Part shown: one piece after another, positions 1-64,000 of the stretch
Layout of the letters: each line of letters starts with the position of its first letter
Position numbering within the stretch: the first letter of the stretch is position 1
Made by a program: the position numbers and the translations under genes
Assembly: GCA_963666205.1 (NCBI GenBank)
Contig: OY762654.1
Span: 1,776,752-1,840,751, forward strand
Source of the DNA: Synergistales bacterium
Lineage (GTDB): Bacteria; Synergistota; Synergistia; Synergistales; JAFGMB01
Direction of reading: 5' to 3'
Length of the DNA stretch: 64,000 nt
The notes under the pieces: generated by a model
Told to the model about the DNA's origin: nothing
The model's database searches: none
What the model saw: only the letters and a program-made list of their open reading frames with translations

Positions 1-235
1 CAGCTGCAATAAGGTTCATATTTTCAACAGAAGCACCTGTTGACTGGGCGGTGATATTTACATCTGATACATGATTGCTGATGATCTGGGCGATTGCCCC
101 TCCAAGTGGATAGTATGTTCCTGCTGTTCCACCTGTAGCAAGGGTCCACTGAAGAGTACGTGCAGATGCTCCACCTGCTATGGACATGATGCATAGTGTT
201 ACAAGAAGAATCCTGATCCAGTTTTTTCTTAACAT
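1..235 (-). CDS. TAXI-family TRAP transporter solute-binding protein, N-terminal part (gene runs off the left edge)
   Basis: Own minus-strand translation from ATG at 235-233: MLRKNWIRILLVTLCIMSIAGGASARTLQWTLATGGTAGTYYPLGGAIAQIISNHVSDVNITAQSTGASVENMNLIAA. Signal peptide followed by the GGTxGxYYPxGGA motif typical of TAXI receptors. GGAGG lies 5 nt upstream. Absent from the ORF track because it has no stop in the window. Confidence 0.7.
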   Translation of the reverse strand, partial: MLRKNWIRILLVTLCIMSIAGGASARTLQWTLATGGTAGTYYPLGGAIAQIISNHVSDVNITAQSTGASVENMNLIAA

Positions 236-298
236 TTTGTCCCCTCCTTTTAATTTTTGTAACGGTGTCAAGGAAATTGAAAAAGCCTCATTTCTTAT

Positions 299-1294
299 TT
301 ATGACGTTACATTAAATTTATAAAATTCAGGATTTAAGAGCCCGGGGATCTTCTCTCCTTTCAGGTAAGAAACTGTAGATAGTACAGCCCCGCTGACTTC
401 TCTGTAAAGAGCCTCTTCCGTCCATGCGGCTACATGGGGCGTCATTATAATATTGTTCTGTTTGGCCAAGGGGTGGCTTGAATTGACGGGTTCTTTGGAA
501 TATACATCTATTGCAGCTGAAGCAATGCTTCCTTTTTTCAGGGCCTTTATCAAAGCAGTCTCTTCTATAATTGGACCTCTGGCAGTATTTATTATTATCG
601 AATTCGGCTTCATGAGGTTAAATTCCGGGTCTGAGATGAAACTTTCAGTTTCTTCCGTGAGAGAACAGTTTACTGAAATTACATCTGATTCCCTTAAGAG
701 GAAGGCAAGTTCTCCCGTTGAGGTCATATTGCCGAATTCATTTTCTTTGATATCAACATAGGGATCGTAAACAATAACCTGGCAATCAAACCCCTGTAAT
801 TTTCTTGCCACTTCTTTACCTACTGCACCATAGCCTATAATGCCAACCGTTTTATTCCTTAGTTCAAAGCCAAGAAGCGTATCACTCGTTCTCCATTTGT
901 CTCTGTGTATTGTCTCAGCATGGATCTGAAGTTTCCTCAAAGAAGCAAGGATCAATAGTATGCAGTATTCGGCCACAGTTGTGTTATTAGCTCCGGGGAC
1001 ATACGAAACTGCAATCCCTTTCTTTGTTGCTTCCCTGATATCCACATTTGAAGGTTTGCCTCCACACTTTGCAATTATTCCAAGATTCCGGGCATACTTC
1101 ATATCTTCCTTGTCAACACCGCACCTTGAAGTAATTATTATGCCATTGGTTGTCTCAAGGATCTCCCTGAGGTCAGTCTTGGAAAAAGTGTCATCGGGAT
1201 AAACAAACCGGATGGTGGTCAATTCTTCGAGAGGTCTGAACCATTCCATAGGACCTTCTGGTTCAATGACGTGAATCAGTGGTTTTTCAGCCAA
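299..1294 (-). CDS. D-isomer-specific 2-hydroxyacid dehydrogenase (phosphoglycerate/glycerate dehydrogenase-like)
   Basis: ORF track 299..1405. Rossmann motif GIIGYGAVGKEVARKL plus NTARGPIIEE and HVAAWT motifs of the D-2-hydroxyacid dehydrogenase family. The first 37 aa of the ORF look non-coding. An in-frame TTG at 1294 lies 8 nt after AGGAGG, so the start is set there. Confidence 0.8.
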   Translation of the reverse strand: MAEKPLIHVIEPEGPMEWFRPLEELTTIRFVYPDDTFSKTDLREILETTNGIIITSRCGVDKEDMKYARNLGIIAKCGGKPSNVDIREATKKGIAVSYVPGANNTTVAEYCILLILASLRKLQIHAETIHRDKWRTSDTLLGFELRNKTVGIIGYGAVGKEVARKLQGFDCQVIVYDPYVDIKENEFGNMTSTGELAFLLRESDVISVNCSLTEETESFISDPEFNLMKPNSIIINTARGPIIEETALIKALKKGSIASAAIDVYSKEPVNSSHPLAKQNNIIMTPHVAAWTEEALYREVSGAVLSTVSYLKGEKIPGLLNPEFYKFNVTS

Positions 1295-1597
1295 ACATAT
1301 CTCCTCCTTGAAGTGTGAGAAAAGGATCAATGGTATATAGCTGTAATAAATCAGAGCAGTTTCCTGGTCAGAATATTTGACTGACAGCTTAAGTACATAT
1401 ATCATGTCAGATATACGATGTCAAATATTGATGCATTTGAAAGTAGCTTTCAGATTTTTGAGATAATTTGCAGAAACTCTTTTATCGGCCAGTTTTCAAA
1501 TGGCATTTATGGTAAATGTAATCTCTGATCAAGGTCTTTGCATTGCACATGATTTTTTGTACAAATAGACCTTTATATAGGGAGGAATAATTATTCC

Positions 1598-2425
1598 ATG
1601 ACAGAGAATGGTTCAATTGGTTTTTTTGATTCCGGACTTGGAGGCCTTACTGTAGTAAAAGAGGTAATGAGACTTCTCCCGGGAGAAAACATCCTTTATT
1701 TCGGAGATAACGGTCGATCTCCCTATGGAGAGTACAGTAGAGAAATTCTGCAGACCCTGTCTCTCCAGATCTCCGGGTTTCTTCTAAAGAGGAGGGCTAA
1801 AATGATAGTTGTTGCCTGTAATACTGCAACAGCTGCATCCCTGGATCTTCTTCAGTCGACTTTTTCGATTCCTGTGATCGGTGTCATTGAGCCTGGTTCA
1901 AGGGCCGCCGTTCGAGCTACGAAAAACGGGAGGATTGGTCTTCTGGCAACGAACTACACTGTTAACAGCGGTTTTTATCAGAAAGAGATTACTGATCTTC
2001 TCCCTGAAGCGGAAGTATTTTCTGAACCAGGCCCAGAATTTACACCATTGATAGAATCTGGCAAGATCGAAGATAGTGAAACCGAAGAAGCTGTGTTGAG
2101 ACATTTGAAACCATTGAAAGATAAGGATATCGATACTCTTCTTCTTGGATGTACAATTTTCCCGATTATCAATCCTTTATTCATTAAACATCTGGATAAA
2201 AAAGTTTCTATTATTGACCCTTCAATGGAAACTGCAATTTCTGTCAGGGAAATACTGCTGGAATATGGACTTGTCAATGAAGGGGAGACTTCTCCCCGAA
2301 GGGAATTTTATACCACGGGAGATCCGGATAGATTCAAAGGTTTCGGAGATCGTTTTTTGCCTGGAGCACCTATTCAGGTTTCCAATGTTGATCCGTATAC
2401 CCTTGTTCCATCTCTTAATATCTGA
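1598..2425 (+). CDS. murI: glutamate racemase
   Basis: 275 aa. FFDSGLGGLTV, VVACNTATA and LLGCTIFP motifs, which include both catalytic cysteines of MurI. AGGGAGGA lies upstream of the ATG. Confidence 0.9.
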   Translation: MTENGSIGFFDSGLGGLTVVKEVMRLLPGENILYFGDNGRSPYGEYSREILQTLSLQISGFLLKRRAKMIVVACNTATAASLDLLQSTFSIPVIGVIEPGSRAAVRATKNGRIGLLATNYTVNSGFYQKEITDLLPEAEVFSEPGPEFTPLIESGKIEDSETEEAVLRHLKPLKDKDIDTLLLGCTIFPIINPLFIKHLDKKVSIIDPSMETAISVREILLEYGLVNEGETSPRREFYTTGDPDRFKGFGDRFLPGAPIQVSNVDPYTLVPSLNI

Positions 2426-2574
2426 TAGAAAAGACAGATTAATGAATCTGTCTTTTCACGGAGTTAATTTGGTTTGTATTTTGGAAATTGATCTCGGCAA
2501 TATCTGGATTACAGGGAATGCGGGTTCCATGCATATCCTGGAAATATAATAAAACAATAAAGGAGTGTTCTGAA

Positions 2575-3468
2575 TTGAAAATAGCAGGGATGTTCGCACC
2601 GGTTCCGACTCCATTTAAGGATAATGAGGAGATCGATTTCGGAAGGTTTAAGGAAAATCTTGGGAAATGGGAAAAAACAGGGCTTGCAGGTGTTGTTGTA
2701 CTGGGATCCAATGGGGAGTTCGTTTCTCTTACCCATGAAGAAAAGGTGCAGATGATATCCTTTGTGAGAGAAAATATTTCAAAGGAAAAGATGGTTATCG
2801 CCGGAACAGGCTGTGAATCCACAAGAGAAACTATCCAGCTGACGAGAGAAGCTGCCGAATGTGGGGTTGATGCCGCTCTTGTAGTCAATCCTACTTATTT
2901 CAAGGGGAGTCTGAAAGAGGATGTATTGGAGGCACACTTCAAAAAAATTGCCGATGCATCTCCGATACCGGTAATGATCTACAACATGCCAGGAAACACA
3001 GGGATCAATATGTCTGCCAGACTTCTGGTCAGGCTTTCCAGACATCCCAATATTGTGGGATTGAAGGATAGTGGAGGAAATATTGTCCAGATCTCTAATG
3101 TTATTAACGGTGCATCAAGGGATTTTTCGGTTTTTGCAGGCTCCGGAAGTTATCTTCTGACCACCCTTGTGATGGGGGGAGTAGGTGCCACAATGGCAGT
3201 TGCTAACGTGGTTCCGAACTATTGTGTCGAAATTGAAAAGGTATTTCAGGAGGGAAATATTGAAAAAGCCAGGGATATGCAGCTAGCGCTTTTAGATCTA
3301 AATGCTGCAGTGACAAGCGGGTTTGGAATTCCCGGTCTGAAATATGCCCTTGACAGGATCGGCTATTACGGAGGACCTGTACGTTCTCCCCTGCTGCCTG
3401 TTTCCGATATTCAGAAGAAGGAAATCGATAGATTGCTTGAAGAAATTAATGCTTCTGCATGGGCATAA
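2575..3468 (+). CDS. DapA/N-acetylneuraminate-lyase family class I (Schiff-base) pyruvate aldolase
   Basis: ORF track 2488..3468. Motifs GSNGEF, IYNMPGNTG and the Schiff-base lysine in VGLKDSGGN. An in-frame TTG at 2575 lies 9 nt after AAGGAG and gives MKIAGMFAPVPTPF. An ATG at 2590 is the alternative start. Confidence 0.8.
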   Translation: MKIAGMFAPVPTPFKDNEEIDFGRFKENLGKWEKTGLAGVVVLGSNGEFVSLTHEEKVQMISFVRENISKEKMVIAGTGCESTRETIQLTREAAECGVDAALVVNPTYFKGSLKEDVLEAHFKKIADASPIPVMIYNMPGNTGINMSARLLVRLSRHPNIVGLKDSGGNIVQISNVINGASRDFSVFAGSGSYLLTTLVMGGVGATMAVANVVPNYCVEIEKVFQEGNIEKARDMQLALLDLNAAVTSGFGIPGLKYALDRIGYYGGPVRSPLLPVSDIQKKEIDRLLEEINASAWA

Positions 3469-3482
3469 GGTGGTGAACATCC

Positions 3483-4649
3483 TTGCCAATTGAATCTGCA
3501 CGTAAAATGGAAGAAATAAGACCTTCTGCTACAGTGGCAGTTTCAGATAAAGCAAGAGAACTGGCTCTGGAAGGCAGGGATATCATCAATCTTGGCGGAG
3601 GAGAACCGGATTTTGATACCCCGGAGCATGTTACTGAAGCGGGAATAAAAGCGATAAAAGATGGCAGGACCCATTATGTTTCCAGTCTTGGTATTCCGGA
3701 ACTCCGAACAGCGGTTTCCAGGAAGCTGTATGTAGAGAATGGTTTAACCTACACCCCGGATGAAATTATGGTCAATCCAGGTGCGAAGCTTGGGTTATAT
3801 GCAGCGATAATGGCATTGATCGATCATGGAGATGAGGTCCTGATCTTTGATCCAAGCTGGGTTTCATATGATGCCATAATTCGTCTTGCGGGAGGAACAC
3901 CAGTACATGTACCACTTGACAGGGGAGATAACTTCACCATAAGGAGAGAGGTTCTTTCAGAAAAGATAACACCCAATTCCAGGATGATCCTTATCAACAG
4001 TCCTAATAATCCTACAGGACGTATTCTGACACTGAAGGAGTTAGAGGTGGTAGCAGCGGCAGCAGAGCAGCACGATCTTTTTGTTCTTTCGGATGAGATA
4101 TATGAAAAGATAGCCTATGACGGTAATAAGCCGGTAAGTTTTGGGACCGTGGATGGAATGCTTGAGCGGACCATCGTTATCAATGGTTTTTCCAAGGCCT
4201 ATGCCATGACAGGTTGGCGTCTGGGATATGTAGCAGCAAAGAAAGCTCTTATGAAAGAACTTTTGAAAGTACAGCAGCATTCTGTAACATGTGCAGCAGC
4301 CTTTACTCAATATGCTGGAGTAGCTGCACTTGAAGGTCCCCAGGAAGTAATTGAAGATATGGTCTCTGTTTATGATACCCGTAGAAGGATAATAACTGAT
4401 GGTCTGAATAGTCTGCCAGGAGTTTCCTGTGAGACGCCTGAAGGAGCATTTTATTCTTTCCCGGATATTTCAGGTACTGGAATGTCATCAATGGAGTTTA
4501 CCAATTTACTTCTTACAGAAGCAGGAGTGGCTGTTACACCGGGCATAGCCTTTGGAGAATGCGCAGATGGCCACGTAAGACTCTCTTTTGCCAATTCTAC
4601 AAAGCTCATTGAAAATGCCATAGCTCGAATGAAGACATTGTTAACCTGA
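3483..4649 (+). CDS. class I/II pyridoxal-phosphate aminotransferase (aspartate aminotransferase-like)
   Basis: 388 aa. LGGGEPDFDTP, NSPNNPTG and the PLP-lysine motif SFSKAYAMTGWRLGY. Confidence 0.85.
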   Translation: MPIESARKMEEIRPSATVAVSDKARELALEGRDIINLGGGEPDFDTPEHVTEAGIKAIKDGRTHYVSSLGIPELRTAVSRKLYVENGLTYTPDEIMVNPGAKLGLYAAIMALIDHGDEVLIFDPSWVSYDAIIRLAGGTPVHVPLDRGDNFTIRREVLSEKITPNSRMILINSPNNPTGRILTLKELEVVAAAAEQHDLFVLSDEIYEKIAYDGNKPVSFGTVDGMLERTIVINGFSKAYAMTGWRLGYVAAKKALMKELLKVQQHSVTCAAAFTQYAGVAALEGPQEVIEDMVSVYDTRRRIITDGLNSLPGVSCETPEGAFYSFPDISGTGMSSMEFTNLLLTEAGVAVTPGIAFGECADGHVRLSFANSTKLIENAIARMKTLLT

Positions 4650-4746
4650 AAGAATCATTTTGAACAGCAATTGAGAGAGCATACAAGTTTTATCGATGAA
4701 TAGTCAGTTTTCACAGGATTTTTCACTACAAAGGAGGCAGGAAGAA

Positions 4747-5907
4747 ATGATAAAGACCAGGAAACTTGTAATGATCCCGGGACCGACTCCGGTGGTTCGT
4801 TCGATCCAGGATCAGATGGGCAGGGAAACGGTGGCCTTTGGAGATTCGGGTTTTGTGGAAGATTTTTCTGAGGTTCTTGCAGATCTTAAAGAATTGTGGA
4901 AATGCGATGGAGAAGTGTTTGTGGTGGCAGGGTCGGGAACGTTAGCTATGGAAATGGCAATAGCCAATACGACCAAACGTGGTGACAGCATACTGATCTG
5001 TTCCAATGGATTTTTTGGTGATCGTTTTATAGATATGTGCGAGAGGAAAGGCCTTGATGTAGATGTTCTTTCTGCCGAGTGGGGAAGCAGCGTGACCCCT
5101 GAAATGGTAGAGGCAAAACTTGAAGAGAAGAAATATGATGCGGTAACGGTAACCCATGCGGAGACTTCCACTGGAGTTGTAGCGCCGATAGGAGCTATTG
5201 GAGAGGTTCTGAAAAAACATCCTGAAACTATTTATATTGTGGATGCGGTAGCCGCAGCCGCAGGAATAGAAGAGAAGGTAGACCCCATGGGAATAGATAT
5301 ACTTCTTACATGTTCCCAGAAAGCTTTCGGAGTTGCCCCCGGACTTGGGATAGTATGGGCCAGCAGAAAGGCAATGGCCAGAAGGGAAAGCCTTGGAAAG
5401 ATCCCCGAGTCATATATAGATTTTGATAAATGGCTTCCTGTAATGCATGACCCCAGGAAATACTGGGGAACTCCTCCCATTAACATGATATGGGCTTTTA
5501 AGGAAGCTATCCGCATAATCAGGGAAGAGGGAATAGAGGAGCGATATGCCCGTCACATAAGGCAGGCAGCGATGTTTGACGGAGCTATGGAAAGTCTTGG
5601 TTTTGAAGTGGCAGCCGAGGAAGGATACCGGGCTCCGACCCTTTCTGTATATAAGTATCCTGGGGGTGCTGAAGTGGATGATGCCAGTTTCCGATCGGTA
5701 CTTGGGGAAGAGGGAGTAGAGTCGGCAGGCTGCCTTGGCAAGTACAAGGGAGTAGCCTTCAGAATGGGTCATATGGGCAATATAGACAAGCACACCCTGG
5801 TTTCTGCAATAGCAGCAGTGGAGAGGGCCTGCATGAGATGCGGAGTGGAGATAGAACCCGGCAGGGCTGTGGGAACCCTTCAGAGGGGTCTCGTCAACGA
5901 ACACTGA
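4747..5907 (+). CDS. class V aminotransferase (serine-pyruvate / alanine-glyoxylate aminotransferase family)
   Basis: ORF track 4696..5907. MIPGPTPV N-terminus and SQKAFGVAPGLG PLP-lysine motif. The ATG at 4747 lies 9 nt after AGGAGG, so the upstream 17 aa are treated as a spurious extension. Confidence 0.85.
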   Translation: MIKTRKLVMIPGPTPVVRSIQDQMGRETVAFGDSGFVEDFSEVLADLKELWKCDGEVFVVAGSGTLAMEMAIANTTKRGDSILICSNGFFGDRFIDMCERKGLDVDVLSAEWGSSVTPEMVEAKLEEKKYDAVTVTHAETSTGVVAPIGAIGEVLKKHPETIYIVDAVAAAAGIEEKVDPMGIDILLTCSQKAFGVAPGLGIVWASRKAMARRESLGKIPESYIDFDKWLPVMHDPRKYWGTPPINMIWAFKEAIRIIREEGIEERYARHIRQAAMFDGAMESLGFEVAAEEGYRAPTLSVYKYPGGAEVDDASFRSVLGEEGVESAGCLGKYKGVAFRMGHMGNIDKHTLVSAIAAVERACMRCGVEIEPGRAVGTLQRGLVNEH

Positions 5908-5965
5908 TATCCTGCTAAAACATAGGAATTATATAACTGAAAACCTGTAGGCAAAGAAGTGATTT

Positions 5966-6007
5966 AAAAAACCGGGAATGAAGGCATGCCTTTTTCCCGG
6001 TTTTTTA
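5966..6007 (+). terminator. rho-independent terminator after the aminotransferase operon
   Basis: ACCGGGAA (5971-5978) pairs with TTCCCGGT (5994-6001). An inner AAGGCATGCCTT palindrome lengthens the stem. A T-run follows at 6001-6006 and an A-run precedes the stem. Confidence 0.7.
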
Positions 6008-6212
6008 AAGATACAAAACAAACAAGCACCTGCGGGTGTTACGGGCATTGGGTTTAATGAAGGGCCTGATGTTGAAATGGAGGTACTGTGTTATCCCCCA
6101 AAGATACTGAGGAATTGCTTATTGTTCTGAAACAGATGATTGCTACAGGCCACACTGTCCTTGTATACAGATGGATTGATCCTCTAAAAAGTGAACAAGG
6201 GAGGTTCCTGTT

Positions 6213-7427
6213 ATGAAAGACTTTATGTACAGATGTTGTGGATGTGGAAAGAGTTTTCCCGGAACCAGGCTTCACTTTCGCTGCGAAGATTGTGGAGAAC
6301 CCATGGAGGTAGATTATGTCCGCCATGGAAAGATTGCCAAAGATTCTTTTTTGGGAAATACAATATTGGAAAGATTTGCAGATTTTTTCCCCTTTTCCGA
6401 AACCTGTAAAAATATATCAATGAGAGAAGGATTTACGCCACTGGTAGAATCAGAAAAACTGGAAAACGAGTTCGGAGTCAAAAAAGTATATCTTAAAAAT
6501 GAAAGTCAGAATCCAACCTGGTCTTTTAAAGATCGTGGTACTGTTGCTGGATTGAACCATGCTCTTTCTCTGGGATATAAAGCCATAGGAACAGTTTCAA
6601 CCGGTAATATGGCAGCTTCTGTAGCCGCATATGGTTCGAGGGCGGGATTAAAAACATTTATCCTTGTTGATCATAAACTTCCCCCGGAAAAACTGAATCC
6701 CATCGTAGTATATGGAGCAGATGTAATAAAGGTTGAAGGAGATTATGGAAATCTTTATTTTGAGAGTCTCAAAATCGGGAAGGACTTGGGGATATATTTC
6801 ATTAACTCCGATTCGCCCTTCCGGGTAGAAGGATCAAAGACCATAGCTTTTGAAATATATGAACAGATGAAAGGGGATAATCCTGATTTTGTTATAGTTC
6901 CAACCAGTGCAGGAGGCAATATAAGAGGAATAGCTAAAGGTTTTAAAGAGTTGAAGCAATGTGGCCTGATAGATAATATCCCGATTATTATATGTGCACA
7001 GGCTGAAGGTTGTTCCCCCATTGCTTCTGCCTGGGAAAAAGGGGAAAGTATGATTAACAGGGTAAACCATCCTGAAACTATTGCCCATGCCATAGAGAAT
7101 CCATTTCCTCCCAGTGGCAATGAAGTGTTGAGGATGCTGGTTTCTGTAAAGGGGATGTGTGTATCAGTATCAGACAATGAAATTCTTGATGCCCAGAAGA
7201 AACTGGCTCATGAAGGGATCTTTATACAGCCAGCCTCAGCCACCCCCATTGCAGTAATGGCAAAACTCAAGGAAAGGGGTTATTGGAAAGGGAATGAAAA
7301 AGTGGCTTGTGTTCTTACAGGAAGTGGTTTGAAGTTTACAGCCGTGTTCGAAAAATTGGGCTTATCCTCCCAAAATTGTAAAATCAGGGAACTGGGGAAT
7401 GTGATTGCAGAATTAATGGATAAATAG
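6213..7427 (+). CDS. thrC: threonine synthase family PLP enzyme (fold type II) with N-terminal zinc ribbon
   Basis: 404 aa. N-terminal CCGCG...CEDCG ribbon, PLP-lysine motif NPTWSFKDRG and a glycine-rich loop SAGGNIRG. GGGAGG RBS upstream. The exact reaction is not provable from sequence. Confidence 0.7.
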   Translation: MKDFMYRCCGCGKSFPGTRLHFRCEDCGEPMEVDYVRHGKIAKDSFLGNTILERFADFFPFSETCKNISMREGFTPLVESEKLENEFGVKKVYLKNESQNPTWSFKDRGTVAGLNHALSLGYKAIGTVSTGNMAASVAAYGSRAGLKTFILVDHKLPPEKLNPIVVYGADVIKVEGDYGNLYFESLKIGKDLGIYFINSDSPFRVEGSKTIAFEIYEQMKGDNPDFVIVPTSAGGNIRGIAKGFKELKQCGLIDNIPIIICAQAEGCSPIASAWEKGESMINRVNHPETIAHAIENPFPPSGNEVLRMLVSVKGMCVSVSDNEILDAQKKLAHEGIFIQPASATPIAVMAKLKERGYWKGNEKVACVLTGSGLKFTAVFEKLGLSSQNCKIRELGNVIAELMDK

Positions 7428-7537
7428 AAACTCTGGAGTTAGTTTTTCTTTCTGGACATAACTGTAAGGGTGGATAATTAGAACTTCGTCGAATATTGTC
7501 TTTTCTTTATGTCATGATAGATTTCTAAAAAGAGGTC

Positions 7538-8224
7538 TTAATTCTGATTATTTTTAAATCTTCTGATCGCATCTAGAGTTCTTTCCATGGCTTTTAACAG
7601 GTGTTCCTCAACTTTCTGTTGAGCAAGATCAGGATCATGTTTCTTAAAGGCCTCTATTATCTCAAGATGTTCTTTTGTTATAGTTACTATCACTTCTTCA
7701 ATCCTGAGATATCCGGTTGCTTTTTCTGTAGTAAAATACATAATCCTTTCGGATTTCTGCTTCAGGTTTTCAAGGGTTTCTTTTATGAGTTTATTCTCGG
7801 TATATTTAAAGAGCAATTCATCAAGCTGTTTTTCTGTTTTGATGTAAAGGGTCATGTTACCAGGATCTTTAAGGAGGTTCAGAAATTCTGTCTTCAGCTT
7901 TTCCAGATCGGAATTTTCGGAAAGATGGGCGACAGACCTGGCGGCACTGCTTTCCAGGAGAATGCGCAACCCCCATAGATCCCTTACACTGCTTTCATCA
8001 ACTTGAGTTACGATAGCACTTTTATTTGGGGAAATCTCAACAAGGCCCTGGCTTTCAAGTTTGAGCAGGGCTTCCCTTACCGGAGTAGTACTGACATCAA
8101 ATTCATTCGCAAGGCGATCGATCTGAAGGGTTTCTCCCGGTATGTATTTATGACTGATTATCATCTGTTTTATGGAATGAAAAATCTGGTCAGACAATTT
8201 TATTTTGGTAATTTTATTACCCAT
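7538..8224 (-). CDS. GntR family transcriptional regulator (FadR/FCD subfamily)
   Basis: 228 aa. N-terminal winged helix (LANEFDVSTTPVREALLKLESQGLVE) and an all-helical C-terminal FCD-like domain. Confidence 0.85.
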   Translation of the reverse strand: MGNKITKIKLSDQIFHSIKQMIISHKYIPGETLQIDRLANEFDVSTTPVREALLKLESQGLVEISPNKSAIVTQVDESSVRDLWGLRILLESSAARSVAHLSENSDLEKLKTEFLNLLKDPGNMTLYIKTEKQLDELLFKYTENKLIKETLENLKQKSERIMYFTTEKATGYLRIEEVIVTITKEHLEIIEAFKKHDPDLAQQKVEEHLLKAMERTLDAIRRFKNNQN

Positions 8225-8677
8225 ATGAGCACGCCACTTTCATTCGGAAAGATGTAAAAAATTATTTATATTATGGATCCTTAAGGGTTTCTTATTAGTG
8301 GGATTGAATAGAAATATATGTGACATCATATATACTATATTTTAATAATTCAAAAAAATCAAGAACATTATTTACCTTCATTGCTGCAGTCTTTTTCTCT
8401 GAAAAACAGCCATACTCCCTGTTTCCAACCATCGGTTCTTATATGATTCGATATAGTCCTGAATCTGTATGGTCCTGATCTGTGGGACATTTGACGACAA
8501 AATTATCTATAAGAATAAAAACAGATCATTGAAGGTAAGTTTACACTTTTCTGATAAACAAGTTATACTACTATAACTTCAGTAATAATTCAATAATATG
8601 CTCAGGACAGATATTCTTCTGCTTTTAAATGGTTTTTTAATAAAATTAAATCTGCTGATAAAGAAGGTGTATCTTTC

Positions 8678-9055
8678 GTGTCAGAAAAAAATACCTATGT
8701 TATCTGGACAAGGGAAACATTGCTGGAAATGGCTGAAAAGGCGACCCATGGCAGTAACCCCGAGGGTGGAGTGTCCATCTCTTTTCTTCGTCAGGAGAAC
8801 GAGTGTGCTGTAAACGTTGTAGAACTGAAGAAGGGGATCCCTTCTCATAGGCATGTGAGACATGATGAGATAATCCAGATACTTGAAGGAGAGGGAAAAG
8901 CCGTAATTGATGGAGAGGAAAAACAACTCAAACCTGGAGATGTACTGTTCTGCCCGAGAAATATCTCTCATTCCCTCCATTTTCCAGTCAAACTTCTTTC
9001 CATATACACACCCTCCTTTGATCCACGGAATCCGGACAGGATCTTCGATAATTAA
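8678..9055 (+). CDS. cupin domain protein
   Basis: 125 aa, GTG start. Cupin motifs HRHVRHDEIIQILEGEG and PGDVLFCPRNISHSL. Confidence 0.7.
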   Translation: MSEKNTYVIWTRETLLEMAEKATHGSNPEGGVSISFLRQENECAVNVVELKKGIPSHRHVRHDEIIQILEGEGKAVIDGEEKQLKPGDVLFCPRNISHSLHFPVKLLSIYTPSFDPRNPDRIFDN

Positions 9056-9068
9056 AAGAGAATCATTT

Positions 9069-9101
9069 AATGGGCTGTCCTGAATGGGATAGCCCATTTT
9101 T
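9069..9101 (+). terminator. rho-independent terminator after the cupin gene
   Basis: AATGGGCT (9069-9076) pairs with AGCCCATT (9091-9098), followed by a T-run. Confidence 0.5.
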
Positions 9102-9272
9102 ACAGACAGGTTTCGGGAGTGATCTGTAAAAGGGGCCAAGCGTAATAATTTGCAGGACCATAGTGTTTGAAGGGATATGGATAAAATGAAAAAAACCCGC
9201 AAGATAAAAATATACATGGAAAGACCCTACTCTTCCGTTTGCTGAAGTAATTTCTGCTATGGAGAGGAAGAG

Positions 9273-9527
9273 ATGAAATCCTTTCCCATGAAGGACAGCC
9301 GTGTGCTGGTCGGTAATATTCTGGGGAAAATAAGGGAAAAATATGGATCCAGGGTGAGCATAAACATATATGATCCAAGGTGCTACCTCTGGTTTTTCGA
9401 TCTTGTAAGGTTCAACGTAAGGGCTACTGAAGCAACATGGATCATGGATGGGAAACTTCTGGCCAGGGGCGTTCCATCCTGGGAGGATCTTGAAATATCC
9501 ATTGATGAAAGGCTTGAGAAAGAATGA
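9273..9527 (+). CDS. small hypothetical protein, possibly a thioredoxin-fold protein lacking CxxC
   Basis: 84 aa with a GAGGAAGAG RBS. The C-terminal stretch TWIMDGKLLARGVPSWEDLEISIDERL resembles the end of small Thioredoxin_3-type proteins (..ALVIDGKVV.SGRVPS.EEI..). No redox cysteine pair is present. The similarity was judged by eye only. Confidence 0.4.
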   Translation: MKSFPMKDSRVLVGNILGKIREKYGSRVSINIYDPRCYLWFFDLVRFNVRATEATWIMDGKLLARGVPSWEDLEISIDERLEKE

Positions 9528-9606
9528 GCTGTGGTAAAATAATCCTGCCTTAATCGAGTTTTCCATCAGGTTGGTTTCATCCTTTTTCTTTGAAGGTGGG
9601 TTTGTT

Positions 9607-12360
9607 ATGACCGGAGACGAAAGAAACAGAATTTCCTCAGAACGGAGTCCCTCCGTGGAAAAACCCGTCCTTGAAAGTGAAAAGGTGCCCTGCTCTTCTG
9701 AAGAGAAAGGTAGCGGCCTCCGTCGGGAGATGCATATACCCCTGGGATTAAGCAGTCTGATATCCTTCCTCATAACCGATATTCAGGGAGAGGAAGCTTC
9801 TATAATGTCAACAAGCAGCGGAGCAGAACGACTTTTCGGTTATGGTCCGTCTGAAATGGCGGGTCAGCTCCTTTCGTCCATTATGGTTCCAGACAGGGTG
9901 TGCCGCCTTCCTGTTATTTTCGGCAAACTATCGGCCACTAAAGAGGGATACAGTTCAGAGACAGTCCTTGCAAAGCGATCGGGAGAACTTTTTCCTGCGC
10001 ATCTTAAGGTCTATCCTGTGCATGATAAAGATGGTAATGTGGTACAGGCCCTTTTTTTTATCACCGACCTTTCCTCCCGTAAAAAACTTGAAAAGGAACT
10101 CTCCAGGAGCGAGGAAAAATTCCGTATTCTCATTGAGAATTCTCTTGATATCATAACCATCCTTGATCACGATGGAACAGTGACCTATCACAGCCCTTCT
10201 GTCAGGGATGTCCTCGGTTATGAAAAGGGTGAACTGCAAAGAGCCAATATTTTTGACAACATACATCCTGAAGATTTCCCTGCGACTATGTCCGCCCTCG
10301 CTGAAGTATCTAAAGATCCAGGTATTCCAAAGGTCCTTGAACATCGTTTCAGAGATAGTTCCGGGGCCTGGAAGATATTTGAGAGCCGGGGTAAGGCTCT
10401 TATATCCGGTTCTGGCCTTGAAGGGATAATTGTAAATTCCAGGGATATTTCCGACAGAAAGGAAGCAGAGAGGGAACTTTCCCGCCGTCTTCATTTTGAG
10501 GAGACCCTTTCGGAAATATCAACAAGATTTGTCCTGACACAATATCTGGATGAAGCGATCAACACTTCCCTTGAACAGCTCGGTCTTTTCAGTTGCGCAA
10601 GTCGTGCCTATATTTTTACAATTGACAGGAAATCCGGAACAATGAGCAATACCCATGAATGGTGTTACAAGGATATAGAGCCCCAGATAGATCATCTCCA
10701 GTTCCTTCCTCTCAATAGCTTTCCATGGTGGATGAAAAGACTTGAAGAAGATGGAGAGATAGTTATTCAGGATGTATCCAGCCTTCCTCCGGAGGCATCT
10801 GCCGAGAAGACTATCCTCCAGGAACAGGGGATAAGATCCATCCTCGTACTTCCCTTTTATTGTGCCAATTCGATCAGGGGTTATGTGGGTTTCGACAATG
10901 TGATCTCCACCTGGGCCTGGGAAAAGAAGGACATAAGACTTCTCAAGGTCTATGCACATATCCTTGGCCAGGCTTTTGAAAAAAATGAAACTTTCCGTTC
11001 CTATCAGTCCAGCCTCCAGTTCAACCTCAGTCTTCTCAACAGTTCTCCAAACCCGATAATGGTTCTTGATGCACAAGGTTCAATAACCTATGTAAATCCT
11101 TCCTTTGGCAGGGTATCAGGCTATACCTTAAAGGAAGTCAGGGGCATGAGAGCCCCTTATCCCTGGTGGCCTGAAGATGACGTGGAGGATTGCCTCCGGG
11201 AACATGAAGCCCTCTTAAGAGGTAATAGTACAGCAGGAGAGAAACGGTTTATATCCAGCAAGGGAGAGACTTTCCGGGTTTACATAAATAGCTCTCTTAT
11301 AAATGGAGAAGAAGGGGAGAACCATTTCCTGGTTAACTGGCTCGATATCACAGAGCGGTATCGGGCAGAGAGGGCTCACAGGGCTTCAGAGGAAAAATAC
11401 AGATCTCTCGTGGAAAACCTGAATGAAATAATTTATTCACTCAACAGGGAAGGACATATCACTTTTATAAGCCCTGTTGTAAAAGCATTGCTTGGATATG
11501 AAACATCGGAGATGGAGGGATGCGCCTTTACTTCCTTTGTTCACGAAGATGACAGTTACGCTGTGGAGGCAAGCCTGAAGGACCGGTGGGCTGGCATTCC
11601 GGAAAAGTATGAGCTCCGCATGATCAGCAATGAAGGTAAAGTACATCACGTGCTGGTTTCGTCAAGACCCCAGTTTGACGGAAATAACGTAGTTGGTGTT
11701 ATCGGCTCCCTCAGCGATATCACAGCCCAGAGGGAAACGGAGATCAAACTGGAGGCAAGTTACAGAAAGCTTGATGAATTGATGGATGGAGCCGCATCTT
11801 CCATAGTGTCTCTTCTGGAGATAAGAGATCCCTATTCAGCCGGACATCAGAGACGGGTATCCATACTCGCTACGGCAATTGCAAAGGAAATGAAGCTTAA
11901 GGAAGAACAGGTGGAAAATGTAAGAATTTCCAGCCTTGTCCACGATATAGGAAAGATCCATATACCAGCTGAGATACTCAGTAAGCCATCAAAGCTGAGA
12001 AAAACGGAATTCGAACTTCTCAAGGCTCATCCCCGCTCGGGTTCTGAGGTCATACATAAATTCGCTTTCCCTGAGATCATCGGAGAAATAGTGCTCCAGC
12101 ATCATGAGAGATTCGACGGTTCGGGTTATCCGGATGGTCTGAAGGGACAGGAAATACTGCTTGAGGCCAGGATCCTTGCCGTGGCAGATGTTGTGGAAGC
12201 TATGGTTTCCCATAGACCCTATCGTCCGGCCCACAGTTTTGATGAAGCCCTGGAGGAGATCTCTTCAAAGAGCGGCATTCATTTCGACCCTGAAGTTGTA
12301 GTTGCCTGTATCAGTGTCTTTTCAAAAAAAGGGTTCTTCGCAGGGTCTTCCAGTATCTGA
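9607..12360 (+). CDS. multidomain sensor, PAS-PAS-GAF-PAS-PAS-HD-GYP (putative c-di-GMP phosphodiesterase)
   Basis: ORF track 9571..12360. The ATG at 9607 lies 7 nt after AAGGTGG. Four PAS-like segments, for example ENSLDIITILDHDGTVTYHSP and NLNEIIYSLNREGHITFISP. A GAF-like segment, then C-terminal HDIGKIHIP and HHERFDGSGYPDGL (HD-GYP). Confidence 0.85.
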   Translation: MTGDERNRISSERSPSVEKPVLESEKVPCSSEEKGSGLRREMHIPLGLSSLISFLITDIQGEEASIMSTSSGAERLFGYGPSEMAGQLLSSIMVPDRVCRLPVIFGKLSATKEGYSSETVLAKRSGELFPAHLKVYPVHDKDGNVVQALFFITDLSSRKKLEKELSRSEEKFRILIENSLDIITILDHDGTVTYHSPSVRDVLGYEKGELQRANIFDNIHPEDFPATMSALAEVSKDPGIPKVLEHRFRDSSGAWKIFESRGKALISGSGLEGIIVNSRDISDRKEAERELSRRLHFEETLSEISTRFVLTQYLDEAINTSLEQLGLFSCASRAYIFTIDRKSGTMSNTHEWCYKDIEPQIDHLQFLPLNSFPWWMKRLEEDGEIVIQDVSSLPPEASAEKTILQEQGIRSILVLPFYCANSIRGYVGFDNVISTWAWEKKDIRLLKVYAHILGQAFEKNETFRSYQSSLQFNLSLLNSSPNPIMVLDAQGSITYVNPSFGRVSGYTLKEVRGMRAPYPWWPEDDVEDCLREHEALLRGNSTAGEKRFISSKGETFRVYINSSLINGEEGENHFLVNWLDITERYRAERAHRASEEKYRSLVENLNEIIYSLNREGHITFISPVVKALLGYETSEMEGCAFTSFVHEDDSYAVEASLKDRWAGIPEKYELRMISNEGKVHHVLVSSRPQFDGNNVVGVIGSLSDITAQRETEIKLEASYRKLDELMDGAASSIVSLLEIRDPYSAGHQRRVSILATAIAKEMKLKEEQVENVRISSLVHDIGKIHIPAEILSKPSKLRKTEFELLKAHPRSGSEVIHKFAFPEIIGEIVLQHHERFDGSGYPDGLKGQEILLEARILAVADVVEAMVSHRPYRPAHSFDEALEEISSKSGIHFDPEVVVACISVFSKKGFFAGSSSI

Positions 12361-12381
12361 GGAACATATCTCATGGGGTCA

Positions 12382-12921
12382 TCACCGCCATCGACCTCTA
12401 CCTCCCGGACCCCGGCCATGACCGCCCTTTCTTCCAGGACCGAAACCTGAACATGGAGGTCCTGCGATGTCATTTTCGGGGAAATTTCTATGGCATTCAT
12501 CGCAGACGGCCGCTATTTCCAGTGTCTGGGGGAGGAAGTGAAATGCCTCTTCCTCAACCCATTTCCTGACCATAGCCTCTTTGCCTGTTTCATCCTCCAT
12601 GTGTATTACCTTGCCGCAGATCCTGCAGTATACGTGAAAGTGCATCTTTTGACCTGGAAGTTCAAAACGGTAAAACCCTTCCTCCAAATTAACCAGGTTC
12701 AGGAGCCCAAGCCTGGATAGAAGGTTTACAGTACGGTAGATGGTGGCGATCCCGATAGTCGGGTCCTCTGCCTGCGCCAATTCCCTGAGATCGTTAACGC
12801 TGCAATGTTTTCCCGAGTTTTCGATGAGGGTCCTTATGATGATTTCCCGCTGACTGGTAAGGCGGAAGCCCCTTTTTTTCAGTTCTTCCCTATATTGGTC
12901 GCTCAGCTTTCCAGGTAACAT
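12382..12921 (-). CDS. fur: Fur family transcriptional repressor with an unusual C-terminal Gly/Arg-rich extension
   Basis: 179 aa. Fur-type winged helix (LTSQREIIIRTLIENSGKHCSVNDL..IATIYRTVNLL) and CRIC...CDEC structural zinc motifs. About 30 extra residues end in AGPPCSGFGPGRKGGHGRGPGGRGRWR. GGAGGA RBS. A near-consensus Fur box lies in its own promoter region. Confidence 0.85.
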   Translation of the reverse strand: MLPGKLSDQYREELKKRGFRLTSQREIIIRTLIENSGKHCSVNDLRELAQAEDPTIGIATIYRTVNLLSRLGLLNLVNLEEGFYRFELPGQKMHFHVYCRICGKVIHMEDETGKEAMVRKWVEEEAFHFLPQTLEIAAVCDECHRNFPENDIAGPPCSGFGPGRKGGHGRGPGGRGRWR

Positions 12922-12970
12922 CTTGTTCCTCCAGAAGGTTATGTTCTCTTTATGAATTTTACATTGACCC

Positions 12971-13000
12971 TTGACAATATAACATATACAGGTCTAGAAT
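12971..13000 (+). promoter_or_regulatory. sigma70-type promoter of the DUF5320 / MinD-Fer4 operon
   Basis: TTGACA (12971-12976), an 18-nt spacer, then TAGAAT (12995-13000). It overlaps the divergent fur promoter face to face. Confidence 0.55.
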
Positions 13001-13005
13001 GCTAA
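12976..13005 (-). promoter_or_regulatory. candidate promoter of the fur-family gene
   Basis: Minus strand reads TTAGCA (13005-13000), an 18-nt spacer, then TGT-TATATT (extended -10; TATATT at 12981-12976). The -35 element directly abuts the Fur box at 13006-13020. Confidence 0.45.
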
Positions 13006-13020
13006 TGATAATCATTATCA
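13006..13020. promoter_or_regulatory. Fur box (operator site 1)
   Basis: TGATAATCATTATCA is a perfect 7-1-7 palindrome. The 19-mer at 13001-13019, GCTAATGATAATCATTATC, matches the classical Fur consensus GATAATGATAATCATTATC at 18 of 19 positions. The box starts 6 nt after the -10 hexamer. Confidence 0.75.
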
Positions 13021-13234
13021 CTAATTGAATCTCCTGATATGCGATACATGAGTAATGATCCTGTATTTCCGACTCTGGTTTTGCTGACACTATTTTTGTA
13101 AGTATTGTACTGGAGTTTCCAGAGAAACGGGTTTCTTCTGGCCATTCTGAATTTACTTATCCTGATCATGTATTGCTATAAGAGGACAATACATCTTTCC
13201 AAAGGGAGAGATGAACTTCAAGGAGGCGATACAA

Positions 13235-13510
13235 ATGCCGAGATTTAACGGAAGAGGGCCAAGAGGTATGGGTCCCGGAACAGGATGGGGCCTTGGTCCC
13301 TGTGGAGCAGGCAGAGCCTGGGGCCGTGGAGGCGGATATGGGTATGGCTGGAGAGTGCCTATGGCAGACAGTGGTTATTATCCTCCATATGCTGCGCCTG
13401 TACAGCCTGCACCCCAGGATGAAAAGGTCTTTCTTCAGGATCAGCTGGACTATCTTGAATCTGAAGTCAGGCGGATACGGGAAAGAATGGATGATCTCGA
13501 TAAGGCTTAA
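13235..13510 (+). CDS. DUF5320-like protein (Gly/Arg-rich N-terminus plus C-terminal coiled coil)
   Basis: ORF track 13211..13510. The ATG at 13235 lies 8 nt after AAGGAGG. Starts MPRFNGRGPRGMGPGTGWGLGPCGAGRAWGRGGGYGYGWR and ends with the helical LQDQLDYLESEVRRIRERMDDLDKA. This is the DUF5320 architecture as I recall it. Confidence 0.7.
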   Translation: MPRFNGRGPRGMGPGTGWGLGPCGAGRAWGRGGGYGYGWRVPMADSGYYPPYAAPVQPAPQDEKVFLQDQLDYLESEVRRIRERMDDLDKA

Positions 13511-13548
13511 CCCTGATCTTTTCTTCTTACCCCATGTTAACTTTCTTT

Positions 13549-13584
13549 AAGAGAGGGGAGTTTTCTCTCCTCTCTTGATTTTGT
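13549..13584 (+). terminator. hairpin / partial terminator between DUF5320 and the first ATPase gene
   Basis: AAGAGAGGGGAG (13549-13560), loop TTTT, CTCTCCTCTCTT (13565-13576). This gives 12 bp including one G-U pair. T-rich GATTTTGTCTGTTT follows. Confidence 0.5.
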
Positions 13585-13629
13585 CTGTTTCTCCGATACA
13601 ATCAGGGAATGCCAATTGCCAACTGAACA

Positions 13630-13644
13630 GAATAATCAATATCA
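13630..13644. promoter_or_regulatory. Fur-box-like operator site 2
   Basis: GAATAATCAATATCA is 13/15 identical to site 3 (15888-15902). It lies 44 nt upstream of the first ATPase gene. A possible weak promoter is TTGCCA (13616-13621) with TATCAA (13640-13645). Confidence 0.4.
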
Positions 13645-13687
13645 ATAAACCATTATTTTAGATGGAACAAGAAAATCAACGGAGGAC

Positions 13688-14542
13688 GTGATCTCGGAAA
13701 TGTTTCGAATAGCAGTTGCAAGCGGCAAGGGAGGTACCGGAAAAACGTGTGTTGCCTCATCACTTGCATTGACGGCAGGTCAGGCTGTTGCCGTTGATGT
13801 GGATGTGGAAGAACCCAACCTTGCTATTCTTATGGGAACAGAAATGAGACATCATCTTGATGTTACAGTACCTCTTCCCGTAATAAATGAAGATAAATGT
13901 ACAAAATGTGGTAAATGTGCCGAGGCCTGCCGTTTTGGAGCCCTGGCCATTTTTCCTGACAAATATCCTATCCTTAACAGTTCTCTCTGTAATGGTTGCG
14001 GTACATGTTCTATTGTCTGTCCATATTCTGCCATAACTGAAACGAAAAGAGTAGTTGGAGAATTGAATTACGGGGAAGAAGGATCTATCAGGATACTTGA
14101 AGGGCGTCTTAATGTAGGTGTCTACAATGCCATACCTATCATCGAGAAGACTCTTAATGAAGCTGAAAAATGGGACACTACCCATGTGATAGACTGTTCT
14201 CCCGGCACATCCTGTCCCATGGTGGCAGCGGTGGGGCGGGCCGATTATGTGGTTTTAGTGACAGAACCGACTCCCTTTGGCCTGGCGGATCTTGCTCTTG
14301 CCCTTACGGTGGTCAGGGATCTTGGCATACCGGCAGGAGTAGTGGTCAACAGGGCAGATCTTTCCGGAGGGGATCTGGGTCCTCTATGTGACAAGTTCGG
14401 AGTGGATGTTATTGCCAGTCTGCCCTTTTCAAGACAGGTCGCGAAAGCCTATGCCAGTGGTATTTCCCCAATCAGGGTCGATGCAAACTGGCGGGAGGCT
14501 ATGAAAAAAGTATTAAACAGGGCAGAGGAGGCACTTCAATGA
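13688..14542 (+). CDS. MinD/ParA-type P-loop ATPase with inserted 2x[4Fe-4S] ferredoxin domain
   Basis: 284 aa. Deviant Walker A ASGKGGTGKT, then CTKCGKCAEACRFGAL and CNGCGTCSIVCPYSAI cluster motifs. GTG at 13688 or ATG at 13700 are possible starts. Confidence 0.85.
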   Translation: MISEMFRIAVASGKGGTGKTCVASSLALTAGQAVAVDVDVEEPNLAILMGTEMRHHLDVTVPLPVINEDKCTKCGKCAEACRFGALAIFPDKYPILNSSLCNGCGTCSIVCPYSAITETKRVVGELNYGEEGSIRILEGRLNVGVYNAIPIIEKTLNEAEKWDTTHVIDCSPGTSCPMVAAVGRADYVVLVTEPTPFGLADLALALTVVRDLGIPAGVVVNRADLSGGDLGPLCDKFGVDVIASLPFSRQVAKAYASGISPIRVDANWREAMKKVLNRAEEALQ

Positions 14543-15414
14543 GACCTCGTGAAGTTGTTATTGTAAGCGGCAAGGGGGGTACGGGAAAGACATCCCTTTC
14601 TTCGGTTCTCTGTGCAAAGGCAGCCGGAAAAGCCGTTTTTGCAGATACTGACGTTGACGCGCCGGATCTCTGGATACTTCTTAAGCCCGAAGAAAAGAAG
14701 CGTTTTGTTTTCCACGGTCTTGAAAAGGCAAAGGTTGATCAGGGAAAATGTATAGGCTGCGGAAAATGTGCCCGAACCTGCCGATTCAACGCCATAGAAC
14801 TCCAGGATGGAAAGGCTTTTGTTAACACCACTTTCTGTGAGGGCTGTGCGGCCTGCACTTATGTTTGCCCCACGAAATGTATTTCCCTTGAGCAGATAAC
14901 ACAGGGGCATTACTTTTACGGTGAGACAGAGCATGGTCCCATGTGGCATGCTCTCCTTGATCCGGGTGGAGAGAATTCTGGAATGCTTGTTTCACTCATC
15001 AGAAGATCTTCAGCTGAAACCGCAGAGGATATGGGGCTTCCCCTGATAGTGATTGATGGACCTCCCGGAGTTGCCTGTCCGGCTATATCGACCCTCACAG
15101 GAGCTGACCTGGCGGTTGTTGTAACGGAGCCGACCCTTTCGGGCTGGCACGATCTCAAAAGAGTCGGAGAACTCTGTCGGCAGTTGAGAGTTCCCATGAC
15201 CGTAGTGATAAACAAGTACGATCTTGCCCCCGATGAAGCCGAAAATATTTCCCGGAAATGCCAGGATAGCAATTGGCCTGTTCTGGGTATGATACCCTTC
15301 CGCAGGGAAGTTGTAGATGCTGTTTCACAGGCCCGGATCCCGGTGGAGGAACTATCTCCGGAGATCAACGTGATCTGGAGGGCAATAAAAACTCATACAG
15401 GTTTAGATATCTGA
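14539..15414 (+). CDS. MinD/ParA-type P-loop ATPase with inserted 2x[4Fe-4S] ferredoxin domain (paralogue)
   Basis: 291 aa. SGKGGTGKT, CIGCGKCARTCRFNAI and CEGCAACTYVCPTKCI. Its start overlaps the previous stop (ATGA at 14539-14542), which implies translational coupling. Confidence 0.85.
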   Translation: MRPREVVIVSGKGGTGKTSLSSVLCAKAAGKAVFADTDVDAPDLWILLKPEEKKRFVFHGLEKAKVDQGKCIGCGKCARTCRFNAIELQDGKAFVNTTFCEGCAACTYVCPTKCISLEQITQGHYFYGETEHGPMWHALLDPGGENSGMLVSLIRRSSAETAEDMGLPLIVIDGPPGVACPAISTLTGADLAVVVTEPTLSGWHDLKRVGELCRQLRVPMTVVINKYDLAPDEAENISRKCQDSNWPVLGMIPFRREVVDAVSQARIPVEELSPEINVIWRAIKTHTGLDI

Positions 15415-15443
15415 CAAATACTTAAAAAGGAGTTGAGGTAATT

Positions 15444-15776
15444 ATGATAGCAGTATCATCCGATGGTAATTCCCTTTCAAGCATGATAGCCTCCCGTTTT
15501 GCAAGGGCGGCCTTCTTCCTCATTTTTGACGATGAGGGCAAGCTGCTGGAGGCCATGCCTAACGATACTTCAGATGTGGCTCATGGCGCTGGAGGCAGGG
15601 CTGTTCAACTGCTTTCAGCTAAAAAGGTGACATCTGTGGTGGGTCCCATGTTCGGCCCCAATGCCTGTGTAGCCCTCAAGGCTGCGGGCATAAAGGCCTT
15701 TGAGGCCAGGGATATGACTGTTGAAGATGCAGTCAAAAAGGTTCTCCAGGGCGAAATGAAGGAAATGGTTTTTTAG
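15444..15776 (+). CDS. NifB/NifX/NifY-fold protein (dinitrogenase FeMo-cofactor-biosynthesis domain, 'orange protein'-like)
   Basis: 110 aa. IAVSSDG...SRFARAAFFLIFD...GAGGRAVQLL..KVTSVV...GPNACVALKAAGIKAF pattern typical of the NifX/NifB C-terminal family. Confidence 0.75.
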   Translation: MIAVSSDGNSLSSMIASRFARAAFFLIFDDEGKLLEAMPNDTSDVAHGAGGRAVQLLSAKKVTSVVGPMFGPNACVALKAAGIKAFEARDMTVEDAVKKVLQGEMKEMVF

Positions 15777-15814
15777 AATAATCCATCATCTCCCATTATA
15801 TAAATAATCTTCAT

Positions 15815-15842
15815 GGCCCCACTACGGTGGGGTCTTTTTTTT
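15815..15842 (+). terminator. rho-independent terminator after the NifX-fold gene
   Basis: CCCCAC (15817-15822), loop TACG, GTGGGG (15827-15832), followed by a run of T ending at 15842. Confidence 0.7.
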
Positions 15843-15853
15843 GGGGAAAGTAC

Positions 15854-15882
15854 TTGCTATATACCCCTTAGGAGCATATAAT
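15854..15882 (+). promoter_or_regulatory. sigma70-type promoter of the twin ferredoxin genes
   Basis: TTGCTA (15854-15859), a 17-nt spacer, then TATAAT (15877-15882). Confidence 0.6.
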
Positions 15883-15887
15883 GCTAT

Positions 15888-15902
15888 TGATAATCAATAT
15901 CA
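15888..15902. promoter_or_regulatory. Fur-box operator site 3
   Basis: TGATAATCAATATCA is 14/15 identical to site 1. It starts 6 nt after the -10 hexamer, the same spacing as site 1. It is embedded in TTGATAATCAATATCAATATTCAATATC. Confidence 0.65.
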
Positions 15903-15954
15903 ATATTCAATATCGCTGTTATAGATTTCCTGTAGCAGGTCAGGAGGATTAGAA

Positions 15955-16200
15955 ATGCCATGGGTGAGAGATGATCTTTGTGTTAATTGTGGTAAGTGTA
16001 TAGAGTCCTGTTCTTCGGGAGCCATATCCATGAAGGGTGGAAAAGCCTTGGTATCTCAGGAAAAATGTATTAAATGTGGGGCATGTATGCCTGTTTGTCC
16101 TGAGGGTGCTATAAGGCCGAATTCAGAAAATCCGGCCTTGGCTGGTAGATCTGGAGCGGGATATGGTTTTGGCCAGGGAATGAGCCGTTTGAGAAAGTAG
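15955..16200 (+). CDS. 2x[4Fe-4S] ferredoxin with Gly-rich C-terminal tail
   Basis: 81 aa. CVNCGKCIESC and CIKCGACMPVCP motifs. Tail AGRSGAGYGFGQGMSRLRK. AGGAGG RBS. Confidence 0.8.
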   Translation: MPWVRDDLCVNCGKCIESCSSGAISMKGGKALVSQEKCIKCGACMPVCPEGAIRPNSENPALAGRSGAGYGFGQGMSRLRK

Positions 16201-16211
16201 AGAGGTCTATT

Positions 16212-16565
16212 ATGCCCTGGATATCCCCTGAAAAATGCGTTGGTTGTGGAATATGCGTACATAAGTGTCCTGTCGGAGCGATCTCCATCAGGTATAGTGC
16301 CGCAGAACTGGATATGGACCAGTGTATTCGCTGTGGAATATGTCATGACGTATGTCCCAGAATGGCAATAAGACATGATAGTGAGCGGATTCCACGGGAG
16401 ATTCAGTCTAATCTTGAAAAAGCGGAAAGATCAATGGCGGAATGTGTAAGGTTGCTGGGAAATCCCAATGAAAGAATTAAGTGTCATGAAAGGCTGGTAA
16501 AACATTTCAACAAGGAAAAGATAGTTATCGAAGAAACCCTTAAAGAACTTGAGAGAATCAGGTAG
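16212..16565 (+). CDS. 2x[4Fe-4S] ferredoxin-domain protein with helical C-terminal extension
   Basis: 117 aa. CVGCGICVHKCP and CIRCGICHDVCP motifs. It starts MPW like its neighbour. The C-terminal 55 aa or so are charged and helical. Confidence 0.8.
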   Translation: MPWISPEKCVGCGICVHKCPVGAISIRYSAAELDMDQCIRCGICHDVCPRMAIRHDSERIPREIQSNLEKAERSMAECVRLLGNPNERIKCHERLVKHFNKEKIVIEETLKELERIR

Positions 16566-16716
16566 GGTCCGTTAAATACAGTTTTTATGATGTATAGGGG
16601 ACTTCTCCAATCGGTCAGCATGAATCCTGTAAGCAGACCAATAATCAAGGTTGCGCAGGCCTATGTACCTGCTCCGCCTTGTTGTTAACTTTAGAGAAAC
16701 AGGAGTGTGATGAAGT

Positions 16717-17670
16717 TTGAACAAGGAGCGTATCAGGAATTTCCCCATTTCCTTTTTTGCGGTTTCCATGGGGATCACCGGAGTTGTTCTTATGGTCGAA
16801 AAGATGGAACATCTGATTCTCATTCCCCACATTTTTTCGAGTTTCCTTTTATTGTTTTCCCTTGCCCTTTTCGTAATCATCAGTGGTTTGTATTTTACAA
16901 AGGTCTTTTCCTATCCCCGTGTTGTGGCAGAAGAACTTCTGCATCCCATAAAAATGCACTTTCTTCCCACTTTTTCGGTGAGCCTTCTTCTTCTGTCAGT
17001 AGCTTTTCTTGGAGAATATCCCGTCCTTTCGAAATCATTCTGGATACCAGGGACGGTTTTACATTTGATCATTACCCTTTACACATTATCCAGCTGGGTA
17101 CAGCGCCAGGATTTTGAAATTCAGCATGCCAATCCATCCTGGTTCATACCCATCCTTGGAAATCTGATAATTCCGGTTGCGGGAGTGATCCATGCCCCTC
17201 TTGAATTGAACTGGTTTTTCTTTAGTGTGGGTTTATTTTTCTGGGTACTCCTTTTTGCTGTATTGCTCAACAGGATCATATTTCATCATCCCATTCCAGA
17301 AAAACTTATCCCAACCTTCTTCATTCTCATGGCTCCGCCTGCAGTTGCTTTTATCTCCTATGTCAAGCTTACCGGAAGGATAGATCTCTTTGCCCAATCT
17401 CTCTATTCCCTTGCTCTTTTCATGTTTCTCTTTGTGATCAGCCAGTTGAAACTTTTTGCAGGGATCAGGTTTTATCTGTCATGGTGGGCCTATTCCTTTC
17501 CCCTCGCAGCCCTGGGACTTGCCTCTTCCCTTATTTTTTCGAAAACGGAGAGGGTCTATTACCAGTATGGAGCCATATTTTTCTTTATCATCCTTCTGGG
17601 GGTGGCCGGCTTTCTCGTATTCCTCACAATAGGACAGATTAAGGCAGGCAGGATCTGCGTTGAAGAATAA
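16717..17670 (+). CDS. TehA/TDT (tellurite-resistance / dicarboxylate, SLAC1-like) family anion channel/transporter
   Basis: 317 aa, TTG start. About 10 hydrophobic helices. N-terminal IRNFPISFFAVSMGITG is typical of the TDT family. Confidence 0.75.
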   Translation: MNKERIRNFPISFFAVSMGITGVVLMVEKMEHLILIPHIFSSFLLLFSLALFVIISGLYFTKVFSYPRVVAEELLHPIKMHFLPTFSVSLLLLSVAFLGEYPVLSKSFWIPGTVLHLIITLYTLSSWVQRQDFEIQHANPSWFIPILGNLIIPVAGVIHAPLELNWFFFSVGLFFWVLLFAVLLNRIIFHHPIPEKLIPTFFILMAPPAVAFISYVKLTGRIDLFAQSLYSLALFMFLFVISQLKLFAGIRFYLSWWAYSFPLAALGLASSLIFSKTERVYYQYGAIFFFIILLGVAGFLVFLTIGQIKAGRICVEE

Positions 17671-17811
17671 ATCACGGATCTTTCTGGATAGCATATGAGG
17701 GTGGAATTTCTTCAGACATGAAAACTAAGGCTTAGATATTCAATGGTATTTGTTTGAAAGTTGTCCATGCTCCAGGTTTTCCGGGAGGATGTGGGATCAT
17801 AAAAGTCATAA

Positions 17812-17842
17812 AAAGGGGGCCGGAAAAGATCCGGTCCCCTTT
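17812..17842. terminator. bidirectional terminator between convergent genes
   Basis: GGGGGCCGG (17815-17823) pairs with CCGGTCCCC (17831-17839), with one G-U pair. An A-run lies before the stem and a T-run after it. Confidence 0.5.
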
Positions 17843-17860
17843 TATCGTCCTGCATGTTCT

Positions 17861-18421
17861 TTACAGTATGTTTTTCCCAGCTTCTTTAAGGTCTGCGATG
17901 AGTACTTCATCTTCAGATGCTTCATTTTTAGTGTACAGGTCAGGGTAGCAGAATTCTCCGGTTATCTCCATTTCCAGGAGCTTGCACGATTCCCTGAAAG
18001 AAAATAGAAGTCCGTCAAAGCAGCTCTCATGACTATCTCCTGCACTTGCAACAAGAATGGCCTTTTTCCCTTTAAGTGCCGAAAGAGCTTCATCAGAAAC
18101 GAAGGGTACCAGTCTGTCAAGAACCGGTTTTATCTGAGAGCTCCATGAGTACCAGTACAAGGGTGTAGCAAAGATAACAGTATCAGCTTCTGCGAGGGAT
18201 TCATAGATATTATCCATCTCATCGTCTATTATGCAGGGACGTCCTCCGCTCCAGCATTTCCGGCAGTCAAGGCATCCATCGATGGTCATGTCTCCCAGGC
18301 GGAACCTGTCTATCTCAACATCTCCATCGAACTCTGATACCAGAGCTTCGGCCATGGTTTCACTGTTCCCGCCCTTTCGGGGACTTCCAAGAAGCAAGCA
18401 GATCCTTTTCATAGTTTTCAT
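17861..18421 (-). CDS. flavodoxin-like fold FMN reductase / iron-sulfur flavoprotein family
   Basis: 186 aa. ICLLLGSPRKGGNSETMAEAL FMN-binding N-terminus and a compact Cys motif CLDCRKCWSGGRPC. Confidence 0.8.
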   Translation of the reverse strand: MKTMKRICLLLGSPRKGGNSETMAEALVSEFDGDVEIDRFRLGDMTIDGCLDCRKCWSGGRPCIIDDEMDNIYESLAEADTVIFATPLYWYSWSSQIKPVLDRLVPFVSDEALSALKGKKAILVASAGDSHESCFDGLLFSFRESCKLLEMEITGEFCYPDLYTKNEASEDEVLIADLKEAGKNIL

Positions 18422-18825
18422 CTCCTTTTTTCTTTTTTCTCTATCCTCAGAAAAACGCCTTTCCTGTAACTGTTGTTCTCAAGATCTTTCCTGATATTCT
18501 CTGTTGCTTCGATAAGCCTGGCTATGTCTACCTGTCTGAAACAGGGTCCGTATTGTTGAAGAAGTCCTGTTCCTGAATCAAGCAGGGTCTTCGCACCTCT
18601 TGTATTATCTCTGCTGAGATGATACATCGCAACAGCTAAATGGAGCAATCCCTGGTAAAAGGATCGTATTTGGGAATCTCCGAACCCCCACAGGTGTTCC
18701 ATAACATCATGACAACGGTAAAATTCCCCTTTGTTGAAAAGATCTATTCCGTAATCGAGGATTTCAGTTTCTTTCCACAAGACCAGATCATCAATGGGAG
18801 TATTTCCATTTATTCTTTCCAGCAT
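18418..18825 (-). CDS. DUF309 domain protein
   Basis: ORF track 18418..18906. FNKGEFYRCHDVMEHLW...FYQGLLHLAVAMYHL matches the DUF309 pattern. The first 27 aa of the ORF are translated AT-rich promoter-like DNA, so the start is moved to the ATG at 18825. It overlaps the downstream gene by 4 nt. Confidence 0.6.
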   Translation of the reverse strand: MLERINGNTPIDDLVLWKETEILDYGIDLFNKGEFYRCHDVMEHLWGFGDSQIRSFYQGLLHLAVAMYHLSRDNTRGAKTLLDSGTGLLQQYGPCFRQVDIARLIEATENIRKDLENNSYRKGVFLRIEKKEKRR

Positions 18826-18885
18826 GGGTTTCACCGTCCCTTTGTAACAGTTTAGGAAAAATATTTGAAATAGTAAAACTTTTTC

Positions 18886-18914
18886 TTGACTTATTGAAGA
18901 ATACATAATACATT
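18886..18914 (+). promoter_or_regulatory. candidate promoter of the orphan gene at 18952
   Basis: TTGACT (18886-18891), a 17-nt spacer, then TACATT (18909-18914). Confidence 0.35.
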
Positions 18915-18951
18915 ATCCTGCATATCGGTATTTATCAAAACAGGCCGTTTA

Positions 18952-19644
18952 ATGGAGTTGATTTCAATGCAGAATAATCTGGCCAAAAACAGCATGTACA
19001 ACCTTCCTGAAAGTTTCCTCATGGGTGCAGGAGAAAAACGTGAAAAGACGGGCAATATGCCTGGTCTTGTCTATCCCTCCTTCTTCAAGGGTTCCTGGAT
19101 AGCCGTTGATTTCATAGGTTTCATGAAAGAGGCAGCATCAGTTGGGATTTCGTGGCCTGCTCTCCTGCTCAGAAAAGTCGTTGTAGATCTGATCAGGGAA
19201 AACCCGGCCCCGAACACCCTCGTATGTTACATGAGATTCGCCCACATGCTTAAAGTTCTTTTTCTCTCGGACGAAGGCTGTCGTGATAATAATTGCGGAC
19301 ATAGTCTTTTCAGGGAATATAAGGGATATCTGGCCGAGGGGAATAAGATTTCCAGGCCCGTTATTATAAGACCTGTTGCTTTCTGGGATGGAAAGGGCAT
19401 GGTAATGGCCCTCTGGCCCGGAGGGAAAGATGGATGTGCCCACTATGCCAGTGATCCAAGGATCCTTGATGCCGGCAATTTCCTGGACTATTCCAGTTTT
19501 CCCAGATCCATGTTCAGTATGCCTTCCAATATTGACCGGCCAGGATCAGATCAGACGAGCATTCCCCTGGAACCTGTCTCCATGTTCGAATATGATGGAG
19601 TTATATATACACACGGTAACATCTGGTTTTCCTATCCATCCTGA
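18952..19644 (+). CDS. hypothetical protein (no family recognised)
   Basis: 230 aa single ORF, bracketed by a candidate promoter and a strong terminator on the same strand. No motif I can assign. Confidence 0.5.
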   Translation: MELISMQNNLAKNSMYNLPESFLMGAGEKREKTGNMPGLVYPSFFKGSWIAVDFIGFMKEAASVGISWPALLLRKVVVDLIRENPAPNTLVCYMRFAHMLKVLFLSDEGCRDNNCGHSLFREYKGYLAEGNKISRPVIIRPVAFWDGKGMVMALWPGGKDGCAHYASDPRILDAGNFLDYSSFPRSMFSMPSNIDRPGSDQTSIPLEPVSMFEYDGVIYTHGNIWFSYPS

Positions 19645-19671
19645 TTCCCTGTTCTTTCTCCTCCTTTTGAA

Positions 19672-19699
19672 AGGCGCCTCTGTATAGAGGCGCCTTTTT
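19672..19699 (+). terminator. rho-independent terminator
   Basis: AGGCGCCTC (19672-19680), loop TGTATA, GAGGCGCCT (19687-19695), then TTTTT. Confidence 0.75.
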
Positions 19700-19722
19700 A
19701 ATGTTGACAGATATTGACATAA

Positions 19723-19745
19723 CAAACAATATATTATATTGTTTG
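19723..19745. promoter_or_regulatory. perfect 11-1-11 palindromic operator candidate upstream of the DUF2087 regulator
   Basis: CAAACAATATA-T-TATATTGTTTG. Tandem TTGACA hexamers lie at 19704 and 19714. A third AAACAAACA copy lies at 19751-19759. Confidence 0.5.
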
Positions 19746-19774
19746 CATATAAACAAACATAAGGAGGTTATATT

Positions 19775-20530
19775 GTGAATTATTCCGGTGATGTTTTCTG
19801 GAGTGCCCAAATAGAAGATATGGTCAGGGGGTATGTTTTCCGTAAGGAAAATGCTGTTTTCCTCTGCCTGCTCTGTGGTAAGTCCTTTGAACAGGGAGTT
19901 ATTTATCCCAATGGAACAGAACTTTTGGATGCGGAAAAGGCTATCTGCCGTCATATTGCGGATGAACATGGAGGAGTTTTCAGATCCCTTGTAGAGATGG
20001 ATAGAAAGTATACTGGTCTTTCAGAAATCCAGCAATCCATACTTAAAGCTTTTCATGAAGGCAAGGGAGATAATGAAATTGCCAGGGAAATGGATATAGA
20101 AAAGTCTACGGTCAGGAATCATCGCTTTAAAATGAGAGAAAAGACAAAACAGGCACGGGTTTTTCTTGCCCTGATGGAGCTCGCCGAAAAAAAGCAGAAA
20201 GAGAATGAAAAACTTGTTGAGATGCACAGAAATGCCCGGATGGTGGATGAGAGATATGCTATTACCATGGAAGAAGAGAAAAAACTTCTGAAAAAATATT
20301 TCAGGGAAGATGGAAAACTTGATCGCTATCCCATAAAGGCGAAGGATCAGATAGTTGTGCTCAGAAGAGTGGTGACTCTTTTTGAGACAGGGGAAAAATA
20401 TTCCGAAAAACAAGTGAACGCTATTATCGAAGGTATTTTTGAAGATTACGCTATTCTCAGGAGAAACCTTATTGAACACGGTTTTATGCAGAGAAGACCT
20501 GATGGAAGTGAATACTGGATAGTTTTTTAG
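19775..20530 (+). CDS. DUF2087-domain transcriptional regulator with zinc-ribbon-like N-terminus and LuxR/sigma-70-region-4-type HTH
   Basis: 251 aa. GTG start 7 nt after AAGGAGG. LSEIQQSILKAFHEGKGDNEIAREMDIEKSTVRNHRF is an HTH. C-terminal KLDRYPIKAKDQIVVLRRVVTLFE..YSEKQVNAII matches the DUF2087 pattern. Confidence 0.7.
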   Translation: MNYSGDVFWSAQIEDMVRGYVFRKENAVFLCLLCGKSFEQGVIYPNGTELLDAEKAICRHIADEHGGVFRSLVEMDRKYTGLSEIQQSILKAFHEGKGDNEIAREMDIEKSTVRNHRFKMREKTKQARVFLALMELAEKKQKENEKLVEMHRNARMVDERYAITMEEEKKLLKKYFREDGKLDRYPIKAKDQIVVLRRVVTLFETGEKYSEKQVNAIIEGIFEDYAILRRNLIEHGFMQRRPDGSEYWIVF

Positions 20531-20635
20531 CACAATATATACAGTTTCTACCTGAATATTTCTGAAACCTTGTCCTTTGTGCTAGTGCTGCGTTAAAATA
20601 TAAAAGCAGAATTCAGGGCCAGGGGGGATGTGGAT

Positions 20636-21442
20636 ATGGACAAGTGCATAGGTTTTATTGGTGCCGGGCATATAACGGAGATGCTGATCTCAAGGATAAT
20701 AGAAACTGGAGCAGTTGTTCCTTCAAGGCTGTCTATAAGCGATATAAACAAGGACAGAGTCCTTTTTATGGAGGAAAAATTCGGACTCAGCGGAGCAATG
20801 AATAACAGGGAGCTTTTCCAGAAGTGCAAACATATTTTTTTCTGTATCCATCCGCCAGTTGTCCAGAAAATCCTTGATGATCTCTATGGCCTGGATTTTT
20901 CAGATAAGCTTATAGTTTCCATTGCTGCTGGAATACCCATGAAGACCTACTGTTACCTGGGGAATATTGCGGTCATAAGGGCTATTCCCAACCCTCCCAG
21001 CAAGGCCGGTTATGGCATAGTTCCCTACTCCCTTAACCCTTTTGTCACGGAAGAGCAGAAAAAGGAGATCCTGGAGCTTCTTTCTTCCCTCGGAGAGAGT
21101 TTTCCCATGAATGAGGATGCCATCAGTATTGTAACCTCCCTCAGCAGTCCCGTCACAACCTTCCTTTTTCTGGATTCCCTTGTTGAAGCGGGAGTTCTTG
21201 CAGGACTCAGCAGGAAAGATTCGATAAGGATAGTACATAAAACAGTCCTGGGTTGTCTTAAGATATGGGAAAAGGAGCCGGAAAAGACCTTTGCCGACCT
21301 CCTCTCGGAAGCCTGTACCCCAGGAGGTATTTCAGCAGAAACCCTTTTGACTCTGGACCGATACGCCTTCCGTGCAGCAGTCAAGGATGGAATCCTCGAA
21401 GGAGTAGAAAAGGCCAGGGGGTTTTCCAGTTCTTATGAGTAA
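20636..21442 (+). CDS. proC: pyrroline-5-carboxylate reductase
   Basis: ORF track 20630..21442. IGFIGAGHITEML Rossmann motif and the C-terminal CTPGGISAETL dimerisation-domain motif. Start is the ATG at 20636 or the GTG at 20630. Confidence 0.75.
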   Translation: MDKCIGFIGAGHITEMLISRIIETGAVVPSRLSISDINKDRVLFMEEKFGLSGAMNNRELFQKCKHIFFCIHPPVVQKILDDLYGLDFSDKLIVSIAAGIPMKTYCYLGNIAVIRAIPNPPSKAGYGIVPYSLNPFVTEEQKKEILELLSSLGESFPMNEDAISIVTSLSSPVTTFLFLDSLVEAGVLAGLSRKDSIRIVHKTVLGCLKIWEKEPEKTFADLLSEACTPGGISAETLLTLDRYAFRAAVKDGILEGVEKARGFSSSYE

Positions 21443-21648
21443 TCACAGATCCTGAAAAGGAAGACTGCTGCAATAAGAGCCTTTTAGAATTGACTTGCCA
21501 GGTCCTGGGTTAACAAAATCCCCGGGACCTTTATAATGGTTCCTGTTGAAGCATGAATGCAATGAGATACAGGTGAAGTTATGGCATAACAATAGATTTT
21601 ATCACATGGATATTTAGCGTATCCCAATAAACCTGGGGGTGTATCATC

Positions 21649-22902
21649 ATGGAAGTGGAACTTGGTTACGGAAAGGGATCAGTATTGGTTAATGTAGATG
21701 AGAGCAGGCTTATGGGAGTGCTTGAACCTGCCTCTATTGAGGGTTCCGGCCTTTCTGAAAGGCAGGAAATAGAAAGGGCGCTTTTGAACCCCGTCAATTC
21801 TCCCCGACTTGAAACCATGGTGAAACCAGGAGAAAAGATCGTCGTAATTACCAGCGACATTACCAGACCATGTCCCTCATACAAGGTTCTGCCTCCCCTC
21901 ATGGAAGAACTGTGTCGTGCCGGAGCAAGGGATAATGACATAACCATCGTCTTTGCCCTTGGCAGCCACCGGAAACATTCCAAAGAAGAAATGAAAAAAC
22001 TCGTGGGTGAAAATATTTACAGCAGATATTCCTGTGTAGATCTGGATGTGGATGATTGCGTGAGCGTGGGAGTGACAAAGAGGGGAACCCCGGTGGATGT
22101 GTTCAGGCCGGTTGTCGAAGCGGACAGAAGAATATGTGTCGGCAACATTGAATACCACTACTTTGCCGGTTACAGTGGAGGAGCCAAGGCTATCCTGCCA
22201 GGAGTCTGTACCAAAGAGGCCATACAGGCCAACCATCGGATGATGGTCCGGGCTGATGCTGTAACGGGAACCCTCGATACTAACCCGCTGAGGTGTGACA
22301 TAGATGAGGTGAGTGATCTCATATCCATCGATTTCATTCTTAATGTGGTTCTTGATCCTCACAAGAAGATCCTTAAAGCTGTTGCAGGTCATTACATTGA
22401 TGCTCATCGTGAAGGCTGTCATTTCCTCGATAGCCTCTACAAGATCAGAATAGAGAAAGCGGCGGATATCGTTATTGTGTCGCCTGGAGGTTTTCCCAAG
22501 GATATCAATATGTACCAGGCTCAGAAGGCTCTTGACAATGCCCGCCATGCGGTGAGGGAAGGTGGGGTTATCATCTGGGTTGCTTCCTGTGGTGAAGGAT
22601 TCGGTTCTGCTGTTTTCGAGAAATGGATAAGGGGAGCAGATTCACCGGACCAGATAATTGAAGATATTCAGAAGAACTTTGAACTGGGAGGTCATAAGGC
22701 TGCTGCCATTGCCATGACCCTGAAAAAGGCCGGAATTTTTCTTGTTTCCGATCTCGATGCCGACCTCGTCAGGTCTATATTCCTTAAACCCTTTTCTGAT
22801 GTAGCGGAAGCCCAGAAAGAGGCTTATCGCCTTCTGGGAAGTGATGCTGAAACTCTGCTTATGCCCTATGGAGGTTCAACTCTACCGGTTTATAAGGGAT
22901 AA
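21649..22902 (+). CDS. larA: LarA family nickel-pincer-dependent 2-hydroxyacid racemase/epimerase
   Basis: 417 aa. N-terminal DUF2088-type domain, ALGSHRKH and NIEYHYFAGYSGGAKA. His and Lys residues occupy the positions used by lactate racemase for catalysis and cofactor attachment, judged by motif only. Confidence 0.75.
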   Translation: MEVELGYGKGSVLVNVDESRLMGVLEPASIEGSGLSERQEIERALLNPVNSPRLETMVKPGEKIVVITSDITRPCPSYKVLPPLMEELCRAGARDNDITIVFALGSHRKHSKEEMKKLVGENIYSRYSCVDLDVDDCVSVGVTKRGTPVDVFRPVVEADRRICVGNIEYHYFAGYSGGAKAILPGVCTKEAIQANHRMMVRADAVTGTLDTNPLRCDIDEVSDLISIDFILNVVLDPHKKILKAVAGHYIDAHREGCHFLDSLYKIRIEKAADIVIVSPGGFPKDINMYQAQKALDNARHAVREGGVIIWVASCGEGFGSAVFEKWIRGADSPDQIIEDIQKNFELGGHKAAAIAMTLKKAGIFLVSDLDADLVRSIFLKPFSDVAEAQKEAYRLLGSDAETLLMPYGGSTLPVYKG

Positions 22903-22922
22903 CAACCCTTAAGTAATTGTAA

Positions 22923-22961
22923 AACGAGCTTTCCCCCGGGTAGCAGAAGGGAAGGCTCGTT
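22923..22961. terminator. bidirectional terminator between convergent genes
   Basis: AACGAGCTTTCCC (22923-22935) pairs with GGGAAGGCTCGTT (22949-22961). This gives 13 bp with one G-U pair. Confidence 0.65.
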
Positions 22962-22971
22962 GTTCGTATTC

Positions 22972-24126
22972 CTATTTTCTCCAGAGGTCAGTGTTTTCCA
23001 GGTCTGCGGCAACGTCCTTGAGAAGAGATGGTATCTGGAGGTGCTGGGGGCATACCTCCATACATTTTCCGCAGTTTACACATAGAGAGGCGTGGGCTTT
23101 TTTGCCCATTATTCCGCCGAGCCAGAAATAATACTGACGTTTTGGGTCTTCCTGCCCGAGAAGATGATAGCGGTTATAGAACTCAAAACAGGTGGGAATA
23201 TCCACTCCTGCCGGACAGGGCATGCAGTAACGGCATCCAGTGCAGCCCACTTTTGTAAGGCGGCGGTATTCATCTCCAGCCCTCTTGACCATGTCAAGTT
23301 CTGTTTCTGTCATGGATTCAGGTTTAGCCTCGCTGGCTATCCTGATGTTTTCCTCGATATGTTCTTCTTCATTCATGCCTGACAGGACAACTTTCACCTC
23401 TGGATGGTTCCAGAGCCATCTGAGTCCCCACTCTGCCGGTGTTCTCTTTATCTCTGATTCATCCCATATTTCCGCTACTGAAGGAGGCACGATCCTGGTC
23501 AGACTCCCACCCCGGAGAGGTTCCATTATGATAACTCCAAGTCCCTTTGAAGCAGCATATCTGAGTCCTTCCGTTCCAGCCTGGAAATCTTTATCCAGGT
23601 AGTTATACTGGATCTGGCAGAAGTCCCAGTCAAAGGAATCAACTATTTCTTTGAATGTTCCCAGGTCATCATGAAAGGAGAACCCTGCATTTCTTACCTT
23701 TCCATTTTTTTTAGCTTCAACAAGAAAATCCAGTACTCCCAGATCCCTTATGTTTTCCCAGCTTTGTCTTGAAAGGGCATGAAGCAGGTAATAATCTATC
23801 CATTCTGTCTGAAGTCTTTCGAGCTGAAGGTCAAGCATTCTCTCAATATCATCCGGTTCTTTCATAAGCCAGCAGGGCAGCTTGGTGGCAAGCTTTACCT
23901 TCTCCCTGTAACCGTCTTTAAGAGCCTTTCCTACGAAGGGTTCGCCATCTCCATTGTGGTATGGATAAGCTGTATCAATATAGTTGATTCCCCTATCTAT
24001 CGCTGATTGGATATGCCGGGTTGCCCGTTCTTCATCGATGGAGCCATCCTTCTGGGCAAGTCTCATACATCCGAAACCCAGAATAGAAAGCTCATCACCG
24101 TTCTTTGGCATTTTTCTGTAAAGCAT
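22972..24126 (-). CDS. aldo/keto reductase with C-terminal 4Fe-4S ferredoxin domain
   Basis: 384 aa. AKR motifs (GINYIDTAYPY, KLATKL) and C-terminal CTGCRYCMPCPAGVDIP and CVNCGKCMEVCPQHLQIP. Confidence 0.85.
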   Translation of the reverse strand: MLYRKMPKNGDELSILGFGCMRLAQKDGSIDEERATRHIQSAIDRGINYIDTAYPYHNGDGEPFVGKALKDGYREKVKLATKLPCWLMKEPDDIERMLDLQLERLQTEWIDYYLLHALSRQSWENIRDLGVLDFLVEAKKNGKVRNAGFSFHDDLGTFKEIVDSFDWDFCQIQYNYLDKDFQAGTEGLRYAASKGLGVIIMEPLRGGSLTRIVPPSVAEIWDESEIKRTPAEWGLRWLWNHPEVKVVLSGMNEEEHIEENIRIASEAKPESMTETELDMVKRAGDEYRRLTKVGCTGCRYCMPCPAGVDIPTCFEFYNRYHLLGQEDPKRQYYFWLGGIMGKKAHASLCVNCGKCMEVCPQHLQIPSLLKDVAADLENTDLWRK

Positions 24127-24385
24127 TTTTCTCCCTCCCTGAAATATACGGTAGAAAATTCATTGAAATATCTCGTGAAACATAACCCTTAACATCAGTA
24201 CATCTCTATTTCTGATACCTTATTTGTTTTCTGTAGAGGATAGATGACACTATAACATAAAGTGTAAAAAATCATGAAAATAAAAATGAGAAATATTTCA
24301 CTAAGGGATGTTATAATAGGTTTAGTAGGTCAGACTGATACTCTTCTATTGAGAATTAACCGAAATTAGTCAAGGAGGAATTGTA

Positions 24386-24829
24386 ATGAAAAAAACTGAA
24401 CTCCTCTCTGCTGTTGCAGCCTGCGGGATCGATTGTATCAACTGCCCCATGCACGAAAAAAACATAACTGAAGATCTGAAAAACAGAGTTGCCGCCATGA
24501 TGGGGAAGGACCCCGATGAAATGATCTGCCATGGCTGCCGCTCGGATAAGCGGGCGGCCATATGTCCTGCCGACTGTTCCACCCTTACCTGCTCAAGGGA
24601 AAAGGGTGTTGACTTCTGTTTTGAATGTCCAGACTTCCCCTGCGAAAAGCTCAACCCGGCTTCAGACCGGGCTGAAAGACTTCCCCATAATCTTAAGGTA
24701 TATAATTCCTGCCGAATGAAAAAAATGGGTCCTGAAAAATGGCTGGAGGAAGATGCCGGACCAACTACTGCCAGGTATTACAAGGGAAAGATGGTCATCG
24801 GAAGGGGCCCCGTACTGGAAGGAGAGTAA
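24386..24829 (+). CDS. DUF3795 domain (Cys-rich) protein
   Basis: 147 aa. CGIDCINCP...CHGCRS...CSTLTCSREKGVDFCFECPDFPCEKL pattern. AAGGAGG RBS. Confidence 0.7.
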   Translation: MKKTELLSAVAACGIDCINCPMHEKNITEDLKNRVAAMMGKDPDEMICHGCRSDKRAAICPADCSTLTCSREKGVDFCFECPDFPCEKLNPASDRAERLPHNLKVYNSCRMKKMGPEKWLEEDAGPTTARYYKGKMVIGRGPVLEGE

Positions 24830-25016
24830 TTCTGCAAAAGAAGTTTCATGTATTTCTGTGCTTTCCTGAAAATATTTTATTCCATGATCTGAAGGGTTAT
24901 GCAGTATAGATAGGATCCATATAGAGGGACTCCTGTTTAGCGGGATGCATTTATAATTCTGCAGATGCAGGATATACTGGTATTCTACAGAATATCTCAG
25001 GAGGTGCGAATTCATT

Positions 25017-26222
25017 ATGGATACCAGGCTCCAGAAACTTCTTTCCCATGTCTCTACAGAAGAACTTGCAGAGTTGACAAGCCGTTTTATCAGGATCCCC
25101 AGCCACTGGGATGTGCCGGACAAGGAAGTCGAAATGGTAAAGGCTGTGGTTGCATTCCTTGATTCGGAAAATATACCCTATGAACTCGATCATGTCGAAG
25201 GAGAAAGGTACAATATAATCGCCTGTCTCAAGGGGACTGGCGGAGGCAGCAGCCTTTCCCTTGCCGGACATCTCGATACGGTACCGCCCTATAATATGAA
25301 GGTTGACCCCTTTGGAGGAAAGATCGAGGGGGACCGTGTATGGGGCCGTGGAACGGTAGACATGAAAGGTGCAGATGCATGTATGCTCCTGACATTGGCT
25401 GCATTCAAAAGGTCAGGAATAGAGCTTGCAGGGGACCTCTATTTTGCAGGTGTTCTTGCTGAAGAGACCAACAGCGATGGAGCCGAGTCCCTTATCGAAT
25501 CAGGATTCAGAACAGATGGCGTAATAATCGGAGAACCGTCAGGTATCCAGTATTCCATAGGACACCGTGGCCTGGAATGGATCGAAGTGGAATTCTTCGG
25601 AAAAACTGCACATGGCGGAGTTCCGGAAGAAGGAGTCAATGCCATCCTGCAAGCCACCAGATTTATTACAAGGGTCCAGGAAAAGATAGTACCCATGCTC
25701 AAAGAGCGTTACCATCCCCATATGGGCCCCTCAGTAATGAACTTCGGTAAAATTGAGGGAGGTCTTCAACCGAGTACAGTAGCAGGAAGTTGTACCCTCC
25801 AGCTTGATCGGCGATACCTGCCCTGGGAATCGGTAACCAGTCTTATGAAGGAATACCAGGATGTAATTGATGAACTATCTGCGGAAGATCCCACATTCAA
25901 AGCCGAACTCCGTCTTCTCGATATAGGAATTATGAACAAATATGAACATGTGGCCCTTGAAACTTCCCCCGACGAACCCATCGTAGATGCCATAAAATAT
26001 GCACTCTCCGAAGTTCACGGAAAGCCGGCAGAACTCTCCACCAAGCATGGCTGGACCGATGCCGCTCTTTTCAGACATTACGGAAATATGCCCACAGTAG
26101 TCTATGGTCCTGGAGACCTAGTCAGGGCCCACGGACCGGAGGAATATATAACTTTCAAAGAACTTGAGGATGGTTTCAGGACATATCTTCTTGCGTCCAT
26201 GAAGTTTTGTGGAGTCTGCTGA
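25017..26222 (+). CDS. M20 family metallohydrolase (ArgE/DapE/acylase-type deacylase)
   Basis: 401 aa. LAGHLDTVP, GRGTVDMKG and LAEETNSDG metal-ligand motifs. Confidence 0.85.
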   Translation: MDTRLQKLLSHVSTEELAELTSRFIRIPSHWDVPDKEVEMVKAVVAFLDSENIPYELDHVEGERYNIIACLKGTGGGSSLSLAGHLDTVPPYNMKVDPFGGKIEGDRVWGRGTVDMKGADACMLLTLAAFKRSGIELAGDLYFAGVLAEETNSDGAESLIESGFRTDGVIIGEPSGIQYSIGHRGLEWIEVEFFGKTAHGGVPEEGVNAILQATRFITRVQEKIVPMLKERYHPHMGPSVMNFGKIEGGLQPSTVAGSCTLQLDRRYLPWESVTSLMKEYQDVIDELSAEDPTFKAELRLLDIGIMNKYEHVALETSPDEPIVDAIKYALSEVHGKPAELSTKHGWTDAALFRHYGNMPTVVYGPGDLVRAHGPEEYITFKELEDGFRTYLLASMKFCGVC

Positions 26223-26242
26223 AAAAAGGGACCATTATTCCA

Positions 26243-27622
26243 ATGAGCATTTCCAGTATTTTCGAGATAATAGGGCCTGTCATGATAGGCCCTTCCAGTT
26301 CCCATACCGGAGGGGCCTACAGAATGGGAATAAAGGCCAGAACACTCCTAAAAGAAGAACCGGTCCAGATCAGGATTGTTCTGTATAATTCCTACGCCAG
26401 AACATGTCAGGGTCATAAGACACATGTGGCTATCCTTGCCGGCTGCCTCGGTTTTGGACCAACTGATCATAGAATAATCGGATCCTTCGAGTACGCTTCA
26501 AATTCCAATATCAGGGTTATCCTTTCCCACTCCTTTGATGAATCCCTTCATCCCAATACAGCCGATATTGAATTGACTTCAACTTCAGGAAGATCCCTTC
26601 GGCTAAGAGCAATATCCATCGGAGGAGGGGCTATTCAGGTTCAGGAAGTTGCGGAATCACATTCATCAGATAGAGGGAGCTTTTATCCTGTTGAACGGGA
26701 AAATGAAGATTTTACCGGAATCGAAGATATTCCCGTTATCTGCGGTCTCGAAAGTTTTTCCGAGCTTCTTGAAGAAGCTGAAAACAAGGGGATCAGTCTT
26801 TCGGAAATAATCCTTAACCAGGAATCCAGGGCTGCCGGGGCTCTGGAAGAAGACATTCTGGCCAAGGTATCAGAGATCCTGAATGTAATGAAAAAAGCGA
26901 TAAATAGAGGTGTAAAAGGGAATGTGTCTACTCTTGGCGGATTATCAGGGAAAGATGCATCCCTTATATCAGACAGAAAAGGCAGCAAACAGGTTCTCAG
27001 AGATCCTGCTTTTTCGAAAACCCTTGCTTATGCTCTTGCCGTGAATGAGGTCAATGCTTCCATGGGGGTAGTTGCGGCAGCCCCTACAGGTGGTGCGTGT
27101 GGAGTTCTTCCTGCGGTGCTGCTTGCGATGGCAGAATCCCATAACCTGGAGGAAGAAAATATCATAAGAGCCCTGGTAACAGCAGGAGGTATTGGTGCAA
27201 GGATAGCGAAAAAAACCTCACTTTCTGCTTCTGTCGCAGGGTGTCAGGTTGAGGTAGGTGTGGCCGTGGCGATGGCTTCTGGTGCACTGGTAGAACTTCT
27301 CGGAGGAACTCCACGGGAGGCAATTGAAGCTTCAGCAATAGGACTCAAAAGTTATCTGGGGCTCGCCTGCGATGCCATTGCAGGCCTGGTGGAAGTTCCC
27401 TGTATAAAACGGAATGCGATTGGAGGCAGTGCATCTCTTGCAGCAGCCCAGATGGCTCTCCTGGGGATAAAGAGCCAGGTTCCTATGGATGAAGTGGTCT
27501 GGGCCCTGGCTGACATTGGCAGTAAGATGCCCCTCTGTTTCAGGGATACCGTCTCTGCAGGCCTTGCCCTTACTGAAACTGGGAAAAAAGTTTACAGTAA
27601 TATTTATGGTGAAGAACTCTAG
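26243..27622 (+). CDS. sdaA: L-serine ammonia-lyase, iron-sulfur-dependent, fused beta-alpha single chain
   Basis: ORF track 26207..27622. The ATG at 26243 gives MSISSIFEIIGPVMIGPSSSHTGG, the canonical N-terminus. A C-terminal alpha-type domain is present (AAPTGGACGVLPAVL). Confidence 0.85.
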   Translation: MSISSIFEIIGPVMIGPSSSHTGGAYRMGIKARTLLKEEPVQIRIVLYNSYARTCQGHKTHVAILAGCLGFGPTDHRIIGSFEYASNSNIRVILSHSFDESLHPNTADIELTSTSGRSLRLRAISIGGGAIQVQEVAESHSSDRGSFYPVERENEDFTGIEDIPVICGLESFSELLEEAENKGISLSEIILNQESRAAGALEEDILAKVSEILNVMKKAINRGVKGNVSTLGGLSGKDASLISDRKGSKQVLRDPAFSKTLAYALAVNEVNASMGVVAAAPTGGACGVLPAVLLAMAESHNLEEENIIRALVTAGGIGARIAKKTSLSASVAGCQVEVGVAVAMASGALVELLGGTPREAIEASAIGLKSYLGLACDAIAGLVEVPCIKRNAIGGSASLAAAQMALLGIKSQVPMDEVVWALADIGSKMPLCFRDTVSAGLALTETGKKVYSNIYGEEL

Positions 27623-27716
27623 CTTATAACTTTAACCCTCTATCTACGGGGTTGTTCCTTTCTGAGAATTGATTTTTCCAAATGAAGAAAATATTTACAT
27701 TTTGTTTCCTTTCTTG

Positions 27717-27747
27717 TTGACTTAAAACATATTGATATCTATTATCA
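27717..27747 (+). promoter_or_regulatory. promoter with overlapping Fur-box-like site 4
   Basis: TTGACT (27717-27722), a 17-nt spacer, then TATTAT (27740-27745). TGATATCTATTATCA (27733-27747) is 12/15 identical to site 1 and covers the -10. Confidence 0.45.
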
Positions 27748-27867
27748 TTAGTGGTCTTTTGGAAAACTTAAAACTGAGAATTTGATATAAAGAAGGGAAA
27801 AGTTTTTATAACTGTTCCGGCCTTGAAAATATTTGCAACGCCATTTCTTTCCTAGGGGGAACGACAA

Positions 27868-29166
27868 ATGTTTACAATCAGGGAATTTTTGAGATCGGAA
27901 GTGAAGCCTGCATTGGGATGTACTGAGCCCGGTGCGGTGGCACTGGGCGTAGCGAGGGCCGTAGAGGAACTTGGAGGAGCCCCCGTTAAAGAGATCGAGG
28001 TAGTGGTAAGCGACAGCATATACAAGAACGGCATGTACGTAGGTATTCCAGGTACAGGAGGCCTCAAGGGCAACGACATAGCAGCAGCCATGGCAGCCCT
28101 TCAGGGAAAGTCGGAATACGGCCTTGAAGTTCTCAAGGACTGCGATGCTGATACTGTGAAAAAGTCCCAGGCCATGGTGGATTCAGGGAAGGTGGTCATA
28201 ATCCCCGACCTTGACCGCCACGGAGTATATGTGGAATCCAGGGTGAGCAGTGAAAATGACACAGCAGTGACGGTCATAGAGAGCACCCACACCAATATAA
28301 CGAAGGTTACCCTCAACGACAGGGTCATATTTGAAACAGAAAAAGGGACAGAGGACAAGAACGGCAGTAAGACCCTATCCATCCCCGAGCAGGTGGAAAG
28401 GATGAACTACTCGGAGCTGGTCAGTATGGCTGAGGACATGGACGCAGAGGACGTGGACTACGTCATGAACGGAGTGGACATGAACCTCACCATAGCCGAA
28501 TACGGATTCACTCACAACGTAGGCATCAACCTCGGATCCACCATAAAGAAACTGGCAGGTGAGCATTACGACTCCGATGACCTGAGCAGCAGGATCAAGG
28601 CAGTGGCGGCGGCAGCCTCCGACGCACGAATGGACGGAGCACCCTATCCCGTTATGAGCAGTGCCGGAAGCGGCAACCACGGGATCACCGCCATCCTTCC
28701 CGTATACGTAGCAGGAGATCATTATGGCAAGAGCAGGGAAGAGATAGCGAAAGCCATAGCCTTCAGCCACCTCACCACATCCTTCATAAAGAGCAGGATG
28801 GGCAGGCTCAGCCCCGTATGCGGATGCAGCGTAGCTGCAGGGGCAGGAGCGGCATCGGGGATCGTCTATCTTCTGAGTAAAGACATAGCAAAGGCAGAGA
28901 AGGCAGTGGAGATGGTGCTTGGCAACCTGGTGGGGATGGTATGTGACGGAGCGAAGGAGACCTGTGCCCTGAAGGTAGGGACGGGAGCCCTTGAATCCTA
29001 CCATGCGGCCATGATCGTGATGGGAGGCAATGGCCTGAACGGACCCCAGGGAGTGGTGGACGATACCATAGAGAAGACCGTGGCAAACGCTGCTTCCATC
29101 AATGTGGAAGGAATGACGGAAGTCGACAGTATTATCATTGATTTCATAAAACAAAGGTTCGCATAA
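27868..29166 (+). CDS. UPF0597 / YhaM(CyuA)-type L-cysteine desulfidase family protein (serine dehydratase alpha-like)
   Basis: 432 aa. N-terminal EVKPALGCTEPGAVALG and later SSAGSGNHG and CGCSVAAGAG motifs typical of the family. Confidence 0.8.
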   Translation: MFTIREFLRSEVKPALGCTEPGAVALGVARAVEELGGAPVKEIEVVVSDSIYKNGMYVGIPGTGGLKGNDIAAAMAALQGKSEYGLEVLKDCDADTVKKSQAMVDSGKVVIIPDLDRHGVYVESRVSSENDTAVTVIESTHTNITKVTLNDRVIFETEKGTEDKNGSKTLSIPEQVERMNYSELVSMAEDMDAEDVDYVMNGVDMNLTIAEYGFTHNVGINLGSTIKKLAGEHYDSDDLSSRIKAVAAAASDARMDGAPYPVMSSAGSGNHGITAILPVYVAGDHYGKSREEIAKAIAFSHLTTSFIKSRMGRLSPVCGCSVAAGAGAASGIVYLLSKDIAKAEKAVEMVLGNLVGMVCDGAKETCALKVGTGALESYHAAMIVMGGNGLNGPQGVVDDTIEKTVANAASINVEGMTEVDSIIIDFIKQRFA

Positions 29167-29190
29167 GAGTCTTCCTTTAGCTTGAAATGC

Positions 29191-29229
29191 AAAGTAAGGT
29201 CTGTTCCTTCAAGGAGCAGACCTTACTTT
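29191..29229. terminator. bidirectional terminator between convergent genes
   Basis: AAAGTAAGGTCTG (29191-29203) pairs perfectly with CAGACCTTACTTT (29217-29229). Confidence 0.7.
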
Positions 29230-29243
29230 GTTATCAAAGTTAT

Positions 29244-29777
29244 TTAAATTCTTGCAATAGAGTTTGCGAAGGGGTGGCCTGCCTCGAGGATCTCTATGGC
29301 TATTTCGGCTGCGAATCGGGCAGCTTCTCCGCATACGTCCGGGCAGCCCTCTTCGGCGTCGACCATGATATCGTGAAGTTCATCCCGCTGTTTTTCATCA
29401 GTGAGGTCGAAGACCCTTCCGTAGAGTTTTTCGTGTATTTCCGTACAGATAACTGTTCCGTATTTCTCTTCAAACTTATTGAAGAGCTTGTCCATGTAAC
29501 CCATTCCCCGAACAGCCTGGTCCTTCATCTCCAGGTCATCCCGACCTGCGAGGAGACCGAGGAACATGAGAGCTCCGGCAAGGGCTCCGCAGATATTGCC
29601 GTGTCTTACACAACCGCCGGCAAAGGCGGTTGATGACCGCAGAACGTCGGGATTGTGAATACCGAATCCTGTCATGAGGGCAGCCAGGGTTCCCTGGCTG
29701 CAGAGGTGATATTCAGCCTCATTATGATTTGCCATTTCAGCTACAGCTTCAATTATCTCATTGTAATATTCGTCCAT
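29244..29777 (-). CDS. C_GCAxxG_C_C family redox-active protein
   Basis: 177 aa. LCSQGTLAAL and GNICGALAGALMFLG motifs. Confidence 0.8.
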   Translation of the reverse strand: MDEYYNEIIEAVAEMANHNEAEYHLCSQGTLAALMTGFGIHNPDVLRSSTAFAGGCVRHGNICGALAGALMFLGLLAGRDDLEMKDQAVRGMGYMDKLFNKFEEKYGTVICTEIHEKLYGRVFDLTDEKQRDELHDIMVDAEEGCPDVCGEAARFAAEIAIEILEAGHPFANSIARI

Positions 29778-29985
29778 GGTTGACCTCCAGTGGGTGGAAA
29801 TAATAATTTGATGGAACCTATTGTAGCAGTATAAACATTCAACTGTAATCCTTAAACCATTATCGATCAGTAATTTATTCTTCCTGAATGATAAAACGGG
29901 ATAACCTTTTTTCTGCTAAAATAGGGTTCTTGTGTTTTTCTCGGGTGTTATACAGAATGCTCTGCCCGGAGAATAGGAATATATA

Positions 29986-31155
29986 ATGACAAAAATGCTT
30001 AAACCCACTATTCTTTCACTATCGCTCCTCACAGTGATATCCACATCTGCAATATCGCCTGCCCTTGGAGAAATAGCAGATTATTTCCCATCTGCCGAGA
30101 GGTTCATGATACAGCTGATCGCTGTAATGCATGCCCTTGCTATTGTTCCCTCTCTATTCTTTGCAAGCTGGCTTACTGCAAGATTTCCCAAAAAGAGAGT
30201 CCTTCTTGCCGGTCTCCTTGTCTTTGCCTTTGGTGGAATATCAGGAGGGCTTGCAGAGAATATTTATATGCTCCTTCTATCCAGGATCGTACTGGGGATA
30301 GGTCTTGGTATGGTCATTCCCTTTTCCACAGCCCTCATCGCTGATTTTTTCGAAGGAGAAGAAAAGACCAGAATGATGGGCCTTTCAAGTTCCTTCAATA
30401 TGCTGGGGGGAATGATAGCATTGACAATATCCGGTCAGTTGGCCATCCTGTCATGGAAACTTCCATTCCTGATCTATGCCTTGGGAATTCCTGTGCTCCT
30501 TCTTAATGCAAGATATCTGCCCCAGGTGCAGAGCAAAAAAAATGAACAGCATTCATCTGCTGTTGAACCCCTTCCCCGTCGTGTTTACCTGGTCGCCTTC
30601 GTAATGTTTCTTTTCTGTATGATGTTCTTTATTCTCACTCCTACCATGGCCCTTTTCCTGAGAGATAATGCCTTTGGGGATGCAAGAATGGCAGGAACAG
30701 CCATATCTTTTGCTTCCCTTGGAGGATTTACATCCGGTTTCGTTCTCCCATGGACCAGGAAATTTACAGGGAAATTCTTTCTTGCGGCCATGCTTGCAGT
30801 TACCAGTACTGGTTTTCTGTCTCTTTACCTTTCGGATGTAATAGGAATGGTCTTTGCCGGGGCATTATGTATAGGTTTTGCCAACAGATCTGTCTATCCC
30901 CTTTTCTTTCTTAAGGTTACCCAGGGAATTACTCCAGACCAGTCTGTACGGGCAACTGCAGTTCTGAGCGCCATGATCTATGTAGGCCAGTTCATGGCAC
31001 CACCCTTCCAGCGTCTGGTAAGATTTGTTTTCCACCATCCAGAGATCCGCTTTCTTTATCTTTTTGTAGCTTCAGTGACCATGTCTGTTGCAATTGCACT
31101 TTTTCTCCACGCATTTTTCAATAAAAAAGAAGACCTGGGTTATATCAGCGAGTAG
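29986..31155 (+). CDS. MFS transporter
   Basis: 389 aa with about 12 hydrophobic helices. The loop motif between TM2 and TM3 is LTARFPKKRVLL. Confidence 0.8.
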   Translation: MTKMLKPTILSLSLLTVISTSAISPALGEIADYFPSAERFMIQLIAVMHALAIVPSLFFASWLTARFPKKRVLLAGLLVFAFGGISGGLAENIYMLLLSRIVLGIGLGMVIPFSTALIADFFEGEEKTRMMGLSSSFNMLGGMIALTISGQLAILSWKLPFLIYALGIPVLLLNARYLPQVQSKKNEQHSSAVEPLPRRVYLVAFVMFLFCMMFFILTPTMALFLRDNAFGDARMAGTAISFASLGGFTSGFVLPWTRKFTGKFFLAAMLAVTSTGFLSLYLSDVIGMVFAGALCIGFANRSVYPLFFLKVTQGITPDQSVRATAVLSAMIYVGQFMAPPFQRLVRFVFHHPEIRFLYLFVASVTMSVAIALFLHAFFNKKEDLGYISE

Positions 31156-31268
31156 CCTTCTTCTTTAAGTTGTTACCATCCGGGAGATTAATATTCAGTT
31201 GCCCCATGTCAGATTTACCGAAATCCTCTCCTTTAAAACCCGATAATACCCTCTTGTTGTTCTTTGAG

Positions 31269-31297
31269 TTGACAAATCCGGTTACTGTGCCTATATT
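31269..31297 (+). promoter_or_regulatory. sigma70-type promoter of the opine-dehydrogenase-family / symporter operon
   Basis: TTGACA (31269-31274), a 17-nt spacer, then TATATT (31292-31297). Confidence 0.6.
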
Positions 31298-31337
31298 TTT
31301 AAGTATATTTTGAAGTATACTTAAAAATATACTTAAA
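31298..31337. promoter_or_regulatory. 40-bp near-perfect palindromic operator (four AAGTATA half-sites)
   Basis: TTTAAGTATATTTT (31298-31311) is the exact reverse complement of AAAATATACTTAAA (31324-31337). They flank the perfect palindrome AAGTATACTT (31313-31322). Overall, 19 of 20 position pairs are symmetric. The element starts immediately after the -10. Confidence 0.65.
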
Positions 31338-31360
31338 TTACGGGGGGAGGAGTGATATTT

Positions 31361-32446
31361 TTGGATAAAGTTACCGTAATTGGTGCGGGAAATGGAGGTC
31401 AGGCTGTAAGTGCATTTCTTTCGACTCAGGGTCTGGATGTAGCTCTTTTTGAACACCCTGATTTTGAGTCAAATCTTGATGGAATAAGAGAAAACGGCGG
31501 AGTTCAGTTCGAAGGACCCATAATGCAGAACTTTGCAAGGATACCTCTGGTTACAGTTGAAATTGAGGAAGCCCTTTCAGATTCTCAGATGATCATTATG
31601 ATCGTTCCTTCCTATGCCCAGGAAAACATGTTCCGCCTTGCCCTTCCTTATCTCAGAGATGGACAGGTAGTTTTTGTTCTTCCAGGGAATTTTGCGTCCC
31701 TGTGTTTTGCCAGAATAGCGAAGGAGGCTGGAAAACAGCTTTTCTTTGCTGAAGGGGCCACTATCCCCTTTGCCTGTCGAATAACGGATCCCGGGAAGAT
31801 CTATGTGGGCGGTCTTAAAGAAACATTCCCGGTCGGTTGTTTTCCAGGCGGGTGTAACAATTCCGTAAAATCCTGGATCCACAAATACTTTCCTTTTAAC
31901 TTCTTTTTTGCAGAAAATGTACTTGAGGCTGCTCTTTCGAACGGGAACATGATAGTCCATCCAACCACGGCAGCACTGAACACTGGCTGGATAGAGAGTA
32001 CTGGGGGAAATTTCTGTTTTTACAGGGAAGGCATGTCAGAATCGGTCTGCAGGGTAGAAGAAGCCATAGACAGGGAAAGGGTCGCCGTAGGTAAAGCCCT
32101 TGGACTGAAAATACCTCCATTTGTAGAACTTATTAACAGGTGGTACAGACTTAATGTCAGTTCTATAAGGGAATTTGCATCTACCTCTGCTACCCATAAT
32201 AATTTCGGTCATGATGCACCTTCATCTCTGAATAACAGGTATGTATCGGAGGATATCCCCTTTCTTATGGTTCCGGTTATGAGTCTTGGCAGGGTCCTGG
32301 AAATAGAGTGTCCCCTGATAGAAAGTTTTGTACGTCTTGGCTCTGTTATCAATGGTGTTGATTATCTGCAACAGGGCAGGACCCTGCAGCAAATGGGTCT
32401 GGAAGGTATGACAAAAGGAGAAATAATAGATTTTGTAGGTGTTTGA
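31361..32446 (+). CDS. NAD(P)-dependent octopine/nopaline (opine) dehydrogenase family protein
   Basis: ORF track 31352..32446. A TTG at 31361 is better spaced from GGGGGAGGAG. VTVIGAGNGGQAVSAFL Rossmann motif. A central NMIVHPTTAALNTGWIE...FYREGMSESV segment is typical of the opine dehydrogenase C-terminal domain. Confidence 0.7.
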   Translation: MDKVTVIGAGNGGQAVSAFLSTQGLDVALFEHPDFESNLDGIRENGGVQFEGPIMQNFARIPLVTVEIEEALSDSQMIIMIVPSYAQENMFRLALPYLRDGQVVFVLPGNFASLCFARIAKEAGKQLFFAEGATIPFACRITDPGKIYVGGLKETFPVGCFPGGCNNSVKSWIHKYFPFNFFFAENVLEAALSNGNMIVHPTTAALNTGWIESTGGNFCFYREGMSESVCRVEEAIDRERVAVGKALGLKIPPFVELINRWYRLNVSSIREFASTSATHNNFGHDAPSSLNNRYVSEDIPFLMVPVMSLGRVLEIECPLIESFVRLGSVINGVDYLQQGRTLQQMGLEGMTKGEIIDFVGV

Positions 32447-32496
32447 ACCTTGATAAGAGAGCAGGAATGGAACATAGTTTAAAAGGAGGTGTCAAC

Positions 32497-33918
32497 TTGA
32501 ATATTCCGGTAATAGTGGGAGCTCTTGCATTTATGGGACTGATAGTGGGAATAGGTTTCTGGTCAGGGCTCAATGTTAAATCCAGTAAATCCTTTTTCCT
32601 CGGTGGGGGAAGCCAGGGTTTCTTCCCCATAATTGCGACCCAGGCCGCCACCAGTATAGGAGGAGGATGCATGATAGGCTGGGCCGGTTTTGGATATACC
32701 TTTGGATTCGGTGTCGCCTGGTACGGAATAGTATGTATCATTGGTCTGGCTATCCTGGTTTTTACGGTAGCTTCCTTTTTTCAGAAGAACGGATTTTATA
32801 CAATACCTGACTGGATCTGTCATTCCCTCGGAGAAGACAAGTTCTTAAGAGGTATAGCTGCTCTTCTTGCCATGTGGATGCTTGTTGGAGCCTGGGCGGG
32901 GAATGCTGTTGCCACAGGTACCATAGTGAATCAGCTCACTGGATTGCCTGTAAAAATGGGAGCCCTTATAGGCGGTCTTCTTGTCCTTGGTTATTGTTCC
33001 GTTGGTGGTCTTCAGTCAGTAATAAAGGTGGATATGTTCAATTTCGTAATACTCTGGCTTGGAGTAATTATCCTGATTCCTGCAACCCTGATCATGGCTG
33101 GCGGTTTTTCGAATATCCTTGCTTCAAATCCGGTCGTGAATCATGATATCTGGCCTGGAATGAAAGCAGGCCTTGGCTGGTTCATTGCAGTTACACCTGG
33201 AATGATGACCATGCAGACGGCCTATCAGAGATTTTCCGCCTCAAAGAACGAAAAGGTCGCGAAATGGGGTATTTACGGAACTATAATTTCCATTGTCATT
33301 ATAGTAGCCTATGCTTCAATAACGGGAATGGCCATTCGCACAATAAACCCGGAAATAGCAAGGGGACAGATGGCTGTTCCATGGTTTGTTGTCAATAAGC
33401 TTAATCCTGTTTTTGCCATATTTATTCTTGGCGGTATCCTGGCCGCGCTTTTCTCCACCTCCGATTCAGTCCTCAATTCAGCCTCGGCAAATATTGCCAA
33501 GGATTTTTATGCAGGCATATTCAACCCTAAAGCCACCGATAAGGATATGCTCAGGGCAGGAAGGATAGCAACCATTGTTATAGGTATAGTCGGAATAGCA
33601 ATTGCCCTTTACATTCCCTATATCATGAAACTGCTTATAGCAGGTTACGGTGTCAGTGCGGGAGGATTGCTTTTCCCCATATTCCTTGCCCATTACTGGA
33701 AAAGGACCACCCGAAATGGAGCCCTGGCCGGTATGATAGGCGGTTTTATCATCGCGTTTCCCGGGGCATTTATACCATCTGTTGGAAAGGTGCTCAGCAG
33801 TTACTTCTATAATCCCATCCTTGCCGCTCTTATGATATCCCTTATCCTGACTGTTATAGTAAGTCTTGGGACCAAAAAGGAAAAAGAACCCGTTCCCAGC
33901 GAAGCGATCGCTTCCTGA
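32497..33918 (+). CDS. sodium:solute symporter (SSS) family transporter
   Basis: ORF track 32443..33918. A TTG at 32497 lies 7 nt after AAGGAGG. About 13 TM helices with SSS-like segments (FFLGGGSQGFFPIIATQAAT). Confidence 0.8.
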   Translation: MNIPVIVGALAFMGLIVGIGFWSGLNVKSSKSFFLGGGSQGFFPIIATQAATSIGGGCMIGWAGFGYTFGFGVAWYGIVCIIGLAILVFTVASFFQKNGFYTIPDWICHSLGEDKFLRGIAALLAMWMLVGAWAGNAVATGTIVNQLTGLPVKMGALIGGLLVLGYCSVGGLQSVIKVDMFNFVILWLGVIILIPATLIMAGGFSNILASNPVVNHDIWPGMKAGLGWFIAVTPGMMTMQTAYQRFSASKNEKVAKWGIYGTIISIVIIVAYASITGMAIRTINPEIARGQMAVPWFVVNKLNPVFAIFILGGILAALFSTSDSVLNSASANIAKDFYAGIFNPKATDKDMLRAGRIATIVIGIVGIAIALYIPYIMKLLIAGYGVSAGGLLFPIFLAHYWKRTTRNGALAGMIGGFIIAFPGAFIPSVGKVLSSYFYNPILAALMISLILTVIVSLGTKKEKEPVPSEAIAS

Positions 33919-33940
33919 TACTGATTTTATGTCTGCATCT

Positions 33941-33980
33941 TTCCTGACCCTGATCATACTGATCGTATCAGGGTCAGGAA
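33941..33980 (+). terminator. strong hairpin terminator after the symporter gene
   Basis: TTCCTGACCCTGAT (33941-33954) pairs perfectly with ATCAGGGTCAGGAA (33967-33980). TTGTTATTT follows. Confidence 0.65.
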
Positions 33981-34087
33981 TTGTTATTTCCAGAAGACAC
34001 GCATTTGACATATCAGGTCCTGATAATGCACTATTATTCCATGTAGTAAAGTTAATGAAGACCACCATGGGGTGTGGAGGGGAAATA

Positions 34088-34780
34088 ATGAATAAAACCG
34101 TTAAGGCAGAGGATAGAGCCCACAGGGAAATACTGAACCTCATCATTCAACAGAAATTTGGTCCTGGTGAGGTGATAATGGAAGCGGAGCTCACCCCCAT
34201 GCTTGAAATGAGCAGAACTCCTGTCAGGGCAGCCCTTGGAAGGCTTGCTACAGAAGGTCTGATCGAAAAACATCCTGGGACAAAAAGTTATATTATCCCC
34301 CCTGTAACTCCTGAAGACCTCAGACAGGTATTTCACGTAAGAAGCGTGCTTGAATCTGATGCGGCATCGCAAGCCGCTATTTGCGCTTCAGAAAATGAAA
34401 AGAAAAGACTCAAGGAGATACTGGAGCAGGAGAACAGCTATGACTTTTCCAGGAATTCTTTTGATTATTCTGCTTTCAGCCAGTATTTTGAACCTTCCCA
34501 GCGACTTCATTTTGCAATCGCTGATGTCTGTCACAATGCCTATCTCAAAAGATTTATCCTTCCAGCGTACTGGAGGTCTCAGCTCTATTTCTATTTCTTT
34601 GACAGTTTCTCTTTTTTGAGCAGGAAACAGGCAGCAGATCCTATTAATATCCATCTTGAAAAAAGTGTGGAAGAACACAATCGTATAGTTGATGCAATTC
34701 TTTCCAGAGATAGTGAAGGTGCCCGAAAGGCGATGAAGGAACATCTTGAAACTACCATGTCCATTCTCAGGCCTTTCTGA
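34088..34780 (+). CDS. GntR family transcriptional regulator (FCD subfamily)
   Basis: ORF track 33866..34780, where the upstream part spans the terminator. The ATG at 34088 follows GGAGGGG. AELTPMLEMSRTPVRAALGRLATEGLIE winged helix and a helical C-terminal domain. Confidence 0.8.
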   Translation: MNKTVKAEDRAHREILNLIIQQKFGPGEVIMEAELTPMLEMSRTPVRAALGRLATEGLIEKHPGTKSYIIPPVTPEDLRQVFHVRSVLESDAASQAAICASENEKKRLKEILEQENSYDFSRNSFDYSAFSQYFEPSQRLHFAIADVCHNAYLKRFILPAYWRSQLYFYFFDSFSFLSRKQAADPINIHLEKSVEEHNRIVDAILSRDSEGARKAMKEHLETTMSILRPF

Positions 34781-34839
34781 AGGAGGTCCCCAAAAAGCAG
34801 ATATCAGAATAAGAAACAACCAGGGAAAAAGGAAGGATC

Positions 34840-35418
34840 ATGGCCATGAATGAAGTGATAAGTAACATCAAAACCCGAAGGAGTATCCGAAAATATCAGC
34901 CTGTCCAGGTGGAGCAGGAAAAGCTGGATGCCATTCTTGACGCTGCCATACATGCTCCAAGCGGGAACAACCAGCAGCCCTGGCACTTCCTGTTAGTTCA
35001 GGACAATGGCATTATCGAAGATCTGGACCTCAGGATCAGGAAAAGCATGGCGGAAAGTGGAATTTCCAGGATGGTTAAATTGGGCGAAGATCCGAAGTAT
35101 CGTGTCTTTTTCCATGCCCCTATAATCGTAATAGTATCTGGCAATGAGATTAATTATGCCCCGGAGGGGCACCTCATTCCCTTTGCTGACTGCTGCGCAG
35201 CCATACAGAACATGCTCCTGGCTGCCCACAGCCTGGGAGTAGGGTCCTGCTGGATCGGCCTCGCCCGTTACCTTTTCCGACATCCTGAAAGAATGAAAGA
35301 TCTACCTATCCCCGAAGGATTCAAACCATATTATGCCGTCTGCCTCGGTTATCCGGATCCATCCTTCAGGACAAACTGTCCGAAGAGAAAAGAGGGAGTA
35401 GTGGATTATCTGAGATAA
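34840..35418 (+). CDS. nitroreductase family protein
   Basis: 192 aa. IKTRRSIRKY, HAPSGNNQQPW and GVGSCWIG motifs. Confidence 0.85.
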   Translation: MAMNEVISNIKTRRSIRKYQPVQVEQEKLDAILDAAIHAPSGNNQQPWHFLLVQDNGIIEDLDLRIRKSMAESGISRMVKLGEDPKYRVFFHAPIIVIVSGNEINYAPEGHLIPFADCCAAIQNMLLAAHSLGVGSCWIGLARYLFRHPERMKDLPIPEGFKPYYAVCLGYPDPSFRTNCPKRKEGVVDYLR

Positions 35419-35447
35419 TGTCAATCAGTTTGTTTATCAATAAAAAT

Positions 35448-35493
35448 TTCAGAAGCATACTATAGAATATAAAGTTTCCTGTATGCTTCTGAA
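35448..35493. terminator. bidirectional terminator between convergent genes
   Basis: TTCAGAAGCATAC (35448-35460) pairs perfectly with GTATGCTTCTGAA (35481-35493). Confidence 0.6.
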
Positions 35494-35519
35494 TTCTTAT
35501 AAGTTTGTGTTTAAATTTA

Positions 35520-36410
35520 TTAATCGACAAATTTGGGGAGAAATTCCTTTTCCAGTTCTCTGAATTGAGGGAACCCCACAAGATCCTTAAAATCTGAGAA
35601 TGGAACTACGAGGTCTGTCCTCTCAGGAGCTATTTTATCTCCTTTTATTACTTCCAGATAGTTGATCATTCCCTGTACAGCTGCAAAGAGTGGTCCCACT
35701 GGCAAGCTTATTCGGGCCACTCCCATCTCGCGAAGTTTTTCTATGGCAATTAGTGGGGTTTTACCTCCTACCACAGCATCCATAAGATTGATACTTACAG
35801 GGGCATTTATTCCCTTGACTATTTCATTTATCTGTTTAGGGGAGCGGGGAGCTTCTACAAAAATAAGATCTGCCCCTGCTTCTGCATATGCGTTCCCCCT
35901 CCGGATAGCTTCATCAACTCCTGACACAGCTATAGCATCAGTCCTTGCATTGATTACAAAGTCCGGATCTAAATTTTTCTTTACGGATTTGCAGGCTTTT
36001 ATCTTGAGGACCATTTCATCAAGAGAGACTATCTGTTTTCCTTCAAGGTGCCCACATCGTTTAGGAAAAAACTGGTCCTCAATATTCATTCCCGCTGCAC
36101 CCGCCCTGATAAGCTTTTCTGTTACATATCTCGCATTGATGGCATTGCCGAATCCAGTGTCAGCATCAGCCATTACCGGAATATTCACTGCATCGATGAT
36201 ATTTCTTGTAAATTCCAGCATCTCACTGAAACTCAAAAAAGCCATGTCAGGCATTCCAAGATAGGTTGCAGCAAGGCCAAAACCACTGACTTGAAGGGCT
36301 TTAAAACCTGCTTTTTCTATCAATTTGGCGGAGAGGGCATCCTGTGCTCCAGGACAAACAAGGGCCTGTTTATCCAGGAGCATGTTTTTCAATTGCGTTG
36401 TTTTTCTCAT
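35520..36410 (-). CDS. isocitrate lyase / PEP mutase family C-C lyase (methylisocitrate lyase / dimethylmalate lyase-like)
   Basis: 296 aa. ADADTGFGN, NIEDQ and the family signature KRCGH. Confidence 0.85.
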   Translation of the reverse strand: MRKTTQLKNMLLDKQALVCPGAQDALSAKLIEKAGFKALQVSGFGLAATYLGMPDMAFLSFSEMLEFTRNIIDAVNIPVMADADTGFGNAINARYVTEKLIRAGAAGMNIEDQFFPKRCGHLEGKQIVSLDEMVLKIKACKSVKKNLDPDFVINARTDAIAVSGVDEAIRRGNAYAEAGADLIFVEAPRSPKQINEIVKGINAPVSINLMDAVVGGKTPLIAIEKLREMGVARISLPVGPLFAAVQGMINYLEVIKGDKIAPERTDLVVPFSDFKDLVGFPQFRELEKEFLPKFVD

Positions 36411-36481
36411 CCGTTTCCTCCTGTTTATATTGACCGTGATGTATGGTTTTAAGGTTTAATCCGAGTTTCTGTAATCATAAT

Positions 36482-36982
36482 TTATAGTGAATTTCCATAG
36501 CCCTTTCTCTTTCTAAGAAAGCCCACGAGGCCACCTTCTTTAAGGATATCAATCATAACGTTGGGCATGGATTCTACTCTTGTTTCAGTTCCCTTTGTAA
36601 TATTGAAAAGGGTTCCTGACTCTACATTGTATTCCAGTTCATCCTCATCTGATATGGCAGAAGTATCACATTCCACAATAGACAGTCCAACATTTATTGC
36701 GTTCCTGAAAAATATTCTGCCGAAGGAAGAGGCTACAATGCAGCCGACGCCTGCGTTCTTTAGCGCGAGAGGGGCCTGTTCTCTTGACGAACCGCACCCG
36801 AAATTTTCTCCCCCTACAACAAAATCACCTTTACTTAGTCTGCTATGAAAATCAGGGTCCAGATCTTCCATGGCATGTTCGGCTAGAATGGACATGTTTA
36901 GAGTTTTTGTATATTTGCCGGCAATAATAAGGTCTGTATTGATATCATCACCGTATTTCAGAGCTTTCCCATATAGTTTCAT
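36482..36982 (-). CDS. aconitase-family hydratase small subunit (LeuD-like)
   Basis: 166 aa. GENFGCGSSREQAPLALK motif. A 2-nt gap separates it from the large subunit. Confidence 0.85.
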   Translation of the reverse strand: MKLYGKALKYGDDINTDLIIAGKYTKTLNMSILAEHAMEDLDPDFHSRLSKGDFVVGGENFGCGSSREQAPLALKNAGVGCIVASSFGRIFFRNAINVGLSIVECDTSAISDEDELEYNVESGTLFNITKGTETRVESMPNVMIDILKEGGLVGFLRKRKGYGNSL

Positions 36983-36984
36983 TT

Positions 36985-38211
36985 TTAGGCCTCCATCTTG
37001 CGGGGATCAGTAATTTTCCCTGTCAGGGAACTTGCTGCTGCTGTAGCCGGAGAGGCAAGATATATACAGGCTTTATTATTTCCCATCCTTCCCTTGAAGT
37101 TTCTGTTCGTTGTTGAGAGAACATTTTCATTGTCTCCAGGAATTCCATTATGTGTACCAACGCAGGCTCCACAGCCTATAGGAGCCAGGGTTGCACCGGC
37201 ATTGAGAAGAGTGGAAATGATTCCTTCTTCAATGGCCTGTAACAATATTTTTTTTGAAGCTGGAGCGACCAGAAACCTTACAGAGGGGTGGATTTTCCTA
37301 CCCTCAAGGATTTTTGCCGCAATCCTGAGATCATCGACCCGGGCATTTGTACAGCTTCCCAGGAATATCTGTTGGATTGGAATCCCTTCAACCTCAGGAA
37401 TTGAACAAACATTATCTACCGTATGGGGTTTTGCTACCATAGGGGAAAGTTTTGAGAGATCAACTTCCACATATCTCTCTATCACAGCTCCGGCATCTGA
37501 TTGAAGGCCTGTCGAGGAATCACAGATAACACCGCATTTCGCTCCCATCTCTACCACCATATTGCAAATGGTCATTTTTTCAGAAAGAGAGATCGCTTCA
37601 AGGAAGTCTCCATGAAATTCTATAGCTTTATATACAGCACCCTGTGCACCTAAAGTTCCGACTATTGAAAGAATAAGGTCTTTGGCAAAGACTCCATCTG
37701 GTAGATTTCCATTGAGGTTTATCTTGATAGTCTGTGGAATCCTGAACCATGATTTACCTGTAAACATGGCTGCAGCGAGATCAGTTGAACCGACACCAAT
37801 GGAGATAGTCCCGACTGCTCCATAGGTACATGTATGGGAATCAGCACCAAGGACAAGATCTCCTGCTTTAACGTACTCATTTTCTATAATAAGTTGGTGA
37901 CATATCCCTTCCCCAATGTCATGAAACAGGCATGCCTGTTTCATGGAGAATTCCCGAATGAGACTGTGCAGGTTGGCAATATTCTGATTCGGAGCGGGGG
38001 TGGCATGGTCAAGAATAAACACAGTGCCTCGGGGTTTTGCGATATAGAGACCTCCCATTTCTTCGAAAGCCTTGATCGCAAGAGGGCCTGTAGTGTCAGA
38101 AGCCATAACAAGATCAACATCACATATGTGGTATGACCCCGACCTGGCGAGGGATCCTGAGTGTTTAGAAAAAACCTGTTCAGTTATTGTAAGGGGAGTA
38201 ACCTTGTTCAT
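36985..38211 (-). CDS. aconitase-family hydratase large subunit (LeuC/homoaconitase-like)
   Basis: 408 aa. GADSHTCTYGA, GSCTNARVDDL and GCGACVG (Fe-S cysteine ligands). Confidence 0.85.
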   Translation of the reverse strand: MNKVTPLTITEQVFSKHSGSLARSGSYHICDVDLVMASDTTGPLAIKAFEEMGGLYIAKPRGTVFILDHATPAPNQNIANLHSLIREFSMKQACLFHDIGEGICHQLIIENEYVKAGDLVLGADSHTCTYGAVGTISIGVGSTDLAAAMFTGKSWFRIPQTIKINLNGNLPDGVFAKDLILSIVGTLGAQGAVYKAIEFHGDFLEAISLSEKMTICNMVVEMGAKCGVICDSSTGLQSDAGAVIERYVEVDLSKLSPMVAKPHTVDNVCSIPEVEGIPIQQIFLGSCTNARVDDLRIAAKILEGRKIHPSVRFLVAPASKKILLQAIEEGIISTLLNAGATLAPIGCGACVGTHNGIPGDNENVLSTTNRNFKGRMGNNKACIYLASPATAAASSLTGKITDPRKMEA

Positions 38212-38972
38212 TTGTTCCCATCCTTGTAACCAAGGGATCTTGATATATCTCCGGTTGCTTTAAGAATGAGATCAACAAATTGATTGACACGTTCAGGGGT
38301 AAATCTTATTGTTGCTCCTGAGATGGTTAATCCTGCAACTACAGTTCCATCCCACCTTCTGATAGGGGCAGATACGGTTGAGGCCCCAGGTATTCTTTCA
38401 CCATGTGAAACAGCAAAACCTTTTTTTATGATTTCGTCCAACTGCTTGTTTATTTCAATCATAGTCTGGTCTAACTCTCCCAGATTGTCTTTAATTATTT
38501 TATGAGCGTCCTCTCTATTCATATATGCGAGCAGAAGCTTTCCGGATGCAGCCGAATATAAGGGGAGTCTTTTCCCTATTGTTGCAGAATATCTCAAGGT
38601 ATGAGAGCTGTCGATCTTATCTATGCAGAGCCTGGAACCTTCCATCACAATATTGATCTCTATGGTTTCCTGGGTAAGCATTGATAGTTCTTCCATGACT
38701 GGTCTGGATACTTCCCGGAGTCTTAGTTTGGATTCAGCAACCTTCCCAAGCTGGAAAAGAGCCATACCTAGAGAATATTCCTGTGTGGCCTGATCTCGTT
38801 GGAGGAAGGCTTGATCATGTAGAGATGCTACAAGTCGGATAATTGTTGTTTTTGGTAATTTTACAGATTCAACTATTTCAGAAAGCTGCATCTGAGGTTT
38901 ATCAAAACTGAAACACTTAAGGATGCTTAAAGCTCTTTCGACAGATCTTACCGGGTTATGAGAGTTTTTCAT
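38208..38972 (-). CDS. IclR family transcriptional regulator
   Basis: 254 aa. N-terminal HTH (SVERALSILKCF..MQLSEIVESVKLPKTTIIRLVASL) and a C-terminal IclR effector domain. It overlaps the hydratase gene by 4 nt. Confidence 0.85.
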   Translation of the reverse strand: MKNSHNPVRSVERALSILKCFSFDKPQMQLSEIVESVKLPKTTIIRLVASLHDQAFLQRDQATQEYSLGMALFQLGKVAESKLRLREVSRPVMEELSMLTQETIEINIVMEGSRLCIDKIDSSHTLRYSATIGKRLPLYSAASGKLLLAYMNREDAHKIIKDNLGELDQTMIEINKQLDEIIKKGFAVSHGERIPGASTVSAPIRRWDGTVVAGLTISGATIRFTPERVNQFVDLILKATGDISRSLGYKDGNK

Positions 38973-38995
38973 TTTATATCTCCTCTCTGAGTTAA

Positions 38996-39008
38996 GTCCA
39001 TTAAATGG
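38996..39008. promoter_or_regulatory. GTCCAT-type half-palindrome near the iclR start
   Basis: GTCCATTAAATGG contains CCATT-A-AATGG and shares the GTCCAT half-site with 39171-39185. It lies 24 nt upstream of the IclR start codon. Confidence 0.35.
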
Positions 39009-39170
39009 TTTTAAATACCATAATAATAGTTAGATTATAGGTATGTTCCAGGGCATTTGTCAAATAGATAGGATTGTAATATTGCTAACATATAGATTTA
39101 AAAAGTGCAAACTTGACAAAAACGCTATGCCATAGGATATTATACCCATGGTCTATAGAACGGGAACAAA

Positions 39171-39185
39171 GTCCATCTAATGGAC
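39171..39185. promoter_or_regulatory. perfect palindrome, candidate IclR operator
   Basis: GTCCAT-CTA-ATGGAC lies in the divergent iclR/tctC intergenic region, downstream of TTGACA at 39113-39118. Confidence 0.45.
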
Positions 39186-39280
39186 CTAATCCACTTGTAA
39201 CAAAATTCATCTTGATTTGAGATAAGTTATTAAGGAATGAGAAACATAAAATTAAAGTATGTCAGGGAGGTAAGTGAAAT

Positions 39281-40216
39281 ATGAGGAAAAGTATTTTGGC
39301 GTTCTTGATGATGTCTTTGGCTATTGTGGTTATCTTTCCTCTAACGTCAGGAGCGGCTCCGTTTCCAGAGAAGGAGATAAATTTTATCGTAGCGTATAAT
39401 CCTGGTGGGGGTTCTGATACGACTGCAAGAATTTTTGCGAAGTTTGCTAACAAATATCTTGCTAAACCCATCATAATTGTCAATTATCCTGGCGGTGGTG
39501 GTTCCATAGGTCAGCAGAGGGGTGCTCTTGCCGAGCCCGACGGATATACCCTAACCCTTATTACTACGTCTCTTACTATTCATCCTTTAACAAAGAAGCT
39601 TCAGTATGATTATTCTTCATTCAAGCCTGTAGTACAGTTAACGAATGTCCCGGACATTCTCATGGTAAGAGGTAATGACGAGGATCTAAATTCTGCTGAA
39701 AAATTCCTTGCATATGCCAAAGAAAAACCTAATGCCATAACTGTATCTACTTCCGGCGTAGGAGCCACAGATCATTTTACTGCCCAGGTACTTCAGGAGG
39801 AGGCTGATATTAAACTTACTCTTGTTCCATACGGTGCAGATGCAAAGGTGGGTCTTCTTGGCGGACATGTCAGTGCTGCAGTGGGGGGTCCCGAGGATGT
39901 CTTTGATCTTCCCGATCTGAAGGCCATACTTGTTTTTGCTGAGGAGAGGCTCGATACTCTTCCTGATGTTCCCACTGCCAGGGAATTGGGGATAAAATGG
40001 GAAAGCTCAGTATGGAGAGGAATTGCTGTTCCCAAGGATACTAATGCTGAAGTAATTGAATATCTTGGGAAAATATGTAAACAGACAATGGATGATCCTG
40101 AGTATCAGAAAACGATGGCCGATCTTGGACTAGGTTTCCAATATCTCGATGGGCCTTCTTTTGCGAATAAAATAAAGAATCAGGCTGACACTTACAAGCG
40201 CCTTATGGGCAAGTAG
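39281..40216 (+). CDS. tctC: tripartite tricarboxylate transporter substrate-binding protein (Bug/TctC family)
   Basis: 311 aa. Signal peptide and the NYPGGGGSIGQ and GGSDTTARIF motifs. GGGAGG RBS. Confidence 0.85.
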   Translation: MRKSILAFLMMSLAIVVIFPLTSGAAPFPEKEINFIVAYNPGGGSDTTARIFAKFANKYLAKPIIIVNYPGGGGSIGQQRGALAEPDGYTLTLITTSLTIHPLTKKLQYDYSSFKPVVQLTNVPDILMVRGNDEDLNSAEKFLAYAKEKPNAITVSTSGVGATDHFTAQVLQEEADIKLTLVPYGADAKVGLLGGHVSAAVGGPEDVFDLPDLKAILVFAEERLDTLPDVPTARELGIKWESSVWRGIAVPKDTNAEVIEYLGKICKQTMDDPEYQKTMADLGLGFQYLDGPSFANKIKNQADTYKRLMGK

Positions 40217-40240
40217 TCGTAGCAATATTATGAAAACATG

Positions 40241-40278
40241 GGTTGGCGAAGGTCAAGTAAACTTTGCCAACCTTTTTT
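40241..40278 (+). terminator. intra-operon hairpin/attenuator between tctC and tctB
   Basis: GGTTGGC (40241-40247) pairs with GCCAACC (40266-40272), followed by TTTTTT. Confidence 0.5.
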
Positions 40279-40306
40279 CTAGAAAGCGAGGAAGATCTAA
40301 AATATT

Positions 40307-40750
40307 ATGTTACGTAAAAATGGAGAATTAATAATATATGGAGTTTGTGTCATTCTTTGCGTATTTTTTCTTTTTGTTATCAAAGATCTTCCGGCAACGG
40401 CACGAAACTTTCCTCAATTCAGTTTAATATCCCTGATTGTTGTAGCCGGTTTGGGTTTTATCAAAACATTACTGTCTCTGCAAAAATCTGATAAAGAGAA
40501 GGCAGCTGCGGATTGTGGAGGAGAAAGGAAATTCCTATTTACCCTTCTATTATCAGTTCTTTTTGTTTTTTCAATGAAATATCTTGGGTTTTATACAGCA
40601 TCTTTACTGTACCTTACATCACTTATGTATCTCTTAAATATCAGGAAGATCAAGGTTGTCTTAATGGCGAACATTGTGTTTCTTACAGGGATTTACCTGG
40701 TATTTTCTCTTTTTCTCAACGTTCCTGTTGAGAAAGGGATATTTTTTTAA
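40307..40750 (+). CDS. tctB: tripartite tricarboxylate transporter small membrane subunit (TctB family)
   Basis: 147 aa with four hydrophobic helices. It sits between tctC and tctA. Confidence 0.75.
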   Translation: MLRKNGELIIYGVCVILCVFFLFVIKDLPATARNFPQFSLISLIVVAGLGFIKTLLSLQKSDKEKAAADCGGERKFLFTLLLSVLFVFSMKYLGFYTASLLYLTSLMYLLNIRKIKVVLMANIVFLTGIYLVFSLFLNVPVEKGIFF

Positions 40751-40765
40751 GAGTCACAGGAGGAA

Positions 40766-42247
40766 ATGATATTGAGTATTCTTTCAGCTTTTGCTACTGC
40801 TTTTTCCTTTTGGGGTCTTGTTGCGTCTTTTGGTGGAGTTTTTGGTGGTATTGTCATAGGTTCACTCCCGGGCTTATCAGCTACAATGGCAGTAGCTCTC
40901 CTGATACCGGTTACCTTTGCCATGTCTCCAGGCATAGCTCTTATCCTTCTTGTAGGGATTTACTGTGGTTCTGTTTATGGTTCGTCCATTTCTGCCATTC
41001 TTATAGGTGTTCCAGGAACACCTTCGGCTGCGGCTACCTGGATGGATGGTTATCCCATGACAAAGAACGGCGAGGCATCAAAGGCACTGGGTGGTTCAAT
41101 TATAGGATCTTTTATTGGGGGTATCTTCAGTGCTTTCGCTCTAGCTCTCCTTGCCCCTGTCCTGGCCAAAGTTGCCCTTAAGTTCGGGCCTCCTGAATAT
41201 TTCTCTTTGGCCATTTTCGGACTTTCAATAATAGTCAGTCTGGTTTCCAAATCTTTCCTCAAAGGCCTAGTGTCTGCTTTACTTGGTCTAATCCTTGCAT
41301 CAGTCGGGATGGATCCGATCTTGGGAGAGGTCCGAATGACCTTTGATAGCATAAACTTAATGAGTGGTATACCCTTTGCCTGTGCAATAATTGGTATTTT
41401 CGGTTTTTCTCAAGTTCTCCAGCTCTGTCAACAGAATATCATTGCAGAATCATCAGAAAATGATATTTCAGATAGAAGGCTTCCCAACCTGAAAGAAATA
41501 TTCAAATTCACCCCAACTATTATCAGATCTTCTATTATTGGCACTATTATTGGAATAATACCAGGTGCTGGAACAAGTATGGCTTCTTTTATAGCCTATA
41601 ACGAAGCTAAACGTTTTTCAAAGAACAGAGAAAAATTTGGCACAGGGTATCTGGAAGGAGTAATTGCGCCAGATACAGCAAATAATGCTGTAACAGGTGG
41701 ATCAATGGTTCCTATGCTTGCTTTAGGTGTTCCCGGGAACGGCGTTTCAGCCATTTTCATTGGAGCCCTTATGATCCATGGAATAGCCCCAGGTCCATTA
41801 CTTTTTAAAAATCATGCGGACCTTGTCAATACAATCTTTCTTGGTTTTTTTGTAGCAAATTTCTTCATGCTCATAATTGGGTTGCTGGTCGCTAAATATA
41901 TGTCCAGGGTTACTCTTATCCCGACGGGTATTCTTACTCCGATGATATGTGTACTTTGTGTCATAGGATCCTATGCCATCCGTAATAATCTTTTTGATGT
42001 ATGGGTAATGCTTTTCTTTGGATTGGGAAGCTATTTCCTTTCAAAGTTTAAATTTTCTCTCATACCCTTTGTTTTGGCCTTGATATTAGCTCCCATTGCT
42101 GAAAAATCATTCTACCAGTCTCTTCTTATTTCTCAGGGTAGTTATTCAATCTTTTTCACCAAGCCCATAAGTCTTGTCCTGATTGTACTGGCAGTCCTTT
42201 CTGTTGTAATACCACTTTTCAAAAAAGGACTTAAAGAACAGGAATAA
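40766..42247 (+). CDS. tctA: tripartite tricarboxylate transporter large permease (TctA family)
   Basis: 493 aa polytopic protein. GSLPGLSATMAVALLIP and IIPGAGTSMASFIAYNEAKR motifs. AGGAGGA RBS. Confidence 0.85.
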   Translation: MILSILSAFATAFSFWGLVASFGGVFGGIVIGSLPGLSATMAVALLIPVTFAMSPGIALILLVGIYCGSVYGSSISAILIGVPGTPSAAATWMDGYPMTKNGEASKALGGSIIGSFIGGIFSAFALALLAPVLAKVALKFGPPEYFSLAIFGLSIIVSLVSKSFLKGLVSALLGLILASVGMDPILGEVRMTFDSINLMSGIPFACAIIGIFGFSQVLQLCQQNIIAESSENDISDRRLPNLKEIFKFTPTIIRSSIIGTIIGIIPGAGTSMASFIAYNEAKRFSKNREKFGTGYLEGVIAPDTANNAVTGGSMVPMLALGVPGNGVSAIFIGALMIHGIAPGPLLFKNHADLVNTIFLGFFVANFFMLIIGLLVAKYMSRVTLIPTGILTPMICVLCVIGSYAIRNNLFDVWVMLFFGLGSYFLSKFKFSLIPFVLALILAPIAEKSFYQSLLISQGSYSIFFTKPISLVLIVLAVLSVVIPLFKKGLKEQE

Positions 42248-42283
42248 ACAATATCTGAATGCAGCCCGAAAGGTAGGGATCAA

Positions 42284-43546
42284 ATGGGTAAGACCTTTGC
42301 GGAAAAAGTTTTGGGAAATGCAGCGGGAAAAGATGTTGAACCAGGTGAGATAGTAAATGTCTACCCTCACTTTTGCATGAGTCATGACAATGCTGCTGCT
42401 GTAAGAAAAATATTCAGCAGGATAAATACTGCAAAAGTCTGGGACCCTGAGAGGCTAGTATTTATCCTGGATCATGCCATACCTGCACCAAGTGACAAAC
42501 ATGCATTGAACCACCAACAGATCAGAGAATTTGTAATGCAACAGAATCTTGTCCATTTCTATGATGTTACCAGTGAGGGTGGAGTATGCCATCAGGTGAT
42601 GTGTGAAGAAGGGTATGCTCTTCCGGGGTTGATAAATGTGGGAACTGATAGTCATACTTGTACCCATGGTGCCTTTGGGACATTTTCTACCGGAATTGGC
42701 AGAACTGAAATGGCAGCAGTCTGGGCAACAGGGCATATATGGTTCAGAGTGCCAGAATCGATCAAGATAATTCTTGAAGGATCTTTTGCTCCAGGGGTAG
42801 TGGTTAAAGATCTTATTCTCCGGATCATTGGTGATATAAAAGCTGATGGAGCCGATTATCGTTCTCTGGAGTTCCATGGTTCTGCCGTAGAAAAGATGAG
42901 CCTTGCAGAGAGAATGACCCTGTGCAATATGGGTATCGAAATGGGTGCCAAAAATGCTGCTTGTCCTCCAGATAAAAAGGTTCTAACACATATAGAAATA
43001 TGTGCCAAGAGGAATGACTGGAAGGTTCTTTGGGCGGATGACAATGCAAAATATGCCCGAATACTTAATTATGATCTTGGAACAGTCGAACCAGGGGTAG
43101 CTAAACCCCATACGGTAGATAATTACTCTCAAGTTTCTGTGTTGTTTGGAACTCCAATCCACCAGGCATTCATAGGAACCTGTACCAACGGTAGATTCGA
43201 AGATCTTTACGCTGCTGCTCAGATCCTTAAAGGTCAGAGAGTATCAGTAAGAACTATCGTTATACCTGCCTCATGGAAGGTATACAGAAAAGCTATGAAG
43301 GAAGGGCTCCTTGACATATTCCTGGATTCAGGTTGTGTTATCGCAAATCCCGGATGTGGGCCCTGCCTAGGAAATCATGAAGGAGTATTGGCTCCTGGAG
43401 AGGTATGTGTATCTACTGCCAATCGCAATTTCAGAGGTCGAATGGGCAACAGAGACAGCTATATATACCTGGCAAGTCCGTTAACTGTAGCCGCGTCTGC
43501 ACTGAAGGGAGAAATTGCTGACCCAAGAGAGGTGCATAAGGGATGA
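42284..43546 (+). CDS. aconitase-family hydratase large subunit (second LeuC-like paralogue)
   Basis: 420 aa. GTDSHTCTHGAFG, GTCTNGRFEDL and GCGPCLG. Confidence 0.85.
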   Translation: MGKTFAEKVLGNAAGKDVEPGEIVNVYPHFCMSHDNAAAVRKIFSRINTAKVWDPERLVFILDHAIPAPSDKHALNHQQIREFVMQQNLVHFYDVTSEGGVCHQVMCEEGYALPGLINVGTDSHTCTHGAFGTFSTGIGRTEMAAVWATGHIWFRVPESIKIILEGSFAPGVVVKDLILRIIGDIKADGADYRSLEFHGSAVEKMSLAERMTLCNMGIEMGAKNAACPPDKKVLTHIEICAKRNDWKVLWADDNAKYARILNYDLGTVEPGVAKPHTVDNYSQVSVLFGTPIHQAFIGTCTNGRFEDLYAAAQILKGQRVSVRTIVIPASWKVYRKAMKEGLLDIFLDSGCVIANPGCGPCLGNHEGVLAPGEVCVSTANRNFRGRMGNRDSYIYLASPLTVAASALKGEIADPREVHKG

Positions 43547-44037
43547 ATATAACCGGTAAGGTGTGGAAATATGGTGACAATGTAGATACTGACGTGATTT
43601 TTCCCGGGAAATATACGTATACAATTACCGATGAAAAGGAAATGGGAAAACATGCACTTGAAGACCTTGATCCTGACTTTGTTTCCAATGTGCAGCCCGG
43701 AGATATTATTGTTGGAGGGAGAAACTGGGGGTGCGGATCTTCCAGACAGCAAGCCGTAACTTGTTTAAAAGTGAATGGGATTGCTGCTATTGTTGTTAAG
43801 GGAGTTTCCAGAATCCATTACAGGAACGCTATCAATGAAGCTCTTCCTGTCATAGTCTGTCCTGAAGCTGTAGATTCTATAGAGCAGGGAGATACTATTA
43901 GTATCGATCTTTCTAACGGAAAAGTCTACACGAGAAAAGGTGAATTTTCATTTAAACCCTTTCCTCCTGTAATTACTGGTCTTATTGAAAGTGGCGGACT
44001 CATCCCTTTTGTTAATGAGAACCTTGGTAAAAGATAG
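43543..44037 (+). CDS. aconitase-family hydratase small subunit (second LeuD-like paralogue)
   Basis: 164 aa. GRNWGCGSSRQQAVTCLK. A 4-nt overlap (ATGA) with the large subunit. Confidence 0.85.
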   Translation: MNITGKVWKYGDNVDTDVIFPGKYTYTITDEKEMGKHALEDLDPDFVSNVQPGDIIVGGRNWGCGSSRQQAVTCLKVNGIAAIVVKGVSRIHYRNAINEALPVIVCPEAVDSIEQGDTISIDLSNGKVYTRKGEFSFKPFPPVITGLIESGGLIPFVNENLGKR

Positions 44038-44070
44038 ATTAAGAATTCTATATCATCCTGGCGATTGAAT

Positions 44071-44108
44071 AAAGAAGGGCGAAGCCTGTAACTGCTTCGC
44101 CCTTCTTT
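44071..44108. terminator. bidirectional terminator between convergent operons
   Basis: AAAGAAGGGCGAAGC (44071-44085) pairs perfectly (15 bp) with GCTTCGCCCTTCTTT (44094-44108). Confidence 0.75.
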
Positions 44109-44148
44109 ATTCTGTAGTTTCTGTCTTCAATTATTTGAAACATAAATA

Positions 44149-45261
44149 TTATTTCAATGTTTCCCTTGCGGCCCTGGTAAGATTGGCAAGACCTTCCTTC
44201 AGGTCCGGGATATGAGGCCATCCGTAACCCACCCTCATGAAGCGGCGGGGCATCTCGAACCAGTGTCCCGGTCCGACGTAGGTTCCGTATTTTTCGTTGA
44301 GGATCCGGTAAAAGTCGTCCATGTCCATATTCAGTCCTGAAGATATCCTCGGGAAACATACGACCCCGCCCGAAGGTTCCACCCATTCGAATTCAGTCTG
44401 GTTTTTCATCCAGTCCCTGATAATCGAGAAGGCTTCAGAAATGTGAAGGTTGTTCGATTTGAGCCATTCTTCCCGGCCCAGAAGGGCTCTGTAGGCAATC
44501 TCCTCGTCCACTACGCTGCCGCAGATACCGATCTGCTCCTTCGCGGAAAGCAGGGTTTCCATAAGTTCACGATCCCTGCAGACTATCCATCCTGTCCTTA
44601 TTCCCGGTATCCCATAGGTTTTTGAAAGGGATGATACACTTATGGCCTTTTTTGACAGGGATGCAGCCACCGGCAGTGGTTCTCCGAAGGTCATTTCCCT
44701 GTATGTCTCGTCCACAAGCAGACGACATCCTTTATGTTCCACCAGATCAATGGTGTTTTCCAGGTCATTTATCGTCATTAACGTACCTGTGGGGTTATGG
44801 GGAGAGGTCAGGCTCACATACTTTGTTTCGGGTCGGATCATGGAAGCTATGCGGCTGGTATCAAGGGCAAAACCTTCTTCAAAGACCAGGTCCAGAAAAC
44901 TGATATCTGCCCCTATGGCCCGGGGAGTTTCTATATTGGTGGAGTAGTTGGGTCTCTCCACAACCAGATGATCCCCCTTTTCGAGAAGGGACGTTGCAAT
45001 GATGAATAGGGCCCCGGCAGCCCCTGCTGTTATCAGTACATCATCTGGAGTAATGTTTTCACCGGATATGCTGGCTATTTTTTCCCTGAGCCCGGGATGG
45101 CCCGCGTGGTCACCGTAGAACAGGGTCATATCCTCCAGGGTAAATCCAAGGTCAGATATCTTTCTGTCTCTGACGGAACTCTCAGTAAGGTTGTAACGGA
45201 TGAGATCATATCCGAGCTGTTCAGGTGATTCCTTTTCAATAGGCATGCGAAGGTATTTCAA
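44149..45261 (-). CDS. class I/II PLP-dependent aminotransferase
   Basis: 370 aa, TTG start after AGGGGGA. TSPHNPTG and SLSKTYGIPGIRTGW (PLP lysine). Confidence 0.8.
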   Translation of the reverse strand: MKYLRMPIEKESPEQLGYDLIRYNLTESSVRDRKISDLGFTLEDMTLFYGDHAGHPGLREKIASISGENITPDDVLITAGAAGALFIIATSLLEKGDHLVVERPNYSTNIETPRAIGADISFLDLVFEEGFALDTSRIASMIRPETKYVSLTSPHNPTGTLMTINDLENTIDLVEHKGCRLLVDETYREMTFGEPLPVAASLSKKAISVSSLSKTYGIPGIRTGWIVCRDRELMETLLSAKEQIGICGSVVDEEIAYRALLGREEWLKSNNLHISEAFSIIRDWMKNQTEFEWVEPSGGVVCFPRISSGLNMDMDDFYRILNEKYGTYVGPGHWFEMPRRFMRVGYGWPHIPDLKEGLANLTRAARETLK

Positions 45262-45290
45262 AGTGAGTCCCCCTTTTCTGTACTGCTATA

Positions 45291-46340
45291 TCAGTATCCG
45301 CAGGTCAATGTCATGAGATCGCTCAGCACTCCATAAGCCGTATCATACAAACTGGGGTCTTCCTGGGTTATCAGTACGGGGCCCATGAGGTCCGTTTCTA
45401 TACGTATCACGGCCCCTCCACCCGTGACGGAATTATAATGGTGTCCGCCAGGAATCTCTTCAACTTTTACGCTTGCCCTGACCTCTTCCTCTTCTCTCCA
45501 TGCCCTGCAGATAAGCTTGAGCCTTTTTCCTGAATCGACAGCTTTTCTCACATCATCAGTGCTCAGGCCGGTAATACCCTTCCTGTCGACGTCGAAAGGT
45601 GTAATTGATGCATCCATGAGGGCATTTGCAAGAACGGATATTTTTGCAGAGGGGTCCCAGCCTTCCAGATCGTGGCGGGGGTCTGCTTCAGCAACTCCTA
45701 TTTCCTGGGCTTCCTTAACAGCACTCTCAAGATCCTGCCCTTCTTCCATCCTGGTGAGGATGTAGTTGGTGGTTGAATTAAGGATCCCGTCAATTCCTTT
45801 AACGGTACATCCTTTCAGGGAACAGCGGGCCATGTTGAAGACGGGAGCGCCATCCATTACGGTGGTCTCGTAGAGAAAGACAGAGCCCTTATTTTCAGCC
45901 AGGGTATTCAGTTCACGAAAGGCGAAGGCCACTGGCCCCTTGTTGGCCGTTATGGCATGGCTGCCTCGCTCCAGGGCTGTCCTTATGTGACTTATGGCTG
46001 GTTCTCCCTTTTTTTCAATGCTAAGGGTAGAAAGTTCAACAAGAACGTCATAGTCAAGGGTACGGGCGGCCTCTATCCCGGTCATGGAAGTGATGTCCGG
46101 GTTTGAAGGAGAAAAGTTTCCCAACTCTTCCACTTCCTCAAGGGCTTTCTGTAGATCGACACCACTCTTTTCATTAACCAGGCTCCCTTTGGATCTCCCT
46201 ATAATACCCACTACTTTGAGATCCAGAGGTGCAAGCCCGGGAAAACTGTTCTTTTCTCTGGTCAGTATACGGGCTACCTGTTGACCCACGTTACCGAAAC
46301 CAATAAACAGGGCTTTAAGGGTTTTTGTGTGTTTATCCAT
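45291..46340 (-). CDS. hom: homoserine dehydrogenase (short form without ACT domain)
   Basis: 349 aa. FIGFGNVGQQVARIL Rossmann motif and a central catalytic domain (ANKGPVA, DGILNSTTNYIL). Confidence 0.75.
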   Translation of the reverse strand: MDKHTKTLKALFIGFGNVGQQVARILTREKNSFPGLAPLDLKVVGIIGRSKGSLVNEKSGVDLQKALEEVEELGNFSPSNPDITSMTGIEAARTLDYDVLVELSTLSIEKKGEPAISHIRTALERGSHAITANKGPVAFAFRELNTLAENKGSVFLYETTVMDGAPVFNMARCSLKGCTVKGIDGILNSTTNYILTRMEEGQDLESAVKEAQEIGVAEADPRHDLEGWDPSAKISVLANALMDASITPFDVDRKGITGLSTDDVRKAVDSGKRLKLICRAWREEEEVRASVKVEEIPGGHHYNSVTGGGAVIRIETDLMGPVLITQEDPSLYDTAYGVLSDLMTLTCGY

Positions 46341-46342
46341 CT

Positions 46343-47587
46343 TTATTCTGATCCTGCAATTTCTTTAACGGTGTTTACCAGGCGTTCCACTTCCTCCATG
46401 GTGTTGTAAAGGGAAACGCCCACCCTTGTCACTCCACCCCTTTCCATAAGGCCGAGGACCTCTATGGGACGCATGGCGTAGAAATGACCGTCCCAGGCAC
46501 AGATACCCTTTTCATTAAGGGCCCTGCACACATCTATGGGATCCATGCCTTCCAGGGTAAAGGAAACGGTAGGAGCCCTTCTCTCTGTTTCGAAGGAAGG
46601 CCCGATGAGGGTAAGGCCCGGAATTTTGCCGAGTCCTGTATATATCTCCCGGGCAAGAAGATGTTCATATTTCCTTATTCGTTCCATCCCGGTTATTATT
46701 TTTTCCCTAAGGGATCCACCCATACCGAAGGTGGCAATATACTCAACTGCTGCCTTGACCCCTTCGATGGCGGCATGATTGAGGGTTCCTGTCTCTATAC
46801 AGTATGGAGCATGCTGTTCCTGGCTTCGGAGGGTATAGACGGGAAGCTGGCCAAGAACACCGTCTTTCGCGTAAAGAATGCCCACGTGGGGGCCATAGAA
46901 TTTATAAGCAGAGCAGACCAGGAAATCCACGCCCAGGGATGTTACGTCAATGGGGAAGTGTGGGGCATAATGAACTGCATCCACCAGAAGCCATGCTCCT
47001 ACTTCATAGGTCAGTTTTCTTATTAGGGCAATATCGTTTACTGTACCAATCGCATTGGACGAAAAACCAACCGCCACCAGGCGGGTGTTCTCGTTGATCT
47101 TTTCCCGAAGATCGTCATAATCCAGAGTACCTTCGGGGGTGATCCCTATCTCTCTAACCTCAATGTCCAGCTCTCGAAGGGCAAGCCAGGGACCCCTGTT
47201 AGCCTCATGATCCAGCTGGGTTACCAGTATTTCGTCGCCAGGCTGAAAAAATCTTCCCATGGCCCGGCTCAGGGTGAAATTAAGGGTGGTCATGTTGTGT
47301 CCGAAGGAAATGTTCTTCCCGCTTCCAGCTCCTAGAAAAGCTGCTACAACTTCCCGGGTATCCTCGATCATCTGGTCTGATTCATTTGTGGTTACAAAAA
47401 AACCATGGGTGTTCGAATTATGGGTGGTGTAATAATGGCTCACTCCGTCGATCACTGCCTGTGGGACCTGTGTGCCTCCCGGACCGTCAAAATAGGCCAG
47501 GGGATAATCGTTGTGGGTCCTTGCCAGGGATGGAAATTCCTCTCTTCTTCCCCATACGTCCTTGTAATCCTGAAACCAGTTATCCAT
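46343..47587 (-). CDS. class V-fold PLP enzyme (cysteine desulfurase / SufS-like family, function unassigned)
   Basis: 414 aa. HEANRGPW, LLVDAVHYAPH and SAYKFYGPHVG (PLP lysine). Confidence 0.8.
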   Translation of the reverse strand: MDNWFQDYKDVWGRREEFPSLARTHNDYPLAYFDGPGGTQVPQAVIDGVSHYYTTHNSNTHGFFVTTNESDQMIEDTREVVAAFLGAGSGKNISFGHNMTTLNFTLSRAMGRFFQPGDEILVTQLDHEANRGPWLALRELDIEVREIGITPEGTLDYDDLREKINENTRLVAVGFSSNAIGTVNDIALIRKLTYEVGAWLLVDAVHYAPHFPIDVTSLGVDFLVCSAYKFYGPHVGILYAKDGVLGQLPVYTLRSQEQHAPYCIETGTLNHAAIEGVKAAVEYIATFGMGGSLREKIITGMERIRKYEHLLAREIYTGLGKIPGLTLIGPSFETERRAPTVSFTLEGMDPIDVCRALNEKGICAWDGHFYAMRPIEVLGLMERGGVTRVGVSLYNTMEEVERLVNTVKEIAGSE

Positions 47588-47683
47588 TCAGATTCCTCCC
47601 CGTAGAATAGTGTTTGAAAAAAGCGATAATTCAGATGCCTCTACTTTTATAACACATCAGGGGAATTATGAGGGTAAATCTCA

Positions 47684-47732
47684 TTAAAAAAGGGCTGGAA
47701 CAGTGGTAACTTCAATGCCCACTTTCCAGCCC
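47684..47732 (-). terminator. rho-independent terminator after the aldolase gene
   Basis: GGGCTGGAA (47692-47700) pairs with TTCCAGCCC (47724-47732). On the minus strand the stem is followed by TTTTTTAAT. Confidence 0.65.
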
Positions 47733-47784
47733 CGCTTAATTACTGGATTGATGAAGTCCACACCTGATATTTCCAGGAAGGATA

Positions 47785-48768
47785 TCAATTCAATTTTTTT
47801 GCAGAGGATCGGATCAGTTCCTCTGAAGGATTGCTTTTTTCTTTTTTTGAAACTTCTACGATCAGTTGTTTAAGATCCACCTTTTCTTCTTCAGCTATTG
47901 ATCTGAAAAGAGGTAAAAAATTTGAATGAAATCCTGCAAATCCAAAGGTCAGATCAAGGGGCGTAATTCCGCTTTTGGGCGCAAAAACCGGTAAGAGGTC
48001 TTTTTCTATGAACCTGAACAGGGTATAAATATCAACATTCTCCAGATGGCCTGTTCTTTTCAAAGCTGCTACCAGCACTTCTGTCGGAGCATTTCCTGCA
48101 CTTCGTGCAAGTCCCATAAGACTGCAGTCAAGGGAGAAGGCTCCTTCCCGGTATGCAGCAAGGGCGTTGGCAACAGAAAGCCCCATATTATTGTGGCCAT
48201 GGAATCCTACCGGAATTGTAACGGCATTCACCATGGTCTTTACGTAGGATCCTGTTTCTTCAGGAAGCATGTATCCTGCAGAGTCCATAATTGTTACACC
48301 CTGGGCACCGTAGGATTCCACTTTTCTTGCATCCTCCGCAAGTTTCCGGCTGTCAAGGGCATAAGCTTTCATAAGGCTGTAGCGTACTTCCAAACCCAGG
48401 TTTCGGGCCTTGTTTATGACCTCTTCAGACTGTTCAACTTCGCCTGCGTTCGTTCCAATCCGCAGGAAACCCAGTTTGTATCCGGCAGCCAGTTCAAGAT
48501 CTTCATCTCTTACAAATCTTGGCTGACAGAACATTCCCAGGTTTGCCTCGGAAAGATATGGTGATATGCATTCCAGGTATTCAGTATCAGAGGCCGAAGC
48601 CATTTTAGGACTTGTGAAATTGCCCCCTATACTGGAACTGTGTCCAAGTTCTATGGTTTTGATTCCAGAGGAGATAAGGCCTTTTACTACCTTTTCTGTT
48701 ATCTCAAGGTCAAATCCAGCTCCAATAATATTTGCGCCATCACGAAGAGTACAATCGAGTAACTCCAT
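47785..48768 (-). CDS. HMGL-like / DmpG-type 4-hydroxy-2-oxoacid aldolase
   Basis: 327 aa. LDCTLRDGAN N-terminus and FHGHNNMGLSVANALAAYREGAFSLDCSLMGLARSAGNAPTEVLVAAL, close to the DmpG/BphI metal-binding region. Confidence 0.8.
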   Translation of the reverse strand: MELLDCTLRDGANIIGAGFDLEITEKVVKGLISSGIKTIELGHSSSIGGNFTSPKMASASDTEYLECISPYLSEANLGMFCQPRFVRDEDLELAAGYKLGFLRIGTNAGEVEQSEEVINKARNLGLEVRYSLMKAYALDSRKLAEDARKVESYGAQGVTIMDSAGYMLPEETGSYVKTMVNAVTIPVGFHGHNNMGLSVANALAAYREGAFSLDCSLMGLARSAGNAPTEVLVAALKRTGHLENVDIYTLFRFIEKDLLPVFAPKSGITPLDLTFGFAGFHSNFLPLFRSIAEEEKVDLKQLIVEVSKKEKSNPSEELIRSSAKKLN

Positions 48769-48804
48769 CTGATAAATGTCAACTCCTTCAAATAACCGGT
48801 GATC

Positions 48805-50322
48805 TTAAGTTTTCATGTTACGTGCCTGATCTGATGTTCTTATCCTTGACTTTTTAATCTCCTTGTAAAGAGGAAAGAAGACGGATAGCACGATAAGCAC
48901 TATTATTGCCAGAGACAAAGGTCTCTGGAAAAAGGGAATAAAACTTCCATGGAACAGGATAAGAGACCGCCTCAGTTCGGCTTCAGCCATGGGGCCAAGA
49001 ATAAGGGCAAGGACTATTGGTGCTGGGGAGAAATCGTACCTTTCCATAAGGTATCCCAGGATGCCGAATCCGAACAAAAGCCCGACATCAAACAGATTGT
49101 TCCTGATAGCAAAGGATCCTATCACGCTCAATACACAGATAACCGGTGCCAGGATCCTTGTGGGGGTCTTTATGACCTTTACAAAATATTTAGCAAAGGC
49201 TATTCCGATGATAAAGAACATGATGTTGGCAATAAAAAGAGAAAGTATAAGGGTATAGGTTATGTCTGCATATTTTATAAAAAGGTTTGGCCCTGGGATC
49301 AGGCCATGAATGGTAAGGCCCCCTATGAAAACTGCAGTTACCGCATTGCCAGGGATCCCCAGGGTAAGAGCAGGCACAAGAGAGCCTCCAGTGACAGCGT
49401 TATTTGCCGCTTCTGAGGCGGCAACTCCTTCGGGGTTTCCCTTGCCGAAACTCTCAGGTTCTTTAGAAGCTCTTCTGGCTTCGTTATAACTTATGAAAGA
49501 AGCTATGCTTGTGCCGGCTCCAGGCATTATTCCCACAATGGTACCTATAACTGACGATCTGATGGTAGTAACCCAGGTTCTGGACATATCAGCCAGGGTA
49601 GGTAGGACCCTGTCTGAAAAGGAGACATCTTTTTTTACGATGGAGGACTCCTTTGAGATGGCAATTTTTATAGCCTGGGAAAGGGAAAAAAGACCTATTA
49701 ATGCTGGAAGGATCGGAATTCCATCAAGCAGGGAATCAGAATTGAAGATAAACCTTGGATAGCCGGTAAAACTGTCCATCCCTACTGTTGCTATCAGGAG
49801 TCCGAAAACTCCTGAAATGAGTCCGTTAAGATAGGAATTGGATGAAACGCTGATAATGATTGAAAGACCGAAAATGGCCACCAGGAAATATTCGGGGGGG
49901 CCGAACTTCAACGCTATCTTTGCCAGGAGGGGTGCTATCAGGAGAAGAGCGACGGTACTTATAATTCCTCCGATAAAGGAAGCTGTTGTTGATATCCCGA
50001 TGGCCTTACCTCCAAGCCCCTGCTGTGTCATTGGGAAACCGTCAAAAGTTGTAGCGATAGAGGCATCGGTTCCAGGGGTTCGGAGAAGAATGGCTGTAAT
50101 AGATCCGCCGTAGACAGAACTGCAATATATGGCTCCAAGAAGGATCAATCCGGTTTTTGGATCCATCCCGAAGGTAAGGGGAATAGCAAGGGCAACCCCC
50201 ATGGTTGAAGAAAGGCCTGGTAGTGCTCCTATAACAAGCCCTGCTACCGTACCAAGAAACAGGACTAGGAAGGAATGGGGGGTAAAAACATATCCGAGAG
50301 CTATTGCTAAATGGTCAAGCAT
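48805..50322 (-). CDS. tctA: tripartite tricarboxylate transporter large permease (TctA family), second copy
   Basis: 505 aa. GALPGLSSTMGVALAIP and IMPGAGTSIASFISYNEARR. Confidence 0.85.
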   Translation of the reverse strand: MLDHLAIALGYVFTPHSFLVLFLGTVAGLVIGALPGLSSTMGVALAIPLTFGMDPKTGLILLGAIYCSSVYGGSITAILLRTPGTDASIATTFDGFPMTQQGLGGKAIGISTTASFIGGIISTVALLLIAPLLAKIALKFGPPEYFLVAIFGLSIIISVSSNSYLNGLISGVFGLLIATVGMDSFTGYPRFIFNSDSLLDGIPILPALIGLFSLSQAIKIAISKESSIVKKDVSFSDRVLPTLADMSRTWVTTIRSSVIGTIVGIMPGAGTSIASFISYNEARRASKEPESFGKGNPEGVAASEAANNAVTGGSLVPALTLGIPGNAVTAVFIGGLTIHGLIPGPNLFIKYADITYTLILSLFIANIMFFIIGIAFAKYFVKVIKTPTRILAPVICVLSVIGSFAIRNNLFDVGLLFGFGILGYLMERYDFSPAPIVLALILGPMAEAELRRSLILFHGSFIPFFQRPLSLAIIVLIVLSVFFPLYKEIKKSRIRTSDQARNMKT

Positions 50323-50346
50323 GGTAGTTCACCTCTAAATCCACCT

Positions 50347-50775
50347 TTAGAAAAGTAGTCCTCTGGGGATGGGTATATGGAGCATAAGGTCGAAGAAAGT
50401 GTATATCAATCCCGTTGTTGAAAGGGAAATTATAATGACAGTTATGGTTTTGGCTGCTTTAAGCATAAACATGAATGACAGCAGGAAAATCAGTGTGGAA
50501 CTGTAAAATCCCAGAAAACGTACAAGTATTATGTAAAGAAGAATAGAAGCAGTGACCATGAAAAACTTGCTGTAAGACGCATGTTCACCGGTCTCTTTTT
50601 CTGTCTTGTTGTTTTTCAATGATCTCTTAATGAGGAACATTGAAAGAAAGATCAGCAGGGCGGAATAAACAGTTGGCATTACCCTGGATTCCTTCGGATA
50701 TTCCTGGGCTGCTACTATTGCTGCAACACCGCATATAATCAAAATGGCCGCTATCAATAAATCCCGTTTCTTCAT
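50347..50775 (-). CDS. tctB: tripartite tricarboxylate transporter small subunit (TctB family), second copy
   Basis: 142 aa with four hydrophobic helices. It sits between tctC and tctA. Confidence 0.75.
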   Translation of the reverse strand: MKKRDLLIAAILIICGVAAIVAAQEYPKESRVMPTVYSALLIFLSMFLIKRSLKNNKTEKETGEHASYSKFFMVTASILLYIILVRFLGFYSSTLIFLLSFMFMLKAAKTITVIIISLSTTGLIYTFFDLMLHIPIPRGLLF

Positions 50776-50800
50776 CCTTAAAACCCCTTTTGTATCAGAG

Positions 50801-50823
50801 GGGCAGGGGAATACCCCCTGCCC
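50801..50823 (-). other. GC-rich hairpin between tctC and tctB (second locus)
   Basis: GGGCAGGGG (50801-50809) pairs with CCCCTGCCC (50815-50823). No clear U-tract. Confidence 0.4.
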
Positions 50824-50834
50824 GCTGTTAATAG

Positions 50835-51815
50835 CTATTTCTTGATCCAGGGATCTGCTTCCCAGAGACCCTTCCAGAATTCATGCTGTTCCAGAAGGAA
50901 TTTGCCGTAATCGTCACCGGCCATGAAATCGAGAGGCATGTTAAGTTTTTTAAGCTCCGCGAGGTATGTCGGGTCACTGGCGATCTTTGTCATTGCATTG
51001 ATAAGAACTTCAAGCTGTTCCTTTGCCATATCCTTAGGGGCCGCAAATCCCCTGGAGGAAGCCTGAAGGACGGTGAAACCAAGTTCCGGGAAGGTGGGTA
51101 CATCGGCAACTTCAGGAGACCTCTTGCTGTTCTCTACTGCCAGTCCGCGAAGCTGACCGTTCTGTATCATGTCTGCTACTTCGGAGACGTTTACTGCCAT
51201 TGCGTCAATATGACCTCCCATCAAAGCTGCCTTTGCAGGAGCATCACCATCGAAGGGCACGCCGTTCAGGGTTATGCCAGCTTCCTTTTCGAAAGCAAGG
51301 ATTCCCAGATGATCGCCGCCGCCTTTGCCTTCATGGGAGATGGATATCTTGCCAGGATTCTTTTTTGCATCATCGATAAGGTCCTGAAGTGTTTTGTAAG
51401 GGCTGTCAGCTCCGACACAGATTATGCCGGGGTCTGTAACTACATTTGCAATGGGGGCAAAATCAGTGATCCTGTACCTTACGACTTTAGGTCTTGTGAT
51501 AGGATTAACCACTACCGGAGATACATTGATAAGTCCAATGGTGTAGCCATCCGCTTTTGCTTTGGCAAGGGCAGTGAAACCTATATCTCCGCCTGAACCG
51601 TCCTTATTTACTACGACAAAGGGCTGACCCAGTTCTGCTTCAAGATATTTGGCGGTAATTCGTGCGAGTGTATCAGTGCTGCCGCCTGGAGCGTAAGCCA
51701 CTACCATTGTTACTGCTTTGGAGGGATAGTCACCTGCGAAAGATATTCCAAAGGCCAATGCAAGGCAAACAAGGGCCATCATGGTTATCATGCAAAACTT
51801 TCTGGATCTGGACAT
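50835..51815 (-). CDS. tctC: tripartite tricarboxylate transporter substrate-binding protein (Bug/TctC family), second copy
   Basis: ORF track 50835..51857. The ATG at 51815 lies 9 nt after AGGAGG and gives a signal peptide MSRSRKFCMITMMALVCLALAFG. YAPGGSTDTLAR motif. Confidence 0.85.
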   Translation of the reverse strand: MSRSRKFCMITMMALVCLALAFGISFAGDYPSKAVTMVVAYAPGGSTDTLARITAKYLEAELGQPFVVVNKDGSGGDIGFTALAKAKADGYTIGLINVSPVVVNPITRPKVVRYRITDFAPIANVVTDPGIICVGADSPYKTLQDLIDDAKKNPGKISISHEGKGGGDHLGILAFEKEAGITLNGVPFDGDAPAKAALMGGHIDAMAVNVSEVADMIQNGQLRGLAVENSKRSPEVADVPTFPELGFTVLQASSRGFAAPKDMAKEQLEVLINAMTKIASDPTYLAELKKLNMPLDFMAGDDYGKFLLEQHEFWKGLWEADPWIKK

Positions 51816-51992
51816 TCTTTTACACCTCCTGAGAATTATTACAAAAATCTTTTTCATACAGGAATCTGATCAGACCATTCCTCATTGGCCAGCCGTTCCT
51901 GCGATAAAACCGCTTCTCCTCTATGATTCTGCAACAAATAAAGCACCTTTACTCACTACCACCTCCTAAACGCTATATGGACTCCAATTGTT

Positions 51993-53195
51993 TCAATTTT
52001 CCATTTCTGAAAGGAATTCCTTCAGTCGTGACATCCCTTCAATAATATTTTCATCTGATACAGAGTAGGCGATCCTGAAAAACCCCGGCATAAGAAAAGC
52101 GGTACCCGGTACGAGGGCTATGTTTTTTGAATCCAGCAGTATCTCGCAGAATGCTATATCGTCGGTGATCTTCGCGTCTTTGAATTTCATTCCCTGGCAT
52201 TTCTTTATGTTTACAAATACATAAAAGGCACCATCCGGAGGGGTATAACTGATCAAAGGCATTTCATCCAGTAGTCCAAGGATAAGATGTCTTCTTCGCT
52301 CAAAATTCTGTCTCATCCATTCAACATCGGACTGAGCTTCTTTTAGAGCTCCAAGGGCTGCCCATTGAGATATGGTGCTGGTATTGGATGTCAGGTGGCT
52401 CTGGAATGAGACGATCTTTTCCATAAGTTCTTTCGGACCCAGGGCAAAACCAAGTCTCCAGCCTGTCATTGCATAGCTCTTGCTGGCTCCGTTGATATTG
52501 ATGACATGTTCCCGGGCTTCAGGTGCAGCCTGCAGGATCTGACAATATTTTCTATTGCCGAAAACCAGTCTTTCATAGACTTCATCGTTGATAATCAGGA
52601 GATCCCTATCCATTGCCAGGTGGGCAAGATCTTTGAGAAAATTGGCGGTGTAGACAACCCCTGTAGGGTTATTGGGCGAGTTTATTATGATGGCCACTGT
52701 ATTGATGTTTATTTTTTCATTTATGGCTTCTATTGTGGGAACAAAGTCAGTATTTTCTGTATTCACTATTACGGGAATGCCGTCGAAAAGTCTGATCTGT
52801 TCAACATAGCTTACCCATGCCGGAGCAATAACTATTACTTCTTTTGCCTCTTCCACAATACATCCCAGTGCCTCATAAAGAAGTTGCTTTGCTCCTGTTC
52901 CTATAACTACTTCCGAGACAGGATAGGATATGTCGAAACGGGATCTGTAATAATCTGCAACAGCCTGTTTAAGTTCATTAATTCCGCTTGTAGAGGTATA
53001 GTGGGTATGTCCGTCATCCATAGCCTTCTTTGCATATTCAAGAGCTGGTTTGGGAGAAGTGTAGTCAGGTTCCCCCGTAGAAAAAGAGATTACCGGGTAA
53101 CCCTGTTCCTTTTTAAGCCGTGCCTTACTTGCCATGGCCGTTGTGGCTGATGGTTCCATCCTTTCGATCCTTGAAGTGAACTTCAATAAAGACAC
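51993..53195 (-). CDS. class I aminotransferase (aspartate aminotransferase-like)
   Basis: 400 aa. SFSTGEPDYTSP, NSPNNPTG and GASKSYAMTGWRLGF. Confidence 0.85.
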   Translation of the reverse strand: MSLLKFTSRIERMEPSATTAMASKARLKKEQGYPVISFSTGEPDYTSPKPALEYAKKAMDDGHTHYTSTSGINELKQAVADYYRSRFDISYPVSEVVIGTGAKQLLYEALGCIVEEAKEVIVIAPAWVSYVEQIRLFDGIPVIVNTENTDFVPTIEAINEKININTVAIIINSPNNPTGVVYTANFLKDLAHLAMDRDLLIINDEVYERLVFGNRKYCQILQAAPEAREHVININGASKSYAMTGWRLGFALGPKELMEKIVSFQSHLTSNTSTISQWAALGALKEAQSDVEWMRQNFERRRHLILGLLDEMPLISYTPPDGAFYVFVNIKKCQGMKFKDAKITDDIAFCEILLDSKNIALVPGTAFLMPGFFRIAYSVSDENIIEGMSRLKEFLSEMEN

Positions 53196-53220
53196 GCTCC
53201 TTTAACTGACTGTTAAAATC

Positions 53221-54066
53221 TTATTCATCTGTGTCCATAAGTATGTTCCAGCGTTTACATATCTCGCTATTTTTCCCTACCCGTTGAAGAGCTTCTGTTT
53301 TATTGGCCAGGGCCACCCCTGTAGCCAGGGCGTTCAGTACAGCATTTGCTGCAACGGTGGAATTAAAGAAACTCTGACTTTCATATTCTGTGGGTATTAC
53401 AACATCGGCCATAAGGCCCACCGGAGAAAGAGCTCCATCGGTAATGGCTATGATCCTGCATCCCAGCCTTTCTGCTTCTTCCACGATTGATACGGTAAAC
53501 TTTGCATATCGGGGGAAGCAGATAGCAACCATTACATCCGCGGAGGTCATTCTCAGGAGTTGTTCGGGATATCTTCCTTCATTCAGTGTTATAAGGTTTA
53601 CACCTCCCCGGACCTGTTCAAGGACAAGGCTGAAAAACGATGCAGCACCGTATTGAGTCCTCATGCCTGCTACATTAACCTCTCTGGCCTCGCAGAGGAG
53701 TTTTACTGCCTGGTTGAAGGTTTTTTCGGAGATCCTCTCTGCAGTCATCTTTATATTCTCAATATCTTTAGAAAGGGATTCCCTGAAGCCAAAACTTCCC
53801 TCTGATATGGATGCCCTCTCGAGTCTTTCACTGGGAAGAAGGCGTTGTTTCAGAAACACCCTGACTTCTTCCTGCATTTCAGGAAAACCCCTGTATCCCA
53901 TTTCCGCTGCTGCCCTGGATACTGTCGAAGCGCTCACTCCCACGCTGCTGGCAAGTTCATCAATAGTCATAAAAGCCACCGTATCCGGATTGGAAAGAGT
54001 GAAAACAGCAACTTCCTGTTTGGCCCCACTCAGGTTTTTGCAGGCTTTCTTGATTTTATTCAGCAT
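53221..54066 (-). CDS. MurR/RpiR family transcriptional regulator (HTH + SIS domain)
   Basis: 281 aa. MTIDELASSVGVSASTVSRAAAEMGYRGFPEMQ is an HTH. A C-terminal SIS-like domain is present. Confidence 0.85.
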   Translation of the reverse strand: MLNKIKKACKNLSGAKQEVAVFTLSNPDTVAFMTIDELASSVGVSASTVSRAAAEMGYRGFPEMQEEVRVFLKQRLLPSERLERASISEGSFGFRESLSKDIENIKMTAERISEKTFNQAVKLLCEAREVNVAGMRTQYGAASFFSLVLEQVRGGVNLITLNEGRYPEQLLRMTSADVMVAICFPRYAKFTVSIVEEAERLGCRIIAITDGALSPVGLMADVVIPTEYESQSFFNSTVAANAVLNALATGVALANKTEALQRVGKNSEICKRWNILMDTDE

Positions 54067-54096
54067 CTACGGTATCCCCCTTGAAGAGTTGGAAAT

Positions 54097-54125
54097 ATTG
54101 TACCAAGTATAAAGATATGTTGCAA
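54097..54125 (-). promoter_or_regulatory. sigma70-type promoter of the rpiR-led operon
   Basis: Minus strand reads TTGCAA (54125-54120), a 17-nt spacer, then TACAAT (54102-54097). Confidence 0.55.
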
Positions 54126-54137
54126 ATATTTTTTCAT

Positions 54138-54149
54138 TTGTATATACAA
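54138..54149. promoter_or_regulatory. perfect 12-bp palindrome upstream of the rpiR promoter
   Basis: TTGTATATACAA lies 12 nt upstream of the -35 element on the minus strand. Confidence 0.35.
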
Positions 54150-54167
54150 TTACCAAATTGCCAGTAT

Positions 54168-54192
54168 AGAAAAGGGGGGCATTACGCCCCGC
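54168..54192 (-). terminator. terminator after the isochorismatase-family gene
   Basis: Minus strand reads GGGGC-GTAAT-GCCCC followed by CCTTTTCT (plus-strand coordinates 54176-54190). Confidence 0.45.
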
Positions 54193-54234
54193 CAGGAAAA
54201 GTTCCTGTTACTTAAGCTCAAAATAGTCTTGTTT

Positions 54235-54798
54235 CTAGAGTTCTCCCTTTTCCAGTCCTTTAAGAATATCCTCTGTTGAAAGGACCTGTGCGAAGGTTCC
54301 GTTGAGGGCTGACATGAAAGAGAAATGAACATTTGCAGCGGACAGTTTCTGATCCCTGAAGATAAGATCCCTGGTGGTGCATCCATCATCTGCAACGATG
54401 CATGGAAAACCTATATCGAAGGCAGCCCTTACAGTTGAATCTATGCACATATGTGACATGGCGCCGCAGATCACGAGCTGAACAATATTTTTTTCAAAGA
54501 TCAGGTCCACCAGGCTTGTAGCTCGGAAACTGTTGGGAAAATGTTTTTCGATAACCGGTTCTGATCCCTCTGGTTTTACACGATCATGTATTTCTGCTCC
54601 GGCGCTTCCAGGGAGAAAGAAGGTCGAACCAGGATAGGTGGATATGTGCTGAACATGGAAGCGGGACATATCTCTTTTTCGAAAATAATCCAGCAGCTTT
54701 CGGGCATTATCTGCCGCTTTTTCCATTTCAACCAGTTCCATGGATCCTCCCTCGAAATAATCTTTCTGGATATCTACGAGAACAAGACCAGTCTTCAT
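54235..54798 (-). CDS. isochorismatase-family cysteine hydrolase
   Basis: ORF track 54235..54816. The ATG at 54798 lies 7 nt after GGAGG. GLVLVDIQKDYF and ICGAMSHMCIDSTVRAA (catalytic Cys). Confidence 0.85.
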   Translation of the reverse strand: MKTGLVLVDIQKDYFEGGSMELVEMEKAADNARKLLDYFRKRDMSRFHVQHISTYPGSTFFLPGSAGAEIHDRVKPEGSEPVIEKHFPNSFRATSLVDLIFEKNIVQLVICGAMSHMCIDSTVRAAFDIGFPCIVADDGCTTRDLIFRDQKLSAANVHFSFMSALNGTFAQVLSTEDILKGLEKGEL

Positions 54799-54862
54799 GT
54801 TATTACCTCCAGTCATTTATCTTTTCCCGATGATTTCCATATCCGGGAAAGGACGAATCTTC

Positions 54863-56299
54863 TCAGAGTATTGGACTCAGGAGTTTTGCTATGCCCTGGA
54901 CCGTCTTTACCCGGATGGGTCGTTTCTCCCATTGTTCGATATCGACCTTCGTGGCTCTTGATAGATATTTCTCCTGAGCCTTCCTGAGTTCTGATATCTC
55001 TTCCTTACCGTATAGCAGCATGTTCAGTTCAAAGTTGAGGGCAAAGGAGCGGATATCAAAATTACTTGACCCGAAAAAGGCAAGATCATCATCTACAGTC
55101 ATTGTCTTTGCATGTAAAAGGTCTGGCTGGTAGAGGTATATATCTATACCTATCTCCATCAGTTTTGAGTAGTAGGCTCTGGCAGCATTACCCACCAGAA
55201 ACTGGTCAGACTTTTCAGGAACTATAAGGTCTACCTTTGCGCCATTAAGGCAGGCAACTTCCAGGGCCTGGAGAAGGCCTTCATCGGGTATCAGGTATGG
55301 AGTAGTTATGGTTACCCTTTCTCTCGCCTGGAACAGCGCAGAAGCAACAAGTCTCTGGTAGTTCTGGGTTTCATAGGCTGGACCGCTGGGAACCATCTGC
55401 AGGGGATATGTGCCACTCTCTTCTTTCGTAATATCCGCCAGGCATTGTGTCAATACCTGGTCAGTTTCCACATACCAGTCCTCAATAAAAACCCCCTGGA
55501 TCTGCTCTACGATGGGTCCGGTAACTCTCATAGTAAGATCTTTCCATTCCCTCCCCTTTCCTTTTCCTCCGTAGGAAGGTTCGATCATATTGTGAGATCC
55601 CATGTAACCTGTGGTGCAGTCGATGACGGCAAGTTTACGGTGGTTCCTGAGGTCAAACCTTGCGGTCAGGGGAGTCCTCCTCAATCGTGACAGGGGAAGG
55701 GTTCTCTGCAGATTTATTCCTGCCTTCAGAAGATCAGGTCCTTCCTTCTTCAGAAACTTTTTTGAGCCCAGTTCGTCTAAAAGAAGATAACAGTTTATGC
55801 CCCTTCCTGCGGCGTTTTTAAGTGCATCGATGAGTGGGGCGGTCACATGGTCTTTCATAAATATGTAATAGAGAAGGGTCACATTCTTCCTGGCATTATC
55901 AATATCTTTAACCAGTTTCTCAACCAGCACCTCTGTGGAATCAATAAGTTCCATCTCCCTGGCATACTGAACAGGCCAGTGACCTAATTTCTCTCCCATG
56001 TTACTTATGGATTCAAGTTTTTCTGTAAAAACAGGTTTTCGAGGGGAAGGCCACATTTTAAGGGTTTCCTTCAGTCTGTTCACTGCATTTTCGTGACGCT
56101 CCCTTCGCTTCTGGGGAAGTCTTGTGGACCCAAGGGAAAGATAAAGCAGGCCTCCGGGAAGGGGCCAGAAAAGAATTACCATCAGCCAGGTCATTGCCAC
56201 AGAAGGATTGTGTCTCAAGGGCAATACGCATATTGCTGCCAGGCGAACGGTGAAAAAGAAGATGTTGTAAAAACCAAGAACAAGAACGTTTAAAGTCAT
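54863..56299 (-). CDS. cls: cardiolipin synthase (phospholipase D superfamily, ClsB-like context)
   Basis: ORF track 54863..56341 (GTG). The ATG at 56299 avoids overlap with the upstream gene. Two HKD motifs are present, HRKLAVID and LHAKTMTVDD. Two N-terminal TM helices. Confidence 0.85.
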   Translation of the reverse strand: MTLNVLVLGFYNIFFFTVRLAAICVLPLRHNPSVAMTWLMVILFWPLPGGLLYLSLGSTRLPQKRRERHENAVNRLKETLKMWPSPRKPVFTEKLESISNMGEKLGHWPVQYAREMELIDSTEVLVEKLVKDIDNARKNVTLLYYIFMKDHVTAPLIDALKNAAGRGINCYLLLDELGSKKFLKKEGPDLLKAGINLQRTLPLSRLRRTPLTARFDLRNHRKLAVIDCTTGYMGSHNMIEPSYGGKGKGREWKDLTMRVTGPIVEQIQGVFIEDWYVETDQVLTQCLADITKEESGTYPLQMVPSGPAYETQNYQRLVASALFQARERVTITTPYLIPDEGLLQALEVACLNGAKVDLIVPEKSDQFLVGNAARAYYSKLMEIGIDIYLYQPDLLHAKTMTVDDDLAFFGSSNFDIRSFALNFELNMLLYGKEEISELRKAQEKYLSRATKVDIEQWEKRPIRVKTVQGIAKLLSPIL

Positions 56300-56309
56300 A
56301 TTAACTATC

Positions 56310-57056
56310 TCATCCTCTCCGTTTTTCAATGTTGAAATCACATACCAGGGGCAGATGATCCGAGAGATGCACCCTTGGGATCTCCATAGTCTCTATCTTC
56401 ACCTCTTTACTGGTAAGGAGGTAATCCAGCCTCAGTTTAGGCATGCGGCTCGGGAAAGTTGGTCTGGCAATGGTATCAGCATCCCTTAATCCTGTGGTTA
56501 TTGTCAGAGGGTTGAGTTCGGAATGACCATGGAGAAGGTTGAAGTCTCCCCCGAGAAGGACAGGTTTTGATAAGACCTTACATCGGCCTGCTATTTCCTG
56601 AAGCTGGGTCTTTCGTGCCCTTTTCCCGAGGGAGAGATGGGCAAGAATAACATGAAATTCGGTAAATTCAACCTCAAGGTATGTGTTCTTGATACCCCTG
56701 GAAAAGTGATGCTCTTTCGATGAAAGAATGGGCAGTCCGGAAAGAACTGCATTTCCATGAGAAGAGAGTATAGGCAGATAGTTCAGAGGAGATTTAGTCC
56801 CGTACTTATTGGAGAAGGTGTGTTCCCATCCTTTAAGAGAAGCCAGGTGACGGGCCTGGCAGTGTTTTCTGTGACGATATGATCCCCCGTCCACCTCCAG
56901 AAGACATACGATATCTGCTTGCAGGGAATCGAGAAACTCGGCTATTCGCCTTATTCTTGTGGTCGAAAAACGGAAGAAACCGGAGAAAGGAAAGGGGAAG
57001 TGGTAATTCCAGTCGCTCCCCGTGCCATAACGGATATTATAAAAAACGATCCTCAT
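56310..57056 (-). CDS. endonuclease/exonuclease/phosphatase (EEP) family protein
   Basis: ORF track 56310..57074 (GTG). An ATG at 57056 gives MRIVFYNIRYG. C-terminal LSDHLPL motif. Confidence 0.8.
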   Translation of the reverse strand: MRIVFYNIRYGTGSDWNYHFPFPFSGFFRFSTTRIRRIAEFLDSLQADIVCLLEVDGGSYRHRKHCQARHLASLKGWEHTFSNKYGTKSPLNYLPILSSHGNAVLSGLPILSSKEHHFSRGIKNTYLEVEFTEFHVILAHLSLGKRARKTQLQEIAGRCKVLSKPVLLGGDFNLLHGHSELNPLTITTGLRDADTIARPTFPSRMPKLRLDYLLTSKEVKIETMEIPRVHLSDHLPLVCDFNIEKRRG

Positions 57057-57198
57057 ATTATTTGCCCTTTCCACATCTACAGATATGCATCCAGGTCATT
57101 CGTCATCTTTGTAAAGTATGCAGTCTTATCTGTAATATGACAAGATATTTGTCTTGAGAAAGGACAGATTCTCCCCGGAATTGAATAAAATTAAGAAT

Positions 57199-58386
57199 TT
57201 ATTCGTTTCCCCATCTTCGAAGGATAATAATAACGTTAAAAAAAGGAAAGATCAGTACAATAGAAAAGGCATAAAGAAGCCCCTGGCGGTCTACTACCAT
57301 CCCCACAAGGGTCATCATCAACCCGCTGAGACCGAAGGCGACTCCCATTAGAAGAGATGTAGCTGTACTTTTTGATCCGGGAGCAAGTTCCTGTGCCCTG
57401 GCAACTAAAAGAGGAGAAGATGAAACCAGTAGTGCGTTTCCAAGCATGAACAGAATAAAGGGAATCCAGCCTTCGTAGAACAGCTCAGGGAAAAGCAGCA
57501 GGGGTGACATACCCTGGGCGAAGAGTAATACCCTTCTTTTGCCGTAGATAAGGGCGGCCTTACCGGCCAGAAGAGGAGACATAACCTTTGCCAGCTGAAC
57601 GAAAAAAAGTGTTAAACCTACCTTTTCTATACCTCCGCCTCTGAGCACGACCAGGAGGGGCAGAAGGAACTTTATTCCGTGATTGGTTATGTCCCTGAGA
57701 AATGTAACGGTCCATACGGGCCAGATATCATGAAGGATATCCCTCACTATTTTCAGGAAGTTTTTGGATTTTCCAGGTTTATCGATCTTGCCTTTGATAG
57801 AGGGGATCAGTATCCAGAACAGAATACCAGTTGCGGTTACAGGTATTATCGGGAAAAGATTCAAAGGCAGATCTCTGAAGTGCTTGAAAAGAAAAGCTGC
57901 ATATAGGGGGCTTAGGGAGCTTCCGAGTATTCCCACCATGCTGAAAAAGGCCAGTTGCAGGGGTATCTTCTCAATATTTCCAATATATCCTACAGACCCG
58001 TGTCCCTGGGGATGAAAAACAGCGCTTCCCAGCCCCCAGATGGAGACAAGAAGCAGGGCTGTCCCATAGGATGGAGAAGATGGGATAAGCGAAGCACCAA
58101 GGGCCGTCAGGACAGGACCCCAGACTATCATAAAAGGGCGGGAACTTGCATCCGAAATAAAGCCCAATAATGGTTGAAGGAACATATTGAACAGCCCTGG
58201 CAGGGATGTAAGGATACCCGCTTGAGTTACTGAAATACCAAGGTTTTCGATCAGAAAGGGTAGAAAGGTCTGCAGAAAAGCTGTATGCAGGTCATTCAGA
58301 AAATGCTGAAGGTAAATTAATGAAAGTTTTCTTTGAGTGCCAGGGATAACGTTTTGAGAACTGATCAATATGGTCTCCTTGTTCAT
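57199..58386 (-). CDS. MFS transporter
   Basis: 395 aa with about 12 TM helices. It is the last gene of the tightly packed minus-strand operon. Confidence 0.8.
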   Translation of the reverse strand: MNKETILISSQNVIPGTQRKLSLIYLQHFLNDLHTAFLQTFLPFLIENLGISVTQAGILTSLPGLFNMFLQPLLGFISDASSRPFMIVWGPVLTALGASLIPSSPSYGTALLLVSIWGLGSAVFHPQGHGSVGYIGNIEKIPLQLAFFSMVGILGSSLSPLYAAFLFKHFRDLPLNLFPIIPVTATGILFWILIPSIKGKIDKPGKSKNFLKIVRDILHDIWPVWTVTFLRDITNHGIKFLLPLLVVLRGGGIEKVGLTLFFVQLAKVMSPLLAGKAALIYGKRRVLLFAQGMSPLLLFPELFYEGWIPFILFMLGNALLVSSSPLLVARAQELAPGSKSTATSLLMGVAFGLSGLMMTLVGMVVDRQGLLYAFSIVLIFPFFNVIIILRRWGNE

Positions 58387-58410
58387 AGGTTTTCAGAAGG
58401 TGTTGTGAAA

Positions 58411-59595
58411 TTAACTAATGCAGTCCTTTTTAATGGCTTTACTGATCCTTGTGAGACCTTCTGTTAACGTCGACCTGGGAGTTGCAATGGTCAACCTGGC
58501 AAATCCCTCTGTTACCTTGCCGAATTCTGCTCCTCTATTCATTCCTACCCTTGCTTCATGGACCAGAAAGTCCTGCAGTTTTTCTGAAGACAATCCCAGT
58601 TTTCTGAAATCTATAAGAGGGACATATGTGCCTTCAGGTTTTATGAGGTTTATCCCGGGCATATTCTTTTTCAGAAATTTTTCGGTAAAATTCAGGTTTT
58701 CTTCCAGATATTCAATCAATTCTTTCAGCCACTCTTCACCGGAACCGTAGGCAGCAGCAATTGCTTCCGAACCAAAGACGGTGACCCCTGCAAGGTGCAT
58801 GCCCGAGATAAGGCTGTTGTATCGTTCCCGGAGATGTTCATCAGGGATAACTACTATGGCCGACCGAAATCCGGCAAGGTTGAAAGTCTTGCTGGGTGAA
58901 AAACTTGTTATCGTTCTATTTCCGATATCCTCTGAAAGACTTGCTATTGGGATATGTTTATTCCCTCCATATATGATATCGGAATGAACCTCATCCGATA
59001 CAATGATGATGTTCTTTTCAAGGCAGATTTCAGCCAGTTCTGTCAGTTCTTTTTCCCGCCAGACCCTGCCTGAAGGATTATGGGGATTACAGAGGAATAA
59101 CATCCTTACCCCGGAATCCAGTTTATCTCTCAGGTCATCGAGGTCCATGGTAAAACGTCCATCATTGAGAACCAAGGTATTATCAACGATCCTTCGGCCA
59201 TTCTCTTCAATGATATGGTAGAAAGGAGAGTAGATCGGAGACTGTATCATGATCCTGTCTCCCGGTCTTGTAAGAGCAAGCATGGAAAAGACAAGGGAAG
59301 GTGTTACTCCTGGAGAGTGGCAGATCCATTCTTTCTCTATCTTCCAGCCATGGCGGCGCATCATCCAGGAGATTATTACATCATAAAAATCGTCCGGCCT
59401 GTTAGGATACCCGAAAATACCATGATCAAGCCTTTTCTGGAGCCGTTCTATCACCTCAGGGGGAGCCTGAAAATCCATATCCGCCTTCCACAGGGCCAGA
59501 ATATCAGGATCACCGAACACTTTTCCGAGATTATCCCATTTCTGACAGGCCGTATTCTTTCTGTTTATAATCCTGTCAAAGTTGTATTTCCTCAT
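58411..59595 (-). CDS. MalY/PatB family PLP-dependent C-S lyase (cystathionine beta-lyase-like)
   Basis: 394 aa. YNFDRIINRKNTACQKWD N-terminus, CNPHNPSG and SPSKTFNLAGFR (PLP lysine). Confidence 0.85.
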   Translation of the reverse strand: MRKYNFDRIINRKNTACQKWDNLGKVFGDPDILALWKADMDFQAPPEVIERLQKRLDHGIFGYPNRPDDFYDVIISWMMRRHGWKIEKEWICHSPGVTPSLVFSMLALTRPGDRIMIQSPIYSPFYHIIEENGRRIVDNTLVLNDGRFTMDLDDLRDKLDSGVRMLFLCNPHNPSGRVWREKELTELAEICLEKNIIIVSDEVHSDIIYGGNKHIPIASLSEDIGNRTITSFSPSKTFNLAGFRSAIVVIPDEHLRERYNSLISGMHLAGVTVFGSEAIAAAYGSGEEWLKELIEYLEENLNFTEKFLKKNMPGINLIKPEGTYVPLIDFRKLGLSSEKLQDFLVHEARVGMNRGAEFGKVTEGFARLTIATPRSTLTEGLTRISKAIKKDCIS

Positions 59596-59634
59596 AAACG
59601 GTGTCCCCCTTTCACAGTAATATCAATTTCTATA

Positions 59635-61011
59635 TCAATTTAAGAATTCAGTATCGCTGACACACTGTTTCCTGGAAAGAGCTATGACCGCATCAACCTG
59701 TTCAGCTGATTTGCCTATATGCTTGGTGTAGTCCATAACTGAATCAAGTTCTTCTTTTGTTAAATTTGCGCCTATTTCGGGATCTTCCAGAAGGAGTTCT
59801 CTGAATGTCTTATTGCCGGTGTTGGCCGCAAGTATGGCATCCCGGATCAGGTGATGGGCAGTCTGCTTTCCCATTTTTTCCCCGAGATGGAACATTAGGG
59901 CTTCTGAAAAGAGCATTCCGTGGAGCATGTCCAGATTCTCGCTTATCCTGGGTTCATTAATATCGAGACCTTCAACGACAACAGTACATGCCTGCAGGGC
60001 TTTTGCCATCATGATGCTGCTTTCGGGGATGGAATGCCAGTCAAGTCTCCAGCTCCGGGTGTCCCTCTCGTGTTCAGCTATCATTCCCTGAAGGCCAAGG
60101 CTGGCATTATTCATTATCACCCTGGTCATGGCTACTACGAATTCAGATGTTTCGGCATTCCTCTTATGGGGCATGGTGCTGCTGCCGACATAGTGTTTGC
60201 CCAGAGGTTCCTGAAGTTCAAGGATCTCTGTTCTGCTCAACTGGTAGATCTCATTCGCAATTCTCCCTATAGTTCCGGCAATAATGCCGAGGAGGGACTG
60301 GTATTCTGCAAAGTTATCCCTGGAACTTCCCCATCCGGTAACGGGGACTTCAAGGGCTAATCTCTCCATGACACCCTCTATAATTGGGTAGGCCTTTTCT
60401 CCCAGACCGGCCATGGTTCCTGTTCCGCCATGAAGCATTCCCACGAACAGCCTTTGACTGGTATCCTTCATCCGTTCAATATCCCGTCTGACCTCTGCGG
60501 CCCAGCCGGCGAACTTGAGTCCGAGTGTTATGGGCAGACCCTGCTGGTTATGGGTCCTGCCTGCCATGGGGAAGGCCTTGTATCGATCTGCCAGTTCCAG
60601 AATTGCCTTTTCAAGTCTGCAGAGATCTCTGAAAATGATACGGAAGGCATCCTTTATCTCAAGGACCATTCCTGTATCCTCTATATCCTGGGTAGTTGGT
60701 CCGTAATGAATATATTCACCTAGGGAACCATCGCATATCTTCTGTACTGCACGAAGAAGGGGGACCAGGGAGTGTCCTGTCTGGGCGAGACCTTCCTTCA
60801 CAAAATCCAGGTCCAGAAGTTCCACTTTGGCTTTTTTTGCGATCTCATCAGCTGCTTCTGAAGGAATTATTCCAAGCCCTGCCTGGACTTCTGCCAGTAC
60901 GATCTCGATATCCAGCCATCTCTGGTATCTTTTCCTGTCGGAAAAGACATTGCGCATCTCCTCCGTGCCCCATCCATTTTTATAAAATTCCGAATCAATA
61001 ATATGTGCCAT
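59635..61011 (-). CDS. adenylosuccinate lyase / 3-carboxymuconate cycloisomerase-like member of the aspartase-fumarase superfamily
   Basis: 458 aa. GPTTQDIEDT, MAGRTHNQQGLP and the superfamily signature GSSTMPHKRNA. Confidence 0.85.
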   Translation of the reverse strand: MAHIIDSEFYKNGWGTEEMRNVFSDRKRYQRWLDIEIVLAEVQAGLGIIPSEAADEIAKKAKVELLDLDFVKEGLAQTGHSLVPLLRAVQKICDGSLGEYIHYGPTTQDIEDTGMVLEIKDAFRIIFRDLCRLEKAILELADRYKAFPMAGRTHNQQGLPITLGLKFAGWAAEVRRDIERMKDTSQRLFVGMLHGGTGTMAGLGEKAYPIIEGVMERLALEVPVTGWGSSRDNFAEYQSLLGIIAGTIGRIANEIYQLSRTEILELQEPLGKHYVGSSTMPHKRNAETSEFVVAMTRVIMNNASLGLQGMIAEHERDTRSWRLDWHSIPESSIMMAKALQACTVVVEGLDINEPRISENLDMLHGMLFSEALMFHLGEKMGKQTAHHLIRDAILAANTGNKTFRELLLEDPEIGANLTKEELDSVMDYTKHIGKSAEQVDAVIALSRKQCVSDTEFLN

Positions 61012-61044
61012 TTTTACAACTCCTCCATGTACTTGTTTTTCTTT

Positions 61045-62409
61045 TTACAGGATGCCTGAAACTTCAGGCATGTATAGTCCTTTGTAGGTTCTCATCTGAT
61101 CCAGGGTGTAGATCCGGTTCAGGATCCTTTCCCTTTCTTCTTTTTCAAGGATTTGAGAGGTGAGTTCCGTAAACTTGTCAGTCATGGAAGTCTTGTCCAT
61201 TGGGTTCTCGGGGTCACCTTTCCTGAATCGGTTCTCAGCGCTCAGGACAGTTCCATCCTTGAGAGTTACCGAGATACCACAGGGTCTGCAGGCGGGGAAG
61301 AGTCTGTCCAGCTCCGGATCGAATATGAGTTCTATTTTTGACATAAGATCCCTGATAACAGGGTCCTGGAGATCCTTCTCCGAAAGATTGGTAAAGGTTA
61401 TATCCTTTTTTGTAATAAGGGCGGCCATGCAGAAGGGATTGCTGAATTTAGCCTCTTCAAAGGAAGAGGGGTCTGTAATTCCAGCTACATCGATGGCTTT
61501 CTGGTAAACCCTTGCTTCGATCTTTTCTATTTCTTCGGGTATCAGGTCATGGGTTTCCATGATCTTTTTCACTGCATCTATCATGCTATGGGTCTGGCCG
61601 CAGGTGGGATATCCCTTGAAATTAACTTCATCGACCTTGAAATGCGAACCCAGTCTGTCTGCCAGGTATAAAAGGTCATAACTTGGAGATACTGACCTGC
61701 AGAATCCTTTTTCGCCTTCAAAAATATGTTCCGGCCCCTCGATTCCCTGGGAAGCAAGTTCAGCGGCGATAATACCGTTAAAAACCGCTTTGCCCGGATG
61801 GAAGGCTTTTGCCATAACTGCACCATCAAGAAGAAACTGCCAGAGACCGGCAGCCTGGGTCCCGGTATGTCCAAGGGTCCAGACGATCTCCTCTTCGCTC
61901 AGTTTCAGCATTTTTGCAGCAGCAGCAGCAGCGCCGAAAGTTCCGGCTGTCGCCGTAGTGTGCCATATGGAGTAATGGTCCTTGCCAAGACATTCTCCTA
62001 CCCTGATGGCCAGATCATACGCGCAGACAGCGGCCTCGATCATCTCTTTTCCGGAGGAAGAGAGTTTTTCCGCATAGGCAAAAACCACAGGAAGGACAAC
62101 TGTTCCAATGTGCATTATGGACATCCTGTGACCGTCATCAACTTCGGTTATATGGCCCAGGCATGCATTCGCAAAGGCTGCCCAGGGAAGGGTGGTCTTT
62201 TTCCCGGAACCGATGATGGTGCTGTATCCTTCCCCGCCCATTCTGGAAGCAAAATCCAGGTATGATGTGGAAAGGTCATTCGTATATGAATTGTAGACTG
62301 CAGCAAGCCAGTCGGTAAAACAGTGCTCTGTTTTAAGTATTGTATTTTCAGGTAGTTTATCTAATTCCAGGCTTGAAATATATCTTGCAAACTGTCGGGA
62401 ATAACTCAT
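61045..62409 (-). CDS. MmgE/PrpD family protein (2-methylcitrate dehydratase-like fold, activity unassigned)
   Basis: 454 aa. Family-typical N-terminus (FARYISSLELDKLPENTI) and central TFGAAAAAAKMLKL segment. Confidence 0.8.
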   Translation of the reverse strand: MSYSRQFARYISSLELDKLPENTILKTEHCFTDWLAAVYNSYTNDLSTSYLDFASRMGGEGYSTIIGSGKKTTLPWAAFANACLGHITEVDDGHRMSIMHIGTVVLPVVFAYAEKLSSSGKEMIEAAVCAYDLAIRVGECLGKDHYSIWHTTATAGTFGAAAAAAKMLKLSEEEIVWTLGHTGTQAAGLWQFLLDGAVMAKAFHPGKAVFNGIIAAELASQGIEGPEHIFEGEKGFCRSVSPSYDLLYLADRLGSHFKVDEVNFKGYPTCGQTHSMIDAVKKIMETHDLIPEEIEKIEARVYQKAIDVAGITDPSSFEEAKFSNPFCMAALITKKDITFTNLSEKDLQDPVIRDLMSKIELIFDPELDRLFPACRPCGISVTLKDGTVLSAENRFRKGDPENPMDKTSMTDKFTELTSQILEKEERERILNRIYTLDQMRTYKGLYMPEVSGIL

Positions 62410-62425
62410 TTTGATCTCTATCCCT

Positions 62426-63808
62426 TTAACCTGGAAAGACCATTTTTTCGGGCTTCAGGTATTTATTGAATTCTTCTTCCGTCATATAGCCAAGGGCCAT
62501 AGCAGATTCCTTCAGGGTGGAACCTTCCTTATGGGCTTTTTTGGCAATCTCTGCTGCCCTGTCATAGCCGATGTGAGGGGTCAGTGCAGTTACGAGCATG
62601 AGTGATTCATTAAGGTATTTCTCAATTCTGTTCCTGTCAGCTTCTATTCCCCTGACTGCATTTTTCTCGAAGGAAGCCATTACATCAGTGAGCAGGCGAC
62701 ATGACTGAAGGAAGTTGTAAATGATCACAGGCATGAATACATTGAGCTCGAAGTTGCCCTGGCTGGCAGCCATACCGATAGCTGCATCGTTACCCATTAC
62801 CTGGACCGAAACCATTGTTACGGCTTCGCACTGGGTGGGATTTACCTTTCCAGGCATGATGGAACTGCCCGGTTCGTTGGCTGGTATGGTTATCTCCCCA
62901 AGTCCGCAGCGGGGTCCGGAGGCAAGCCAGCGGACATCGTTAGCGATCTTCATGAGGTCAGCAGCGAGTGCCTTCAGGGCTCCATGGGCAAAGACCATCT
63001 CATCCTTGCTTGTCAGGGAATGGAACTTGTTGGGAGCCGTTCGGAACTGTTTCCCAGTCAGTTCAGAAATTTCTCCGGCTACGGATGTACCGAATTCAGG
63101 ATGGGAATTCAGACCGGTTCCCACGGCTGTTCCACCAAGGGCAAGATCTTTCAGGAAATCCACACTGTTAAGGATCATTTCCCTGCTTCTCTCCAGCATC
63201 CTTACCCAGCCGCTGATCTCCTGACCAAGGGTCAGAGGGGTCGCATCCTGCAGGTGTGTCCTTCCTGTCTTTATGATGTCCGAAAATTCCAGGGACTTGT
63301 CCTGAAATGTTTTCAGGAGCCTGTCAAGAGAGGGGAGCAGTTCATCCTCAATCACCATTACAGCGGCCAGGTGCATGGCTGTTGGAAAGGTATCGTTGGA
63401 ACTCTGGGATCTGTTCACATGATCATTCGGATGGATCTGGAGATCATTTTCACATATTTCCGAAGCTCTTCTGGAAAGGACTTCGTTCATGTTCATGTTT
63501 GACTGGGTACCGCTGCCCGTCTGCCATACTGCCAGGGGGAAATTGCCATCCAGCTTTCCTTCCAGAACTTCATCAGCAGCCCTGCATATGGCATCAGCCC
63601 TTGCCTCATCGACAAGACCAAGGGACGCATTAGCTTTTGCCGCAGCTTTTTTTAGAATTGCAAAGGCCCGGATGACCTCATGAGGCATTTTTTCAATACC
63701 TATTTCGAAATTCTGCAGACTTCTCTGGGTCTGGGCTCCCCATAATTTATCCGAAGGTACCCTGATTTCTCCCATGGAATCCTTCTCAATTCTGTAATTA
63801 CCTTCCAA
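62426..63808 (-). CDS. fumC: class II fumarate hydratase
   Basis: 460 aa. TTG start 7 nt after [30 protein letters not shown]-terminus and [16 protein letters not shown] signature. Confidence 0.9.
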
Positions 63809-63835
63809 AATAAGTCCCTCCTTCAGATATTATCT

Positions 63836-64000
63836 TCAGATCCGTGCTGTACCAGTTTTTCTTGCGGCTTCCGCAACAGCTCTGGCAACGGCAGGGACAA
63901 CCCTTTCGTCAAGGGCTCCCGGAATAATATATTCGGCATTGAGTTCTTCATCAGAGACGAGTTCGGCAAGGGCCTTTGATGCAGCAAGTTTCATTTCCTC
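63836..64000 (-). CDS. NAD(P)-dependent malic enzyme, C-terminal end (gene runs off the right edge)
   Basis: Own minus-strand translation: EEMKLAASKALAELVSDEELNAEYIIPGALDERVVPAVARAVAEAARKTGTARI, then a stop at 63838-63836. This matches the typical malic enzyme C-terminus. The call rests on only 54 aa. Confidence 0.6.
   Translation of the reverse strand, partial: EEMKLAASKALAELVSDEELNAEYIIPGALDERVVPAVARAVAEAARKTGTARI

Follow-up and report, generated by a model that had tools for sequence, protein, structure and literature searches.

Gene content and predicted control elements

Within the window, by which we mean the whole 64-kb stretch analysed, a gene for a Fur-family regulator lies divergent to a cluster encoding a DUF5320 protein, two MinD-like Fe-S ATPases, a NifX-like protein, two ferredoxins and a TehA/SLAC1-family transporter (Table 1). 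The DUF5320 N-terminus is the conserved motif MPRFNGxGPxGMGPGTGWGLGPCGAGRAW, followed by a coiled coil, while the two ATPases are ~33-37% identical (tblastn), the first of them matching the NCBIfam models MrpORP and MinD weakly. Among solved structures, the NifX-like protein matches TM1290 (1rdu, 9e-19), Desulfovibrio gigas ORP (2wfb, 3e-12) and MTH1175 (1eo1, 1e-11). No promoter-like or terminator-like site was found between the second ferredoxin gene and the transporter gene, an order unchanged in loci L002 and L010, and the latter is possibly the last gene of the unit read from P2. Iron-uptake genes are absent from the 64-kb window. The SDH_alpha-only protein encoded further downstream has no NCBIfam match, and we take it to be, possibly, a putative CyuA/YhaM-type cysteine desulfidase.

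Table 1. Genes and predicted control elements of the locus (a dot marks strand-neutral sites)
Feature	Position	Strand	Description
Fur-family regulator gene	12382-12921	-	179 aa; Pfam PF01475, E=3.9e-25
P1	12971-13000	+	TTGACA (12971-12976), 18 nt, TAGAAT (12995-13000); predicted promoter of the DUF5320/ATPase/NifX-like operon
Pfur	12976-13005	-	TTAGCA (13005-13000), 18 nt, TGtTATATT (12984-12976)
Box 1, double Fur-type site	13000-13020	.	21 bp, two overlapping 7-1-7
Box 1 core	13006-13020	.	TGATAATCATTATCA, perfect 7-1-7 palindrome
DUF5320 gene	13235-13510	+	91 aa; Pfam PF17253, 7.8e-18; first gene after box 1
Terminator-like hairpin	13547-13578	+	14 pairs then T-run; after DUF5320 gene
P3 (candidate)	13575-13602	+	TTGATT, 16 nt, TACAAT; 9/12; overlaps hairpin tail
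Box 3 (weak/auxiliary)	13630-13644	.	GAATAATCAATATCA; 3 mismatches; ~+21 to +36 of P3
First ATPase gene	13688-14542	+	MinD/CbiA-type P-loop ATPase, inserted 2x[4Fe-4S] ferredoxin domain (Orp3/Orp4-like); Pfam CbiA, ParA, Fer4
Second ATPase gene	14539-15414	+	paralogous, Fer4 insert; start overlaps stop of first (ATGA)
NifX/ORP/MTH1175-like gene	15444-15776	+	110 aa, tail-less, single Nitro_FeMo-Co domain; Pfam PF02579, 7e-16
Intrinsic terminator	15815-15843	+	ends P1 operon
P2	15854-15882	+	TTGCTA (15854-15859), 17 nt, TATAAT (15877-15882)
Box 2	15888-15902	.	TGATAATCAATATCA
Ferredoxin genes	15955-16200, 16212-16565	+	2x[4Fe-4S] each; Pfam Fer4 families
TehA/SLAC1-family anion transporter gene	16717-17670	+	Pfam SLAC1, 1e-49; TIGR00816
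P4	27717-27745	+	TTGACT, 17 nt, TATTAT
Box 4	27733-27747	+	TGATATCTATTATCA; across P4 spacer and -10
SDH_alpha-only gene	27868-29166	+	432 aa; Pfam PF03313, 2e-55; no beta domain

A sigma-70 consensus scan, whose hits are consensus pattern matches only, returned P1 (11/12) and P2 (10/12) as the best two promoter-like sites of 12850-16000 and also listed Pfur with its TG. Five nucleotides (GCTAA after P1, GCTAT after P2) separate either -10 hexamer from its palindrome, and box 2 is identical to box 1 in 14 of 15 positions. Over 13001-13019 box 1 agrees with GATAATGATAATCATTATC at 18/19 positions; its second 7-1-7, shifted by 6 nt (13000-13014), has 2 mismatches. In the 64 kb, no sites other than boxes 1 and 2 have <=1 mismatch, four matches to TGATAATNATTATCA with <=2 mismatches (box 1, its overlap 13000-13014, box 2 and 27733-27747) compare with 0.47 expected, and with <=3 mismatches the 15-mer occurs 14 times against 3.4 expected, a count reached in 0/100 shuffles. 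The boxes are hence non-random, and the positions and strings that the preliminary description gave for P1, P2, boxes 1-3 and the minus-strand promoter are correct to the base; the DNA it called AT-rich is, at ~45% GC for the window, not particularly so.

The -35 of P1 overlaps the -10 of Pfur and the -10 of P1 the -35 of Pfur, with predicted starts ~38 bp apart and pointing outward, so that these promoters, thought earlier to stand face-to-face, are in fact overlapping and back-to-back divergent. Box 1 extends over ~-1 to +14 relative to P1 and touches or overlaps the Pfur -35, its centre lying at ~-44 from the predicted Pfur start. The TGn extension of Pfur (12984-12982), the P3 candidate and the SDH_alpha gene at 27868 had previously gone unnoticed.

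Conservation across Synergistota

Some 20 orthologous Synergistota loci, whose regulators are 38-94% identical, repeat the operator architecture beside the same genes, the recurring layout being cTTGACA, N17-18, a -10 hexamer, N5 and TGATAATnATTATCA amid diverged flanking DNA. The -10/N5/box geometry is kept in Acetomicrobium, Aminivibrio, Aminobacteriaceae, Synergistaceae and one Thermovirgaceae locus, and throughout L001-L025 each box with <=1 mismatch adjoins cluster genes, with fur either divergent or co-directional. The fur gene is syntenic with the ATPases, the NifX-like gene and DUF5320, which in most lineages is the ORF that directly follows the box. The Thermovirgaceae loci L011, L012, L014, L016, L017 and L022 have no box with <=3 mismatches, and in three of them, L011, L016 and L022, the cluster lies far away or is missing. 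Sites, geometry, conservation and linkage to the regulator gene are directly legible in the DNA.

In five genomes a ~55 bp block holding box 1 and the hexamers of both promoters is invariant between unalignable flanks. L001-L005 and L010 share the box 1 core without a single change, orthologs have P1 hexamers that are unchanged or closer to consensus (TATAAT in L001) and the TGn and -10 of Pfur are conserved as well. This block favours the earlier proposal that one operator would be common to the operon and the regulator's divergent promoter. Read by eye, Pfur equivalents (TTGCAT, 17 nt, TGgCATTAT) are present in L019-L025, where fur is divergent, but missing from the co-directional pair L015 and L018.

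L010 and L002 also keep the intrinsic terminator, P2 behind it, box 2 (identical in L010, CGATAATCAATATCA in L002) and the ferredoxin pair that follows, in line with the suggestion that the pair forms a separate unit, and comparative conservation supports the further claim of putative Fur-type operators at the starts of two separate transcription units. In orthologs of the SDH_alpha gene a box lies at -30, reading CGATAATCATTATCA for L090/L091 and TGATACTGATTTTCA for L094-L097; box 4 is thus conserved in two further lineages and its gene, 12 kb away from the cluster, is probably an extra regulon member.

Box 3, though correctly placed in the preliminary description, is a weak site. To see in it a functional third operator, be it a roadblock or a co-operative site for the ATPase genes, is a tentative proposal, implicit in that description, that we rate somewhat below an even chance. 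In its favour, L001 has a counterpart in register with 1 mismatch (TGATAATCATTATCC), partial sites in L010 (GAATAATCACTATCA, 3 mismatches) and L002 (GGAGTATCATTATCC, 4 mismatches) keep the ATCAnTATC core, and the box sits 3' of promoter-like P3, whose sequence hardly varies between the window, L010, L001 and L002. Against this, the window itself has 3 mismatches, L004, which lacks P3 as well, shows no counterpart among the aligned loci, none is detectable in other families and the half-site could be a mere relic. The DUF5320 hairpin is kept with compensatory differences in L010, L001, L002 and L004.

An atypical Fur-family regulator and its presumed regulon

Rather than a canonical Fur, the regulator is an unusual member of the Fur family, from a Synergistota-specific subfamily. 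Its best solved-structure match is Fur (9ire, 5e-21), its AF2 model has the Fur fold and it carries an ATxYRT recognition helix; the NCBIfam equivalog models for Fur, PerR and Zur all score far below their cut-offs. Site S3 is missing from every subfamily member and sensor site S2 is mostly lost in the deeper branches; the fifth S2 ligand, usually Glu, is His (17/21) or Pro. Of 63 outgroup Fur proteins, by contrast, 61-63 retain each of four S2 positions and 56 retain the fifth, E101. The regulator ends in a Cys/Gly/Arg-rich tail of 36 aa, modelled (154-179) at pLDDT 30-40; disordered Cys/Arg/Gly-rich tails of 26-54 aa are always present in the subfamily and absent from 64 outgroup Fur proteins (median tail 4 aa). 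Iron responsiveness is therefore not to be assumed, and earlier caution on this point was apt. Since an S2 site is plausible in the Acetomicrobium regulator (H39, E87, H94, H96, and H107 replacing the usual Glu), a metal co-repressor is our default guess, while the erosion of S2 in deeper branches means that the signal may be read otherwise, for instance via the Cys/Arg-rich tail.

We consider it likely, and well supported by sequence comparison, that the 7-1-7 palindromes are operators for the adjacent Fur-family repressor and define a small local regulon. We infer that the regulator binds the boxes and, by doing so, would switch off its own gene together with the Fe-S protein cluster. With an operator that spans ~-1 to +14, beginning 5 nt after the -10 of a sigma-70-type promoter, a bound repressor would block open-complex formation or promoter escape. 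According to the Fur literature a single 7-1-7 binds one dimer and two overlapping ones bind two (PMC11353095), so the one dimer previously assigned to box 1 is probably too few for its 21-bp double site; two dimers would cover the P1 start and the Pfur -35. Moreover, P1 and Pfur share ~35 bp on opposite strands and would admit only one RNA polymerase at a time, which would leave operon and regulator gene under joint control. The sign of autoregulation is uncertain, though, as a box centred at ~-44 of Pfur is also compatible with activation. Two further points weigh against the reading: several Thermovirgaceae loci have no box, as noted above, and shutting off Fe-S proteins, which consume iron, when iron is abundant would be physiologically odd for a classical Fur. 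The regulon would comprise the DUF5320, ATPase and ORP/NifX-like genes from P1, perhaps with P3 and weak box 3 as an internal promoter and site, the two ferredoxins and perhaps the transporter from P2 and, probably, the serine-dehydratase-alpha-family gene.

An alternative, to which we give about one chance in five in our own minds, sees the boxes as part of a general iron regulon of a canonical iron-sensing Fur, this protein or a paralog, with local linkage incidental. The box is indeed indistinguishable from the generic 7-1-7 beside Fur genes of Syntrophomonas, Clostridia and others, and as it also lies near ordinary Fur genes of Firmicutes, a second canonical Fur in the genome could bind it, too. 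Also, the Acetomicrobium regulator keeps four or five plausible S2 ligands, and one CPR locus has DUF5320/NifX/ATPase genes beside feoAB. However, the phylum-wide linkage of box, regulator and cluster in two gene orientations points to a dedicated pair, S3 is lost throughout the subfamily and S2 in its deeper branches, unlike in outgroup Fur proteins, and neither the window nor the Synergistota loci have a further box with <=1 mismatch.

Less probable again is a sensor of redox state or peroxide, similar to PerR, that would switch on an oxygen-sensitive, anaerobe-specific Fe-S complex according to redox state, much as OrpR controls the Desulfovibrio orp operons. S1 and an S2-type site, with S3 missing, are the combination found both in PerR and in our regulator, and NCBIfam PerR models match the latter weakly. 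Yet the boxes are of Fur type and not the PerR box, reportedly TTATAATnATTATAA (attributed to Fuangthong and Helmann 2003), the carboxylate positions that are Asp in PerR are Glu and His, and S2 histidines needed for PerR-type oxidation are missing in deep-branch members. What speaks for redox sensing is that homologous D. vulgaris ORP genes are under redox potential control (PMC8359166).

That the palindromes are chance AT-rich sequence or parts of strong promoters, without any repressor, is a reading to which we give hardly any credence and which conservation effectively refutes: intergenic DNA is where AT-rich hexamers are common, and our scans are pattern matches, but the four close sites far exceed the 0.47 expected, the 15-mer is perfectly kept while its flanks diverge, its -10 offset is constant across ~20 loci whose regulators are as little as 38% identical, and a palindrome 3' of the -10 is not needed there for promoter function.

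Relation to known systems

The classical Fur box (19 bp, two overlapping 7-1-7; Bacillus subtilis-type TGATAATnATTATCA) has the same operator sequence as the sites we assign to a dedicated local repressor, and further likenesses are an operator over core promoter elements, doubled where the regulator gene has its own promoter, as in Fur autoregulation (PMC11353095), and the regulator's fold, structural Cys4 site and recognition helix. In contrast to classical Fur, our regulator lacks S3, has an altered S2 and an added Cys/Arg/Gly-rich tail, and its predicted targets form a local Fe-S gene cluster rather than iron-uptake genes.

The DUF5320/ATPase/NifX-like set resembles the Desulfovibrio ORP complex, whose Orp3/Orp4 are described in PMC6345978. 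Both have two paralogous MinD-like ATPases with two [4Fe-4S] motifs each, a single-domain Nitro_FeMo-Co protein (ours being similar to ORP, see 2wfb above) and genes around a divergent control region beside a dedicated regulator. But while D. vulgaris orp3/orp4/orp8 are controlled by sigma-54, IHF and the redox sensor OrpR (PMC6345978, PMC8359166, PMC3897727), we find sigma-70-type promoters and a putative Fur-family repressor instead of sigma-54 and an enhancer-binding activator; the locus has no homolog of Orp5 or MrpORP/Orp9, its DUF5320 gene comes first and ferredoxin genes are added.

The Nitro_FeMo-Co domain (IPR003731) is also common to the iron-sulfur (thioferrate) storage protein IssA/SipA of Pyrococcus furiosus, whose model was built on MTH1175 (PMC5524996), the template that our NifX-like protein matches at 1e-11. 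Both systems have cationic segments, Gly/Arg/aromatic-rich and probably disordered, except that ours lie on separate proteins (DUF5320 N-terminus, regulator tail) and the 110-aa domain protein is tail-less; since an HMM test was negative, the resemblance is compositional only.

Finally, DUF5320-DUF134 pairs of Patescibacteria and other lineages also place DUF5320 first and beside a small DNA-binding protein, with a nearly identical N-terminal motif and, in L109, NifX-like genes and a Fer4-ATPase. Their partner, however, belongs to the DUF134 HTH proteins instead of the Fur family, and the palindrome upstream is TATGGGTATATACTCATA rather than a Fur box.

Overlapping promoters and Fur-type boxes in the window

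Judged by sequence comparison, this window shows a divergent Fur subfamily, marked by a tail and apparently dedicated to an ORP-like Fe-S gene cluster, that relies on the logic of the classical Fur box. Checked against the sequence, all strings and coordinates of the preliminary description proved correct, and they are collected in the table together with the genes; P1 denotes the promoter of the DUF5320/ATPase/NifX-like operon, P2 that of the ferredoxin pair and Pfur the regulator's own. Box 1 is a perfect 7-1-7 palindrome, and the segment 13001-13019 departs from the 19-bp Fur consensus at a single position (18/19). The Pfur -10 is, in addition, TGn-extended (12984-12982), a feature that had gone unmentioned.

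Genes, promoters, hairpins and Fur-type boxes in the window
Feature	Position	Strand	Source or sequence
Fur-family regulator	12382-12921	-	Pfam
P1	12971-13000	+	TTGACA (12971-12976), 18-nt spacer, TAGAAT (12995-13000)
Pfur	13005-12976	-	TTAGCA (13005-13000), 18-nt spacer, TATATT (12981-12976)
Box 1, second 7-1-7	13000-13014		2 mismatches
Box 1	13006-13020		TGATAATCATTATCA, 5 nt past the P1 -10
DUF5320	13235-13510	+	Pfam
Terminator-like hairpin	13547-13578		consensus scan
Promoter-like element	13575-13602		TTGATT, 16 nt, TACAAT
Box 3	13630-13644		GAATAATCAATATCA
CbiA/MinD-type P-loop ATPase with inserted 2x[4Fe-4S] domain	13688-14542	+	Pfam
Paralog of the preceding ATPase	14539-15414	+	Pfam
Single-domain Nitro_FeMo-Co (NifX-like) protein	15444-15776	+	Pfam PF02579
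Terminator-like hairpin	15815-15834		consensus scan
P2	15854-15882	+	TTGCTA (15854-15859), 17-nt spacer, TATAAT (15877-15882)
Box 2	15888-15902		TGATAATCAATATCA, 5 nt past the P2 -10
2x[4Fe-4S] ferredoxin	15955-16200	+	Pfam
2x[4Fe-4S] ferredoxin	16212-16565	+	Pfam
SLAC1/TehA-type transporter	16717-17670	+	Pfam
Promoter at box 4	from 27717		TTGACT, 17 nt, TATTAT
Box 4	27733-27747		TGATATCTATTATCA, across spacer and -10

The intergenic setting had been called AT-rich, which does not hold, the window being about 45% GC and not unusually AT-rich. With up to one mismatch the 15-mer occurs in these 64 kb at box 1 and box 2 only; with up to two, TGATAATNATTATCA has 4 matches in the window against 0.47 expected from shuffles, namely box 1, the 7-1-7 shifted from it by 6 nt, box 2 and box 4, the last not described before. 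Taking as a Fur box a TGATAATnATTATCA 7-1-7 or a 19-bp consensus match that overlaps a promoter, box 1 is one with 0 mismatches and box 2 one with 1 mismatch. A simple consensus scan of 12850-16000 ranks P1 (11/12) and P2 (10/12) as the top promoter-like sites and also lists Pfur with its TG. A second overlapping site 3' of box 2, ATCAATATTCAATATC, was dropped, as it is not kept in the related Synergistota locus L002.

If transcription starts some 7 nt past the -10, each operator would extend over about -1 to +14 of its promoter, P1 or P2, where initiation is commonly blocked. Starts are predicted near 13007 (+) for P1, 12969 (-) for Pfur and 15889 (+) for P2, and near 13609 (+) and 27752 (+) for the promoter-like element and the promoter at box 4. 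In box 1, a double site of 21 bp, the second 7-1-7 is conserved in Acetomicrobium-like loci and covers the last base of the P1 -10 and the entire Pfur -35. Since a single 7-1-7 binds one Fur dimer and the classical box consists of two overlapping 7-1-7 motifs that bind two (PMC11353095), the single dimer formerly assigned to box 1 is probably too few for this double site. Nor are the divergent promoters face-to-face, as had been thought: the P1 -35 overlaps the Pfur -10 and the P1 -10 overlaps the Pfur -35, so that both occupy the same DNA on opposite strands, back-to-back, with predicted starts about 38 bp apart and firing outward. We infer joint repression of P1 and Pfur; activation of Pfur instead is possible, the core box centre lying at about -44 from the predicted Pfur start. 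With joint repression as our working reading, the proposed model of autoregulation together with operon control has strong comparative support, once promoter terminology, dimer number and the weight given to box 3 are corrected.

The leader from box 1 to the DUF5320 start (13021-13234), a start placed at 13235, after AAGGAGG, with MP opening every ortholog, is 202-249 nt long and poorly conserved in the window, L010, L001 and L002; it is shorter in L004 (62 nt) and in the other Synergistota families (17-26 nt), and it matches no Rfam family. An Rfam search of 12800-16100, which includes this leader, returned no riboswitch or known RNA above threshold; two sub-threshold matches, STnc100 and RsmY, lie where the NifX-like gene gives way to its terminator and were judged to be chance.

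Conservation of the operator in Synergistota

All relatives of the regulator belong to Synergistota, and among named genomes the closest is an Acetomicrobium hydrogeniformans MAG (94% identity). We gathered 25 loci (L001-L025, about 20 distinct) with regulator identities between 38% and 94%. Peptide patterns specific to the subfamily drove the genome scan, of which the best 80 loci were kept. L001-L005 and L010 have the layout of the window. When their divergent intergenic regions are aligned, a block of about 55 bp is invariant between two unalignable flanks and reads, on the fur strand, box, TTAGCA, (C)TA(G/T)AAT, TATG(T/A)TATATT and TTGACA.

Every box with up to one mismatch in L001-L025 adjoins cluster genes, and in operon orientation one architecture recurs directly 5' of DUF5320: cTTGACA, N17-18, TAnnAT, N5 and TGATAATnATTATCA. 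It is found with a divergent fur in Acetomicrobium, Aminivibrio, Aminobacteriaceae and Synergistaceae, and, with the box placed between fur and DUF5320, in L015 and L018, whose fur is co-directional. A degenerate form (TAAAAT, N5, TGAGAATAGTTATCG) precedes the NifX-like gene of the Thermovirgaceae locus L013, and in Thermovirga (L006-L009) the box TGATAACnATTATCG sits just past a TTGACA, again 5' of the NifX-like gene. Several other Thermovirgaceae loci have no recognisable box, with the cluster further off in some, so the association is strong rather than universal. As read by eye, the divergent loci keep on the opposite strand a -35 (TTAGCA or TTGCAT) and a TGn-extended -10 (TGtTATATT or TGgCATTAT), both of which are missing from the co-directional loci. 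This pattern supports a genuine overlapping promoter for the regulator gene.

Outside this arrangement, L018 carries a second box with 1 mismatch, TGATAATTGTTATCA (9414-9428), about 4 kb from fur and 5' of a separate NifX-like gene that is on the opposite strand; the box thus follows the NifX-like gene even outside the cluster. In Syntrophomonas-type outgroups (L044, L055, L060, L073, L075) perfect 7-1-7 boxes lie just 5' and 3' of an ordinary fur (about 4940-4990 and 5434-5463), so canonical Fur proteins of these Firmicutes use the same operator word.

P2 and box 2 persist in L010 (identical box) and in L002 (CGATAATCAATATCA), in both cases behind the terminator that ends the NifX-like gene. 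This bears out the proposal that the ferredoxin pair would form a separate, co-regulated unit. The interval that separates the TehA-like gene from the second ferredoxin gene shows neither terminator nor promoter, and gene order is the same in L002 and L010, so the P2 unit may reach 17670. The third box fared less well: string and position stand, and the weight given to it does not, since it has 3 mismatches in the window. It also has 3 in L010, 1 in L001 and 4 in L002, these sites aligning in register, and L004 has no site. Box 3, a possible auxiliary site, lies about 21-36 nt 3' of the conserved promoter-like element. Because that element shares bases with the 3' side of the terminator hairpin behind DUF5320, transcription of the ATPase genes may begin separately, past this terminator or attenuator.

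Box 4 is 5' of a gene (ending at 29166) for a 432-aa protein with a serine-dehydratase alpha domain only. Its orthologs in two other lineages have a box at -30, CGATAATCATTATCA in L090 and L091 and TGATACTGATTTTCA in L094-L097, so this SDH_alpha-only gene probably belongs to the regulon in this genus-level group. The protein has no NCBIfam match. CyuA/YhaM-type cysteine desulfidases have an SDH_alpha-only architecture, and the product of the gene at 27868 may be one of them.

A divergent Fur protein with an Arg-rich tail

The regulator matches PF01475 at 3.9e-25 over profile positions 1-119 of 121, solved Fur structures match it at up to 5e-21, and its AF2 model shows the Fur secondary-structure pattern and a normal Fur fold with a disordered tail; it is thus a member of the Fur family. 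An alignment set 21 members of its subfamily against 63 outgroup Fur proteins that the same genome scan had yielded. Site S1, formed by two CxxC pairs (C99, C102, C140, C143), is invariant in 21/21 members and 63/63 outgroups. An E. coli Fur sequence served as the ruler for numbering; the conservation counts are independent of it. S3 (His/Asp of the HHDH motif plus a Glu and a His of the dimerisation domain) is lost in all 21 members, positions 93 and 95 being M/L/F/T/V and F/L/V/I. S2 comprises a His in the alpha2-alpha3 loop, a Glu in beta2, two His in beta3 and a Glu in beta4 (PMC11353095). Here the window protein has H39, E87, H94 and H96, and H107 in place of the final Glu, an exchange seen in 17/21 members; outgroups keep H33, E81, H88 and H90 in 61-63 of 63 and E101 in 56. 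In a deeper branch (L019-L025) H39, H96 and H107 are replaced, and these proteins still adjoin perfect or 1-mismatch boxes of standard geometry. The regulator can be regarded as a natural experiment in how Fur proteins evolve, with operator and fold retained, the sensor sites decaying and a new tail added.

Among NCBIfam models the best match is a Bacillus-type Fur (94.8 bits, cut-off 220), and the PerR, Zur and Irr models all fall far under their cut-offs. A PerR regulon is disfavoured by bases and ligands alike: the PerR box is said, by Fuangthong and Helmann in 2003, to be TTATAATnATTATAA, and PerR reportedly has Asp at both carboxylate ligand positions, with which G at position 2 and C at position 14 of our boxes, and Glu87 and His107 of the regulator, disagree. 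Zur was set aside, as the box type does not fit.

The last CxxC is followed in every one of the 21 members by a tail 26-54 residues long, in which Gly, Arg, Lys and Trp abound and Cys is usually present; orthologs such as those in L013 and L022 are of CGRxCRRR type. Outgroup tails (n=64) have a median of 4 and a maximum of 18 residues. A profile search run exhaustively over 1.84 billion representatives retrieved 25,111 Fur-family proteins, and the seven tail-matching sequences retrieved among the top 150 matches all end in Cys-flanked poly-Arg segments. A motif shared between this tail and the DUF5320 N-terminus was considered and rejected, the resemblance being compositional only: with an HMM of 14 DUF5320 N-termini, real tails score at most 7.8 bits, for most loci no better than shuffled ones. 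As for function, E. coli Fur is reported, in work that PMC11353095 cites, to bind a [2Fe-2S] cluster via cysteines of its C-terminal domain, so by analogy an Fe-S cluster on the tail cysteines is a possibility. An AT-hook-like role in DNA affinity would explain the tail equally well.

The ORP-like cluster and the partners of DUF5320

ORP-type clusters with MinD-like Fe-S ATPases, an orange-protein/NifX-like protein and DUF5320 are widespread in anaerobes. In the window, the two ATPases (CbiA/ParA with two Fer4 each) and the ORP-like protein match the description of Orp3, Orp4 and Orp8 in the ORP complex of Desulfovibrio vulgaris (PMC6345978), Orp8 corresponding to the single-domain Nitro_FeMo-Co protein (2wfb, E=3.4e-12). 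Nearest solved structures of this 110-aa, tail-less protein are TM1290 (1rdu, 9e-19), the D. gigas orange protein (2wfb, 3e-12) and MTH1175 (1eo1, 1e-11). Unlike the D. vulgaris locus, the locus here has no two-domain Mrp-Nitro_FeMo-Co gene (MrpORP/Orp9) and no Orp5. D. vulgaris ORP operons are driven by sigma-54 and the redox-sensing activator OrpR (PMC8359166), whereas the window locus has no sigma-54 activator and uses sigma-70-type promoters. Being simple and conserved, the sigma-70/Fur-type switch makes Synergistota an easy handle, in that the signal releasing the repressor would tell when cells need the complex.

A second point of comparison is Pyrococcus IssA, which has the same Nitro_FeMo-Co domain and binds anionic thioferrate; it is defined by an IPR003731 domain and a long cationic Gly/aromatic-rich C-terminal tail on one polypeptide, Pro-rich and then Gly/Arg/aromatic-rich, which was proposed to wrap the thioferrate polymer (PMC5524996). 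The window protein lacks such a tail and is not an IssA in this sense; a Gly/Arg/Trp-rich segment is found instead on the strongly conserved DUF5320 N-terminus, which has one Cys, and a cationic tail on the regulator. A word-indexed search for Nitro_FeMo-Co fusions with DUF5320 or Gly/Arg tails returned only six close 110-aa relatives.

Convergent on fur is a 929-aa multi-PAS/GAF/HD-GYP-type (HD_5) signalling protein (9571-12360), a neighbour also in L001, L002 and L003. Just past the cluster are an FMN-reductase/flavodoxin-like gene and a DUF309 gene (17861-18906, minus strand), the former also beside the cluster in L001, L004 and L005, the latter in L001. Two pairs of LeuCD/aconitase-type large and small subunits (36482-38211, 42284-44037) and two TctABC-type tricarboxylate transporter sets (39281-42247, 48805-51857) sit among many aminotransferase and amino-acid metabolism genes of the window and have no Fur-type box.

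Outside Synergistota, four diverse DUF5320 genes (L109-L112), with N-termini nearly identical to that of the window, all lie near a gene for DUF134, a small HTH protein; two of the four proteins are named Patescibacteria/CPR by NCBI. DUF134 is directly 3' of DUF5320 in three of these loci, and the fourth reads DUF5320, NifX twice, ATPase-Fer4, DUF134 and feoAB. A conserved near-palindrome, TATGGGTATATACTCATA, in the promoter region 5' of DUF5320 (about 4880-4990 in each locus) is a candidate DUF134 operator; Fur-type boxes with up to one mismatch are absent from the four loci, the sole 2-mismatch match being in L111. The pairing of DUF5320 with a DNA-binding protein thus recurs, with a Fur-family protein filling this role in Synergistota, and such recurrence in unrelated phyla suggests a putative regulatory role for DUF5320.

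With a general iron regulon in view, most of the large ORFs of the window were annotated, and among these there are no feo, siderophore or metal ABC genes. It may be envisaged, and we think it rather unlikely, that the subfamily keeps the Fur operator, has lost the canonical metal sites, no longer senses iron and reads the state of the Fe-S system via its tail or DUF5320, the latter forming with a small DNA-binding protein a conserved regulatory module. Either the Cys-flanked, Arg/Gly-rich disordered tail would then bind an Fe-S cluster or anionic iron-sulfide species, or the tailed regulator would contact DUF5320, encoded by the first gene it controls. In such a module DUF5320 would be partnered by a Fur-family protein in Synergistota and by DUF134 elsewhere. 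In L110 the DUF134 protein combines a zinc-ribbon with a cationic Trp/Lys/Arg tail.

Follow-up and report, generated by a model that had tools for sequence, protein, structure and literature searches.

In Agrobacterium tumefaciens BY6, iminodisuccinate (IDS) epimerase (PDB 2HP0/2HP3) is paired with an IDS C-N lyase. Two members of the MmgE/PrpD family are proven epimerases of 2-substituted succinates, and an (S)-(R)-methylsuccinate isomerase of this family has been described in Pseudomonas aeruginosa and Cupriavidus necator (PMC12290011). [quoted passage not shown] Bacillus subtilis has the YxeK monooxygenase route for 2SC, and the earlier note was correct in placing a PrpD-family gene, yxeQ, in that operon (PMC9706529). 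In bacterial coenzyme M synthesis, Xanthobacter autotrophicus Py2 uses XcbD, its 3-sulfopropionylcysteine synthase, to add L-cysteine through its thiol group to the fumarate analogue sulfoacrylate (PMC9457059). The one activity known for CyuA is desulfidation of free cysteine, the thiol of which is bound on the cluster (PMC12647591).

An 11-gene locus and its distribution

The window is a stretch of 64,000 nt from a Synergistales bacterium (GCA_963666205.1, contig OY762654.1, 1,776,752-1,840,751 of the forward strand). Near its end the ORF listing shows six minus-strand genes with gaps of 24, 39, 33, 16 and 27 nt; these are given below with the complete malic enzyme gene and a second cyuA.

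57199..58386, minus strand: MFS transporter at the distal end of the operon (395 aa; Pfam MFS_1, 80 bits)
58411..59595, minus strand: PatB/MalY-type PLP C-S beta-lyase/cysteine desulfhydrase (394 aa; TIGR04350)
59635..61011, minus strand: ADSL-like fumarate-lyase-superfamily enzyme (458 aa; Pfam Lyase_1 and ADSL_C)
61045..62409, minus strand: MmgE/PrpD-family protein (454 aa; Pfam MmgE_PrpD_N and MmgE_PrpD_C)
62426..63808, minus strand: class II fumarate hydratase FumC (460 aa; TIGR00979)
63836..64000, minus strand: malic enzyme, 3' end in the window, stop at 63836 (Pfam malic and Malic_M)
L001:588-1775, window-equivalent end 65023: malic enzyme, full gene (395 aa)
27868..29166, plus strand: stand-alone second copy of cyuA (429 of 431 residues identical to the operon copy, L001:4949-6247)

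The spacing of 16-39 nt reported in the earlier note agrees with these gaps, and its six family names are backed by domain and profile matches. The six-gene operon that it described holds in packing and families but not in extent, since the window cuts off five further same-strand genes upstream of malic enzyme, spaced by 23-98 nt, which encode TctA, TctB, TctC, a CyuA-type L-cysteine desulfidase and a YheO-like regulator. The order of transcription is YheO-like regulator, CyuA, TctC, TctB, TctA, malic enzyme, FumC, PrpD-like protein, lyase, PatB and MFS transporter, with all 11 genes on the same strand and gaps of 16-98 nt throughout. Upstream, a TRAP operon closes with a 13-bp hairpin, followed by an AT-rich leader and then the YheO-like gene; promoter and terminator scans of the locus gave background level only. 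Given the five additional genes, and a lyase/PrpD-like/transporter core that is syntenic across several phyla, a chance run of genes is excluded, and as far as the sequence goes the 11 genes are one putative catabolic operon.

The conserved core consists of the TTT transporter (TctCBA), the PrpD-like protein and the lyase, usually with CyuA, RidA and YheO and often with fumarase and malic enzyme. Orthologues that share 50% or more of their residues with the window lyase occur beside TctCBA and a PrpD-like gene, in most cases together with CyuA, YheO and RidA, in Synergistaceae, Aminobacterium, Pseudodesulfovibrio, Desulfovibrionales, Treponema, Rhodospirillales, Kordiimonadaceae and Phyllobacteriaceae; it is in the clusters of other phyla that RidA was found. 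Compared with the TctCs of matching clusters, the operon TctC shows 52-70% identity in Synergistota, Desulfovibrionales, Treponema and Kordiimonadaceae and 38-47% in three more distant loci, but only 23-36% to the six other TctCs of its own genome. Within its own phylum the cluster is rare (5 of 151 Synergistota genomes), and the operon is horizontally shared.

Conservation of the six-gene order, which the earlier note wished to see surveyed, is partial: the core recurs across phyla, whereas PatB and the MFS transporter are retained only within the window's own family and CyuA takes the PatB slot elsewhere. In a same-genus genome the MFS gene again follows PatB (86% identity), as it does in a same-family genome (71%), and it is absent from the clusters in other phyla; export or secondary uptake are candidate roles for it. 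An import step does fit the conserved gene set, though the likely importer is TctCBA and not, as first proposed, the MFS transporter.

Across clusters, a fumarase is present in three, being class II in Aminobacterium and class I in Treponema, and malic enzyme in two, that of the Aminobacterium cluster being 76% identical and that of the same-genus genome 92%. FumC (TIGR00979, 764.6 bits, cut-off 664.75) is missing from the same-genus operon, and FumC or FumA queries against the genome recovered no second fumarase; it may be simply the housekeeping fumarase, which weighs against a dedicated part in 2SC breakdown.

The lyase forms a clade close to XcbD

Curated NCBIfam cut-offs were used to accept or reject family names for the lyase. 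Its best matches are NF006500 (484 bits, cut-off 626) and the XcbD family NF052536 (481.7 bits, cut-off 600). PurB was rejected (317.7 bits against the purB cut-off of 326.2), and the genome encodes its true PurB (529.9 bits) elsewhere, along with ArgH. PcaB was also rejected, with 372 against a cut-off of 595 and 262 against one of 356. The original proposal called for a lyase outside the PurB and PcaB groups, and in the tree it indeed falls in a distinct clade of 18 rows (support 100/99), every member of which comes from a locus of the same cluster type, with a PrpD-like gene within 9 kb in 15 of the 17 other rows. This clade groups with XcbD (support 97/90), near the 2SL-type lyases. Homologues retain both the GSSxMPHKRN loop and the histidine of GRTHxQ.

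The 2SL-type clade was identified by its GNAT/ABC/amidohydrolase gene context, with 2SL-type loci of Pantoea, Brenneria, Symbiopectobacterium, Lysinibacillus and Lederbergia standing in for the characterised 2SL (E0SKP1, E6LDH5). It belongs to the same ADSL-like subfamily as the window lyase, which is about 41-45% identical to 2SL-type proteins and 38-41% identical to XcbD; judged from the tree, the window lyase falls in a separate clade and is no orthologue of the characterised 2SL enzymes, which free fumarate from an S-(2-succino) thioether. Unlike the 2SL pathway, the window cluster has no GNAT acetyltransferase, amidohydrolase or amino-acid ABC transporter, carries the TTT transporter, CyuA/PatB, fumarase and malic enzyme, and is of a type that occurs in strict anaerobes. 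The characterised 2SL enzymes prefer the N-acetylated form, yet no acetyltransferase was found in the cluster, which counts against free 2SC. The yxe/scm operon of B. subtilis resembles the window operon as a dedicated fumarate-cysteine-adduct operon with a PrpD-family gene; it differs in being oxygen-dependent and in proceeding via N-acetylation/deacetylation with an ABC transporter, and no YxeK-type enzyme was found in the window cluster.

No characterised enzyme lies closer on the tree than XcbD, whose chemistry is the addition or elimination of the L-cysteine thiol at a fumarate-like acceptor. However, the window lyase lies under the XcbD cut-off, and none of xcbA, xcbB, xcbC or xcbE was found among its neighbours. 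The linkage of the window lyase to fumarase and malic enzyme makes fumarate, rather than sulfoacrylate, its probable acceptor, and its direction, unlike that of XcbD, is probably degradative. Sulfur-amino-acid enzymes recur beside this lyase subfamily, including CyuA, PatB, a Cys/Met-metabolism PLP enzyme (Proteus), M20 amidohydrolases (Alphaproteobacteria) and XcbE. We propose that the enzyme is a candidate S-(2-succino) lyase releasing fumarate.

The PrpD-like protein and the cysteine enzymes

The PrpD-like gene is the sole copy in the genome. The closest solved relative of its product is IDS epimerase (2hp3, 129.6 bits; the B. subtilis protein scores 113.9 bits), and all seven proposed catalytic or binding residues are kept (H85, D88, here E, H99, Y145, H150, K198 and K266), as they are in the YxeQ-type PrpD proteins that some 2SL loci carry. 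In the IDS system, too, an epimerase feeds a stereospecific fumarate-releasing lyase. The relationship is distant, however, and IDS is tetracarboxylic and N-linked rather than S-linked, which counts against transferring the analogy to 2SC, the window gene context suggesting a cysteine adduct. By its published description methylsuccinate isomerase shares the His/Tyr two-base site and the Glu at the D88 position; unlike the window gene, it lies in an itaconate/methylsuccinate CoA-transferase cluster without a lyase partner. A true 2-methylcitrate dehydratase in a methylcitrate-cycle context would have told against the earlier note. That assignment was rejected (59 bits against a 950-bit cut-off, with the two-base epimerase residues present), and neither prpB nor prpC was found near the gene. 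The protein is proposed to be a putative epimerase acting at the C2 stereocentre of a 2-substituted succinate.

PatB (TIGR04350, 477.9 bits, cut-off 340) is encoded directly downstream of the lyase, a slot filled by CyuA in Aminobacterium, Pseudodesulfovibrio and Treponema; CyuA and PatB thus replace one another at the same operon position. PatB-like genes also adjoin the cluster in loci L003, L016 and L022. The operon CyuA (SDH_alpha) aligns with E. coli CyuA along its whole length at 34% identity and, like the CyuA of E. coli and Methanococcus maripaludis (PMC12647591), keeps the GCTE motif, catalytic Cys/Glu and three cluster cysteines, though it sits in a lyase/PrpD/TTT operon and not beside a cysteine permease. 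The operon and stand-alone genes share 98.7% DNA identity spanning exactly the coding sequence, and such a near-identical duplicate marks the operon cyuA as a recent arrival, a point against 2SC breakdown as the operon's function.

Discussion

Bracketing by related enzymes and gene context lead us to suggest, with a probability of about 0.5, that the operon imports 2SC or a close analogue and ferments it to pyruvate. TctCBA would take up a tricarboxylic fumarate-thiol adduct, most likely 2SC; TTT binding proteins are not confined to tricarboxylates, so TctCBA leaves the substrate unfixed. Spontaneous succination yields both C2 diastereomers, of which a stereospecific lyase uses just one, and the PrpD-like protein, as a His/Tyr two-base epimerase, would interconvert the two at the succinyl C2. 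The lyase would then split the adduct into fumarate and L-cysteine, the reverse of XcbD/2SL-type thiol addition. CyuA and/or PatB would convert cysteine to pyruvate, NH3 and H2S, FumC and malic enzyme would take fumarate through malate to pyruvate, and the YheO-like protein would act as regulator. The four-step logic of the earlier note (import, epimerisation, fumarate release with processing of the sulfur partner, and fumarate to pyruvate) fits the conserved gene set.

The steps could run in the reverse order, which we regard as unlikely: PatB/CyuA would beta-eliminate 2SC to pyruvate, NH3 and mercaptosuccinate, the PrpD-like protein would racemise the latter and the lyase would eliminate H2S to leave fumarate, or mercaptosuccinate itself would be imported. 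Mercaptosuccinate is, however, a dicarboxylate and is known mostly as a synthetic compound, and an H2S-eliminating enzyme of the fumarate-lyase superfamily was not found in the literature examined. PatB/MalY enzymes, by family assignment, typically cut S-substituted cysteines, and in the coenzyme M pathway the thioether product of XcbD is the substrate of a PLP enzyme, XcbE (PMC9457059), although for CyuA only free cysteine is a known substrate (PMC12647591). Mercaptosuccinate, a small 2-substituted succinate, resembles methylsuccinate, on which a proven PrpD-family isomerase acts (PMC12290011), and 2SL accepts various small thiols (PMC9706529).

Less likely again is an N-(2-succino) adduct cleaved by a C-N lyase, such as an iminodisuccinate-like aminopolycarboxylate, an aspartate-derived opine or N-(2-amino-2-carboxyethyl)aspartate. 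Such a pathway would parallel the IDS epimerase and lyase pair, and IDS epimerase is what the PrpD-like protein matches best among solved structures; in the lyase superfamily, cleavage of N-succino bonds is the activity of most characterised members (PMC9706529), and some related clusters carry peptide/opine-type SBP_bac_5 ABC transporters. The nearest characterised enzymes on the tree (XcbD, 2SL-type) nevertheless form or cleave C-S bonds to cysteine or N-acetylcysteine, and the recurrent partners are cysteine degraders (CyuA, PatB, Cys/Met PLP) rather than aspartase or transaminase-type enzymes.

It is improbable that the operon works in the synthetic direction, with malic enzyme and fumarase supplying fumarate, the lyase adding cysteine or another thiol and the MFS transporter exporting a thioether metabolite or cofactor precursor. 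The biosynthetic role of XcbD, the 2SL equilibrium, which lies strongly towards adduct formation (PMC9706529), and the MFS gene at the operon's end would suit such a role. Against this, the conserved transporter is a binding-protein-dependent uptake system, the clusters of other phyla have no MFS gene, CyuA and RidA are degradative, and genes for phosphosulfolactate synthase, XcbC and XcbA were not found nearby. Tricarboxylate metabolism, with the lyase as a Tad1-like trans-aconitate decarboxylase or carboxymuconate cycloisomerase and the PrpD-like protein as a cis-aconitate decarboxylase or methylcitrate dehydratase on a tricarboxylate imported by TctCBA, is scarcely credible, for although TctCBA belongs to the classic citrate-type transporter family and the solved relatives include carboxymuconate cycloisomerases (282 bits) and Tad1 (257 bits) for the lyase and cis-aconitate decarboxylases (about 105 bits) for the PrpD-like protein, the lyase lies under both PcaB cut-offs, the PrpD-like protein has the epimerase Tyr at the Y145-equivalent position where the decarboxylase has Pro, CyuA, RidA, PatB, fumarase and malic enzyme are left unexplained, and adjacent pca, prp or itaconate-degradation genes were not found.

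If fermentation of 2SC is the true function, the operon would encode a third 2SC route, one that, unlike the two known, would proceed without N-acetylation, deacetylation or oxygen.

A predicted operon of 11 genes crosses the window edge

The six minus-strand genes that the earlier note had proposed, from the sequence alone, as a succinyl-adduct catabolic operon are present in the ORF listing as described, separated by 24, 39, 33, 16 and 27 nt. The window edge cuts this operon, and genes on the same strand continue in the adjoining 18 kb (L001). From this continuation, together with a 315-nt spacer upstream of the regulator gene, we take the operon to comprise 11 genes, running from a YheO-like regulator to an MFS transporter:

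57199-58386, minus strand: MFS transporter (Pfam/NCBIfam)
58411-59595, minus strand: PatB-family C-S lyase (TIGR04350 477.9 bits, above the cut-off of 340)
59635-61011, minus strand: Lyase_1 plus ADSL_C protein, here the lyase (Pfam)
61045-62409, minus strand: MmgE/PrpD protein, here the PrpD-like protein (Pfam MmgE_PrpD_N 237 bits and MmgE_PrpD_C 141.9 bits, both above the gathering score)
62426-63808, minus strand: class II fumarase FumC (764.6 bits, cut-off 664.75)
stop at window 63836, whole gene L001:588-1775, minus strand: malic enzyme (Pfam/NCBIfam)
L001:1799-3292, minus strand: TctA, 23 nt from the malic enzyme gene
L001:3391-3837, minus strand: TctB, gap to TctA 98 nt
L001:3922-4926, minus strand: TctC, gap to TctB 84 nt
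L001:4949-6247, minus strand: SDH_alpha-only protein of 432 aa, gap to TctC 22 nt
L001:6281-6964, minus strand: YheO-like regulator (PAS_6 and HTH_22), gap to the SDH_alpha gene 33 nt

The 315-nt spacer begins with a perfect 13-bp hairpin, which closes the preceding TRAP transporter operon, followed by an AT-rich leader. The TRAP operon (DctP, DctQ, DctM) lies directly upstream, within L001:7280-11287, as does a divergent gene of the TauE/SafE sulfite-exporter family preceded by an 18-bp perfect palindrome (L001:10172-10211); no connection of either to the operon was found. The 84-nt gap between tctC and tctB contains an 11-bp GC-rich hairpin and then a T-run (L001:3879-3904, minus strand), placed after the binding-protein gene. 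Beyond the MFS gene, folding of the 124-nt spacer gave no convincing terminator (z-score -1.8), so that the 3′ end of the operon is unmarked. Promoter and terminator scans returned counts no higher than in shuffled sequence and were uninformative on the transcription unit, and an Rfam scan of the upstream half and leader found no riboswitch or other RNA family. The literature searched on YheO-family regulators gave no useful information on their ligands.

Near-identical DNA occurs in public runs of marine sediment metagenomes. Three short contigs of a metatranscriptome (X13) correspond to the MFS gene, the PatB/MFS junction and the PrpD-like gene, at most a weak hint of expression given that DNA carry-over is possible; a second RNA run (X16) had no match.

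The lyase belongs to a clade of its own

Four Lyase_1 genes are found in the genome, encoding FumC, ArgH (545 bits), the true PurB (L011:1486-2781, the genome's own PurB locus; 529.9 bits) and the operon lyase. The latter scores 317.7 bits against the PurB model TIGR00928 (cut-off 326.2), and the separate true PurB rules it out as the genome's sole candidate for the purine-pathway step. The PcaB models gave 372.3 bits against a cut-off of 595 (NF006554) and 261.6 against 355.75 (TIGR02426), and the operon has no pca genes. The earlier note's proposal called for a lyase that is neither PurB nor PcaB, and this holds: the protein lies below the curated cut-offs and in its own clade on the tree. 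The tree has no verified PcaB, as the plasmid genes annotated pcaB that were fetched as references lie outside pca operons, so the exclusion of PcaB rests on the HMM cut-offs.

In an alignment of 25 homologues including the window lyase, G276 and H282 are invariant and S277, K283, R284, N285 and H154 are kept in at least 90% of rows. With the GSSxMPxKxN loop, the catalytic serine and the histidine all intact, the lyase carries the signature of a catalytically competent member of the aspartase/fumarase superfamily.

The main tree (54 rows, LG+C20+F+G4) was rooted on the genome's own PurB. References for XcbD, the 3-sulfopropionylcysteine synthase of coenzyme M synthesis, came from annotated plasmids of Xanthobacter, Nocardioides and Mycolicibacterium, where each lies among coenzyme M genes. 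For the S-(2-succino) lyase (2SL) the reference, chosen by locus type, was a Pantoea plasmid 'purB'; the genes that come after it encode a GNAT acetyltransferase, an amino-acid ABC transporter and an amidohydrolase. The same locus type, which is that in which 2SL was discovered (PMC9706529), is present in Brenneria, Symbiopectobacterium, Lysinibacillus and Lederbergia. The window lyase falls in an 18-row clade (100/99) that consists of lyases from clusters of this type, with a PrpD-like gene within 9 kb in 15 of the 17 other rows. It is joined, at 97/90, by the XcbD clade and two Desulfobulbales clades, and a quick tree of 111 rows agrees. The lyase is not a member of the 2SL-type clade of lyases from yxeL/yxeP/yxeMNO-type loci (6 rows, 100/100), which sits in a neighbouring group with Proteus-type and betaproteobacterial lyases. 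Nor is it an XcbD, scoring 481.7 bits against a cut-off of 600 (NF052536), and unlike true xcb loci the window operon has no gene for phosphosulfolactate synthase, XcbC or XcbE.

XcbD joins the thiol of L-cysteine to sulfoacrylate (PMC9457059) and 2SL reversibly cleaves N-acetyl-S-(2-succino)cysteine to fumarate and N-acetylcysteine (PMC9706529). As these two flank its clade, the characterised relatives of the lyase on both sides carry out C-S chemistry of the cysteine-thiol/fumarate type.

Among the Desulfobulbales, cable bacteria and others (Electrothrix, Electronema and relatives; loci L032-L076, around position 10000) encode one or two tandem lyases of this subfamily, with about 38% and 45% identity to the window lyase and without PrpD-like, Tct or CyuA genes alongside. 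Each of the two copies belongs to a deep clade of its own adjoining XcbD.

The PrpD-like protein retains the epimerase residues

The best solved relative of the PrpD-like protein is iminodisuccinate (IDS) epimerase (129.6 bits), followed by 'B. subtilis IRG1' (113.9 bits) and cis-aconitate decarboxylases (about 105 bits). Judging from length alone, the second of these (PDB 7BRA) is presumably YxeQ, the PrpD-family protein of the B. subtilis operon for S-(2-succino)cysteine (2SC). A further PrpD-family protein is an (S)-(R)-methylsuccinate isomerase, and the shared residues listed are H85, D88, H99, H150, K198 and K266 (IDS epimerase numbering), with Tyr145 as a second base specific to the two epimerases (PMC12290011). 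In a HMMER alignment all seven are kept in the window protein, the D88 position being Glu as in methylsuccinate isomerase. All PrpD-like proteins encoded in Tct-type clusters have these seven, as do the YxeQ-type proteins from 2SL loci of Lysinibacillus; at the Tyr position, Proteus-type partners have Gln or Lys and cis-aconitate decarboxylase has Pro. The decarboxylase was used for this comparison in place of E. coli PrpD, which was apparently misaligned at several positions. As the earlier proposal required, the protein is not a 2-methylcitrate dehydratase: the sole NCBIfam match reaches 59.2 bits against a cut-off of 950, and there is no adjacent prpB or prpC.

Cysteine and fumarate enzymes

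The SDH_alpha-only protein is assigned as a CyuA-type L-cysteine desulfidase. It aligns over its full length with E. coli CyuA (34% identity, 424 residues, E 2e-76), with only 26 bits to the serine deaminase TdcG, and its sole solved relatives are the Methanococcus maripaludis CyuA structures. Residues C287, C329, C336, C23 and E25 of the latter align to Cys or Glu, and the GCTE motif and three [4Fe-4S] cluster-binding cysteines, as defined for CyuA (PMC12647591), are present. There are two cyuA copies, one stand-alone in the window (27868-29166, plus strand) and one in the operon (L001:4949-6247, minus strand), with 98.7% identical DNA across exactly the coding sequence (1297 nt). Since the near-identity ends at the ORF and the flanks have no similarity, this points to a recent duplication, or a gene conversion, limited to the ORF, with the operon cyuA read as a recent copy of the stand-alone gene. 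Class I and class II queries against the genome found no fumarase other than the operon FumC.

The core recurs across phyla

At 70-74% identity, homologues of the lyase are encoded in Aminobacterium, Pseudodesulfovibrio tunisiensis and Treponema, and besides the lyase all three neighbourhoods contain a YheO-like regulator, RidA, CyuA, TctCBA and the PrpD-like gene. Two of these neighbourhoods also have DUF1847; Aminobacterium has FumC and malic enzyme as well, and Treponema a class I fumarase. A scan of species-representative genomes, with ORFs labelled by BLASTP against the operon proteins, also found the core in Synergistaceae, Desulfovibrionales, Rhodospirillales, Kordiimonadaceae and Phyllobacteriaceae. 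Of the six genes in the earlier note, the lyase and the PrpD-like gene belong to this core, as does TctCBA beyond them; PatB and MFS are kept in the window's family only. There PatB occupies the position held by CyuA in other phyla, which we read as a displacement between two cysteine-degrading enzymes. Counted together as cysteine- or N-acetylcysteine-processing genes, CyuA, PatB or an M20 amidohydrolase is present in 12 of the 15 adequately long clade loci, window included. Variants from NC10, Desulfohalobiaceae and Duodenibacillus have a peptide/opine-type ABC system, DcuC or MFS as their transporter.

The operon TctC is 52-70% identical to the cluster TctCs of Synergistota, Desulfovibrionales, Treponema and Kordiimonadaceae and 38-47% identical to those of three more distant loci, compared with only 23-36% for the six other TctCs of its own genome. 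The tripartite TctCBA transporter (TTT) therefore travels with the enzymes. The best matches of TctC among solved structures are uncharacterised TTT binding proteins, from which no ligand could be inferred. Of the seven TTT (TctC/TctA) systems encoded in the genome (2.95 Mb), three are grouped around the window, within about 30 kb of one another.

The cluster occurs mainly in anaerobes. Few members of the window's phylum have the lyase (5 of 151 genomes, 4 of 54 genera), and this rarity fits an accessory, horizontally moved module. Gene content is fluid even between close relatives: a genome of the same genus (L104) has TctCBA, malic enzyme, PrpD-like, lyase, PatB and MFS genes and no FumC, and a sister genus of the same family (L105) has FumC, PrpD-like, lyase, PatB and MFS.

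Related modules were also seen further afield. In Proteus, Edwardsiella and Limnobaculum (L066, Proteus penneri, 7008-14433; L047, L051, L052, L079, L081, L085, L087) genes for a DcuC carrier and a PLP enzyme of Cys/Met metabolism are divergent from those for a LysR regulator, a lyase (43-45% identity) and a PrpD-like protein that has Gln or Lys in place of the epimerase tyrosine. A conjugative IncF plasmid of E. coli (L014, NZ_CP069439.1, 6531-10780) carries a fragmented lyase (45.9% identity), MmgE/PrpD and transsulfuration PLP genes; this looks like a related module whose copy here has decayed or was badly assembled. The clusters L019 (Rhodospirillales) and L026 (Phyllobacteriaceae) also encode an M20 amidohydrolase that shares 34-38% identity with the YxeP-type enzyme at the Pantoea 2SL locus, in L026 with an amino-acid ABC transporter as well, and this suggests hybrids of the two pathway types.

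A candidate route for S-(2-succino)cysteine

When a thiol adds spontaneously to fumarate a new stereocentre is made, so 2SC arises as two diastereomers, and enzymes of the fumarate lyase superfamily are stereospecific. In the proposed pathway the TTT importer would take up the tricarboxylic adduct, the PrpD-like protein would epimerise the succinyl C2 and the lyase would eliminate the adduct to fumarate and L-cysteine. Cysteine would then be degraded by CyuA or PatB to pyruvate, NH3 and H2S, in other phyla with RidA dealing with 2-aminoacrylate, and FumC and malic enzyme would take fumarate through malate to pyruvate. The equilibrium of the 2SL reaction lies on the adduct side (PMC9706529), and disposal of both products would pull such a reaction.

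Two bacterial routes for 2SC disposal, YxeK and 2SL, are described in the literature searched; both need N-acetylation and one needs oxygen, and this literature, to late 2025/early 2026, presents acetylation, breakdown and deacetylation as the general strategy (PMC9706529; PMC12757645; bioRxiv 10.64898/2026.01.08.698357). YxeQ is listed there with no assigned function (PMC9706529). The window cluster differs in that no acetyltransferase homologue was detectable in it with the Pantoea query, and the literature searched holds no description of a lyase/PrpD/TTT/CyuA cluster. We put at roughly 40% the chance that the cluster is a third 2SC route, independent of O2 and of acetylation, that uses the adduct as a carbon and energy source and not just for sulfur salvage, with a dedicated TTT importer, a new clade of C-S lyases that act on free 2SC and an S-(2-succino) epimerase of the PrpD family. 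In the main variant, also possible, the order would be reversed: PatB or CyuA would act before the lyase, which would use mercaptosuccinate. The adduct may also be N-linked, given that IDS epimerase is what the PrpD-like protein most resembles. The standing of the cluster as a new route for 2SC is conditional on the substrate.

Metabolites are widely damaged by succination, the reaction of their thiols with fumarate, which is also known as a marker of disease and as a side effect of drugs that are fumarate esters. Synergistota, Desulfovibrionaceae and Treponema have the lyase subfamily together with a PrpD-like partner, and there are variant clusters in Duodenibacillus and Proteus. If the 2SC reading is correct, a horizontally shared anaerobic route would show how anaerobes of sediment and gut recycle a stable adduct. 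It would also offer a new lyase clade for thiol-fumarate chemistry and, for a TTT transporter that like many others is an orphan, a candidate ligand. Epimerases of 2-substituted succinates in the PrpD family would then number three classes, and YxeQ-type proteins would have a testable function. An epimerase that renders both spontaneous diastereomers degradable would explain the presence of YxeQ in the B. subtilis operon.
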